A stretch of DNA of 64,000 nt, taken from contig NC_134027.1 of assembly GCF_964204645.1 (NCBI RefSeq), forward strand, positions 21,352,560 to 21,416,559, read 5' to 3'. Shown piece after piece: positions 1-64,000 of this stretch (position 1 is its first letter; each line of letters starts with the position of its first letter). Both the position numbers and the translations under genes were made by a program. The notes under the pieces were generated by a model, which worked only from the letters and a program-made list of their open reading frames with translations, was not told the origin of the DNA and ran no database searches. Source of the stretch: Tubulanus polymorphus (lineage: Eukaryota > Animalia > Nemertea).

Positions 1-80
1 ACGACATCTTGAGTTCTGAGACGACATCTTGAGTTCACGAGTTTTCAAGTTCAACCTCGTGAGTTCTCAAGTTCATGAGT
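1..80. repeat. Short 20-bp tandem repeat (ACGACATCTTGAGTTCTGAG), degenerating, cut by the window edge
   Basis: Unit seen at 1-20 and 21-40, followed by GAGTT/CAAGTT-rich degenerate copies. Confidence 0.55.
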
Positions 81-149
81 TTCTGCCCGTATGTTTAAAT
101 GGCAAAACGCCTGCGATATCGAGACATCGAACGTTAACACCCAAGTCTC

Positions 150-1935
150 AGGCAGGCCAACACTAGGGTACGTTTATTTACTAGGCCAACACTACGGTTA
201 CTGCGTTTATTCACCAGGCTAACGATAGGGTAACTACATTTACTCACTAGGCCAACACTAAGGTTACTGCGTTTATTCACCCGGCCAACACTAGGGTAAC
301 TACGTTTATTCACAAGGCCAACACCAGGGTTACTGCGTTTATTCACCAGGCCAACACTAGGGTTACTGCGTTTATTCACCAGGCCAACACTAAGGTTACT
401 GCGTTTATTCACCAGGCCAACACTAGGGTTACAGCGTTTATTAAACAGGCCAACAATAGGGTAAGTACGTTTACTCACTAGACTAACACAAGGGTTACTG
501 CATTTATTCACCAGGCCAACACTAGGGTAACTGCGTTTATTAAACAGGCCAACACTAGGGTTACTGCGTTTATTTAACAGGCCAACACTAGGGTAACTAC
601 GTTTATTAAACAGGTCAACATTGGTTTGACTACAATTACTCACTAGGCCAACACTAGGGTTACTGCGTTTATTCACCAGGCCAATACTAGGGTTACTGCG
701 TTTATTAAACAGGCCAGCACTGGGGTTACTGCGTTTATTAAACGGGTCAACATTAGTTTGACTACAATTACTCACTAGGCCAACACTAGGGTTACTGCGT
801 TTATTCACCAGGCCTATACTAGGGTTACTGCGTTTATTAAACAGGCCAACACTGGGGTTACTGCGTTTATTAAACGGGTCAACATTAGTTTGACAACAAT
901 TACTCACTAGGCCAACACTAGGGTTACTGCGTTTATTAACCACGCCAACACTAGGGTTACTGCGTTTATTCACCAGGACAACACTAAGGTTACTGTGTTT
1001 ATTAAACAGGCCAACACTAGGGTTACTGCGTTTATCTAACAGGCCAACACTAGGGTTACTGCGTTTATTAAACAGGTCAACATTAGTTTGACAACATTTA
1101 CTCACTAGGCCAACACTAGGGTTACTGCGTTTATTAAACAGGCCAAAACTAGGGTTACTGCGTTTATTTAACAGGCCAACACTAGGGTAAATACGTTTAT
1201 TAAACAGGTCAACATTAGTTTGACTACAATTACTCACTAGGCCAACACTAGGGTTACTGCGTTTATTAAACAGGCCAACACTAGGGTTACTGCGTTTATT
1301 TAACAGGCCAACACTAGGTTAAGTACGTTTATTAAACAGGTCAACATTAGTTTGACAACATTTACTTACTAGGCCAACTCTAGGGTTACTGCGTTTATTT
1401 GACAGGTCATCACTAGGGTAACTACGTTTATTCACCAGGCCAACACTAGGGTTACTGCGTTTATTCACCAGGCCAACACTAGGGTAACTGCGTTTATTCA
1501 CCAGGCCAACACTAGGGTAACTGCGTTTATATGGTAACTACGTTTACTCACTAGGCTTACACTAGGGTTACTGCATTTATTCACCAGGCCAACACTAGGT
1601 TAACTACGTTTATTAAACAGGCCAACATTAGTTTGACAACATTTACTCACTAGACCAACACTAGGGTTACTGCGTTTATTCACCAGGCCAACACTAGGGT
1701 AACTACAGTTATTTACCAGGCCAACACTAGGGTTACTGCGTTTATTAAACAGGCCAACACTAGGGTAACTGCTTTAATTTAACAGGCCAACACTAGGGTA
1801 ACTACGTTTATTCACCAGGCCAACACTAAGGTTACTGCGTTTATTAAACAGGCCAACACTAGGCTAATTACGTTCATTTAACAGGCAAACACTAGGAGTA
1901 ACTACGTTTATTAGACAGGCCAAGACTAGGGGTTA
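150..1935. repeat. 33-bp minisatellite/satellite array (GGCCAACACTAGGGTTACTGCGTTTATTCACCA), copy 1
   Basis: About 54 tandem units. Period 33 matches the 11-aa repeat (NKRSNPSVGLV) in ORF 134..1237. A variant unit GGTCAACATTAGTTTGAC recurs every few monomers. Confidence 0.95.
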
Positions 1936-2009
1936 GAAATATAATTGTGCGGACGGGGCAGTATACGAACAAGCGTATCAAGTTTCCACTAGACCATCGA
2001 GGCTCATGT

Positions 2010-2920
2010 GAGCCTTGCATTGGCCATGACACTGATGAACTGCATGACCCTGATGGACGTAGCCATCTGTGACGAGAGTGCTTTGTTGAATAATGCGTCG
2101 TTTTCAATAGACGTAGACTGGCAGGAAACTATCTGTCACGTGTCCATTATCATTACACATACATCATTTTCACTGTATATGCTTTATATTATTTTCAAAA
2201 AAATCTTCATTGACACCCATAGTACTTAAGTTATAAAACTACGCAATATATCGTGAGAGACGAATGAAATGTTATCAGTCCCACAATCCCAAGTTCGAAA
2301 GATTACTCTTCAAAATGGTTTATAGCATAAAACCGAAAATTCGAGGTTTTAATACATTTTTAAAGTTTTGATGTTTTAAAATCTTTCGAACTTGTGATTG
2401 TGGGTGGGACCTATAACCCATAGTACCAGTTATTACTGGTTAAGTTTATAGAAAAGGTAACCCCTGTCCACGATATCAAAGGCTTTTGCAAAGTCAACCA
2501 TTCAGACGTCGATTTTTTATAATAGAGGTCCGACAGAAAATTTGTTCTAAGCAGGAGCGATCTTCACGGAAACCATTTTGTCCATCGCATAACTTGTTAT
2601 TTTCATCAGTAAGGGAGGGAAGGCGATTATTTGAAGCTGAGCAGAATAGTTTACTGACGTTAGAATTAGGCTTATCCCACAGAATCTAGTTTATCCTTTC
2701 TTACGGATGGGACGTACAATACTTGCATTCCATGTACGAGGAATTTCGCCCGAATTCATGGTTTCGTTAAACATCATACAAAGACTTTATCTTAAAGATG
2801 GGTACTTTCATTTGGTATCTTATCAAACCCAGTTGCATTGCCACTCTTCAACTTACGAGTGGTATATATAAGTTACTTCTTCCTTCGTGATCGCACAGTT
2901 TAACCGCATGGTTTGAGTTC
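2010..2920 (-). repeat. Duplicated block (inverted copy at about 6890-7800) containing a LINE RT fragment and a small hairpin MITE
   Basis: Reverse complement of 6890-7800, e.g. GCCTTGCATTGGCCATG at 2012 and TTAACCGCATGGTTTGAG at about 2900. Confidence 0.85.
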
Positions 2921-3260
2921 CTGATTTATTAAAATTATTTACTCACTTGAAAAATGAGATTTATCGTGTTTTCACGATTTCATGGTTATTCAACTACCTC
3001 AACTCTCTACCGAAGAAATATAAAACAGTCGCAGTGATAACGGGTTGTCTGCCTTGCAGCATTATTAATATGCAAATCTTTGGAAATTATAAATAGAAAT
3101 AAAGAAATTGTTTATAGTCGGGATTTGGACCTGATATAACTGGTACAACGACATCAATGTAGCGGTAGGAACTTACAAATTACTTTAGATATGACAAAAT
3201 AAGACACTATGTACTATACAACATTCAATCCTCTGGATAAGTTCCACAGTATTTGCCAGC

Positions 3261-4292
3261 CTACGCTCGTTTTCCTAATCGGCCGCAGCTCAAAACCCAG
3301 ACAAGGGTTTTTCCAAAACCTCTCCGGATACATAAATATACGAATAAATTGATCATAGAATTTACGGCGTGTAAAAATTGACCCGAATGATACGGTCGAT
3401 ATTTCCTGCCCTCGTTCGCGGGTAAAACTGCCGGTAAAAATGTGTTCAGTAAAGCCATCACATATTCAACCATAAATATCACATTTAAAACCAGTATCGT
3501 AAGAGTAATCTGACGACCTTGTTTACTGTTTGTGGAACTTGCATCTTCGTCTATTTGTCGAAGTTTCTGGCGCAGACGAGCCGCTACGAGCACTAACATC
3601 GACATATGGACGTTACACGCCAAAACAAAGGCACCCGGGATAAACTTAAACACAACTTTACCGAATACAAAGTCGTAATACATCGCGTATTGTTTATTGA
3701 AAAGCAGTAACTTTTTTTGATCGATGTACATACACGGTTGATCGGGATTGACTACGTACGTCTCTTTATCCCAAATCGTTGGAATATCAAATATAAAAGT
3801 TGCAACCCAAATCGCAACAGATATGCGAAACGCATTTTGAATTGTACAAATTCGTCTGGCAGATAGCGGGTATCTTATGGCCACATAGCGATCAATACTT
3901 AATGCAAAAAGCAACCAAGGACTCGTTGTCGTGGTCATCTGGAATATGGCATCTATATAAAGATAAATATGGTGGAAGTACTGTTGATAAGTATGATTAA
4001 AGCGAATAGATTCAAACGGGAAGCGCTTGGAAAGCATCATCAACTCGCGTCCGAACAGCCCGGTTAAACAGTTGACGGTATCGGCTACAGCAAGTGTCTC
4101 CAAATATAAAATACTGCTTCCGTTATGTTGCATTAGACGAAGAACTATGAATGCCAGGCAGTTGGAGACGACACCAATGGAGTAAAGTAAGGTACGGGTC
4201 GATATCATTATGGCATCGTACGTGTAAGTACCCGAACCATCACAGAATTTGCCGCAGCAGATATCCGTTTGGTTTGTTACCAGACTGTACAT
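3261..4292 (-). CDS. Intronless rhodopsin-class (class A) GPCR, FMRFamide-receptor-like/putative chemoreceptor, copy 1 (intact; ORF is open upstream to 4370)
   Basis: Seven hydrophobic segments; TM2 LAVAD, TM3 SIDRYVAIRYPL, TM4 W...P, TM7 NSMINLFVY. Start MYSLVTNQ chosen because it is shared with the paralog at about 35059. Confidence 0.9.
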   Translation of the reverse strand: MYSLVTNQTDICCGKFCDGSGTYTYDAIMISTRTLLYSIGVVSNCLAFIVLRLMQHNGSSILYLETLAVADTVNCLTGLFGRELMMLSKRFPFESIRFNHTYQQYFHHIYLYIDAIFQMTTTTSPWLLFALSIDRYVAIRYPLSARRICTIQNAFRISVAIWVATFIFDIPTIWDKETYVVNPDQPCMYIDQKKLLLFNKQYAMYYDFVFGKVVFKFIPGAFVLACNVHMSMLVLVAARLRQKLRQIDEDASSTNSKQGRQITLTILVLNVIFMVEYVMALLNTFLPAVLPANEGRKYRPYHSGQFLHAVNSMINLFVYLCIRRGFGKTLVWVLSCGRLGKRA

Positions 4293-5779
4293 TCTTTCAT
4301 TCAGATGACATCCGAAGTAATATAACAGTGAAACTCGCAGTACAGTGACGCACTTGCAGTGTATAATCATTTTCCCTATACGTTAGGATCAACTTTGCCG
4401 CAAGTTTTCCATTCACCGCCATGATTGCTATTACGATAAACACAGTGTAAAGTTACCGGATATAATTCTAAGATATAGAGAGGTACCCCAGTGTAGTCCA
4501 GTAGTGCTCGGTTTTCCATCGAAAATATCACTGGGGCACGTCGCTCAAAAGATGATAGATAAGTTCTCAACCTGCGGCGGATTAGAACTTACCCGTCAGT
4601 TTGTCTACGCTGATCTTCTATATAATATATCGATCGATCAATTGTATCAACAAGAAAATTAACTTCAATAAATTATTTGACGCCTGCGAAAAAATGTAGA
4701 ATTTCTGGGATAAGCTAATGTGGAATTGCAAATTTGAAATCGAAGTTTTAAGAAATTTGGGGAATTATGAGATTTGGCGATTGGGTAGATGATACAGTCT
4801 TCGACTGGTCTAATTAAAAAAAAAATTGTCAACTTGTGACCGACTTCGATTCACTTTTGCCTCTAAGCTGGTCTGCAACTTCATTGCCTCCATGGTTGAA
4901 GAAAGAGCTCTTCTGATGTCTGCTTCATCATGACTTCAAGCATATCGTGTAGCCAGCCGGCCCGGTCCCGGGGCCCGGTTTGGCTGTCACTCGATATCCT
5001 AGACTTGAGTCTGGGTTGAAGTAGACATTGTCATTTAAATAACTTATTCATGTTATTCTGTATGAATTACCCGTGTGTCTTGTATTTTGTATTTTCTTAG
5101 TTTAAAATTTGTAACTTTATTGAATTTGGGAATTTTATCCCGGAATTTCAATGTAATAAGGGTCAATAAAATATTGAATTGAATTGTCACCTTATACACA
5201 TGCCATCAGTGGACGCGGAGCCGTATATGACAGCTATGCTATTATAAATTGCTAATCTCATGAAACCTGCATACCCCTAATATCGAACATATTTTCTAAA
5301 ACATTTGAATATTGAAATTATATGTTTACACGTTTTTATATAGACCGCTTGTAGCCGCCGATGAAATTCACGCCGGCCCTACTCAGATCGTAGTAGCTTC
5401 GTCATTCCACTAGCATCCCCATGACAGGGTCTGACTTTTATATCAGACTTCCAAATCGTGTATACATCCGCCATTTAACCGAATAATCCGATTTACTTAT
5501 CATTTCTATTTATGCCTGCCGCTCCTGATATAATCATACATCCTTTACTTTTACAATACGTCTTCTCATGATATTCAATGCAATATAACATTCCGACGTT
5601 CAAATAGAGGTCATTATATAATCACAGGGGGCCATTCTACATCTTTATCAATAATATCTTGCCAAATAGCTTGTATGTGTACACATAAACCCGTGACGTT
5701 TTGCACATCGATTTACGGTTGTCGTTTGTAAAATGACGCCGAATGGTTAGCATTGTTTAGGTTTCATAATGAATAATTC

Positions 5780-6700
5780 AATAACAGGCCAATACTAGGG
5801 TAACTACATTTACTCACTAGGCCAACACTAGGGTTACTGCGTTTATTCACCCAGGCCAACACTAGGGTAACTACGTTTATTCACAATGCCAACACTAGGG
5901 TTACTGCGTTTATTCACGAGACCAACACTAGGGTAACTATGTTTATTAAACAGGCTAACACTAGGGGTACAGCGTTTATTAAACAGGCCAACACTAGGGT
6001 TACTGCGTTTATTAAACAGGCCAACAATTTAGGGTAACTACGTTTACTCACTAGGCTTACACTAGGGTAACTGTGTTTATTAAACAGGCCAACACTAGGG
6101 TTACAGCGTTTATTCTCCAGGCCAACACTAGGGTAACTGCGTTCATTAAACAGGCCAACACTAGGGCTACAGCGTTTATATGGTAACTACGTTTACTCAC
6201 TAGGCTTACACTAGGGTTACTGCATTTATTCACCAGGCCAACACTTGGGGTAACTACGTTTATTAAACAGGTCAACATAAGTTTGACTACAATTACTCAC
6301 TAGGCCAACACTAGGGTTACTGCGTTTATTTAACAGGCCAACACTAGGTTAACTACGTTTATTTAACAGGCCGACTTTAGTTTGACAACATTTACTCACT
6401 AGGCCAACACTAGGGTTACTGCGTTTATTCACCAGGCCAACACTAGGGTAACTACAGTTATTTACCAGGCCAACACTAGGGTTACTGCGTTTATTAAACA
6501 GGCCAACTCCAGGGTTACTGCGTTTATTTGACAGGCCAACACTGGGGTAACTACGTTTATTCACCAGGCCAACACTAAGGTTACTGCGTTTATCAAACAG
6601 GCCAACACTAGGCTAACTAAGTTTATTTAACAGGCCAACACTAGGGGTAACTACGTTTATCAGACAGGCCAAGACTAGGGTTACTGCGTTTATTCACCAA
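5780..6700. repeat. 33-bp satellite array, copy 2 (same orientation as copy 1)
   Basis: Same monomer and same variant units as 150-1935; both arrays end in AGACAGGCCAAGACTAGGGTTA. Confidence 0.95.
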
Positions 6701-6889
6701 GAAGGGTTTGCTCAGAATGCACCTAAATGCATCTCATTTTCCAAAATTTTCAGACCCCCCTTCTGGTGCCTCGCACCTACAGCGCTCGCACATGACGGCG
6801 GCGCCGTCATTACAGGCGACAAATGCCAGCTTTCATTATGTACCCCCATGAGTTTTGGAATAATATCTTACAGAGGCCTACTTGGGAAA

Positions 6890-7380
6890 TGAAAACTCAA
6901 ACCATGCGGTTAAACTGTGCGATCACGGAGGAAGAAGTAACTTATACATGCCACTCGTAAATTGAAGAGTGGCAATGCAACTGGGTTTGATAAGATACCA
7001 AATGAAAGTACCCATCTTTAAGAGAAAGTCTTTTTATGATGTTTAACAAAATCATGAATTCGGGCAAAGTTCCTCGTACATGGAATGCAAGTATTGTACG
7101 TCCCATCCGTAAGAAAGGATAAACTTGATCCTGTGGGATAAGCCTAATTCTAACGTCAGTAAACTATTCTGCTCAGCTTCAAATAATCGCCTTCCCTCCC
7201 TTGCTGATGAAAATAACAAGTTATGCGATGAACAAAATGGTTTCCGTGAAGATCGCTCCTGCTTAGAAAAAATTTTCAGTCTGACCTCTATTATAAAAAA
7301 AATCGACGTCTGAATGGTTGACTTTGCAAAAGCCTTTGATATTGTGGACAGGGGTTACCTTTTCTATAAACTTAACTAGT
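6890..7380 (+). mobile_element. Degenerate non-LTR retrotransposon RT fragment (part of the inverted duplication)
   Basis: Translations SKLFCS..NNRL..LCDEQNGFREDRSC..IFSLTSII and VDFAKAFDIVDRGYLFYKL match RT domain motifs. Confidence 0.8.
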
Positions 7381-7404
7381 AATAACCGGTACTATGGGTT
7401 ATAA

Positions 7405-7532
7405 GTCCCACAATCACAAGTTCGAACGATTTTGAAACACAAAACTATAAACATTTATTAAAACCTCGAATTTTCGGTTTTATGCTAAAAACCATTTTCA
7501 AGAGTAATCTTTCGAACTTGGGATTGTGGGAC
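7405..7532. mobile_element. About 130-bp hairpin MITE (also at about 2278-2410)
   Basis: Inverted termini GTCCCACAATCACAAGTTCGAA ... TTCGAACTTGGGATTGTGGGAC, flanked by TTATAA on both sides. Confidence 0.6.
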
Positions 7533-9043
7533 TTATAACTTATTTCATTCGTCTCTCACGATATATTGCGTAATTTTATAACGTTAGTACTATGGGTGTC
7601 AATTAAGATTTTTTGAAAATAATATAAAGCATATACAGTGAAAAATGATGTTTGTGTAATGATAATGGACACGTGACAGATAGTTTCCTGCCAGTCTACG
7701 TCTATTGAAAACGACGCATTATTCAACAAAGCACTCTCGTCACAGATGGCTACGTCCAACAGGGTCATGCAGTTCATGTGCCATGGCCAATGCAAGGCTT
7801 CCAAAATTCCGTGTTTTTGGAGAAAAATCCGGTATTCCGTTATTCCGCGATATGATAACACCGCAGATTTGTGTTCTTATTTACGGTTCTGACTAGCGCC
7901 ATCAAACGAGAAGTTCCAGGATCCGCATCCGTCGATATTCCGTATTGAATTTTGTAATTTTGGAAATTGTTTCCATCGATACATCAGCTTTCATTGTCTC
8001 CCAAATGGTAGCCAATCTGTATAATCTTGGAGTAATCATTTGACTGGAGAGAGCTCGCCTATACAAATGATTACTCCAAGGTATAATGTTGGTAATTTCA
8101 GTTTTGGTAGCTGTTTTCGGTCTTTCTTGGATGTTTTTCTGCAGTTTTTCTCTCCATTCCTGGACTAGCCGCATCTCGTCTATTCGTGATTCGATTTCGG
8201 TGGTGTCGTCTTCAATGTTGACTTCTTGCATGAGTATTCAGACTCGCTTCATCAAATGTAGCGGCGTCCACTTGTCTTCGTTTTCGGAGCTGGTCCAGTG
8301 TTTCTATTCTTTTGGCATTTTGATTTTGATCTTATAGTTCGGTTTGCTAGTTACCTTATCATTATTTCTATTCTATTCTGGAAAATGTCCGTGCTCTATA
8401 GCATCATATTGATGGCTGAAAGAGTAACCATAACAGAAATCCATTCTGGGCCGTGGAATGGCATTATTGATCGATCCAAGAACGAGGTTAAGAAATTGTA
8501 ATTTGATCATGTTTTCCAATTTTGATATCATATATTTCTGAAAAAATGTTAGTGTATATAAAACAACATAAATATAGAATCAACAGTGTTTAATTAGCCA
8601 ATTTTAATAGTTTGTAATTATCAAAGATTTGTATGCACATAAATACCTCTATGTTATCCATTTGTAGTCACTTGCATTATACCTGATGAAGGGAAATGTT
8701 CCAAAAAACGTTCGTTATCAATTAACTTATTTATTCATTTGAAAATTAGATTCAACGTGTGTCTCACGCTTTTATGTTTTTCAACTATCTCTCAACTCCC
8801 AACCGGAAAAATATAAAACATAGTCGCAGAGCAGTGATAACGGATTTTCTGCATTGCAGCATCATTAGTGTGCAAACCTTTGGAAATTATGAATAGAAAT
8901 GAAGAAATTGTTTATTGTCGGGATTTGAACCTAATATTACTGGTACAAGGACAAATTACTTTAGATATGACAAAATAAGACACTATGTACATGTACTATA
9001 CAACATTTAATCCTCTGAACAAGTTCCCGAAATTTTTGCAAGC

Positions 9044-10300
9044 CTACGCTCGATTTCCTAACCGGCCGCAGCTCAAAAACTAGACAAGCATTTCTCCAAA
9101 ACCTCTTCGGATACATGAATATACGAATAAATTGATCACAGAATTTACGGCGTGTAAAAACTGGCCCGAATGATACGGTCGATATTTCCTGACCTCATTT
9201 GCGGGTAAAATTGCCGGCAAAAATGTGTTCAGCACAGCCATCAGATATTCAACCATTGAAATCAAATTTAAAAACCAGTATCGTAAAAGTAATTTGGCGA
9301 CCTTGTTTACTATTTGTAGACCTTGCATCTTCGTCTATTTGTAGAAGTTTTTGGCGCAGACGAGCCGCCTCCAGCACTAACGGTGAATCTTGGCTGACAC
9401 AAAGCATTACGAACGAAACATGGTTTTATCACTCAGTTGAACAGCGCTCAAAAGACCAATAAACACAACGATGGTTTAACTGGATCCATGCGTCTAATGA
9501 GGCACTTTTCTATCGACATTTTAAATCTAGTATTTCTTACGAATTGTATCTGAATTATCCGAAACAGATTAGATCCACTATTGCTCGGTTCAATCAGATG
9601 CTCTAGTCATGACCTGCGTGTGGAAACTGGGATGTGACTGCGCCCCCTATACCCCATCATCAACGTATATGTGAATTTCGTAATCTTAATGAGATAGAGG
9701 ACGAAGTCCATGTTATTTAATATTGCCCTCAGTACAGTGATGCACGTGCCATACACATCCCAAAGAAATATTATTATTAGTCCAAACACATATAAAGTTG
9801 CCAAATTTATGAGAAACCCTCTCAATAGTATCAATTTATCAAAGTTTTTGAAAAAAGTAAAAGATATTAAATCACTTCATTAATCTAGTTAATCAAATCA
9901 GATCATAATATGTAATCACTTTCACTGATTTTGCAGTTGTATGTATGTGTAAATGTCTTTACTAACTGTATCCGCTTATATTTATATTTGTATGTGTCGT
10001 ACGAGAATATTCTCTGACAATAAAGATATATTATTATTGTTATTATTATTATGATTACTAACATGAACATATGAACGTTACACGCTAAAACAAAGGCACC
10101 CGTGTTAAACTTAAGCACAACTTTACCGAATATAAAATCGTAATACATCGCGTATTGCTTATTGAGGAGCAGTAACTTTTTCTGATCGATATACATACAC
10201 GGGTGATCGGGCTTGACTTGACTCCTTACGTCTCTTTATCCCAAATCGTTGGTATATCAAAAATAAAAGTTGCAATCCAAGTCGCAACAGATATACGAAT
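9044..10300 (-). pseudogene. GPCR paralog 2: 5'-truncated, frameshifted and split by a LINE fragment
   Basis: 9080-9380 and 10055-10300 encode KYRPYHSGQFLHAVNS and YIDQKKLLLLNKQYAMYYDF..LACNVHM, matching copy 1; similarity stops at about 10300. Confidence 0.88.
9382..10054 (+). mobile_element. 3' fragment of an RTE-X-like LINE inserted in GPCR pseudogene 2
   Basis: Degenerate C-terminal motif (SHDLRVETG ... IC..C ... IEDEVH); AATAAA plus (ATT)n tail at about 10019-10054; ACTAAC repeated at both junctions. Confidence 0.7.
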
Positions 10301-10889
10301 AGTCTAATAATTGATTCTAAAATATATTATATTCAAGATAAGATTTTGGCGTTTTTCTTTTGGTAAACAGTTTCAAAATGAGAAATGTGTTCAAAATATA
10401 GTTAATTATACAAACACCTCAACTTTTATTATTGTAGTCTTCTGGCTGCTAATCATATTCTTAGCTGGAAATTCGGTCCTCTGAAAAATTGTTTATGACG
10501 ACCTACCCACTTTCAGGAGACCCGAAAGAACAAAAATTCCATACCTACTTACCCTTGTTGGTGATTGCCCCGCCCGAAAGACAGGATTTTTTTGTGGTGT
10601 GGCCTAGAGTACCCTAGAATATCTTAATAAATTCAAAAAGTATACATGGCTTTTTATGTAAACCATTTTCTCAATTTGCAATGTATACTATTCTATACAT
10701 GATTGAAATGATGTGTAGATCAGTACAGCATTGGTCAGAGAGAAACTTTTCAATATACCAAATTTGCACAATTGTTGCACATTATCCGAAGCTCACTCCT
10801 TAATTTGGTTTTCTGTGTGGCCCATAGGTCAGATCGAGATGGGATTGGAAACTGAGAGAAAAATAACCAAATTAACGTAATATATACGT

Positions 10890-10940
10890 TATCATTCCTG
10901 AAGATGACTCTAAGGTTTGGTCGAAACGTTGGATGAATAA
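10890..10940 (+). ncRNA. Penelope-type minimal hammerhead ribozyme motif (paralogous copies at about 50270-50320 and 61600-61645)
   Basis: CTGAAGA-TGAC..GTC-GAAAC-GTT with stem I ATCATTC/GGATGA; activity not shown. Confidence 0.5.
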
Positions 10941-11889
10941 ATTAATAGCTGAAGGTAGTTTTGCGAACTAAATCCTCCGTTATATTAAAGTGCAGTATTT
11001 TCTACATACCACAAAACCTATCTATATTCTGAAAATATATGTCTATACGTGCAATAGGGTTACTAGTATAGACGGGATTGAACTCATAAGTTTGTTTAAA
11101 CATATGACCCGCTATGTACGGCTCTCAAACGCTTTGTAAATATAAGCGATTCTGAATTAAAATACTACAGAATGAAATATATCAAATATCTGCGCTGTTT
11201 TAGCTGGAACATTGGGTGTTGGCAAAATATCGATTCGATTTCGTCTGGATTTTTGTTAACGGTTCCCCTATAGGCTTCACTCAACCAGCGGAACACGTGC
11301 CATTATACTGGACAGAAGCTCAAACGAAATCAACGAAATTCATACTATTTTGTGGTCAGACTATCCTACTCAAAAATAGCATACAAGATCTGCAATTCGG
11401 TTCCATTCGTGGGTTTGATTTGGATATGTATGAAGTTCCACTGTAGTGTGGATTTGATTTGATTCCCGAATCCACAGTTGTAGATAAACTTGAACAATAT
11501 GTATAAGTTCAACATTTGCTTCAGTTTCATAATAGATTGTGGATACGTTCTACCGCTGTGTCGTTTCATTTTGACGATGAATCCATTTTCAAAGTTGCAC
11601 ATGTTTAATTCAATTATTTATATCCACGGTTATAGGCTAAATGTTCTTCTCTCGAAAAGGTTGAATTCGTATGATATAATAATATTCAATTGATTACAAT
11701 TAACTAATTTCAAATTTTTCACTTAATTTGATCACTTAATTAAAACTTTGAATATTTGTTCTATCGAATATCATTTGCTTACTCCGAATGGAATTCAAAC
11801 ACTTCAAAAAATGGTGTTTGTGATAATAAAGAGCAGCTGGGTTTGCCACGTTTTGTCAGTCGAATCGAAAGCGTGGACAGAATTTCATC

Positions 11890-14800
11890 ATGTATTTCGC
11901 TGTATTGGTTTGTGTGTTATTTGCTGGCGTTTCGGAGGCGGGCAGCAGGGAGGAAATCGGTAAGACTTCAAATCATACCAGTTTCAGCTTCGCAGGCTTC
12001 TAGCTTTTCGCCAATGAATGAATGAACCGGCTTCGGTAGGGTCTTAACGGTCGTAGGCGGTATTATCTACAAATCTACAGAGCTGTAGCAAATCTTTGCA
12101 CGGAACAACTTGAGCGTAATATTGTACTTTTTTAAACACCCTCAACCCGCTAAGCGCCACGCAGGGCATTATACGCAGCGGGTTCAATGTTTCTTTTCCC
12201 CAACGAGGAAGAGACCAGAGAAGAACCTTCGACCAAGAAACTCTGTCACCAACAGGGTTTGAGCCCATAAACCCTGGATTGACGAGACCAGCGGCTTATA
12301 CCACTAATCAAATCATATTTTGGATCATAGATCTTCGATTCGAATATTTTGTTTTTGGTTGCTTTAAAACAAACTAGGATTTACGCTCACAGGATTCATT
12401 TTCAAAATTAGCGCCCTTAGTCTTGCTATCTTCACTGATAAACTATGTTTCGTCAGCTATTTATTCATTCTTCGGATGCCAAAATTCACGTAATTAGCTC
12501 CTTAATAAAAACAAGATCATTTTGATTTCAGGGGGTTGTACTGTCGAGAGGTTTCCCGAATCAAGTTTCAACAGCGTTAACAATCGTTACGAGAAGGAAG
12601 GAGATTGTGAAATGTGTTACTGTGCAAACCGTGCCGCAAACGTAACCTGCAAAACGTAAGTTTTTTTTCGTAACTTTGAAATAAATTGAATGCACATTCT
12701 GGACGCAATAATTCCGTTACTCAAGCTATCCCACCAGAGGGTGTGTATAATAGTCAACTTCGTCCTAGTTTAGATTGGTTTATTTGGTTGTTGTGGGGTT
12801 GAGTTTCTCCACCAATTGTTGTGGGGGCCACGTTGCATTCCACCCTCGTGTTGTCGTTGTTGGTTCCGATTAATCCGATAAGTGATATCCCTCTGACTCC
12901 GGAATAATAACAACTCTTCTAGTGGGTCTAAGTTCTTCCTTTTTTCCCGTACAATTCTTATTCCTTCCTACAGCTCGTATTTTAGGCTTCTCCACCACTC
13001 TAGCATCTCTCGACCCCCTTACTGTGCTGACCCTCCCTTTTTATACTATTTCATGCTCGCGACGTATCTTCTACATATGTTATACGTCACGAGTTTATTA
13101 CTTGTTTACTACCTAGCCATACCAGAGCTCAAGGCTGCGGCTATAACCAGCAACCCTACGCAGATACTCACGTCACTTTCACCTATCTTCTATTCAGTGT
13201 CTTATGTGCGACGTAAGCATCTACGCAGGTTGTTTACTGACTTACTGCCCTGAACTCTGGCTTCCCTCCCTGTTATGCAAACTACTAATATATCACCCCA
13301 ATATGGCTCCTTTATCTTGCTTTATTTAAAACGTATTTAATACGTATTTCATGCATTAATACGCATTTAATACGTATTTAATACATTAATACCTCAACCC
13401 CCCTTTTTAATTAACTAATATTTTATACAATATTTCATACATTTCAGCCAATATATTTTATATTTTCAGCTAATTTAACAGTGTTATTCTTAATTTGAAT
13501 TATATAATTTATCATTTAATTCATGAACATATCTATGAGTTTTTTAACTTTTATCATTTTTATACCTTTTATTACATATTTCTGGATTTAATCTTATTAA
13601 TTCTATCTGAAATATAATTGATATTATCTTTTAATTCAGCGTATCTAATTTTGCAATTATCATAAAATTCCAATAACTGTTTCAAACTATAAACTGAAAA
13701 TGAAACTAATCCTGAAAGCATTATAATTGATTTAATTTATTCTGTTGATTTCTGTAAATAAGGTGTAATATTTCTAATATCTTACTTTCACTCATTTTTA
13801 TAGCTAAAATATATAGAATAGATTAAAATAAAAGATACTGTCTTAACCCTCTAAATTATTTTCTAAATTACTTTTTATTCTTTTTATTTTTATCATTATT
13901 TCCATTCAACTTCTTTAATTTCTTATTTAATTTCATATTTTCATTCATTAGATCCTTACTAATATTCTCGTAATAAAAGTATGCGGCCAATATTAAACCT
14001 CCAGCAACTAAATAATGTTTCAAATCACTACTTCCGGTTGGAATGAATGTATTTAATGTTTTATAATCATTTTTGGAAATATTAAACTTTAAAATGACTA
14101 AATCAAATAACAATTAAACTTACTGTCTAACAGTTATTCATTAACAAATTTCTCAATGTTTTAAATATTATATGTTTAAAACATACAGCTTAATCTTATT
14201 TCAATATATAATATTATTCTTTCCATAATTGATATGTTTAATTGTTTGATAATGTTTTGATTTATGTGATCTTAAATATTTGCCACCACAATAACAATGC
14301 ACTTTTTCATTTGGATTGAATTTTCTAAATTCATCATCTAAATTACATCGAATTCCAATATCTTTATAAGAATTATTATTATCTGATTCACCTTGAATTC
14401 CATTATTTGATGAATTTTCATTATAGATAATTTGTTTATCATCAAAATTGAAATGATATAATTTTTTCAATTCTTAAGTTAATCAAATCATTGTAACCTT
14501 TAGACAGTATTAAATCACTATCTCTATCGTTATAAGGAGTTTGAAGAATATTTATTATGTTTTCATCTAAATTACCTTTATAATTAAAAACTGTAATAAA
14601 TATTTTAGGATTTTAAGCACCATTATCTAAAGTATCTACTAGTTCAGTAATTAAATATGTTTCATTTGATAATATTGTTGCTGAAATATAATTTTTAATG
14701 TTTAAACTGTGAAAATAATTTATTGGTTTCATTTATTTCGATTTTGAATTTAGGTTCTTCTTCTTCTTTCTTCATTTTTATAACAAAACTTTTATTGAAA

Positions 14801-15776
14801 TAAATCTAACTCATACAATTATTCAATGTTAAAATATGAATTATTTCACTCACACTTTAGTCACACTTTTTATGTTTAAAAATAAGAATCTAAATATAAA
14901 TATAAATATTCAATGTTTCAAATATGAATTATTTCACTCACACTTTTTATGTTTAAAAATCAAGAATCTAACGTATATAAATATAAATATTCAATGTTTT
15001 AAATATGAATTATTTCACTCACACTTTTTATGTTTAAAAATTGATTTTTTATTATTCGAAATCTATATTTGATCTTATTTTTCTAGATTATAATGCTAAC
15101 ACTTTACTCACACTTTTAAAAATATGAAATTATTAGAGTATATAGGAAAGTGTTGGTTCAGGTCAAAGGTTGAGAGGGCGAGTGAGTAGAAAATTAAAAT
15201 AAATTCGAGCGTGCGTACTATTTGCGAACCGGCATACTTCTAAAGTATCTAGATTTCCACCGGGCTCGGGTAAACTTTTGAAAGGCAGGGTATGCTGACG
15301 ATGAAATGTCTAATATCTGATCCTTAAAGTTCATTTTCGTAAGGAAATGTGTGAGGTGAAGCTAAACATATTATTTCATGTGAAGTAAGGACGATCACTT
15401 TTGAAGGTGTGACACAAATCACTTTTGAAATGTGTTTAATATGTCTGGTGTTTATTGAAAATGTCCCAGGCAAAGTTGCAATGTGTACGTATATGGTTTG
15501 CATTATCTGTTTTGCAGGTGCACCCTATGGGGAATTCAATCATACACATGTCAGTACGAAATACTGTTGAAAGACGTGTGTTATTACGGTAACACAACCG
15601 CTCAATGGCCCGGGTGTTGTTCGAAGCGCAGGACAATCTGCCAATCGTCTGGTAAATACACGTCAGTGTTCAATAGTGATGCATTTGCCGAATTCCAGAA
15701 AACGGCAGTTAAAGATCCTACGTGTAACTCTACCATGGAGGCAATAGTTAGGGCTTGGTTAGCCCTTTACGACTAA
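11890..15776 (+). CDS. Secreted SVWC (single von Willebrand factor C)/La1/Vago-like protein, copy A; exons 11890-11959, 12532-12655, 15518-15776 (150 aa)
   Basis: Signal peptide MYFAVLVCVLFAGVSEA; GT-AG introns in phases 1 and 2 give one continuous frame; Cys pattern GC...CEMCYC...CKTC...C...WPGCC...C. Confidence 0.82.
12125..12310 (-). mobile_element. tRNA-derived SINE in intron 1 of SVWC copy A
   Basis: Minus strand has A-box-like TAGTGGTATAAG and B-box-like GGCTCAAACCC, plus an A-rich end; absent from the paralogous introns of copies B and C. Confidence 0.6.
12780..13152. repeat. Unclassified interspersed repeat, second copy at about 58210-58581
   Basis: Shared sequence GTTGGTTCCGATTAATCCGATAAGTGATATCCCTCTGACTCCGG ... 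CCAGAGCTCAAGGCTG. Confidence 0.8.
13300..15219 (-). mobile_element. Degenerate Polinton/virus-like fragment related to 29994-33072, in intron 2 of SVWC copy A
   Basis: Very AT-rich; frameshifted homolog of the Zn-finger ORF (..KVHCYCGGKYLRSHKSKHYQTIKH, 14201-14800); further small ORFs downstream; ends at ...GCGTACT (AGTA on minus strand) where similarity to copy B resumes. Confidence 0.65.
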
Positions 15777-16199
15777 ACATCTGTATACATTAACGATTTC
15801 GTCATATTTGATATCTCTGACGTTATATTCAATAATAATCTATATGTAAATGATATCTATGACGTTTTCACAAATAATTCAACATATGTTTTGACTAATT
15901 TCATCTAGCATCTTTCATCAAAGATTTATTTATTGTATACGATGATGAGGCAAATTGAAATAATTATAAACAGTGATAAAAATATGTTTAGTTTTCATTG
16001 CTTTTAAAGTAAAATAAAATGCACAACATGGATATACGAATAACGAATTACGACATTAGAAAATTGCATATTACTATCATGTTATTGACCAATGAAGTTT
16101 GTACTGTGAAATAGGCGTCAACACGTCTAGAATAACGCTTCGATATTTGAATGCGTTTCTTCAGGCAATTGTCATCAATGTATAATATTATACATAGCC

Positions 16200-16696
16200 T
16201 TATGTAGTATTATTGAAACTTTCCTTGTGGCCTCTATTAATTAAACGTCGCGGTTTGATCACGATGTGGGCTTTTAACGGCAAAACTATGATAAATAGAC
16301 GCTCGATTTGAATTAAAACAGTCGCCAAATTACGAGTGGCCCGAAGCGTGTCGTTTAGTATCAGTAGCGCCCGGCGCATGTGCGGAAAGATCAGACTAGC
16401 AGGTTGACCAAAAACGTAACGTCCATGGATAATGTGAAATGCTAAGAATGTCAGTGGTTCTCTGAACAGCTTGATAATTAAGAACGCGGTCGCGACGCTA
16501 GCCATAGAGCGTTAACGGAACGGTGCGCCTTTAGCAGACGACCCAATATAACAATCGTGATCGCGTTCAGAGATATACCGATAACGCAAAGAGGACCCAC
16601 ACCGTAGTAAACCTTGACGTGGTAACAAACGTTATTCATCTGTATGAACTTCGGTTTGACCAAACTATCTGTTAATCGCTGAACTCCATCTTGCAT
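16200..16696 (-). pseudogene. Truncated, frameshifted class A GPCR of a different subfamily (TM1-TM3)
   Basis: GPLCVIGISLNAITIVILGR (TM1) and VLIQIERLFIIVLPLKAH (ERY-like TM3/ICL2) lie in two frames. Confidence 0.7.
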
Positions 16697-17334
16697 CCTC
16701 TAGTTCTGCGTCAAATGTTACCGCATCCTTTCAAACCGACTTCTATTGAACGTTTCAACATGAACTTAATGAGTCAATGATTCTCACTAACTCAGGAAGA
16801 TCGAATCGAGTTTATTTGATAAATTGAATTAAGCAATAATGGGACTAAAACATTAACGCAATTGACGCCATATATCTATTGAAAAGCAGTTTGATAAATA
16901 TCTTCCCATTCATAATTCTGTAAGTTTTGGATCGATTTGAATTTCAACATTTTGTAGAAAATTTTGATTTACATATATAAATAAAGCAAAGGCGGTCACG
17001 ATTCATGAATTTTAGAGTAGAAACTGATAGAGAAAGAGAGGGGAGGTATATTGAAATTCAAAAAGTTTCTTCGAGCTGAATAGATTCATTGAATTAGTTT
17101 GTGGATGTACATGTAGTCGACGAAGCTGCAGCTGCAAATTACGAAGTTGAGCCACGTACTCAAAAACGATTCTAAACGTCTCGAATTACAAGAGTAAGTT
17201 GCAAATAAAAATTGCAATAAAATTTCCATCTTGGATTAGTCGAAAAGTTCAATAAACTACCGGCTCTAGGAAACATGTAGAATCCCACAATAATAATGAA
17301 AAAACAGTCCGAAAGTTTAACTGTAGCTAGTAGT

Positions 17335-17412
17335 TCAGTCAACGTTTCGACTATATCCTTATAGTCATCCTCGGGAATACTGTATTCAGTATTCCTGAAG
17401 ATGACTATTTGG
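17335..17412. mobile_element. Inverted pair of Penelope-type hammerhead-like motifs
   Basis: Minus strand CCGAGGATGACTATAAGGATATAGTCGAAACGTTG back-to-back with plus strand CCTGAAGATGACTA, forming a palindrome. Confidence 0.5.
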
Positions 17413-17804
17413 ATGACTTTATACGCGAGATATGGGCGTGGTCATGCTGTAACACTGACCAACCTAATTTCGATTAGATGGCAAACTCTTGGCTACTCAA
17501 ACTGTATGAGCATGCTCTAGGAATGTCTTACAGTCGTATTGTATTGAATTTTTGTATTTTATTTGCAATATCATAAAGAACATTGAATTTTTGTATTTTA
17601 TTTGCAATATCATAAAGAACATAGTAACAGATGTTGTAACACATGCGAGCAAAGATAAGAATGAGATTGCCAGGGACCGGAAGAATCCAGAGATTATCCC
17701 TGTCAATGACAAATTACGGAAAAACTGTATTTTGGCTAACTGATAAAGCCATACATTGACGAAAACCGGAAATGAGGATTTTTATTGAAAATGAATGCAG
17801 AACG

Positions 17805-20490
17805 TTTAGGATAAGATAAAGATTTTATGTATTATTTGGATAGAATTATATATCAATTACAGGAAAGGAGGTGGACATTTAAATAAGGAAGAAACAGACA
17901 ACCTATTACGAATTGCATGCGGGATGCTACTCCAGATTTTGGGACAAGAGATACTTATAGAGAATGACCTATGGGTTGTGTGAAAATACGGTACATACAC
18001 GGTATATCGAGATCCCGTGCATTGCGTAGAATTCTTACTATCTCTCGTTTTTAAAAGACAATAAATGTATGGAGTTATCGGCACTAGATGACCAGTTGAC
18101 CAGTTTATACATAAAGAGCGCTGTAAGAAACTTATTAATATCAGTGAGGGTAAGAAATCTGCCAAGTTTAAACAGGGGGACCGTATGTGCAAGAAATGGG
18201 ACATTGAATACAACGCGAATTGCTCTCTTTTGGAGAATCATTATTCGATGGAGTCGAATAGGGTAGGTCCGTGTCCATACAATGTTGCAATAAAGGAAAT
18301 AAGGGAGTATAGGGGAGTTATATAAGGTAGGTAGAAAGCATCTCGGTAGAACTCTAGGGGCTTAATTGTACATCAAACCGATCGATTGCGAAACTTTATT
18401 AGAAATATAGTTATATGAGGAGACCATATAAGTAACTTGCTGTCAATTAACGCGCCTAAGAATCTCGAAGTATCGGCTCGTACAATAACCACATCGTCTA
18501 AAACTATATTCAAACCCTGGGGGATACGAACGTTACCAAAGATTATATAGGCCTAGCTTATTTTATCTATATCTAGGGGGAGTTTGTTTAATCTAAACCA
18601 AGAAGAGAGCCGCTTTAGTTCATTGTTAATTGTATTAATTGTGTTAATTGTATTCGCTATTGGGACTTTATTGCTGTAAAATATGGTAGTGTCATCTGCG
18701 AACAGGATGAAGTTCAAGAGTTGAGAGGTTTTAGTAATATCGTTGAGTAAGAATAGTAGAGGTCCGAGAATTGATCCTTGAGGTGCTCCATAATTTATAG
18801 ATTGTTTTGAAGAAAACGCACCGCTGTAAGAAACATACTGTGATCTATCTTTTAGATAGCAAGTGAACGAAGATTGAGGAACACTACGCGAACCAAGATT
18901 CTGTTATTTACTGGGAGTATGCCATGGTTGATTGTATCGAATGCTTTTGAAATGTCGATGAATATTCCACAATAACGTAACCATCTTCAGTTAATTTGGA
19001 AATTTGGTCAGTGAAGTCAAGAAGGCCAAGTTCTGTGGAGTAACTCTTCCTAAAGCCGTATTGCTTTGGTGATAATATATTGTGTTTATTGATAAATGAA
19101 ATAAGCCGGCTTGTAAGTTAGGCGCAGTATATTTGAAAAACAGGATAACATTGAAATCGGTCGATAATTCGATATATAATCCCCATAGAACCCTTCTTAA
19201 ATAGAGGAATTAATAAAGCAATTTCAAACTGAGTAGGGACAATACCTGTAACGTAAGGACGATTAAAAACGTGTTAGAGAGGAGACAATGATCATTGTGT
19301 TTTCAATAATCTTTGGTTTAATATCATCGGGTCCCGCCCCCTTATCGCCGTCCATACTACAAACAATGTTTAAGATTTCCGATTTATGATAAGTGAACGG
19401 CGAATATTGTCCTCAATCCTAGCGCCAAGGTACGCAGAAACCGTGACCGGTGTTGATGGTATAAATTAGCTGCAAGGTCAGGCCCAATGTTAACGAAAAA
19501 GGTTTTGAATGTATCAGCAACTTGATCAGTTGTCAGAAGAAGTCCATCGCGAGACTTAAATTGAGGGATAGACTGATCTTGGTTAGAAGTTCCTACTCCT
19601 ACTTCCTACTACTATTAAGTTTCCCAGGTTTTCCGTAGATCATTTTTAACTTAGAAAAGTGATTCAGAATAATACTTTGTTTCTGCAGTTTTAAGTGTGT
19701 GATTGAAATTGTTGCGATAAATGCGATATATTTCTCTGTCATCGGGTTTTTTAGTTTAAATAAATTTCCGATAGTATCTAGATTCAGTTTTAATAGATCT
19801 GAGAAGGCCGCTAGTCAGCCAAGGTTTACGAACTATTTGAACTGTTTGGTGCTGGACTGAAAATAATTCACCATATATGAATTTGTATCTACCAAAAAAA
19901 ACAATGCTTGATTAGGGGCAGGTTCAGTAAGAACGGGAAATAAATCTTCCATTAGTAGTCTGATTTTGAAGTCGCGAGTTTTAGCCTCAGTTATAAGTCG
20001 AGAGGAAATGAGAACTGTGTTTATGACCCGATCTCAGTACGGAACTGAGCTGACCGTGTATTTTCTGTATTGTGAACGCAGATTCGGCGCTTAGCCAGCC
20101 GCGTATTTACATCCTCGTAGTACAAAACACTAAACACTAATTACACTCCCCAATGTTGACACACTGGGTGACTACTATACTGGGCTTACTAAGTGCCGAA
20201 TTGCCGACTCTACGTGTGAACGTAACTGGCTGTGTAAGCGCCGTATTTTGGTGAATTCGGCACCGGCAAAGTACGGTACTTCGTAAGCGCCGAATCTAGT
20301 GTGAACGCGGCTTATGTATGGAATAGTGGATGACAAAGGTAGAAAAGTGATCGGAAATATCGATGGTCACAATACCTGAATGTGTTGAGTAATAATGAAT
20401 AACGTTAGAAATATGTGGTCAATGCAAGTGGCGGTATATGCAGTGACGCGGGTCGGTTTGGAGATGGGAGGATTAAGCGGAAAGGTCAAC
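17805..20490 (-). mobile_element. Degenerate CR1/L2-group LINE ORF2 (APE end, RT, C-terminus)
   Basis: Minus-strand motifs PTRVT..TCIDHI, SDHF, KPWLT, DISKAFDTI, QGSILGPLL, ILFADDT, LQKRAIRVV; many frameshifts; microsatellite tail at about 17805-17825. Confidence 0.88.
20012..20312. mobile_element. Harbinger-like MITE remnant inserted in the LINE (duplicate at 29860-33248, split by the palindrome)
   Basis: Right terminus ...CTAGTGTGAACGCGGC-TTA and internal GTGAAC repeats; interrupts the LINE frame; left end unclear. Confidence 0.5.
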
Positions 20491-23279
20491 ATATGGCCCA
20501 AGTCCGATATACGACATTAATTTATAGTGCAACGTGTAGAGATACCTTTTGGAGTAAATCGGGGAATAATGGGCAAGCTGAAATATAAAAGCGTAGTAAT
20601 ATGGAACTAAAAGAAGTTCCATGAAAATAGATCCTTGATTGGGGATCCATATTCTGCAGCTGATGCCACGCGACACCTTACATACTAGGGTGATGACTCT
20701 AAATGACAGTTGACAGGTGACACCCTACACACCAGTTAGGTGACGACTCCACAGGACGGTTGACAGATGACACCCTACACACCATTGGCGCAAGTCCAAT
20801 ATACGACATTATAGGGCAACACATCAGTGGAGACATACTAACGCGTTCCCAAATGTTTTGATACTTTCTCAGTTTGTATCAAAAATATTGCCAATTTCTG
20901 GTCCTTGAGTCCTGAAAAATGATAAATTTACAGCGCAAAATCGTACAAACGTGTCAATTATACTTCTAAACACTTTATTTGCGGACCACATTATGAATTG
21001 AGCGTGGGCCATAGAGCGCTATATCCGCCTGTGATCTCGACTTTCAATTTATTACGTAAGCTATTCGTGAACAAAATGCGGCCGGCGCACAATAGAAACT
21101 TCGCTCTATGTATTCTTTCATTACCGCCGACAAAGAGGACCGATATTTCGCAAATTGGATTCGGGAGGTTTAAACCTCCCAAGGTCAAATCACTAAAATT
21201 GTGACCTTCGTGGAGATTATCTAAAAAGCCGATGGTAATCAAATTTAGCAGAACTTTTTACCCAAACGTTCAATGGTTTGAAAATCTTTCAATGGCATTC
21301 CTAAGTATTTGATGAAAGTTGAGAAATCATAAGATATTCATATAACCATGGACTCTAAAACCTAAATCGTTTAAGAGTCCCTGGTATAAAAGAAAAAAAC
21401 TTTGCATAACGAATAAGCAAAAATTCGAATCTGAACCATCTGTTTGGAATTGATTCTTATGAAATGGAAACAAATGCGTGAGCACTACTCATTGATTCGT
21501 TCATTATTGTACAATATGTTTCATTTGTTGACCGTAAGACGTTGACATTATGTCAATTTCATTCAATTTACTTTGCGGCTTTACAACGGCTATTTCACTG
21601 GTTCTGCGTGATGAGATAATTCTGATTAAAGTTATTGTATTAATTTCTACATGTATATACGTAATGATACTCTTTCTGAATAAAAGATGCACGTTATTCG
21701 AATCCCCACCATTGTTCTCTACAATGTACGTTAATCAAACTCACGATAAAACCAGAGCCAAAACCATGGACTCAAAAACGAAGAATCCGTGGTCAAACAT
21801 ACAATTCTAATTTCCCCGTTAGTTCACTGATGCCGTCAGTTTCTATCGAATGCAAGGATTCTAGCCAATCAGAGAGGCGCATTTAAACATCCATTGGCAT
21901 GTAAGTTATAGTACAACTTAGACAATAATCAAGGTTCGAGCCAATGTCAGTAACTACAATATGTTCTTTCATCAAATATAAATAACTCAGCAGTAGTCAG
22001 TTAGTTGAGTTTGTTTGACTTGTTTTGTATTTCATCAATCAATCTATTTCATTCTATTTTAAAGTACAAACTAAACGCTTGAATTGCTTATAACACGACC
22101 AGGTATGAATTAGAATAGATTGGCTTAATATTTCGAATGCAAATTTGGCGATTAAGCAATCGGAAATTCGAAGTGCTTGAGAAATTTTTCAATACGCCCA
22201 TTACTTCGAATAGCGATAAGTTCATTGACACATGTGACCATTGTTTTGTTACTTTCGATAGCGATTCGAATAAGCTATGCGACAGCTAACGACAGCACAA
22301 TCGCAATATCAACAGAAGTTCATTTTATCCTACATGATGAGGCTAAATTCAGTGAAATCGATCGTGTTCTGAAATATATATTTTCCTGGATACATTTTGT
22401 TTATTGTAGCTATTCTATGCGGTTTTATACATTAACCTGCTATAACATATTGACCTTTTTCAAGAACCCAAAAATTACAATTTTCTGGGAATCTGTTTTT
22501 TTTTCAAAAACAACCCAAACCCGAAATTCTGTACAGTTAGTACGCAGCGTATATAATGTCGGATTAGAGAATATTGAAAAAACTTAGAAAAAGTTCAGTG
22601 AAGGAAAATAAGCTCAGCAGTGACAAATTGTCATTTCATCCCCTTCACGTGATTAATTGATGTCCAAATATGTTCTACCGTGAAAACTCTGCATTTAGCG
22701 TCAAACGAATTTTTGTATATGTATCTCAGGATGCATGCTCTTAAAAAAGGTAGCCTATTAGGAAAAAACTTACCCGGTAAAATCCTAATTTGTCCTAAAC
22801 GATATTCCAACTATTATTTTGTTAATTGTTCAACTATCATCACTAACTGGGTAAGTTAGTTGAACTTACATAAAGATATATCATTAGGGACACTTCAATT
22901 TCACACCATTCAATATCATAAGGGAACAAAATTCTTTGAAACTTGGTTAATGATTTGATTTGATTGGAACACTTTATTTTTCAAATATAATTTACAGCAT
23001 AGTGTACAAAGCATAATACAAAATACAGTAAATTAGACCTGGAGGGGCCTGTAGAAACTAAGGAATAGTTTGTATAAAACAGGTCCCTCAAAAGAGAAAA
23101 GAAAAAAAGAGAAATGCAATAAAGAAAATAATATGCTCACAGTCAACCCTTAACACACAAAATGCAATCAAAGTAAACTATGATAACAGCTTGATTAAGA
23201 TATAATCATTTAATAAGCCAGTTATTTTCTGAAATATTCCAAAAACAATAATTTTAGTTCGAATAACTGTATGATAAAA

Positions 23280-26150
23280 TCAAGCACAAAGTTGCTTTCT
23301 ATAATTTCTTAGGAACAGTTTAGAATTGTCCATGTTTTTTAGATTTTCACTGATGTTATTCCAAAGTAAAGGGCCGGATACTTTTACTGAAAATTTTCTT
23401 CTAAGAATATTGAAAGAAAGTGTTTGTAAATCTTGACGTCGCCGAGTATTGTGACTGTGGATTTGAAAATTTTGGTTCCAATAATTTTCGAATGATTTCG
23501 GTAATATGGAGTGGACAGATCTGTAGATAAAAGTACCTAGCTGAAGTTTATTAATATCTTTGAGATTGAGGATATTAAAAGCTTTGAATATAGGGTCAGT
23601 GTGCGCCAAATAATAGGAATTAGAAATTAGCCTGATAGCTCTTTTTTGCAATACAATTAATGGCTGAAGTTTATTTTCAAAATTTCGTCCCCAAACTAAG
23701 TTACAATACTGGAGGTAAGGATCAATAAGCGACAAATAAAGGGTACGAAGAGAACTCACTGGCAGCTTATATCTTACTCTATTTATTATACCAATGCTTC
23801 GAGAAACTTTTTTTTCAACTGATTTTATTTGATCGTCCCAGGTTAGATTCCTGTCAATAAAAACTCCAAGAAAATTTGTGACATTGACTTGTTTGATCTC
23901 TATATTGTTAATTGATATTCTAAAGTTATGTTTTACCGAATAGTTTACCGAACACCATAAATGACGTCTTCTTTACATTTAATGACAGCTTGTTTGTTTG
24001 AAACCAGGTATACAATTTTGATAATTCAATGTTTACTGTACGTACTAATCTGTCTAAATTAATGTCACTATAAAAGGCATTTGTGTCATCGGCAAACAAT
24101 ATAAGTTTTAACACATTAGAAAATTTAATACAGTCGTTTACATATAATAAAAAAAGCAAGGGACCTAAAATTGAGCCTTGGGGTACTCCAGTTTTAACGG
24201 TACATAACGAGGATTTATAATTTTGAATTTGAACAAATTGTTTTCTATTCTTCAAATAGTTTTCAAACCAGTTGTTAGAGATGCCTCTTATTCCATAAAA
24301 ACATAATTTTCTTAATAAGATTTCGTGATCAACGGTGTCAAAGGCTTTTGATAAATCTAAGAATACCCCAATAGTTGATTTGTTTTCTTCTAAATTTTGT
24401 GAAATTTCATCAGTTATCAATTTTAAGGCCATGGCAGTTGAATGGTTCTTTCGAAAGCCGAACTGGTTTGGTTGAATGATATGAAACTTGTTACAATATT
24501 CGGTTAATCGATTATACACTATCTTTTCGAGAATTTTAGAAAAGCAAGGCAGTACGGATATCGGTCTGTAATTATCAAAAGAGTCATTATTGCCAGCTTT
24601 ATAGAGTGGACGTATTCGCGCTACCTTCAGTTCAGCCGGCACTATACCGGAATTTAAGCTACAGTTAAATATATGAGTTAGCGGGTTTTTTACAGAATCA
24701 ATTATTTTCTTAACTACTTTTACAGAGAAACCATCAGCACCAGCGCCTTTGCTGGGTGAGAAATCATTTACAATCTGACTGATTTCCTCAGGGTGGGTCG
24801 GGAAAAAGAAAAAGTTTTCATTTACTGGATCTGTCAGATATTCACTGAAGTGGACACCTGTATCTGGTATTTGATTGGCTAGGTTGCTACCAATATTTAC
24901 AAAGAAAGAATTAAATTCATTAGCGATATTTTCATAGCCGTTTACAACGATACCGTTCCTTTTGAAAGAGCAAGGTAATCTACTCCGATCATTGGAAGAT
25001 TTTCCAATTAGACTGTTTAAGATATTCCATGATTTTTTCATATCGGATTTGGCTGTAAGTAATTTAGTCTCATAATACTTTTTCTCGGCATATTTGAGTG
25101 TACGAGACAAGGTACGTTTGTAATTCAAATAATTTTTCAAATGTGATCTATTACGCAAAGATTTTCTGTACGAGCGATTTTTGTGTTTAATACATTTCAA
25201 TAATCCAGATGATAACCACGGTTTATGTAATTTATTTTCGTTTATTTTACGGGGAGTTGAAAAAGGAAAACATTCATTATATAATTCCATGAATTTAGTG
25301 TTAAATGCGCTGTATGAGAGTTGCGGGTCTGCATTACTATAGATATCCGACCAATCAGTGGCCAGAAGAGCTCTATTGAATTTTGAAATGTTACGTTCAC
25401 AATAGTTTCTGTTCGAAGTCACCTCTTGGTCAATTTTGGGCTCAACGTGATTACAGACAGTAAAAATAGGAAAATGATCCGAAATATCGGTACAAATAGT
25501 ACCCGTACTAAACACATGGCGAATATCGTTACAAAAAATATTATCTATAAGCGTCGAGGATGTGGGAGTGATTCTTGTAGGTTTATCAACTAATGGAATG
25601 AACCCAAATGAAGTCATATTTTCTAAATAGTTATCAGTTGGTCTGTGGGCGTTAACTTGTAGTAAATCGATGTTGAAATCGCCCATAAGATAGCATACTT
25701 TGTCTTCTCTATTAAGTTTCACTAAAAGTGGAATTAATTCATTATTAAAGCCATTTATGCTTTGTCCGGGTGGTCGATAGATCAGACCAATTAATTTATT
25801 TTTTTCTTTTTCAAGAATCAATTCAATAAATAGACATTCAAAAGTATTTCTATCCTCGGATAGATCTGGTCTAAGTTTCACATTAAAACTTTCTTTGAAA
25901 AATAGGGCCAAACCTCCTCCCTTTTTCTACACTTAAAAACACTTTTCATACCTGGGAGATTATACAGCCTGCCATTATCATGAAGTTCGCTAGTCCAGGT
26001 TTCGGTTAACCTGAAAATAGAAAAGTCAGTTTTTAAATTGCTCAAAAAATATGAAAATGTATCAAAATTTCTGTTACAACTACGAATGTTTAAAGCACAG
26101 ATTGAAAAATGTTGCTTTTCAAACTCTACAGTAGAGTTTACATCAAAGTA
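23280..26150 (-). CDS. LINE ORF2: apurinic-like endonuclease plus reverse transcriptase (largest open piece 23926-25911; frameshifted)
   Basis: LNIRS, TETW, IYRPP, MGDFNIDL, PTR..TLIDNIF, SDHFPI, NYRPIS, DLSKAFDTV, GVPQGSILGP, LFADDT. Confidence 0.92.
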
Positions 26151-26299
26151 TTGACATTTGTTATTATTAAAGATGTCGATGATGAATAAGTATAGGGTAG
26201 ATAATACTCGTTAATAGGTAGCATTATTAGACTGATGTTATCGGTAAATCATCCGGGACTGAAATTCTGTCCTTTTTGGCCATGTGAACAGTTGGGCTA

Positions 26300-27738
26300 A
26301 TATCGGATGATGATGTCTGACTTCTGGTTCGTTTTTTATTCTGATCCGGTGTTAATGCACGAAGAAAGACTTGTGTAAGTTCTTTGGCACCATCGATTCC
26401 ATTAGGATTCCTGACCTATCAGTTGAATCAAATAACGACTGGTTAACTGAAAAATTTGGTTGGAATACCAAATCATTGTCTATATATAGTTCAAATGATT
26501 TTCACTGTCACATAGCTTTCGAAGATAGTTATTGATCTTTGAGGAAGTGTCATTGTAGGTTAGCGCGGTCTTACTTTTTCCTTTACGCGGTAGTATACTA
26601 GATACATTAATTTGAGCGCTGGGAAATGTATTTCGAAGGATATTAATCATTTTGACATATCCAGGATTGTTTGGTCATGATCGTCTTTGTTTCGAGTCAT
26701 GTCGTTGGTCCCTAGATGGCAGATTATCGATTTTATTTTCGCATTTTCAATAGACGGGTCCACTTTCTGGAGAAGTTTATTTACATCATGGGCCGTTGCA
26801 CCCGAAACGCTGCACACGTGAACGCTTTCCGGAATATCTGTAAACATCAGGCGAGAGCAGTTCGAGTCACCCATAATAATATGTTTCGGGGGCACAATTG
26901 TCGAGCTAGCGGTGCGGCTCTCTGCAGGTGACATGTCAGTGACGGTAGACTGAGTATGAGTAGGAGTTTTAACTGTGGAATGTGATTTGTCCTCACATGA
27001 TTGATGATCAGTTATGTCGTCGTCAAAATTTAGTCTTTTTTCCAACCCCTGTAATATCGGACATTCTGATTTTTTATGCCCTTCCTTACGGCAGTAGAAA
27101 CATAAAACGCCAGATGGACAATTGGCTGCTAGATGGTCTGGAGATTTACATTTAAAACAGAGTTTGCGAGTACGCAAGAGACAACGATAATACTGGTGAT
27201 CCGTTTCACCGCAATACACACACTGCGTTTTATTATTATCGCAGTAAAGTCGGACTTCAAATCTTCCAAATTTTGAATTAACTGGAATTATACTTTTCAC
27301 TTTAAGCAATTTAGCATAAATAGAGCCATTCAAAATATCGGTGTCTTTTATTTTCCCTCTTCTGATACTCCCATTTATTACCTCACCGTATGTCGATAAT
27401 TGGGAGGCAATGAACGCATCTGATAATTAAACTGGTGCATCTTTAATTGTAACGTTCGTAACATCTTGTACATCGTCAGCTTTATCAACTTTTAACGTGC
27501 GGTCTCTTATTTTCGGTGGATTTTTTATGAAATCCTCAACTGCACTCGTGTCCTTGAACGTAATTCTACACTCACCAGTTTTTGTGATTTGAATCGCACG
27601 CACTCGAACTGATTTAGATCCCAGGGCTGATAGGATATCACTTTCCGTAATCCTTCCACCATAACAAACGACCGTGAGAGGTCTTTTTAGATCCATGTTT
27701 AAACTTGCGGCTAACTGAGAATTGAGGTAAAAATCCAA
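26300..27738 (-). CDS. LINE ORF1 (frameshifted): RRM-like N-terminus, three CCHC zinc knuckles, SGNH/GDSL esterase-like domain
   Basis: CVYCGETDHQYYRC, CFKCKSPDHLAANC, CFYCRKEGHKKSEC, followed in frame by IMGDSN...VSGAT...HLGTND. Confidence 0.82.
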
Positions 27739-27773
27739 AAAACCATATCAGTGACGGAGAAGCGACTCCAACA

Positions 27774-27790
27774 CCGCCGCCATTTTGAAT
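27774..27790 (-). promoter_or_regulatory. YY1-like motif (AAAATGGCGGC) at the LINE 5' end, putative internal promoter
   Basis: Plus strand CCGCCGCCATTTTGAAT just upstream of ORF1. Confidence 0.45.
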
Positions 27791-28689
27791 AAGTTCAATG
27801 GTAGTTCTTAAGACTAGGTTTTGTTTCCGGAATTTACTAAATGTACCAATTCCAATAATTCACTCATTGAAGCTTCTATACATTAGAAGCGAAAGCTCGT
27901 GCGTCGAAATAAATAGTTAACCTTTAAAGAACTACTCGCCTCTTCATTTAAATTCAAATAATATAAGTCTTTATTGATTCTTTTTTTTGTTGGAATATGC
28001 ATAACTTTTTCTGGGCAAATTTCTATATTCTGTCAAGTCATGGACGTTTTAGAGTCCATGGTCAAGGTATTTTGGCTATAACGAATATAACTAACTCCCT
28101 GGGGCAACGATGTGGCTGATGAAATGATCTCTCCCATTGTAATCCCATCATTTAATTACTCATTGTATAACAACTCTCACAATTAAGCCTCGGACTCTTC
28201 AATGAATTATGAGTGCATGCTTTAGTATAGGCTCTGATATAGAGCATATTGTCTTGATTTAGAACATGTATGCATAAACTTTAGGCTGCAAAGAAATACG
28301 TTTTCAGCGGCTCTAATCGAGTTAAATCTTTCGTGATAGATTAACACAGAAAGGCGGCACCCAATCGCTGCTTATTGAGATTAGGCACAAGTCACTGTTA
28401 TGTTCATTAGTAAAACTAATATAGAATGAATAAGTGAGGAGGGAAAATGTATAAATTAAATTTATAAATGAATTTATAAGAATTTAGCATGCATCGGAGT
28501 GCACTTAAATCGGATTATTACAAAATAACTCACTTCAAAATTTATGATATTGTTTCATTGATATTTATTACTTTAAAGTGATTCACTTTAAGAACTTTGG
28601 TCAACAATAAGTCTGACCTGCAAATCAAATCATCGGGAGACAAAATACTGTTTCAAAAATTTATATTGCTTATACATTCATAATCTTAA

Positions 28690-29734
28690 CCTTTCGCCAT
28701 AAACCTACTGGATTTAGGGCCTGGGGTAAAATCTAGGTAAAATCCTCACTTGGCGATTTCTCAAGAACATTTGAAAGCACGATATTTATTCAAACATATT
28801 CATCCACAATACAACTGCAATATATTTAACTGTGCATTGATCTCTTTTGTTGAAATAAATCTTTAAATAAATTCATAGAATAAATGAAATTAATGAACTT
28901 TTTATTCATACTATCTTTTCATATTCTTATTCATACTATCTTTTAATTCGAACTAAATAACTCTTTTTAACTTGTGGTATAGTATGCTTATGATATGGAT
29001 TCGATTTACGTATCAATATTTTCATGTTGACGGGGGCCTGATGATGGCTAATAGCATTAGCCGAAACATTGCTCGTAGAACATTTGATTTTTAGCTGAAT
29101 TCATTGTGGGATTTGTCTCGTTATTCACCATACACGGATATTGTGTATTTTCTTCTCATTTTCATGTTGGTTTTGAACAACTTAAATTTTGCGATTCTAA
29201 TACCTTATTAACTTTAGATGACAGTAATACCTTCAATTTACATGTAAAATATGATCACTGCTGAAAGTGTAATAAGGAATATATATTTACTCCAGTGACA
29301 ATGTTTAATACTAAAGGGATGTTGTGGGCCGTTTGGGGGTCAAATTGCCAGGCCTGGACCAGACCTGAAAGACCCCCTAAGCTCCCCCTGGCGTTAGAAA
29401 TGATAACAAAATTTGCATATGAATGAATAGTCAATTAGACACGAGCTAGATATGTTCTAAATATATTTTGATGGTTTTTACGGTCATAAAAAATCGGCAA
29501 GGGGGTCCTCCAGGCATGTGACCTTGACCCTAATTTTTGGGCTTTTCTGGGGTCTTTTGGACCCTTAAAATTTTTTTGGCCAAAACTGATCAGAATCGAA
29601 AGACTAACACTAGGGACATTACGTGCATGCATTATAACCATGATACAAGCCCTATTCTGCGTATTTTGGGGTTTTGAAGGTTTTGGAAAAAATGCCCTGG
29701 CCATTAGAGAACATATAGTGCGGTCGTGAAAGGG
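28690..29734. mobile_element. Probable piggyBac-type non-autonomous element
   Basis: TTAA-CCTTTC at the left end and GAAAGGG-TTAA at the right end; short imperfect TIRs. Confidence 0.45.
29030..29157 (+). ncRNA. About 128-bp insert with a hammerhead ribozyme core (solo Penelope-like terminal repeat)
   Basis: CTGATGA-T-GGCTAAT-AGC-ATTAGCC-GAAAC; flanked by the 12-bp direct repeat ATTTTCATGTTG (29018-29029, 29158-29169). Confidence 0.55.
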
Positions 29735-30393
29735 TTAATATGCAAACCTTTGGAAATTATGAATAGAAATGAAGAAATTGTTTATTCTTCTATTAGTAGT
29801 CTGGTTTTGAAGTCGCGAGTTTTAGCCTCAGTTATAAGTCGAGAGGAAATGACGCTTTTATGAAAACTGTGTTTACGACCCGATCTCAGTACGGAACTGA
29901 ACTGACCGTGAATTTTCTGTATTGTGAACGCAGATTCGGCGCTTAGCTAGCCGCGTATTTACATCCTCGTAGTACAAAACACTAAACACTAATAGTAAAA
30001 GGGGTTTAGTTGTTCTAGATCAAAGGTCGAACGGTCGAGCTCATAAAAATGAAAAACATGAAAATAATAACAATTTCTACTTGAATTAGTAGCGAAACTC
30101 ATATAAATGAACATTATTTACATGAATTTCATATATTTTAAAATCATTTATATGTTAATTACAAAAGTGTTGGTAAAGTGTGAGTAATAATTCATATTTT
30201 AACAGATTTCGAGTAAAAATATAAGTAAAATAAATGGATAACTAATAGAGTATAAAAGTGTGAGTGAAATAGTTTATATTTTAAACATATTTCAATATTT
30301 ATATTTGTATGAGTTAGATTTTTAAACATTAAAAGTGTGTGTAAAGTGTGATTGAAATAATTCATATTTAAATCATTGAATATTTATATTTGA

Positions 30394-31041
30394 ATGAGTT
30401 TTAATAAAAGTTTTGTTATTAAAATGAAGAAAGAAGAAGAACCCAACTTTAAAATCGAAATCAATGAAACCAATAAATCATTTTCACAGTTTAACATTAA
30501 AAATTATATTTCAGCAACAAATTTAGTGTCCGCAAGGTATTGTAAAATTGATAATATTACTATGATTAATCAAATATTATCAAATGAAACATATTTAATT
30601 ACTGAACTAGTAGATACTTTTGATAATGGAATCAAAAATCCTAAAATATTCAATACAGTTTTGAATTTTAAAGGAACTTAAAATGAAAACATAATAAATA
30701 TTCTTAAAACTCCTTTCAATGAAAGAAATGATGATATAATACTTTCTAAAGATTACAATGATTTTATTAACTTAAGAATTGAAAAAAGACAATTATATTA
30801 TTTCAATTTTGATAATAAACAAATTATCTATAATGAAATTTCATCAAATATTGGAATTCAATGTGAATCAGTTAATAATAATTCTTATAAAGATATCGCA
30901 ATTCAATGTGATTTAGAAAATGAATTCAAAAGATTTAATCCTAATGAAAAAATTCATTGTTATTGCGAAGGTAGATATTCAAAATCACATAAATCAAAGC
31001 ATTATGAAACAATTAAACATAAAAACTGGCGTAAAGAGTAA
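30394..31041 (+). pseudogene. Left-arm copy of the 215-aa Zn-finger ORF with an in-frame stop at 30679-30681
   Basis: Colinear with 32025-32672; TTA changed to TAA, frame continues to ...KHKNWRKE*. Confidence 0.85.
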
Positions 31042-31113
31042 CAATTCTACATAAAAAATAAATTAAATAGTCAAATAATTATTGAATTGAGTTAAATGAT
31101 TTAAATATCTAAT

Positions 31114-31951
31114 AGACAGTTAAAATGATAAATTGTTTGACAGTTGGAATGGTAAATTGTTTGACAGTTGAAATGATAAATTGTTTGACAGTTGAAATGA
31201 TAAATTGTTTGACAGTTGAAATGATAAATTGTTTGACAGTTGAAATGATAAATTGTTTGACAGTTGAAATGATAAATTGTTTGGCAGTTGAAATGATAAA
31301 TTGTTTGACAGTTGAAATGATAAATTGTTTGACAGTTGAAATGATAAATTGTTTGACAGTTGAAATGATAAATTGTTTGACAGTTGAAATGATAAATTGT
31401 TTGACAGTTGGAATGATAAATTGTTTGACAGTTGAAATGATAAATTGTTTGACAGTTGGAATGATAAATTGTTTGACAGTTGAAATGATAAATTGTTTGA
31501 CAGTTGAAATGTAAAATTGTTTGACTGTTAAAATGATAAATTGTTTGACAGTTGAAATGATAAATTGTTTGACAGTTGAAATGATAAATTGTTTTCAACT
31601 GTCATTTCAACTGTCAAACAATTTATCATTTCAACTGTCAAACAAATTATCATTTCAACTGTCAAACAATTTATCATTTTAACAGTCAAACAATTTATCA
31701 TTTCAACTGTCAAACAATTTATCATTTCAACTGTCAAACAATTTATCATTTCAACTGCCAAACAATTTATCATTTCAACTGTCAAACAATTTATCATTTC
31801 AACTGTCAAACAATTTATCATTTCAAATGTCAAACAATTTATCATTTCAACTGTCAAACAATTTATCATTTCAACTGTCAAACAATTTATCATTTTAACA
31901 GTCAAACAATTTACCATTCCAACTGTCAAACAATTTATCATTTTAACTGTC
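31114..31951. repeat. 24-bp tandem array (GACAGTTGAAATGATAAATTGTTT) that switches orientation at about 31592
   Basis: About 20 forward units followed by about 15 reverse-complement units; forms the centre of the palindrome. Confidence 0.95.
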
Positions 31952-32024
31952 TATTAGATATTTAAATCATTTAACTCAATTCAATAATTATTTGACTATT
32001 TAATTTATTTTTAATGTAGAATTG

Positions 32025-32672
32025 TTACTCTTTACGCCAGTTTTTATGTTTAATTGTTTCATAATGCTTTGATTTATGTGATTTTGAATATCTACCTCCG
32101 CAATAACAATGAATTTTTTCATTAGGATTAAATCTTTTGAATTCATTTTCTAAATCACATTGAATTGCGATATTTTTATAAGAATTATTATTAACTGATT
32201 CACATTGAATTCCAATATTTGATGAATTTTCATTATAGATAATTTGTTTATTATCAAAATTGAAATAATATAATTGTCTTTTTTCAATTCTTAAGTTAAT
32301 CAAATCATTGTAATCTTTAGAAAGTATTATATCATCATTTCTTTCATTGAAAGGAGTTTTAAGAATATTTATTATGTTTTCATCTAAAGTTCCTTTAAAA
32401 TTTAAAACTGTATTGAATATTTTAGGATTTTTGATTTCATTATCAAAAGTATCTACTAGTTCAGTAATTAAATATGTTTCATTTGATAATATTTGATTAA
32501 TCATAGTAATATTATCAATTTTATAATACCTTGCGGACACTAAATTTGTTGCTGAAATATAATTTTTAATGTTAAACTGTGAAAATGATTTATTGGTTTC
32601 ATTGATTTCGATTTTAAAGTTGGGTTCTTCTTCTTTCTTCATTTTAATAACAAAACTTTTATTAAAACTCAT
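32025..32672 (-). CDS. 215-aa Asn/Lys/Ile-rich virus-like protein with a C-terminal C2H2-type zinc finger
   Basis: Intact ORF ending KIHCYCGGRYSKSHKSKHYETIKH; the motif is conserved in the diverged copy at 14201-14470. Confidence 0.7.
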   Translation of the reverse strand: MSFNKSFVIKMKKEEEPNFKIEINETNKSFSQFNIKNYISATNLVSARYYKIDNITMINQILSNETYLITELVDTFDNEIKNPKIFNTVLNFKGTLDENIINILKTPFNERNDDIILSKDYNDLINLRIEKRQLYYFNFDNKQIIYNENSSNIGIQCESVNNNSYKNIAIQCDLENEFKRFNPNEKIHCYCGGRYSKSHKSKHYETIKHKNWRKE

Positions 32673-33247
32673 TCAAATATAAATATGCAATGATTTAAAT
32701 ATGAATTATTTCAATCACACTTTACTGACACTTTTAATGTTTAAAATCTAACTCATACAAATATAAATATTGAAATATGTTTAAAATATAAACTATTTCA
32801 CTCACACTTTACTCACACTTTTATACTCTTTTAGTTATCCATTTATTTTACTTATATTTTTACTCAAAATCTGTTAAAATATGAATTATTACTCACACTT
32901 TTGTAATTAACATATAAATGATTTTAAAATATATGAAATTCATGTAAATAATGTTCATTTATATGAGTTTCGCTACTAATTCAAGTAGAAATTGTTATTA
33001 TTTTCATGTTTTTCATTTTTTATGAGCTCGACCGTTCGACCTTTGATCTAGAACAACTAAACCCCTATTACTACTAATTACACTCCCTTCTATTGACACA
33101 CTAGTGACTACTATACTGGGCTTACTAAGTGCCGAATTGCCGACTCTACGTGTGAACATAACTGGCTGTGTAATCGCCGTATTTTGTGAATTTGGCACCA
33201 GCGAAGTACGGTACTTCGTAAGCGCCGAATCTAGTGTGAACGCGGCT

Positions 33248-33590
33248 TATGTATGGAATAGTGGATGACAAAGGTATAAAAGTGATCGGAAATATCGGTG
33301 GTCACAATACCTGAACGTGTTGAGTAATAATGAATAACGTTAGAAATATGTGGTCAATGCAAGTGGCGGTATATGCAGTGACACGGGTCGGTTTGGAGAT
33401 GGGAGGATTAAGCGAAAAGGTCAACATATTATTAAGGAAAGCCTCGGTAGCTGCATTATTATTAACTTTAGTGATATCGATGTTAAAGTCACCTAGTATG
33501 TGAACGTTGTCTTTTGGTAATTTAGGCGTTGTCCATTGCATTGCATTGTCCAATCTAACATCGCGTCGTCAAATTCTTCAATATGTCTGA
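33248..33590 (-). mobile_element. Duplicated piece of the 17805-20490 LINE (APE domain); its other part is at about 29790-29850
   Basis: Near-identical to 20312-20490; encodes HILGDFNIDI...KPTRVTAYTATCIDHI. Confidence 0.8.
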
Positions 33591-34027
33591 CGTGTATAAT
33601 TCATTTTTAATTGAAAATTTTTAAGGTGAAGTTGCAATGTCAGTGGCGGATCTAGGTGGTCCAAAGCGGTCCGAACCCCCCCCCCCCCGAAAGAAAACGT
33701 TATGGCGATTCTGAAATATTTCCCGTTCTACATTCGTTTTTTTTCTAAACGGCCGCAGCTCAAAAACCAGACAAGCGTTTCTCCAAAACCTCTCCGGATG
33801 CATATATCTAGCAGCATCATCAATATGCAAACCTTTGGCAATTATGAATAGAAATGAAGAAATTGTTTATAGTCGGGATTTGAACCTGCTATTACTGGTA
33901 CAGTGACATCAATGAAGTAGTAAGAACTTACAAATTACTTTAGATATGACAAAATAAGACACTATGTACATGTACTATACAACATTTAATCCTGAATCTT
34001 GAATAAGTTTCCGAAATATTTGCCAGC

Positions 34028-35059
34028 CTACGCTCGTTTTCCTAATCGGCCGCAGCTCAAAACCCAGACAAGGGTTTTTCCAAAACCTCTCCGGATACAT
34101 AAATATACGAATAAATTGATCATAGAATTTACGGCGTGTAAAAATTGACCCGAAGGATACGGTCGATATTTCCTGCCCTCATTTGCTGGTAAAACCGCGG
34201 ACAAAAATGTATTAAGTACATCCATCACATATTCAACCATAAATATCACATTTAAAACAAGTATCGTAAAAGTAATCCGACGACCTTGTTAACTATTTGT
34301 GGAACTTTCATCTTCGTCTTTTTGTTGAAGTTTCTGGCGTAGACGAGCCGCCTCCAGCACTAACATCGACATGTGAACGTTACACGCTAAAACAATAAAA
34401 CCCGGGATAAACTTAACCACAACTTTACCGAATAAAAAATCGTAATACATTGCGTATTGTTTATTGAGAAGCAGTAACTTTCTGTGACCGATATACATAC
34501 ACGGGTGATCGGGATTGACTACGTACATCTCTTTATACCATATCGTCGGTATATCAAAAATTAATGTTGCAACCCAAGTCGCAACAGATATACGAAACGC
34601 ATTCTGAATTGTACAAATTCTTCTGGCAGACAACGGGCACTTAATGGCCAGATAGCGATCAATGCTAAACGCAAAAAGCAGCCACCGACTCGTAGTCGTG
34701 GTCATCTGGAATATGGCATCTATATAAAGATAAATATGGTGGAAGTACTCTTGATAAGTAAGATTAAAGCGTATGGATTCAAGAGGGTAGCGCTTGGAAA
34801 GCATCATTAACTCACGTCCGAACAGCCCGGTTAAACAGTTGACGGTATCGGCTACAGCGAGTGTCTCCAAATATAAAACACTGCTTCCCTTATGTTGCAT
34901 TAGACGAAGAACTATGAATGCGAGGCAGTTGGAGACGACGCCAATGGAGTAAAGTATGGCACGGGCTAATGTCATTACGGTATCGTACGTGTAAGTGCCT
35001 GGACCATCACAGAAATTGCCACAGCAAATATCCGTTTGGTTTGTTACCAAACTGTACAT
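34028..35059 (-). pseudogene. GPCR paralog 3, full length, with a single in-frame stop (AAA>TAA) at 34289-34291
   Basis: ORFs 34289..35074 and 34028..34249 are in the same frame; SSTNS*QGR versus SSTNSKQGR in the paralogs. Confidence 0.88.
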
Positions 35060-35249
35060 TCTTACGAACCACATCTAACGAAATGAAACAGTGAAACTCG
35101 CATAACAGTGACGCACTTGCAGTGTATAATCATTATTCTCTACCCACCCGTATCAATTTTGCCGCACGTTCTCTATACGCCACAAACGGTTACTATTACG
35201 ATAAACGCAGTGCAAAGTCAAAGGATATATAATTCTAGAGATAGCTAGA

Positions 35250-37576
35250 TATAGAAAGGAATGTCAGTAGCTTGCATGTCCAGCAATCAAAACGGTCAAA
35301 CAGAAGAAAACGAAACAGCAAAATGAATATATAAAAATACTAACAAAAAGTGATCCAAAACAATTTCGGAAGTTTTTCTAGAACTAACGACTGTAAAGCC
35401 TCGACTTCTTTAATCATTTTTCTAAGATTAACCAGGATGAAGTAGGAAACGAAAATCCAAACCTCCAAAATGCAGACGACTTTTTCAATTTGAACGATGA
35501 CGCTTTAAACAACTATTACTATCGAGGAGATATCTAATTGCATAAAACGACTTAAAAATAATTAATCCCCGGGTAATGATGAAATTCTAAATGAATTCCT
35601 GAAAAATGTAGAAGACATTCTGATGCCTTCTTTAGTTTTACTTTTTAATAAGATACTGGAAACCGGCATTGTCCCAGAAAGTTGGTCTATAAGAATTATC
35701 TGCCCCATTTTCAAGAATAAGGGTGACCCTAGTGATCCAGATAACTATAGAGGAATAACTCTTTTGAGCTGCCTTAGTAAATTATTTACTAGCGTAATCA
35801 ACGAGCGTTTAGACTAATTTTTAAAGATAAACCAATTGTTGAATGAAAACCAAGCTGGATTCAGAAAGAATCACAGTATCATGGATCACATATTTACTTT
35901 GCACTCTTTAGTAAATATCTTACTTTGTAATAAGCGTAAACTCTATTGTGTATTCATCGACTACCAAAAGACATTTGACACAATATGGAGAAAAGCACTG
36001 TGGCATAAGCTTATTTCAACAGGAATAACCGGCAATATTTTGAGAGTAATACATAATATGTATGACAATATCAAATCGAAGGTTTCAGTTAAAGGAGAAA
36101 TGTCCAAGTCTATTGACAGCTGTGTCGGCTTGAGACAGGAAGAAAATTTGTCACCAGCGCTTTTTTTCCATATTTATCAATGACCTTGAATCAACTTTAT
36201 ATGAAAATGGTTGCCAGGGAGTTTCTTTCCAATTGGAAAAAATGGTAAAGATTATTGGTTCAATTTACCATCATTATTATATGCAGATTACACTATACTG
36301 CTATCTGATACGGCCCAAGGCCTTCAGAACAATCTTAATCGAGTTGTAGAATACTGCGATACCTGGAAATTAATAATTAACATAACCAAAACAAAAGCTA
36401 TGGTGTTTGAAAAACGACGGTCAACTAGACAACCTGTGTTTCTAATCAGAGGGTCTGCAGTAGAAACTGTATCAGAGTTTAAATACCTCGGAATAATTTT
36501 TAGCTATACTGGTAATTTTGCAAAGTGCAAGAAATCTGTTTGGGAAAATGCAAAAAAGGCACTCTATTATGTCCTTAAGAAGGTAGAACAATATGCTCTG
36601 GATGTCGATGTAGCCTTTCGTTTATTTGATGCACTAGTCGCCCCCATCCTTACCTTTGGTTGCGAGGTCTGGGGTTTTTGCAAACCCTAGACAAATAGAA
36701 CGTATACACCAAATGTTCTGTAAACATATTTTGAAATTAAAGCACTCTACGCCAAACTGTATGGTATATGGAGAAACTGGACGTTTTCCAATAGAAATCC
36801 AAGTAAAACTGAAAGTAGTTAAATTTTGGGCCCACCTTATTCTACACGAAGAGACCCATTCTGGGAAAATGTACCGTATTGTATACAAAAATCACCTCAA
36901 CGATAAGCCTAGTAAATGGACTAGTTATGATAAATCGATTTTTGAAAACTGTGGTTTAGGTTACATCTGGTATGCACAAAAATTCCCCAACGTTAATTAT
37001 TTAATGAAATCAATGAAACTTAGATTGCAAGATCAATTTAGACAAGATTGGCGTCAAAACTTAGAAAATTCGTCAAAGCTAGATATACTTATAACATTAT
37101 AAAACCAGAATGGGGTATGGAAACATGTTCACTCTCACTTACTCCTAATCTGACAATGACACTGATAAAATTCCGATGCTCGAACCATGCCTTACCCATA
37201 GAAACAGGCAGATACGTAAATATACCGAGAGAAGAACGAATTTGTACCAGATGTAACCTAAACAAAATCGGTGACGAGTATCATATTGTTTTGGAGTGTA
37301 GTTTCTTTGAAGACCTCCGTAAACTATATATATTAGCATATTTTTATGAAACCCAAATCTTCATAAATTTTCGAAGCTATTTAGTTCAAAAGACATGACT
37401 GTGCTGCGTAATTTATCTATTTTTCTGAAGAAACGAAACGAGCTTTATCAATTCTAAGTTGTAAACTCCGAATTTAAACCGGAACCCTAAAACTGTAATT
37501 TGTATATATGTATGTATGCATGTGGCAATAATGTATTTTCTTTTCTGTGCTCGAAATTTTGTAAAAAAAAATGGAG
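35250..37576 (+). mobile_element. 5'-truncated RTE-X-like LINE (RT and C-terminal Cys/His motif); tail displaced to about 39768-39785
   Basis: NYRGITLLSCLSKLF, NQAGFR, FIDYQKTFD, RQEENLSP, LLYAD, HALPIETGRY..ERICTRC..GDEYH..LEC. Confidence 0.88.
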
Positions 37577-37654
37577 CCATAATATGGTGGCTGATTAGGG
37601 CCAAGTTAAAAAAAAAAAATTTCGTGCAATATACCATGCAAAAAATATATTGCT

Positions 37655-38425
37655 TCGTTTCTGCGTCCGTTTCTGCGCGGCGCAAAAACGAAATTTACCG
37701 CGCTAAAACGCGCCAAAACGAGCGCAGAAACGAAATTTCGTTTTAGCGCCCGTTTTGGCGCGTTTCTGCGCGGTAATTTCTCGTTTTTGCGCCGCGCAAA
37801 AACGAAGTTCGTTTCTGCGTCCGTTTTTGCGGGGCGCCAAAACGAAATTTACCGCGCAGAAACGAACCTTCGTTTTAGCGCCCGTTTTGGCGCGTTTTAG
37901 CGCGGTGATTTCTCGTTTTTGCGCCCCGCAAAAACGAACTTCGTTTCTGCGTCCGTTTTTGCGGGGCGCCAAAACGAAATTTACCGCGCAGAAACGCGCC
38001 AAAACGAGCGCAGAAACGAACCTTCGTTTTAGCGCCCGTTTTGGCGCGTTTTAGCGCGGTGATTTCTCGTTTTTGCGCCCCGCAAAAACGAACTTCGTTT
38101 CTGCGTCCGTTTTTGCGGGGCGCCAAAACGAAATTTACCGCGCAGAAACGCGCCAAAACGAGCGCAGAAACGAACCTTCGTTTTAGCGCCCGTTTTGGCG
38201 CGTTTTAGCGCGGTGATTTCTCGTTTTTGCGCCCCGCAAAAACGAAGTTCGTTTCTGCGTCCGTTTTTGCGGGGCGCCAAAACAAAATTTACTGCGCAGA
38301 AACGCGCCAAAACGAGCGCAGAAACGAACCTTCGTTTTAGCGCCCGCTTTGGCGCGTTTTAGCGCGGTGATTTCTCGTTTTTGCGCCCCGCAAAAACGAA
38401 CTTCGTTTCTTCGTTCATGCGCGGT
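37655..38425. repeat. 154-bp GC-rich tandem repeat in the left arm
   Basis: Near-identical translated ORFs offset by 154 bp (37875 and 38029). Confidence 0.88.
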
Positions 38426-39209
38426 AATTTTGGTCGGATGGTGGCGCCAGGGTTCATCTCGTGATACTAATTACGGCCTTAAAACGTTGTATTATTATAC
38501 CAATTATTTTCTAATTAATTTAATTTTCAGAGTTACGTTTATACGCAATAAAACTTCCTTTATCGGTGATTTTCTGATTTTTTACGAAAGCCAGTAGCAC
38601 TGCCTTCACTGCGATCGATAGAAAACGAATATCTTCTAGTCCTCGAAACCCTCTTCCCGATGATTTTAAAGAACACCCTTCTTTTACAGAAACATGACAC
38701 TTCTTTAGATGAGAATAGAAGGGCCCAGACACTATGATGCCAGAGTTAATCGTTTAATTTGAAAATAAATCGAGTTGAACCATTCTGTTTCCAAAAGCAC
38801 GCAACCATGAATTAGATCTTCGAAAAAATAAAAACTCAAGGGAGTTCATAACTCGATGTGCACTGGGCATCAATATCGGCGTTTAGATAGACCTAACAAA
38901 ATTTTGAATTATATGGCGTTTATTGTAATTAGACAAATTTCATGATATATTTTCTATTTAATAATTTTTTCGTCATTAATGGGCTTACTGATCAATTCAA
39001 TGTTTTTCACGCCGTCAATAAACTTTCAATTTAGTTTTCTTGTTTTTCCACGATTTCGGGAAGTGGGGGCTAGTTAGTCAAGTAAGTGAATTAGTGCCTT
39101 GGGCTCTAAAATAGGCTACGTTTTAGGATGAAGTGTTGAACTTTAGAGATGGGCCCCGAACGTGGTGCCGTTGTGACCTAGAATGCACGGCTCGGGACTG
39201 CACCACGTG

Positions 39210-39695
39210 GCAAAAATGGACGCAGAAACGAAGTTCGTTTTTGCGGGGCGCAAAAACGAGAAATCACCGCGCTAAAACGCGCCAAAACGGGCGCTAAAAC
39301 GAAGGTTCGTTTCTGCGCTCGTTTTGGCGCGTTTCTGCGCGGTAAATTTCGTTTTTGCGCGGCGCAAAAACGGACGCAGAAACGAAGTTCGTTTTTGCGG
39401 GGCGCAAAAACGAGAAATCACCGCGCTAAAACGCGCCAAAACGGGCGCTAAAACGAAAGTTCGTTTCTGCGCTCGTTTTGGCGCGTTTCTGCGCGGTAAA
39501 TTTCGTTTTTGCGCCCCGCAAAAACGGACGCAGAAACGAACTTCGTTTTTGCGCGGCGCAAAAACGAGAAATCACCGCGCTAAAACGCGCCAAAACGGGT
39601 GCTAAAACGAAATTTCGTTTCTGCGCTCGTTTTGGCGCGTTTTAGCGCGGTAAATTTCGTTTTTGCGCCGCGCAGAAACGGACGCAGAAACGATG
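39210..39695. repeat. Inverted copy of the 154-bp repeat in the right arm
   Basis: Reverse complement of the left-arm units. Confidence 0.88.
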
Positions 39696-42397
39696 CAATA
39701 TATTTTTTGCATGGTATATTCCACGAATTTTTTTTTTTTTAACTTGGCCCTAATCAGCCACCATACCATAAAGATAAAGATAAGTCGTTTTCTTATTCAA
39801 CCATTCAGAAAAGTGTCATGCCTAATTATCTGTTGACCAAGTAGCCAATGCCATGCACGTTGAGTTATTTTCTAAAATCCTAATCCTTGTCAAAGGCCAA
39901 GGTCGCTGTGGAGCTATTTCCGGGTTTGATTTCTGTTGAGATTCTCATTTCGAAGCGTTTTCTCTTTTATTTTTCGTGCAAATGTGGTGTTAAAAATTAA
40001 AAAAACTACCAACCGCATCTGAAGAGAATATGTCAGAGGAATATTTTCATTGTTATAATAAAAATAAAGACACCTTCCGCATCTCCAAAAAAAATTCAAA
40101 CAGATATTTTTATTTCTACTTTTTTTTAAAAGGACATAAAAATAAAAACCACCCGCCCTCGTCATGGTAAAAAACAAAAGTGTGATTAGAAACAAGTCAT
40201 CTTTTTTGGCCTAGTGTACTGTTTGTTGGTTGGCCATTGCAGGGATGATATAATGCATATCTCATCCGCTGGTTGACGGTCGACTGGTGACATATTGCAC
40301 TGTTGTCACCAAGTAATGTACAAGGTGACAGAGACGATAGAGTGCATAGACCTACCATCCGCTGGTTGACGGTCGACGGACGACACGTCGCAATGTTGTC
40401 GAGAATTTATGTACAAGGATCGTGGGTTGACTGGTAGACGGGTGACCACAAGTTACAAACAATCAAGAGAAGGAAATCAACAACGTATCAATGAATAAGA
40501 TTTTATTAACGAAGTTATCAGACACAATAAAAGTTAGTTCGATGTTCGGATATTCGGCTATGCACAAGTCCATTAGATGGTCAAACACCCCAGTAGTGTC
40601 CAGGAATTTCGCGGTATAGGTGTCCTTCTTCATTGCGACTATTGCGTCGCATCAGGCGCCAATGCCTCCGATGCCGGTTTATACAAAAATATGTCGTATC
40701 GCGTTGCGCATTTTGCGGTATATTTACCTAATCCCACACTATCTTCTGCCAGTAGTTCGAAACTGTGGTCAACATGATAATGTGGATAGCTTTGATTGAT
40801 TACGATCGATGTAAAATGTAAAAGAACATGTAATTAATTGGAAGTTGGCATAGCGTACCTATGATTTGTTGAGCTAGAGAGCCTTTTGTGTGTCGCTGTA
40901 TTTGGCGACTGTCGACTTAAGGGCATGGTAAGTAGCATATAGTCCTTGGAATGCGATCTCTAAAAGATTTGTAGGGTTTTTATTATGTGTTTGGTCACGT
41001 GGTCTGTTTGGTATATAGGGTTAATAGACCGTTAATAGTTAATATGTGTGTGGGTAGACACGTCGACACTTTGACTTATCGAATGTTAATGACTGGCGAT
41101 GTAAATGTGTCGACATGTAAACTTTCTTTGCAATTGCAATTAGTTTATTGCTCCACAAAAGTTTATATTTGCACAGAGCACAAAAAACAGATTCATACAT
41201 GATACACGTTTTTTCATGCAGTTTACAGAATTCATACAAACACAGTTTAAATGAGAAGAAATGCATGAATACTTACTTATCAATCAATTAACAGTCAATT
41301 TATAGTTGAAGGCGGACATTGAACATTACATATTTCGTATAAGTTAAAGAAACTTTGACCCTAGCTGTATAAAGCGAGACAGGTTACAGAGCTGTTTGCC
41401 CTTAGAATTTAATAATTGTATCAATTTGAAAGCACTTGGTCTTATTCTTAAGTATGGTTTAATAAACCGGGTGCAAAGATTCTGAAGGGAAGGGCATTCT
41501 AGAACAAAATGGTACTCAGGCTAAGTCTACACTCGAGGAGTTTTCTGTTACCTCTCTCAAAACAAAAAATATAGCTTTATTAGCGTGCGAAGCTATAGAC
41601 TTAATACATGTCGATAGGCTTCCATTATAGTAGAAAATGATACCTAAGTATCCGAAACTGGAGACTAATTCTATTTTACTTCCATTTATAAAAAAAACTC
41701 TGGAGAGTTCCGACATTTCCTCTTTTGAAAGATTATTGCCTTAGTTTTTTCCAGGTTGATGTCGAGTTTCCACAGCTGATGATACTCAGATTTTATCGAT
41801 TGTATATTGTATATAAGCTTAGGGCAGATTCTGCTAGAATAACGGCATCATCTGCATATAACAATAATAGGAGTCTGAAACAAACATCTAAACTTTCTTG
41901 GTCCCAAAAAATCTTATACCGTCACACTGACTTTCAATTAGAAACCATTCCATGTCAAGTATATTGAAAAAAGTATAGGGGAGAGGTTCTCACCTTGTCT
42001 CAATCCTTTAAAACTCTCAAAGTACTCCGAGTTGACACCGTTTACTTGAATACATGATTTTGCATCTTGATAGATATTATAAATTACTCGTAATATTTTT
42101 CCAGTTATACCAGAGTGCTTCACGCCAAATTGAATCGAATGCCTTTCGATAATCAATGAAGATACAGAATAACTTCTTATTGTTTGCTAGAAATAATTCA
42201 ATAAATGAATTCAAAGTGAAGATATGGTCTTATATGGAATGCGTCTTCCTGAAGCCTGCTTGGTTTTTCAGTAAAAGATCATTGGTTTCTAGGTATTCCG
42301 TCAGACGATCATTTATCAGACTAGTACAAAGTTTCCCCAGACAGCTAAGGAGGGTGATCCCTCGATAGTTGTCTGGGTCTTTGGCATCGCCTTTTTC

Positions 42398-43006
42398 GGC
42401 GCTATTGCACTTTCGTACCCCCTCCCAAAAATTTTTATTTCAGCATATTTATTATCAGGGAGGTCTAGGGATTCAAAATCAGTGACTTTAGACCAAAAAA
42501 CTTACTTTTTTCTAGGTTAAAATTTTGTTATTTTTGGCCCTAAATCGCGCGTTAATTCGCCGATTCGCGACGTCAACAACGTCATATTGGATGTCAATCA
42601 AAGTTTCTAACCCTCCACTGAAATGTCATGACATAAAAACTTTGCAAAAACCATGTTTTCAAACATAACCATCTCTGAAAATGACGCGTATGTTTGCATT
42701 ATTTTCATACTTAGCTATTGATTTAAAGATGTTGTGATGAAGAAAAGTTATATGCCCAAAAATTCAATTCAATTCAATTTATTGAGATATATTAATTCAG
42801 ATGTTTTTAGGTGGTAATTAGTGCGGAAACATGGCCGACCCATCGGTTTGAATCGAGGAAATCGGCCCCAAATTATCAGAATTTTGGCTTGGAAAAAATA
42901 ATTTTTTTTAATCAAAAGTAATTTATTTTGATTCTACAGACCTCCATGATTAATAATATACAGAAATAAAAATTTTTGGGAGGGGGTACGAAAGTGCAAT
43001 AGCGCC
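42398..43006. mobile_element. Merlin-like MITE
   Basis: About 45-bp TIR GGCGCTATTGCACTTTCGTACCCCCTCCCAAAAATTTTT; 8-bp TSD CCTTTTTC (42390-42397, 43007-43014). Confidence 0.75.
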
Positions 43007-43581
43007 CCTTTTTCCCTATAGATTGGCTTGATAGTACCAATAGTCCAACTGTCGGGGATAACACCGGAATCTAAGACTGTGTTAAAAAGTAAAAAGTGTT
43101 GGTAATATGAACTCTTGTGAGGCTTTTAAAATTTCGTTAGTTATGCGATCTATTCCTTGCATTTTTGTCTTTTCATACTTTTAACAACTTCATTTGTAGT
43201 GAAAAGACTATTTAATACCTCCTCATCGCCGTCTAACGAACAGTCGGTAGCATTAAATAATCCGGGGTCATTCCCCTCATCTGTAGGGTGTATATTCAGG
43301 TCGACATAAAATTTAAAGAGATTTTCAAGTGTGGCTTCACAATGTGATTTGTTATCCTTTTTGGAGAATATCCAATAGTCCCTTGGGTTTAGGCGTTTCA
43401 TTTGCCGCGAAGTGTTATTCATGTTTTTCACTTTTATATTTCTATCAGTTCGGATAGCTTTTTTATACCGCCTAAAAGCTTTCTTTCAGTTCTATATAGG
43501 TTTGTTTGATGGCTCTTATATCTTCGTTTCATCTGGCAATAGCCTCTCCTGGTTTCTTTTAATCTTGGGCTAAATCCCTTA

Positions 43582-44011
43582 AGGCCCGGACACACTGGGC
43601 GATTTGGTCGCCCGATTTCGTCGCCCGACGAAATCGCCGGTAAAATCGCCCAGTGTGTCCGGGCAATCGCCTTCGGCGATTTAGTCGGCCGACGAAATCG
43701 CCCGAATCCAACATGTTGGATTCTGTCGCCGGCGATTTCGTCCCCGGCGACAGAATCGCCCAGTGTGTCCGGGTACGGCGATCAGTCGCCTCGAGCGCCG
43801 TACTAACCAGCCAATCACGGCTCTTTGATTTATTAAAGGTGGCGCTAGCAGCTGGTCGTTTCAAAATAAGCGGCGCTGTTCGCCGATTTCGTCGCCGACG
43901 AAATCGCCCAGTGTGTCCGGGTCTGTCGGCGATCAAATCGGTCATAAAATCGGCGGCGATTTCGTCGGCCGATTTGGTCGGCCGACGAAATCGCCCAGTG
44001 TGTCCGCGGCA
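43582..44011. mobile_element. PIF/Harbinger-like MITE with internal subterminal repeats
   Basis: TIR AGGCCCGGACACACTGGGCGATTT / AAATCGCCCAGTGTGTCCGCGGCA; TTA TSD. Confidence 0.78.
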
Positions 44012-44847
44012 TTACTATTACTAGCCGTTTCCTTAGTTTTTACCTTATGATTTTGTAATCCCATTATTGAAACCGAAGTACCGATCATTATGTCGGTTGA
44101 AATATTGCTCGCATCACTAGCATTATTTGATATCATCATCTAATAGTTCTCTATTAAGTTCAATTCGTTGGTTCTCATTACGTTGTTTAAGCTTAATTTC
44201 ATCTGGTTTCAGCTCTTTGTTTATTCCATTTAATCCTAGCATTTTGAGGTATAACTATCGGGTGGTCCCGTTGTTCTGGTTTTGGTAAAATTCCCCTTCT
44301 GATTTGGTGAGTGAACGTCAGAAAAAAGCTTTTAGAACTCGAGTACTTGGAAATCTGTTATGTTTTTGAAAATGCTCGGCGAACTAATAAAATAGTCCAC
44401 AAGGTGTTTTGTTTCCCTTGAAACACGTGCACTTCCCGATATTTCTGTCAACACCAACTCGGCCAAACCAATTCGTCATGGGTTATAAATTTCGGGAGGG
44501 TTTTTGTATATGTATTAACATCTCCACCAATGATCCCATCTAACTTCGGCATACACATAAACCGAACAACGCATACGCGATGGAACTGTACTGTGAAATA
44601 CCCTACTGGAGCTGAATTTGCTTCGCATATTCTATTTTCTAGATATCTTATGTCATTTATGTCATGAGGTTCAGGGCTTTAGTAAAAGTATGAAAATTCA
44701 GTGTGCAATTAAAGGCCTTGATCCCACGTCCATGATATCGGGCTACTCTAATTTCACAGGACGTTCACAAATGTAAAGTTCTTGTCATATGTCTCTTTAT
44801 TCAAATCAACATATTTTGCATGCGGTGATCCTGTATTATCTGCCGAC

Positions 44848-45891
44848 CTACGCTCGTTTTCCTAATCGGCCGCAGCTCAAAAACCAGACAAGCGTTTCTC
44901 CAAAACCTCTCCGGATACATAAGTACACGAATAAATTGATCATAGAATTTACGGCATGTAAAAACTGACCCGAATGATACGGTCGATATTTCTCGCCCTC
45001 GTCTGCGGATAAAACCGCCGGCAAAAATGTGTTCAGCACAGCCATCATATATTCAACCATAAAAATCACATTTAAAACCAGTATCGTAAGAGTTATTTGG
45101 CGACCTTGTTTACTATTAGTGGAACTTGCATCTTCCTCTATTTGTTGAAGTTTCTGGCGCATACGAGCCGCTACGAGCACTAATATGAACATATGAACGT
45201 TACACGCCAAAACAATTAGACCCGGGATAAACTTAAGCACAACTTTACCGAATACAAAATCGTAATACATCGCGTATTGTTTATTGACAAGCAGCAAATC
45301 TATCTGCCGGATATACGAACACGGATGATCGGGCATTGCTACGTACGTCCCTTTATCCCAAATCGTTGGTATATCAAAAATAAAAGTTGCAACCCAAGTC
45401 GCAACAGATATACGAAACGCATTTTGAATAGTACAAATTCTTCTGGCAGACAGCGGGTATCTTATGGCCACATAGCGATCAATACTTAACGCGTAAAGCA
45501 GCCACGGACTCGTAGTCGTGGTCATCTGGAATATTACATCTATATAAAGATATATATGGCGGAAATATTGTTGATATATTTCATCGTACCGAATAAATTC
45601 AAATGGGTAGCTCCTCGCAATGACTATAAACTCGCGTCCGAACAGCCCCGTTAAACAGTTGACAGTATCGGCTGCAGCGAGTGCCTCTAAATATAAAACA
45701 CTGCTTCCTTCAAGTTTCATCAGACGAAGAACTATGAATGCGAGGCTATTGGAAACGATACCAATGGCGTAAAGTATGCTACGAGCTAACGTCATTATGG
45801 TACCGTACGTGTAAGTTCCTGAACCATCACAGAAATTGCCGCAACAAATAACCGTTTGGTTTGTTACCGATATTGCTGTCGAACTGTGCAT
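44848..45891 (-). CDS. Intronless class A GPCR paralog 4 (intact, 347 aa)
   Basis: 7 TM segments; LAAAD, SIDRYVAIRYPL, NSMINLFVY; colinear with copy 1. Confidence 0.92.
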   Translation of the reverse strand: MHSSTAISVTNQTVICCGNFCDGSGTYTYGTIMTLARSILYAIGIVSNSLAFIVLRLMKLEGSSVLYLEALAAADTVNCLTGLFGREFIVIARSYPFEFIRYDEIYQQYFRHIYLYIDVIFQMTTTTSPWLLYALSIDRYVAIRYPLSARRICTIQNAFRISVATWVATFIFDIPTIWDKGTYVAMPDHPCSYIRQIDLLLVNKQYAMYYDFVFGKVVLKFIPGLIVLACNVHMFILVLVAARMRQKLQQIEEDASSTNSKQGRQITLTILVLNVIFMVEYMMAVLNTFLPAVLSADEGEKYRPYHSGQFLHAVNSMINLFVYLCIRRGFGETLVWFLSCGRLGKRA

Positions 45892-48506
45892 TATGTATTT
45901 CGAATCTATGTCGCGGCAACAATTGAATCCCAGGCACTAATTCGCACATACGTAGGATTTTCCTTCGCGCGACTTCCATATGATTGCTGCCGGTTCTGCA
46001 TTTGTTCTGCTTCTTCGTGATACCCTCCGGAGTCTATCAAAATTCCCCAGTTGCCGTCAAATTTTTACCACACAGTGTCTTCGCCACAGATGAAGCCTTT
46101 ACTAACCCGGTGCAGGGTTCCAGCTTATGATCGATTTAGAAACTCATCGCAGTATATCTTATACTCTCCGCCTTTCAACATTACACCGGTGCAATGCAGA
46201 ATTGTTTCAGAGAGAAATACTCGAAATAACAAAATGGTCGCATTCGAAACAATATCTGATTTAGTTTATGTACTGATTATCTTCCGTTAATTCGAATAAA
46301 TAAAGATACGTAGATACTAAAAAGAATACAATTGCAGTGCTGCAATAAAAAGATAATTCCGGTGCAAAGGTGATGAATTATTTGATGAAAAGGCTGCTCC
46401 AGCTGCTTGACGTTTTTTGATAAAGTGTACTAAAATGCGTGATATGCACAATGTCACGTACATAACTAATATCGTAATTTAACAAATAATTACAAACTAC
46501 GCCATACAATACTGACTAGATCAACCGACCCGGCTGGTTTGACCTTGTTTTGAAATTAAGCAACTATATCAAAAAATTCTGCACGGTAAAGCGCCCTGCT
46601 GTTGGATACTTTGTTAATCATTTATTAAAGAAAAATAGGCAGGCATTTTTCTTTACATTTTTTTCCGTGAAAAGTATGAAATTTGACATTGTTCCATCGG
46701 CCTCTATTCATTCTTTTTTTTTTAGAAATTATCACTGAAAGATTTTTGAAATGAAAAAATATATTAAGCGATGGATATGGCTGGATAAGTTCTGTTTGCC
46801 AAATACCATACTAGTAGGCCTGTCGGCCTAGTTTAGTTGCCAGATGTTGGATCATTCCTACCTTCTTGTTTTTTGCCAAATTTCGAGGATACGTCAATTA
46901 TTATTCTAAATAGCTAGGAAGGATATATCAAAGAAACTCCATAGAATGGAAAGATTCAGTCAGATGGAAATCCAGATCATCACAAAAATAGGACGTGCTA
47001 TGAATTACAAATCCAAAAAGTAAATGAAAATGTATTCTCCAGATGGCACTTTGATCATCTTTTTGAGGATGATTTTTGAAGAGAAAAGAATAATTTTCAT
47101 CCGCTTACAAAAATGGAGTAACCCTCAGTAGACGTGGTAGACCTGGATTAACGACCTTGAAGAATGGCTAGTAGTCAACCGCCGAAACACGAAGATTTAC
47201 AAAATTGTTTTTCCTCAATTATGAGTGTGAGGCTTTATTTATTTAATATCAGTAGTACCATTTCAACAATAGTCTAACGCTTAATTTCATTTTGAGTTGA
47301 TATTTATTTTGCTTTTATACACTTGAAAGTGAGTTTTGGTTTATTATTTCACCACGTCCCGTCGTGGTACTGTTTTGCTGCGAAAACAATTTAGTATAGT
47401 ATAGTAGCATTTATTTGGTTGTTTACGATTATAACGTTATTGATATTACACAATATACAGCGAAAAAATGTAACAAGAAAATTTGATGATATTTGAATTG
47501 GAGAACCTACATTCAATGAAAATGACGCTATTTCACTACGTATCATCGCCCATATCGCTACCACTTAATTCACGTGACATGAGTCTATACATTATCAATT
47601 TGAAATTTTTATCTAAATAGAACAATTTCGACACTCGGCCCGGTGGGCCATTAAGCAACCAGAAAGTTTACGGTTGACTGCCTTCTACAATATAGAAAGA
47701 AGTATGTTAGAATACATAAATATGTAACGGTTTTTATCGAATTTACTTTACACATAGAATCTATTTCCGTTTTTAAAAAATTTGATGTATATAATTTTCA
47801 TATTGCCGAGGATATTTTGACATCATCACGGATAATTTTTCAATTTTTTTGGGTAAGTTTTTAAAGGTAGGCTTAGTGATTTCTAAACAAATAGAGAATC
47901 CTTGTATGTTTTGTAAGCGGGACATTGAAAGTCATCATTCCCTCGAGTGACAAACTTCACAAATGCGCCGCACTTCTTTTAGATTGATAAATCTATCGGT
48001 TTCCAGTTTAAGTGGAAGTATACTAAAGCATATTTGAGCCAAATTTGAGCGTTCAAGTTCATTTATTTCATAGAAAAGAACGAACAACATAAAAATATTT
48101 ACAATTAGAATTTATAAGAGTGTGGTTTTTTTTATAAAATGTATGATTAAGATGCTAGAAAAAAAATGATGTTACGTACATAACAGGCGGGTTTTTTGGC
48201 GTGGCCTTACAGAGTACCTTAGAATATGATATGTGAGTAAATTCAAAAAGTATATATGGCTTTTTATGTAACCACTTTCTTAATATGCAATGTATTCTAT
48301 TATATACACGATAGAACGAACACTACGTAATATGACGTGTAGATCAGTACAGCGTTAGTCAGAGAGAAACTTTTCAATATACCTAATTTGCACAATAGTT
48401 GCATATATCCAAAGCTCACTCCTTGATTTGGTTTTCTTTGTAGCCCATAGGTCAGATCGAGATGGGTTTGGAAACTGAGAGAAAAATAACCAAACTGACG
48501 TGATAT

Positions 48507-50257
48507 CATCATCATCAATATCACGGACTTATGGAGGCCCGTTGAGGCCTATTGGTGTCCGGCTCGTTTGGTAATTTACATAAATTTAGGTGATATTTAA
48601 AATATTTCTCAATGCTCATAGTTTGATCTGCACCTAGCCCATCTTAAAGATGGGTGTTAAATATTCTTTAGATCAGTTAGAATGGTTGCCAAGTATTGTA
48701 ACATTACATGACTAGTTAGAAATATTGATATCAATAATCTATCAGTATCATTTCGAGTTTAGATTTTAAAGAATAATAAAGTTATCTATTTATAGTTAAT
48801 AAGTTTTAATAGTTTTTTAGAGAAAGACTTTTGAGATTAGTTATCAATACTCAAGTTATCTAAATAAGTTTTTCTCAGTTATTTCCACATTGATAAAAAA
48901 TGTGATATCAATATTTAGATATAGTATGAATATTATAAATTAAGTGTCGTTTTTGATATATTGTTCTGTTCTGGTACACATCCATGCTGTAGTTGGGTTC
49001 CACTCTTCTTCTTGACATGCTGTTGTTGCTCCTTTTTTGTTCTGTAATAGCTAACTGGATCCCATTGAGTGTTGCAGGTTCGGTCCTTTTCAATTTTATG
49101 TAATTCTCTACGCATTGAACCCGATCATTTACATTGGTAAATATCACTCTTATGGGACGTGGTCTCGTTTGATTTTTATTGCCAATTCTTCTGATGTCTC
49201 TTAAGTTGGCTGCACCAAGTTTAATGATACCATTTAGAAATCTTTCAACCCGAGAAGTGTCGTCACAAATAATCTTATCTGATTCAGGTATGTTATATAT
49301 GATAATGTGTGACCGTCTCTCATCATTGGAAGAGCTATTTGAACCACTGATTTCCTCAGTCGATGTTTTTGTTGAAGTGTTAAATCCAGCTTCCATTTTA
49401 TGGGTAGATTTCTTGAAGACCATATTTTCACTCTCAATCTGCTTAATTTGATTTGAAAGAATATCGAGATTTTTTGAGTTCGTATCCAATAGTCTGCTAT
49501 GAGTCTCGATTTTTTCTCTGATGTCAGCTATGCATTTACTTGTTTTATAGCTTTCTTTTGCAGAAACTTCTTGATGTATTTTGGTAATCCGGGATTCTAA
49601 AATTTCTATAGCGTTAAAGAATATTTCTCTCATGTTCTTTATCTCCAATTTAATGGTCTCCATCTCTTGAAATTTCTGCTCAGTTTGAAAATCAGTCAAA
49701 CATCGACTACACAGATATTTAACCGGCAGATTCTCTGCATTTTCAGCTGCATTGGAGCAGTTATTACAAATTGACTGACCGCACTTGGAACACTGGACGA
49801 TCTCGTTTTCAAAATTAAACAGACGGTTACATTTAGAGCACGGTACATAGTTTCCCCATTCATCATCTTCTTCTAGTGTTGAATCACAATCACTGTCTAG
49901 TTCTGCTAGACTCTCAGCAAACTTCAGAGCTTCTTCATGTATTTGCCCTTTTTTGTCACAGCCCTTAACCTTAGTTGCCATGGTTTCCCTTGTCTGAAAT
50001 GGTTGCTGACTGGTGGTTGCTAAGTTGCTTGGTTGATTTCCCACAGATGAAAGATTTCACTTTTTAAACACTCACAGATTTTCTTAGGGAAGATCGTAGT
50101 TGTTGAAGCAATATTCAGAAGAATCCCTGTGTATTATGTAACATTGTCCTGCTAAGTTAGATGGCAGGAAGATTTTGTTTCTGTTAAATATGTAGAAGTT
50201 ACATGGAGCGTAGATGTTCATTCTTCCTTCCAGCCCCATGGTCACTAGGCAACCTAG
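48507..50257 (-). mobile_element. ORF1-only non-autonomous retroposon (HAL1-like architecture)
   Basis: GATAT TSD (48502-48506, 50258-50262); empty site at about 61586; (GAT)n tail; single ORF1-like ORF and no RT. Confidence 0.78.
48908..50044 (-). CDS. LINE ORF1-like protein: PHD-like finger, coiled coil, L1-type RRM
   Basis: CSKC...VQCSKCGQSICNNC...YLCSRC; heptad-rich middle; HIIIYNIPES...RRIGNK..RPRPIRVIF. Confidence 0.82.
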   Translation of the reverse strand: MGNQPSNLATTSQQPFQTRETMATKVKGCDKKGQIHEEALKFAESLAELDSDCDSTLEEDDEWGNYVPCSKCNRLFNFENEIVQCSKCGQSICNNCSNAAENAENLPVKYLCSRCLTDFQTEQKFQEMETIKLEIKNMREIFFNAIEILESRITKIHQEVSAKESYKTSKCIADIREKIETHSRLLDTNSKNLDILSNQIKQIESENMVFKKSTHKMEAGFNTSTKTSTEEISGSNSSSNDERRSHIIIYNIPESDKIICDDTSRVERFLNGIIKLGAANLRDIRRIGNKNQTRPRPIRVIFTNVNDRVQCVENYIKLKRTEPATLNGIQLAITEQKRSNNSMSRRRVEPNYSMDVYQNRTIYQKRHLIYNIHTISKY

Positions 50258-51253
50258 GATATGTACGTTATCATTCCTGGAGATGACTCTGAGGTTTGGT
50301 CGAAACGTTGGATGAATAAATTAATAGCTGTAAGGCAGTTTTTCGAACTAAATCTTCCGTTATATTAGTGCATAATTTTCTACATACCACAAAACCTATC
50401 TATATTCTGAGAATATATGTCTATACGTGGAATAGGGTTACCAGTATAGACGGGATTGAACTCATAAGTTTGTTTAAACAAATGGCCCGCTATGTACGGT
50501 TCTCGAACGCTTTGTAAATATAAGCGATTCTAAATTGAAATACTCCAGAATGAAAAAATTTGTTGTTTTAGCTGGAACTCTATGTAATTGGCAAAACATC
50601 GATTCGATTTTGTCTGGATTTTTGTTAACGTTTCCCCTATAGGCTTCACTCAACCAGCGGGACGCGGGCCATGCTACTGAACAGAAGATCAAACGAATTC
50701 AATATACGGTTTTGTGAGACTACCCTTCCCAAAAATATTATACAAGATCTGCAATTCGGTCCACTCGTAGGTTTCATTTGAATATATATGAAGTCCACTG
50801 TAGTGTGGATTTGATTTGATTCCAGATTCCACAGTTGTAGATTAACAAACTTGAATATGTATAAGTTCCACATTTGCTTCAGTTTCATGTTGACTGTGGA
50901 TACAGTTCTAACGTTGTGTGGTTTCAATTTGACGGTGAATACAGTTTCAAAATTGCACATGTTTAATTTGATTATTTAGATCCACGGTGACTGTTATTCT
51001 CTCGAAAAAGGTTGAATTCATATGATATAATTCCAGTCGAATTTTCTAATTTCACAGATCCAGTAATATTATCCTATTCGATCGAAAGAATTTTTGTCAC
51101 GTAATTTGAACATATCATACTATGAATATTTATTCTAGCGAATTTAATTTGCTTACTGGAAATTGAATTCAAACACTCGTATATGATGATATAAGCAGCC
51201 AGGTTTGCCACGTTTTTCGTCAGTCGACTCGGACGCGGGGACAGAATTTCATC

Positions 51254-53049
51254 ATGTATTTCGCTGTATTGGTTTGTGTGTTATTTGCTGGTATTTCGGA
51301 GGCAGACATCAGCGTGGAAATCGGTAAGACATTAATCTATACTAGTTTCAGCTTCGCAGACTTAGCTTTTCGTCAAGAAATAAATCAGCCGGCTCCGGGT
51401 AGGGTTATAAAGGTCGTTAGTATTATCTTCAAATCTAGAGCTGAAGCAAACCTTTGTACGGAACGATATTAGAATAATATTGTATAAGCCTCTATCCTCA
51501 TTCACCATGAGTGCGTCATTCTGGGACTCGAAATCCTCCTTTCAATTTCTGCTGATTCACTCGATGGAATAAGAATTAATGCTCGAAATCGGTATTTTTC
51601 GTTGAATATATTGGTATCATATGCATTATATGTTTTGAGATGTCTATCTACTTTCTCATGTCTTAATCAAATCATGTTTTCAAATCAATATTCAATCTTC
51701 ATTTTACATTTCCCCAACTCATTTTTCTATTCAAAATCGAAAATTTCATTTAATAAATTTTTTGGGTTATATATGTTCGATTCGAATATTTTAGTTTTTT
51801 AACACATGGTTGCTTTAAAACGAACTCGGATTTACGCTCAAATGATTTATTTTCAAAATTAGCGCCCTGGGGCTTGCTATTTTCACTGATATACTATGTA
51901 TGTTTCGGCAGCTATCGATTGGGATGCCGAAATTCACGTAATTAGCTCCTGATTAAAAACAAGGTCATTTCAATTTCAGGGGGTTGTACTGTCAAGAGGT
52001 TTCCCGAATCAAGTTTCAACAAAGGTAACAATCGTTACGAAAAGGAAGGACATTGTGAAATGTGTTACTGTGTAAACCGTACCGCAAACGTGTTCTGCAA
52101 AACGTAAGTTTTTTGTAGCTTGGAAATAAATTGAAGGCACATCCTCGACGTGATAATTCATATAATCAAGCTATTCCGCCAGAAGGCGTGTATAATAGTC
52201 GGCCTGTTCTTGTGGTTTATTCGGTTCCTATATCTTGCTTTACGTCGTTCGGATCTTGGTTTCCCATGACTAAACTATTAGATTGTGGCCAACCTCGTGT
52301 GAAGTCTGCCCGCACGCTGTCAGCAGCCAGCAGGAATCGCTTGTCACTCAGCAATGATAGCGAATGTAACCGCGTAAAACAATCCGCCAGATTTGTACTA
52401 GGTGTTTCGTAAATTAATTGATCTACTGAAAAGTTTGGGATTCGATTTAAATATACGTAATACTATAATTATGTATTAGAAATTTAAGCGCATTTAAACG
52501 AGTAACTATTTGCGAACCGGCATAGTTCTAAAGTATCTAGATTTTCCATCAGACTCGGGTTAACTTTTGAAAGGCAGGGTATGCTGACGATGAAAGGTCT
52601 AATATCTGGTCCTTATAGTTCATTTTCGTAAGGAAATGTATGAGGTGACGCTAAACATATTTTATGTGAAGTAAGGACGATCACTTTTGAAAGTGTGGAA
52701 ATGTTTAATACGTCGTGTGTTTATTGAAAATATCCCAGGCAAAGTTGCAATGTGTACGTATATGGTTTGCATTATCCGTTTTTGCAGGTGCTCCCCAGTA
52801 GGAATTGAAGTATTCCCATGTATGTACGAAATAATGTTGAAAGACAAGTGTTATTTCGGTAGCACAACCGCTCAATGGCCCGGGTGTTGTTCGAAGTCCA
52901 CAAAAATTTGCAAATCGTCTGGTGACTTCACGTCAGTGTTCAATAGTGATGCGTTCGTCGAATTCAAGAAAACGGCATTTAAAGATCCTGGGTGTAACTC
53001 TACCATAGAGGCAATAGTTAGGGCTTCGATAGCCCAACGCCTTTTCTAA
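51254..53049 (+). CDS. Secreted SVWC/La1/Vago-like protein, copy B; exons 51254-51323, 51980-52103, 52788-53049 (151 aa)
   Basis: Signal peptide; canonical GTAAG/TTTCAG and GTAAG/TTGCAG splice sites; 456-nt in-frame CDS; CEMCYC and WPGCC motifs. Confidence 0.85.
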
Positions 53050-54671
53050 ACACGTGTATTCAGTAACGATTTCGTCATATTTGAGAAATGATATCTATGA
53101 CGTTGTCGCAAATAATTCAGCATATGTTTTGACTAATTTCATCTAGCATCTTTCATCAATGATTTATTTGTTGTATACGAAGATGAGGCAAATTGAAATA
53201 AATATAAACAGTCATCAAAATATGTTTAGTTTTAATTGCTTTTTAAGTAAAAGAAAATGCACAACATGCGGGTATACGAATGCCATTATCAGTTTCCGGT
53301 CAGGAGCCCGTTTCAAGTAACGAATTTCGACATTAAAAAATTGCATATTACTATCACGTTATTGACCAATGAAAGATATGAATATCATCTAGTATAACGC
53401 ATCGAGTTTTTTCAGGCAATTTTCACCAATGTATATATAATATCATACATAACCTTAAAGCTAACTGACACTATCCTTAGCCTTTACCTAATCACTCGGC
53501 AAATATACATGCGACTTGATTTTTGGGCGCCAAATAGGACGTCACCACATACATCATATACATATTAAACGTTATAAAGCCTTGACTGCTGGCAATTTCC
53601 AAGTGGTCGATTCCTAAACGTGTAGAGCAAAGAAGAATGAATTGTCATTTCTAACGATCGCAGAATTTTATAACGAACTACTTGGGCGTGTATTGATTGA
53701 ATTCAGTTCAATATCTATCTCACGGAAAAGCTTGAAATTAGATGAAAGCTAAACAATTCCGAAAATGATATAAAACGAATATACATAATACTAGACTGGT
53801 TTCCGGTCTCTATCTTCAATTAGAGACCTGTTGTGCCCATCCTCCATTTTACATTTTCGATGCATGTCAAATAAGGTCAAACATGTAAAGTAGCAAGTTA
53901 CTTCCTGGTTAAGATGCCGTCTCTTCGAATTTGCTTAGCTTCGAGCGATATCAAAATTGTCCATTACAATGGACGGAAAGACATTAATTGCTGTAAGTAC
54001 CAGATAAATCCACTGATAATTAACCTGGTCCTCGGAACACAAACTAACAAGGATCGAAATCTAATGCGAGGTGAGCTCTGCCGCAACTGTCACTGTATAC
54101 AGAACATTCTGAAGGAACAGGGGACATCCTTTCTCTGAGATGTATTTAGTGAATTGATGTTTTAATACAGTTGACTATATTTAGTATCTGAATAAAGTTT
54201 ACTATATTGTTGAACTCCTTAGCGCATTGTGAGATCAGATATTTGGATCCACCTCAGCCTACTGATTTCCTGATACTACGGACAGCAAGTTGGGACCGTC
54301 AAATTAAGAGACTTGGTCAAGACAAGTTACTCAGATCACACTGGAAATTCGCAATATCCTCTCTCCTCATGGACCACACAATGTCAATGTTGACTTCGCT
54401 AGAAATCGATTATAAAATTCATCACGACCAATTCTTTTTCACTGAATTCAATATGTATTGTTCACTTCTGGTACAAAATCTTGTTCAGCCCCTGATAAGA
54501 GAATAAGCAATTGACAAGAGAATAAGCAATGACATTACGTATTTCATGACATAGAACAGTAGTTTTTTTTCAATGACAAATTGGGACGATCCTGATATCC
54601 CTGATTTGAATGATAGTGTCTTTAGAATCATAAAGACCATGTCTAGACCAGACAGATAATCCAATCACAAC

Positions 54672-55481
54672 ACGGGATATCGACAAATTCAAGTTCTTAA
54701 ATTACTCGTTTGATGGCGCTAGTCAGAACCGGAAATTGGAACCTAAATCCGCCATGTTCTAGTTCATTTGCAATAAAAATCTCTCGCTTCAAGTTTTAAG
54801 TTAGCGATATTTTACTTACTATACATAGGCACGCATAATCCTTTAAATATGATATCCTGAAAATGTGTAGAATTCGATAAAACCCCACTTCGAACGCTAA
54901 AGATCACTAGAAATGTAAAAAAAAACTACCAAAAATAACAAATTTAGCGATGACGCTCGAACCAGCTAACGGAAGTAATGACTGGTGCCGGGTGTCATCA
55001 CTTTGTTGGTGAGTTCAAGACTCTTAAGGTAAATTAATTGCAGGCTACATTGATAAATGTAAAATAATATTATGAAATAAAATTGATTTTAGAAAGAATA
55101 AACTCGTAGATTCATAATAGAAATATGAAAAGTACCAGCAATCAAAATTGGGTCGTCAAGTGCTGCCACCATGTGACACCTGACAACCAGTCTTTGCATC
55201 GTCAACAGTTGCAAAATGTTTTTTGATAATTTTAGGACATTTATAGTGATTTCTAGCCTTTGCAGTGAGGTTTCATCATATCCAACGTAGCGGTAGGATA
55301 TCATATTTAAAGGATTACGCGTGACAATGTATAGTAAGTAGAATATCGCTCATTGAAAAGTTGAAGCGAGAGATTTTCATCGCAAATGAACTAGAGCATG
55401 GTGGATTTAGGTTCCAATTTCCGGTTCTGACTAGCACCATCAAATGAGTAATTCAAGTACTTGAATTTGTCGATATCCCGT
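54672..55481. mobile_element. MITE with about 130-bp TIRs (related fragment at about 7880-7910)
   Basis: ACGGGATATCGACAAATTCAAG...CTCTCGCTTCAA inverted against TTGAAGCGAGAG...CTTGAATTTGTCGATATCCCGT. Confidence 0.8.
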
Positions 55482-58136
55482 ATTCAAATTGAAGGCTCGC
55501 TAGTGCAGTTATTCACAGAATCCAGCTCTTTAAACCTCATCAGTTTATCAGATCGTGAGCAGTGGAGAAATGAAGTACACAACATCTTGGCGCAGCGGCG
55601 CTTGCTGATGTAACTGATGATGACGATGAGTTTATCAGAATCAAGGAGTTTCACCGCCTGTTATTTGATATCTCATTTCATGACAGCTAGTGCTGAATCT
55701 TTATTCTCTTTGATTACTGCATGATGTTATCATTCTGAAATTAAAATACATATCACACTTATTATTAAAACTGGATTGACTTTACAATGAATGGTTCAGA
55801 ATCCATTTTTCAAACTTACCTTGATGCATTGCAATCTATTCTTTTCATGTTGAGCTAATTTGATATGCATTACTTCAATTTCTTAAAACATCCTACGAGT
55901 TGTGACTCACAAAATCATCACTAAAACGCTCACAATAATCTACAATAGATAATCAATATAGTGTTTGTGAAATAGAATATTCAATGTTCATATTTTTACG
56001 AAATAGGTGAAGTTACCTTGTTGATGTTATTATTTTCACTGGACGTATCGGCCTCACTCCGCGCGGTGGCGCCACCCCGCGGGATTTACGCGAAGCAGCA
56101 GAACACAAACAAGGCCACTCTCTCAATTTGCAATGATAGAAATCGTGTGTGCATTTCAATTATTTCGGCTGTTAGGGTTTTAAGGCACAATATAAGTTGA
56201 TGGTGTGATATGGCGATGTTAATTAATGATAATTCCGCAGTGAAGCTAGTCACGAACGGTGCCGATTGAGTGTACAGCTGCCAAAAACACTGAAATGTGC
56301 GTAGTTGCGTAACTATTTGCAGTGAATTGCAGACGAAACATGAAGCCTTAACGGCCGTTTAAAAAAAAATTATACCAATCGCAATTGTAAAATAAAAATG
56401 AGATAGAACGTAAGTTAAAATTCTCGCCATTTCTAAAATGTTATTAATTATTATTACTAATTTTTAGTCAGTGCGGAACGTTTAGTTTTCCAACAATAAT
56501 GAGGGGTGGTAGGTAGTCATGCAATTCAAGTCATCATTTATTACACGTTACTTCCGTGTTGTTGAAAATCTCGCGAGTCCTGGACTAAACCCCAATGAAC
56601 AATGTGATCTGTGTGCTGGCCACAAATGCACACAGATCACACTACGCTACCCATTACACACTCCAGTACCCACAGCTTTCATATATCCATCCAAATATTT
56701 AGTGGCTTTCTTCCTGGATCAACTGCTGAAGTCCAATGTCACATTAAGAACAATCAATCAATCGCCTCGAGTGAACAAACAAGTAGCCTCTGCTGCAAGG
56801 TTCAGTATGTCAGTAGTGGTATAGTAGTATTGTATGTATTGTTGTTTCCATCCACCAGTCAAAATTGCTGATTGACGACCGGTAGGTTTCGACGGCGCTT
56901 TCACGCAGCCATCCTGAATTGAATACCGATATTTTCGGTACCACACGCTAAACAAGTGCCTGCAGAAGCGTTACCTGGCAGTTTTAACGGAATTTCTTTC
57001 TTCATTGGTATAAAAAATGACTTCAAAGAGGTCCATGGAACGTAAATCGAGACACAGTGTAGGCGGCCATGTTACATTGTTCACGTGATGAAATACTGAA
57101 AGCTGATTGGATCCGTAAAATCCGCGGAAGATGGCGGACGGGCAAAACCTGTCCCATATTGACTGGGACAGGCAGCAGTAAACGACTAATAGACTGGTCG
57201 CCGACAACAGGTTGAATTGATTAGAAATGTTGAACGCTATAAACAATTAACAAATGTGACAGTTATAAGCAACAAATCGGTGACCGTTGAAATGAAAGGC
57301 TTGACTAACATTAGTTTCAGGACGCCAACGGTCTTCGTCGGTAACTGTGTGTAGATAGTGTTGTGGGGTTGCGAAATACCATCCAGCAAATTTAGCAAAC
57401 TATGGGATTTACGTAGTGCATATTTATATCTACGTAGATACAATAACCCAGCACACAAGCAACTTAAAAACGCTGAGTATCATTCTACAAAAGCAATCAA
57501 AACATGCAGAAATACATATCATATTATTTACAATTACTATAAGCCGCAATCGTAGTCCGTTGAACGTCTCCAAGGTCGATTTCCCGTAGCAGATCTATGA
57601 ACTGTCCGATGATGAAATGCGTTTGTATAATGCCTCTAATACCCCACTGTATTTCATTTATCGCGTTACGATCGCAGAATCGCTTCGTTTCCGAACGCCA
57701 TTATGTCCGTTCATTCACACGAATCTAAATTCGGAGTAGTGAAACCAATTTGCTGCCATGTAAAACGTAGTGTCCAAAACACGATCTTACGAAAACGCCA
57801 CACCAAATCGGATAATTCAATTAATGTAAATATGGAAAGAAACAACTACTTTCCGCACTGGAAGCTCTATAATTCATTTCAACTGAATCTGACGATATGA
57901 AGATTACATATTTCTCGAATAAGACAAACAAACAGCTATTAAATCCAGACGGGAATGATTTTTATACACAGATCGAGTTATCCGCAATATTTCAACTTGA
58001 CCCGCGGTAGCGGCCCGTATTTCATGTAATTATAACGGTTACGGAATGTAACATTCATCTTACACTTTTACTTCACCCCTGTTCACTCACCAAATATACA
58101 CGATCGCTTGGCAGCGAGAGGTGCAGGATACACCAC

Positions 58137-58230
58137 TGTTCTCCACCAATGTTGTGGGGTTGCTTTCGGTTCTCCACCAATGTTGTGGGGTTGCTTTCGG
58201 TTCTCCAACAATGTTGTGGGGTTGAGTTTC
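58137..58230. repeat. 30-bp tandem repeat, 3 copies, at the end of the unclassified repeat
   Basis: GTTCTCCACCAATGTTGTGGGGTTGCTTTCG repeated. Confidence 0.8.
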
Positions 58231-58599
58231 TCAACCAATTGATGTGGGGGCCACGTTGCGTTCTCTCCTCGTGTTGTCGTTGTTGGTTCCGATTAATCCG
58301 ATAAGTGATATCCCTCTGACTCCGGAATAATAACAACTCTTCTCGTCGGTCTACGTTTTTTTCTTTATTTTCCCGCACAATTCTTATTCCTTCCTACAGC
58401 TCGTATTTTTAGGCTTCTCCGCCACTCTAGCATCTCTCTCCCCCTTACTGTGCTGACCCTCCCTTTTTATCTTATTTCATGTTACTCGTGACGTATACTT
58501 CTACATATGTTATACGTCACGAGTTTATTACTTGTTTACTTCCTAGCCATACCAGAGCTCAAGGCTGCCGCTATAACCAGCTATAGCAACTTGTTGTTT

Positions 58600-59602
58600 T
58601 GTTTAGAAATGTATTTGTTAGTCGTGTTTGTAAAGTAATTAGTCATATGTTCTTTCTGTCTTTGTTTATGGCATGTTGTTGCTCAAATTGTCTACTCACT
58701 GTCTGTCACCTTTATTTTTCATACCTAAGTTTTTGTTACTATGCAGGAATATATAGATATAAGAGTCAGTTGAAACAGAATGAGGGACACAACACACACT
58801 TTTAGTTGGCAGTTTGTACTGAGCAGTTGTTGCGGTCGGTCGGAAGCCGACCAAGCATTTGAATAAAAGATATTTTATCAAGATGGAATTGATGACTTTG
58901 GATTTATTTTGACGAGCTAGTTCCCGAGTGCACTGAAAATTCTAGTTGTTACAGTTGGTGGAGGACCCGGGCAAGATCTGACAGGCACTGCAGGTTAACA
59001 ATCTTGTGCCTAGTTTTGGATAAGTAATGGCTGTACTTTGCAAGAATTGTGGACTCAACTGTTGGAGCCGGACATGTTGTCACGCACAGGTCGCATGCTG
59101 CAACCGTTGTTATATCATCGGACAATTTGCCCGATTTTGTTAGAATCCTGAGAAGCGAACCCGTCAAAAGTCCGTGAAGAAAATTCGAGATCTGCAGAGG
59201 CTTATGATGTTCAATCAGCGTAAACAAATTGAAAACCTCCGAATTATCAGAGAAGGTATATGCATGAATCTGGGCGAGAATCAGTGCCCAATGATAGTTA
59301 GTTCACCAATCGACGTTGGCATCTTAGACTGGGATGATGAGCATTTGTCTGTGGATATTTTACACCCGGAGCGACTAGACACATCAAAGCTACTTGAATT
59401 CGTGAGTTACCCAGTTTTTAGCGCGATTGAGCTGGATCTCAATTTCGAAAAAATCCCTAATCATGTCACTGATCAGTGCGTCTTAGTAGATAACGTGTAT
59501 TCTGCTGAGGAAATCGCAGCCGATATTTCTATTCTCGATGCGAAAATCCAAAATTTGTGTTCCATTTGCGATCGATTAAAAAGACATAACTTTTCGGAAT
59601 AA
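58600..59602 (+). mobile_element. Possible LTR plus primer-binding site and degenerate internal ORF
   Basis: AATAAA at about 58862, end ...TGTTACA at 58953, then TGGTGGAG (complement of tRNA-Ala 3' CTCCACCA), followed by a 142-aa ORF; no second LTR found. Confidence 0.4.
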
Positions 59603-62108
59603 AAGGAATAGTGTCGTGATTAATTTGATGCTTATTAAACTTTTGTATACGCTCGCGACCATCTCTAAAGTGATATTGAGATGGCAAATGTGCCAGCAGA
59701 TTAGTCAATATTTCAATGTCAAATGCCTTGTTTCACATGTATTGTGAAATACCACGTACCCCTCCGTCTGTTTTTTTTTTCATATTATATATATCTTAGA
59801 TCTCTTAAACAATTTGAGCACTTATGTCTAGTATTGTGGTTTTTGTTGATTTTGTAATTGTTTTTTATGTTCATTGTGTAATTTGTCATATATTATGTAT
59901 CATCATCTATGGAATTCTATTCCAAAAACTGCCAAGCAAAGCCCATCTTTTGATGCCTCTAAGCGTAATCTCAAAACTTAAAATTAGCCAGAAAAGGATA
60001 TATCAAAGAAACTCGATAGAATGGAAAGTATCATTCAGTCAGATGGAAATCCAGATCATCACAAAAATAGGACGTGCTGTGAATTACAAATCCAAAAAGT
60101 AAATGAAAATGTATTCTCCAGATGGTACTTTGATAATCTTTTAGAAGATGATATTTTTATGCACTTACAAAAATGGAGTAACCCGCTGTGGACGTGGTAG
60201 ACGCGGATTAACGACCTTGAAGAATGGCTAGTAGTCAACCGCCGAAACACGAAGATTTACAATATTGTTTTTCCTCAATTATGAGTATGAGGCTTTGTTT
60301 ATTCAATTTCAGTAGTACAATTTCAACAATAGTGTAACGCTTAATTTCATTTTGAGTTGATATTTATTTTGCTTTTATACACTTGAAAGTGAGTTTTGGT
60401 TTATTATTTCACCACGTCCCGTCGTGGTGCTGTTTTACTGGGAGAACAATTTAGTATAGTATAGTAGCATTTATTTGATTGTTTACGATTATAACGTTAT
60501 TGATATTACACAATATACAGTGAAAAAATGTAACAAGAAAATTTGATGATATTTGAATTGGAGAACCTACATTCAATGAAAGTGACGCTATTTCACTACG
60601 TATCATCGTCCATATCGCTACCACTTAATTCACGTGACATGAGTCTATAATCAATTTGAAATTTTTATCTAAATAGAACAATTTCGACACTCGGCCCGCT
60701 GGGCCATTAAGCCACCAAAAAGGTTACGGTTGACTGCCTTCTACAATATAGAAAGAAGTATGTTAGAATTCATATTTATGTAACGGTTTTTATCGAATTT
60801 ACTTTACACATAGAATCTATTTCCGTTTTTCAAAAATTTGATGTATATAATTTTCATATTGCCGAGTATTTTTTGACATCATCACGGATAATTTTTCAAT
60901 TTTTGGGGTTACTTTTTAAAGGTAGGGTTAGTGATTTCTAACATAATAAATAGAGAATCCCTGTATGTTATGTAAGCGGGACATTGAAAGTCATCATTCC
61001 CTCGAGTGACAAACTTCACAAATGCACCGCACTTCTTTTAGATTGATAAATCTACCGGTTTCCAGTTTAAGTGGAAGTAAACTTAAGCATATTTGATCCA
61101 AATTTGAGCGTTCAACTTCGTTTATTTCATAGAAAAGAACGTACAATATAATAATATTTACAATTAGAATTTAGAAAAGTGTTGTTTTTTTATAAAATGT
61201 ATGATTATGATGCTAGAAAAAAAAATGATGTTACGTATATAATTTTCTAAGGGCCAAGCAAAGCCTAAAGGCGGGTTTTTTGGCGTGGCCTTATAGAGTA
61301 CCTTAGAATATGATATGTGAATGAATTCAAAAAGTGTATATGGCTTTTTATGTAGCCACTTTCTTAGTATGCAATGTATTCTATTCTATACACGATAGAA
61401 CGAACACTACGTAATATGACGTGTAGATCAGTACAGCATTGGTCAGAGAGAAACTTTTCAATATACCTAATTTGCACAATAGTTGCATATATCCAAAGCT
61501 CACTCCTTGATTTGGTTTTCTTTGTAGCCCATAGGTCAGATCGAGATGGGTTCGGAAACTGAGAGAAAAATAACCAAACTAACGTGATATGTACGTTATC
61601 ATTCCTGAAGATGACTCTAAGGTTTGGTCGAAACGTTGGATGAATAAATTAATAGCTGTAAGGTAGTTTTTCGAACTAAATCTTCCGTTATATTAGTGCA
61701 TAATTTTCTACATACCACAAAACCTATCTATGTTCTGAGAATATAGGTGTATACGTGGAGTAGGGTTACCAGCATAGACGGGATTAAACTCATAAGTCTG
61801 TTTAAACATATGACACGCTACGTGTGGTTCTCGAACGCTTTGTAAATATAAGCGATTCTAAATTGAAATACTCCAGAATGAAATATGTGTTGTTTTAGCT
61901 GGAACATTATGTAATTGGCAAAACATCGATTCGATTGTGTCTGGATTTTTGTTAACGGTTCCCCTATAGGCTTCACTCAACAGCGGAACGCTTGCCGTTA
62001 TACTGAACAGAAGATCAAACGAATTCAATATACGGTTTTGTGAGACTACTCTTCCCAAAAATATCATACAAGATCTGCATGTCGGTCCACTCGTGGGTTT
62101 CATTTGAA

Positions 62109-62635
62109 CAGGGGCGGATCTAGAGCCCAATTTCTGGGGGGCACCTAATAAATGTTGCTATGATGATATTGACACCCAGCGGCGTAGGCGCGAGACGTTG
62201 CGGGGGGGTTTGGGGGTCCTCCCCCAGAAAATTTTTGAGATTTAACTCGGTTTTGGGGCGATTTGCTGCATTCTGAGGCAAGAATTCATGACAAATACTT
62301 TCCCTTTTCTGCTGCTGATAAACTAAAACAAAGGGATTAATTTTCATTTAAAGATCAAAATTATTTCTATTTATTGCCAAAATGCTCTATCACTATTAAC
62401 ATAAAATCTAAACAGGGTAATTGAGAACTGACTTGTCAATTATCCTGAACTGATACGTAAGAAGCAATTCATACCACAATCGGATGTTCCGGTGCGTGTG
62501 AACTCGACTGCCATGGCACAGCGCGGCGTTAATATTAAGCGAGTGGCGGGAGGTCGGTCGAAAAAAAACGATCTTCACTTAAAGGAGGGAGGGCCGGCCC
62601 GGGCCCCCGGGGCCACCTCCCTAGATCCGCGCCTG
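62109..62635. mobile_element. hAT-like MITE inserted in duplication unit C
   Basis: TIR CAGGGGCGGATCTAG / CTAGATCCGCGCCTG; imperfect TSD (ATTTGAA/ATTGAA); empty site at about 50775-50785. Confidence 0.75.
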
Positions 62636-63126
62636 ATTGAATATATATGAAGTTCCACTGTAGTGTGGATTTGATTTGATTCCAGATTCCACAGTTGTAA
62701 ATTAACAAACTTGAATATGCATAAGTTCCACATTTGCTTCAGTTTCATGTTGACTGTGGATACAGTTCTAACGTTGTGTGGTTTCAATTTGACGGTGAGT
62801 GCAGTTTCAAAGTTGCACATGTTTAATTTAATTATTTAGATCCACGGTAACTGTTATTCTCTCGAAAAAGGTTTAATTCATATGATATAATTCCAGTAGA
62901 ATTTTCTAATTTCACAGATCCAGTAATATTATCCTATTCGATCGACAGAATTTTTGTCACGTAATTTGAACATATCATACTATGAATATTTATTCTTGAC
63001 TAGCGAATGTAATTTGCTTACTGGAAATTGAATTCAAACACTTCAAAACTCGTATATGATGATATAAGCAGCCGGGTTTGCCACGTTTTTCGTCAGTCGA
63101 CTCGGACGCGTGGACAGAATTTCATC

Positions 63127-63925
63127 ATGTATTTCGCTGTATTGGTTTGTGTGTTATTTGCTGGTATTTCGGAGGCAGGCATCGGCGTGGAAATCGGTAA
63201 GACATTATAGCAGTTTCAGCTTCGCAGACTTCTAGCTTTTCGTCAAGAAATAAATCAGCCGGCTCCTGGTAGGGTTATAAAGGTGGTTAGTATTATCTAC
63301 AAATCTAGAGCTGAAGCAAACCTTTGTACGGAACGATATTAGAATAATATTGTATAAGCCTCTACCCTCATTCACCATGAGTGCGTCATTCTGGGACTCG
63401 AAATCCTCCTTTTAATTTCTGCTGATTCACTCGATGGAATAAGAATTAATGCTCGAAATCGGTATTTTTCGTTGAATATATTGGTATCATATGTTTTGAG
63501 ATGTCTGCTTTCTCATGTCTTAATCAAATCATGTTTTCAAATCAATATTCAATCTTCATTTTACATTTCGCCAACTCATTTTTCTATTCAAAATTGAAAA
63601 TTTCAGTTAATACATTTTTTAGTTTTTTTATCACATGGTTGCTTTAAAACGAACTCGGATTTACGCTCGAGATTTATTTTCAAAATTAGCGCCCTGGGCC
63701 TTGCTATTTTCACTGATATACTATGTTTCGGCAGCTATTGATTGGGATGCCGAAATTCACGTAATTAGCTCCTGATTAAAACATGGTCATTTTGATTTCA
63801 GGGGGTTGTACTGTCGAGAGGTTTCCCGAATCAAGTTTCAACAAAGCTAACAATCGTTACGAAAAGGAAGGAGATTGTGAAATGTGTTACTGTGCAAACC
63901 GTGCCGCAAACGTAACCTGCAAAAC
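63127..63925 (+). CDS. SVWC-like gene copy C, exons 1-2 (63127-63196, 63802-63925); exon 3 lies beyond the window
   Basis: Same exon lengths (70, 124 nt) and splice sites as copies A and B. Confidence 0.8.
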
Positions 63926-64000
63926 GTAAGTTTTTTTGTAGCTTGGAAATAAACATTGGGCACATCCTCGACGCGATAATTCAGTTACTCAAACTATTCC

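Follow-up and report, generated by a model that had tools for sequence, protein, structure and literature searches.

The locus lies in a 64,000-nucleotide stretch of Tubulanus polymorphus DNA (NC_134027.1, positions 21,352,560 to 21,416,559 of the forward strand), which we call the window and whose numbering is used throughout. At 29994-33072 the window holds a sequence of 3,079 bp that forms an inverted repeat over its whole length; the left arm measures 1,601 bp and the right arm 1,471 bp, with 7 nt between them. Each arm runs from the end through subterminal 11-bp and 87-bp repeats and an inward-reading ORF to a 24-bp tandem array. The features of the element, and the two other parts of the window to which it was compared, are the following:

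29994-33072, no strand: the whole palindromic element; GC of the unique arm 21%, against 36% for the window
29988-29993, no strand: left target site duplication (TSD), ACTAAT
33073-33078, no strand: right TSD, ACTAAT
29994-30004, plus strand: left end, starting AGT, one base different from the right end
33062-33072, minus strand: right end, reading AGTAATAGGGG on the minus strand
30017-30111, plus strand: subterminal stretch common to many further copies, with strand switches in reads; depth at 30038-30095 about 140 times that of low-copy DNA
30160-30400, plus strand: subterminal repeats of 11 bp and ~87 bp, with their mirror image at about 32666-32900; location of the reciprocal 11-bp indels
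30424-31041, plus strand: left-arm copy of the ORF, with a premature stop at 30679-30681
31115-31594, plus strand: left 24-bp tandem array, 20 units
31593-31616, no strand: centre, with the orientation switch, a 12-bp direct duplication and no unique spacer
31602-31951, minus strand: right 24-bp tandem array, inverted, 14.6 units
32025-32642, minus strand: right-arm copy of the ORF, open, 205 aa, with a C-terminal CxC..H..H zinc-finger-like module
19945-20494, plus strand: host repeat without an insertion, in which ACTAAT occurs once, at 20136-20141; the element sits in another copy
13304-15216, minus strand: truncated non-palindromic relative, which shares the subterminal repeats and has a decayed version of the ORF, both ends missing in the window

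The surrounding DNA also holds, in a cluster, single-exon GPCR genes of the rhodopsin family that have Srw-like matches (3261-4382, 34289-35074 and 44848-45936, with a partial copy near 9033-10299) and, on the minus strand at 23280-27747, a LINE-type retrotransposon with a zinc-knuckle ORF and an endonuclease/RT ORF in pieces. Further inverted-repeat pairs were found at 2011-2919 and 6894-7799 (914 bp, 95%), adjoining 33-bp arrays at 153-1931 and 5785-6699, and at 54669-54916 and 55237-55484 (248 bp, 85%).

The palindrome ends precisely at the 6-bp duplication, beyond which the flanks rejoin into the host repeat: 29786-29993 and 33073-33429 align to one intact copy of it at 91% and 95%, respectively. 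Given the composition of the flanks, an exact 6-mer match would arise by chance with a probability of about 4e-4, and the duplication length of 6 bp is known from a single insertion site. The original prediction had described the whole element as an inverted repeat with a 6-bp TSD and no unique spacer, as is indeed found at 29994-33072, and had proposed that it inserted as one unit, pointing to an uninserted site elsewhere. Insertion as a single unit is supported by the uninterrupted host repeat at 19945-20494, where ACTAAT occurs once, but this sequence is a paralogue within the host repeat and not the empty allele of the insertion site. The termini, AGTAAAAGGGG on the left and CCCCTATTACT on the right, are of the AGT..ACT type, and they start AGTAA, unlike the canonical (AGT)2.

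In their unique parts, the two arms share 1,093 identical positions and are 98.6% alike, with 16 substitutions over about 1,110 sites, two 1-bp indels and two reciprocal 11-bp indels that fall in the subterminal repeat. Together with the stop codon and the unequal array copy number, these are the differences between arms that had been predicted, and they hold. The centre of the palindrome, at the 12-bp direct duplication, has the form of an imperfect hairpin turn. The variant units of the two arrays agree at positions 1 and 2 only, and beyond these there is no mirror order: one variant occupies position 8 on the left and 9 on the right, and a second is found at position 18 on the left and at positions 3 and 12 on the right. 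This different order indicates that the arrays have been reshuffled since the common origin of the arms.

Copy number was estimated from a 2026 raw WGS run under the species label (X7), of which about 12% was read, relative to a low-copy depth of about 15 defined by five bins picked as the lowest of the flank. The ORF has a depth of 364 (about 24-fold), this type of end 461 (about 30-fold) and the subterminal stretch at 30038-30095 a depth of 2,139, so that copies elsewhere, as foreseen by the original prediction, are evident from the reads and the element is shown to belong to a multi-copy repeat family in the species. The ratio of end type to ORF, 461:364 or about 1.3:1, points weakly to one ORF per end rather than one per two ends. 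Just before the array, depth drops to 65-92 (4-6-fold), from which it follows that most ORF-bearing arms continue otherwise than this one. Out of 8,165 aligned reads, 215 are at least 99% like the left arm and 6,004 are below 95%; with a likeness of 98.6%, the arms are far closer to each other than to the family, which means that they were equalised inside the element. Within the stretch at 30017-30111, reads switch strand at 30089/30094 (118 reads), 30107 (50) and 30111 (85), and about 1,600 reads enter it from other outer sequence, the loose ends listed for them holding the same terminal motif. The strand switches at 30089-30111 suggest that other subfamilies include short relatives that are palindromic, or hairpins in the subterminal region.

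The same reads bear on whether the palindrome is an assembly artefact, that is, a fold-back read or a mis-join at an ordinary insertion. Among the arm differences listed, at least 9 of the 16 show the right-arm letter in at least 93% of X7 reads, and at least two more show it in the majority, which speaks for an artefact. This asymmetry amounts to at most 11 versus 5, however, which is not significant (p = 0.21), and X7 departs from the window at several sites of the single-copy flank too, making the absence of the insertion from X7 plausible. Because most left-arm letters are missing from X7, the X7 individual is probably without this insertion, and the locus and its centre are thus known from the assembly alone. 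The 16 substitutions and four indels between the arms and the reshuffled order of the arrays speak against an artefact, as does a palindrome that halts exactly at a 6-bp duplication with flanks that rejoin the host repeat, and the collapse of overlaps should not be able to join arrays that face in opposite directions. We consider an artefact very improbable.

The ORF is the only one outside the array. Eight of the nine codons that differ between its two copies alter the residue, which would fit neutral decay of the arms. Compared with the copy in the relative, dN/dS is 0.58 (Fisher p = 0.045; 177 in-frame codons, leaving out stops and gaps), which indicates weak purifying selection, so that the ORF was probably a real gene. 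An exhaustive phmmer search with the 205-aa protein returned 16 proteins with E values up to 0.001 (best 8.6e-9), all with their best stretches within query residues 115-205 and 13 of them beginning at residue 160 or later; the N-terminal 150 aa are mostly without relatives. A repeated CxC-G-x-Y..H..H module is common to the 16; the GIY-YIG Pfam domain occurs in three, no name is attached to any of the 10 that were looked up, and no Polinton label to any of the 16, which match mostly the C-terminal module. A link of the zinc finger to the packaging ATPases of Polintons was not confirmed, as 0 of the 16 carry such a Pfam domain. Other searches with the ORF matched 0 Pfam families and 0 PDB sequences, gave matches at chance level in PHROGs (E values of 0.012 and 0.16) and scored nothing when word-based, and a single-sequence structure model was uninformative (pLDDT 30). 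Comparison with the Atlas reached at most 0.88 for the whole protein and at most 0.94 for the C-terminal 50 aa, the latter to small hypothetical proteins, some of them viral, which constitutes a weak lead. Modules of the CxC..H..H type are often found in Polinton-like viruses and in large DNA viruses. The product is likely a small nucleic-acid-binding accessory protein that came from the end of the parent element; it is not a mobility enzyme.

The relative at 13304-15216 places the arm in another context. Its segment 14190-15027 aligns to the arm on the minus strand with 79% DNA identity, and after the ORF there is no array but about 0.9 kb of different AT-rich DNA, which contains short ORFs and has about 5-fold depth. 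At its right edge, 224 reads run off into DNA resembling the element's subterminal stretch. The arm thus occurs in a longer element as well, with a different continuation, and the multi-copy DNA that follows it and the edge reads are what would be expected if the arm is one end of such an element. No Maverick core gene was found in the relative. At 15140-15216 the relative carries a diverged version of the element's subterminal stretch in inverted orientation, with a score that 0 of 1,000 shuffles reached; this is one arm of a subterminal hairpin absent from the palindromic element. The short AT-rich ORFs downstream of its ORF (13450-14190, minus strand) include a hydrophobic stretch with a charged tail, and an 81-aa ORF of this region had no match in Pfam, PHROG or viral contigs (0 of 38 candidates). 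Growth of the 24-bp array from the DNA downstream of the relative's ORF is not well supported as an origin: 11 of 1,000 shuffles equalled the score, and the best alignment lay off the array.

To which group of elements does the palindrome belong? Intact vertebrate Mavericks have 6-bp TSDs, (AGT)2//(ACT)2 or (AG)3//(CT)3 ends and TIRs that are 46-1,447 bp long (PMC8097293), and among the enzymes encoded by Mavericks are a protein-primed PolB and an integrase of the retroviral kind (PMC6431247). The element is similar to these Mavericks, or Polintons, in its 6-bp TSD, its AG..CT ends starting with AGT and its long inverted repeats. Polintons can also carry genes inside their TIRs, those of butterflies having TIRs of about 2 kb that hold genes in two copies (bioRxiv 10.1101/2025.02.07.637071). 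In contrast, it measures 3.1 kb, against 12.7-24.6 kb for Mavericks, its ends read AGTAA, and it is devoid of an internal unique region and of pPolB, integrase, ATPase, protease and capsid genes, the zinc-finger-like ORF being all it encodes, in agreement with the original prediction, which saw no pPolB, integrase or capsid gene in the window. It is not an autonomous Maverick, and it probably works like a non-autonomous one. A search for a parent or helper yielded 0 matches to the end pattern and to the array pattern in viral contigs, and 0 to the subterminal pattern in metagenomes, and 0 of 207 metagenome and 0 of 11 viral-contig candidates for the ORF were confirmed, although these viral and metagenome collections contain little animal DNA and their empty scans are not evidence of absence. 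Rfam gave 0 matches. As no parent with pPolB, integrase or capsid genes was found in the collections scanned, the proposed link to Polintons is one of end features only, namely the 6-bp TSD and the AGT..ACT ends.

Foldback elements typically have long TIRs that contain tandem arrays; FB of Drosophila and Galileo have long arms of this kind and target duplications of lengths other than 6 bp. The palindrome could accordingly be a foldback-type non-autonomous element of another cut-and-paste superfamily, with a transposase that duplicates 6 bp, and a second long-TIR element with arrays and a 6-bp duplication does exist in the window, at 37583-39765, and no Maverick core gene is linked to the palindrome. 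IS3EU/GingerRoot elements resemble it in duplicating 6 bp and in having long arms that contain tandem repeats, but they end in TA..TA, or sometimes TG..CA, and not in AG..CT (PMC10045372). Having an ORF in each arm sets the element apart from these as well as from FB and Galileo, and an arm so rich in AT, whose small zinc-finger ORF has no introns, would be more virus-like, so that we regard an origin of this type as unlikely. The element at 37583-39765 is 2,183 bp long, with 154-bp tandem arrays in both arms, TATGG..CCATA ends and the duplication CCATAA, and it fits a non-autonomous element of the IS3EU/GingerRoot type as defined in PMC10045372.

The explanation that we favour, with about an even chance of being right, is a non-autonomous element of the Maverick/Polinton type, a type suggested by the 6-bp duplication and the AGT..ACT ends, which likely arose by fold-back of the end of a longer element and was moved in trans. 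During protein-primed, strand-displacement copying, the polymerase would have switched to the displaced strand within the repeat array, and both ends of the resulting molecule would be usable. This palindromic molecule could then be copied by the pPolB of a helper and inserted by the helper's retroviral-type integrase with a 6-bp stagger; the arrays would go on slipping in later rounds, and after insertion the arms would decay separately. Hairpin or dimer derivatives of linear plasmids and snap-back defective genomes are comparable, the element being on this reading likewise a short derivative of one genome end formed by template switching. The protein-primed phage phi29 offers a further comparison, as it accumulates subgenomic DNAs of 1-8 kb through template switching by its polymerase (PMC4974454, citing Murthy et al. 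1998). All of these are free molecules, whereas the element is integrated with a target duplication and inherited.

The centre without a spacer is what a snap-back would leave, but the arrays are reshuffled and, as their variants are not mirror-ordered past units 1 and 2, they do not directly record the fold-back event. With the different order of variant units in the two arrays, a single fresh snap-back at this locus, as had originally been envisaged, is not supported. It is plausible that the fold-back took place earlier in the lineage, where it is indistinguishable from a deletion between long gene-bearing TIRs. In this alternative, the arms are the two long gene-bearing TIRs of a parent Maverick that lost its core, with both breakpoints in the arrays, and the derivative was mobilised in trans with no snap-back at all. 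It accounts for the palindromic shape nearly as well, and is compatible with the differing variant order, with vertebrate Maverick TIRs of up to 1,447 bp (PMC8097293) and with the gene-bearing TIRs of about 2 kb in butterfly polintons (bioRxiv 10.1101/2025.02.07.637071). However, the centre keeps no internal unique base, the relative goes from the ORF into other DNA without an array, and arms of 1.5-1.6 kb are above the vertebrate TIR range, so that this deletion seems to us rather unlikely, if less so than a foldback-type origin.

Repbase may list non-autonomous Polintons, and its entries could already include palindromic elements, as reportedly could the work of Kapitonov and Jurka of 2006. 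Literature searches, which extended to titles and the starts of abstracts, found no paper on fully palindromic Mavericks, and the available parts of PMC8504770, PMC5718144 and PMC5499653 contain nothing on them.

Beyond fold-back at the end of one element, we tentatively propose, as something possible but short of probable, that Mavericks spawn heritable snap-back defective genomes by template switching at arrays, and that these spread as helper-dependent satellites, with several sizes in this species, down to short hairpins, that share one common end. The copy described here adds a gene-bearing arm and a non-palindromic relative; a demonstrated helper would make the case strong. The protein-primed strand-displacement replication of Mavericks is mostly inferred from their gene content. 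Integrated full palindromes are a by-product that such a mechanism predicts and, if the interpretation is true, they would be evidence for it at the level of the genome and would show which minimal end sequences are recognised by the helper. They may also explain a class of long palindromes rich in AT that annotation pipelines either do not classify or remove as errors of assembly.
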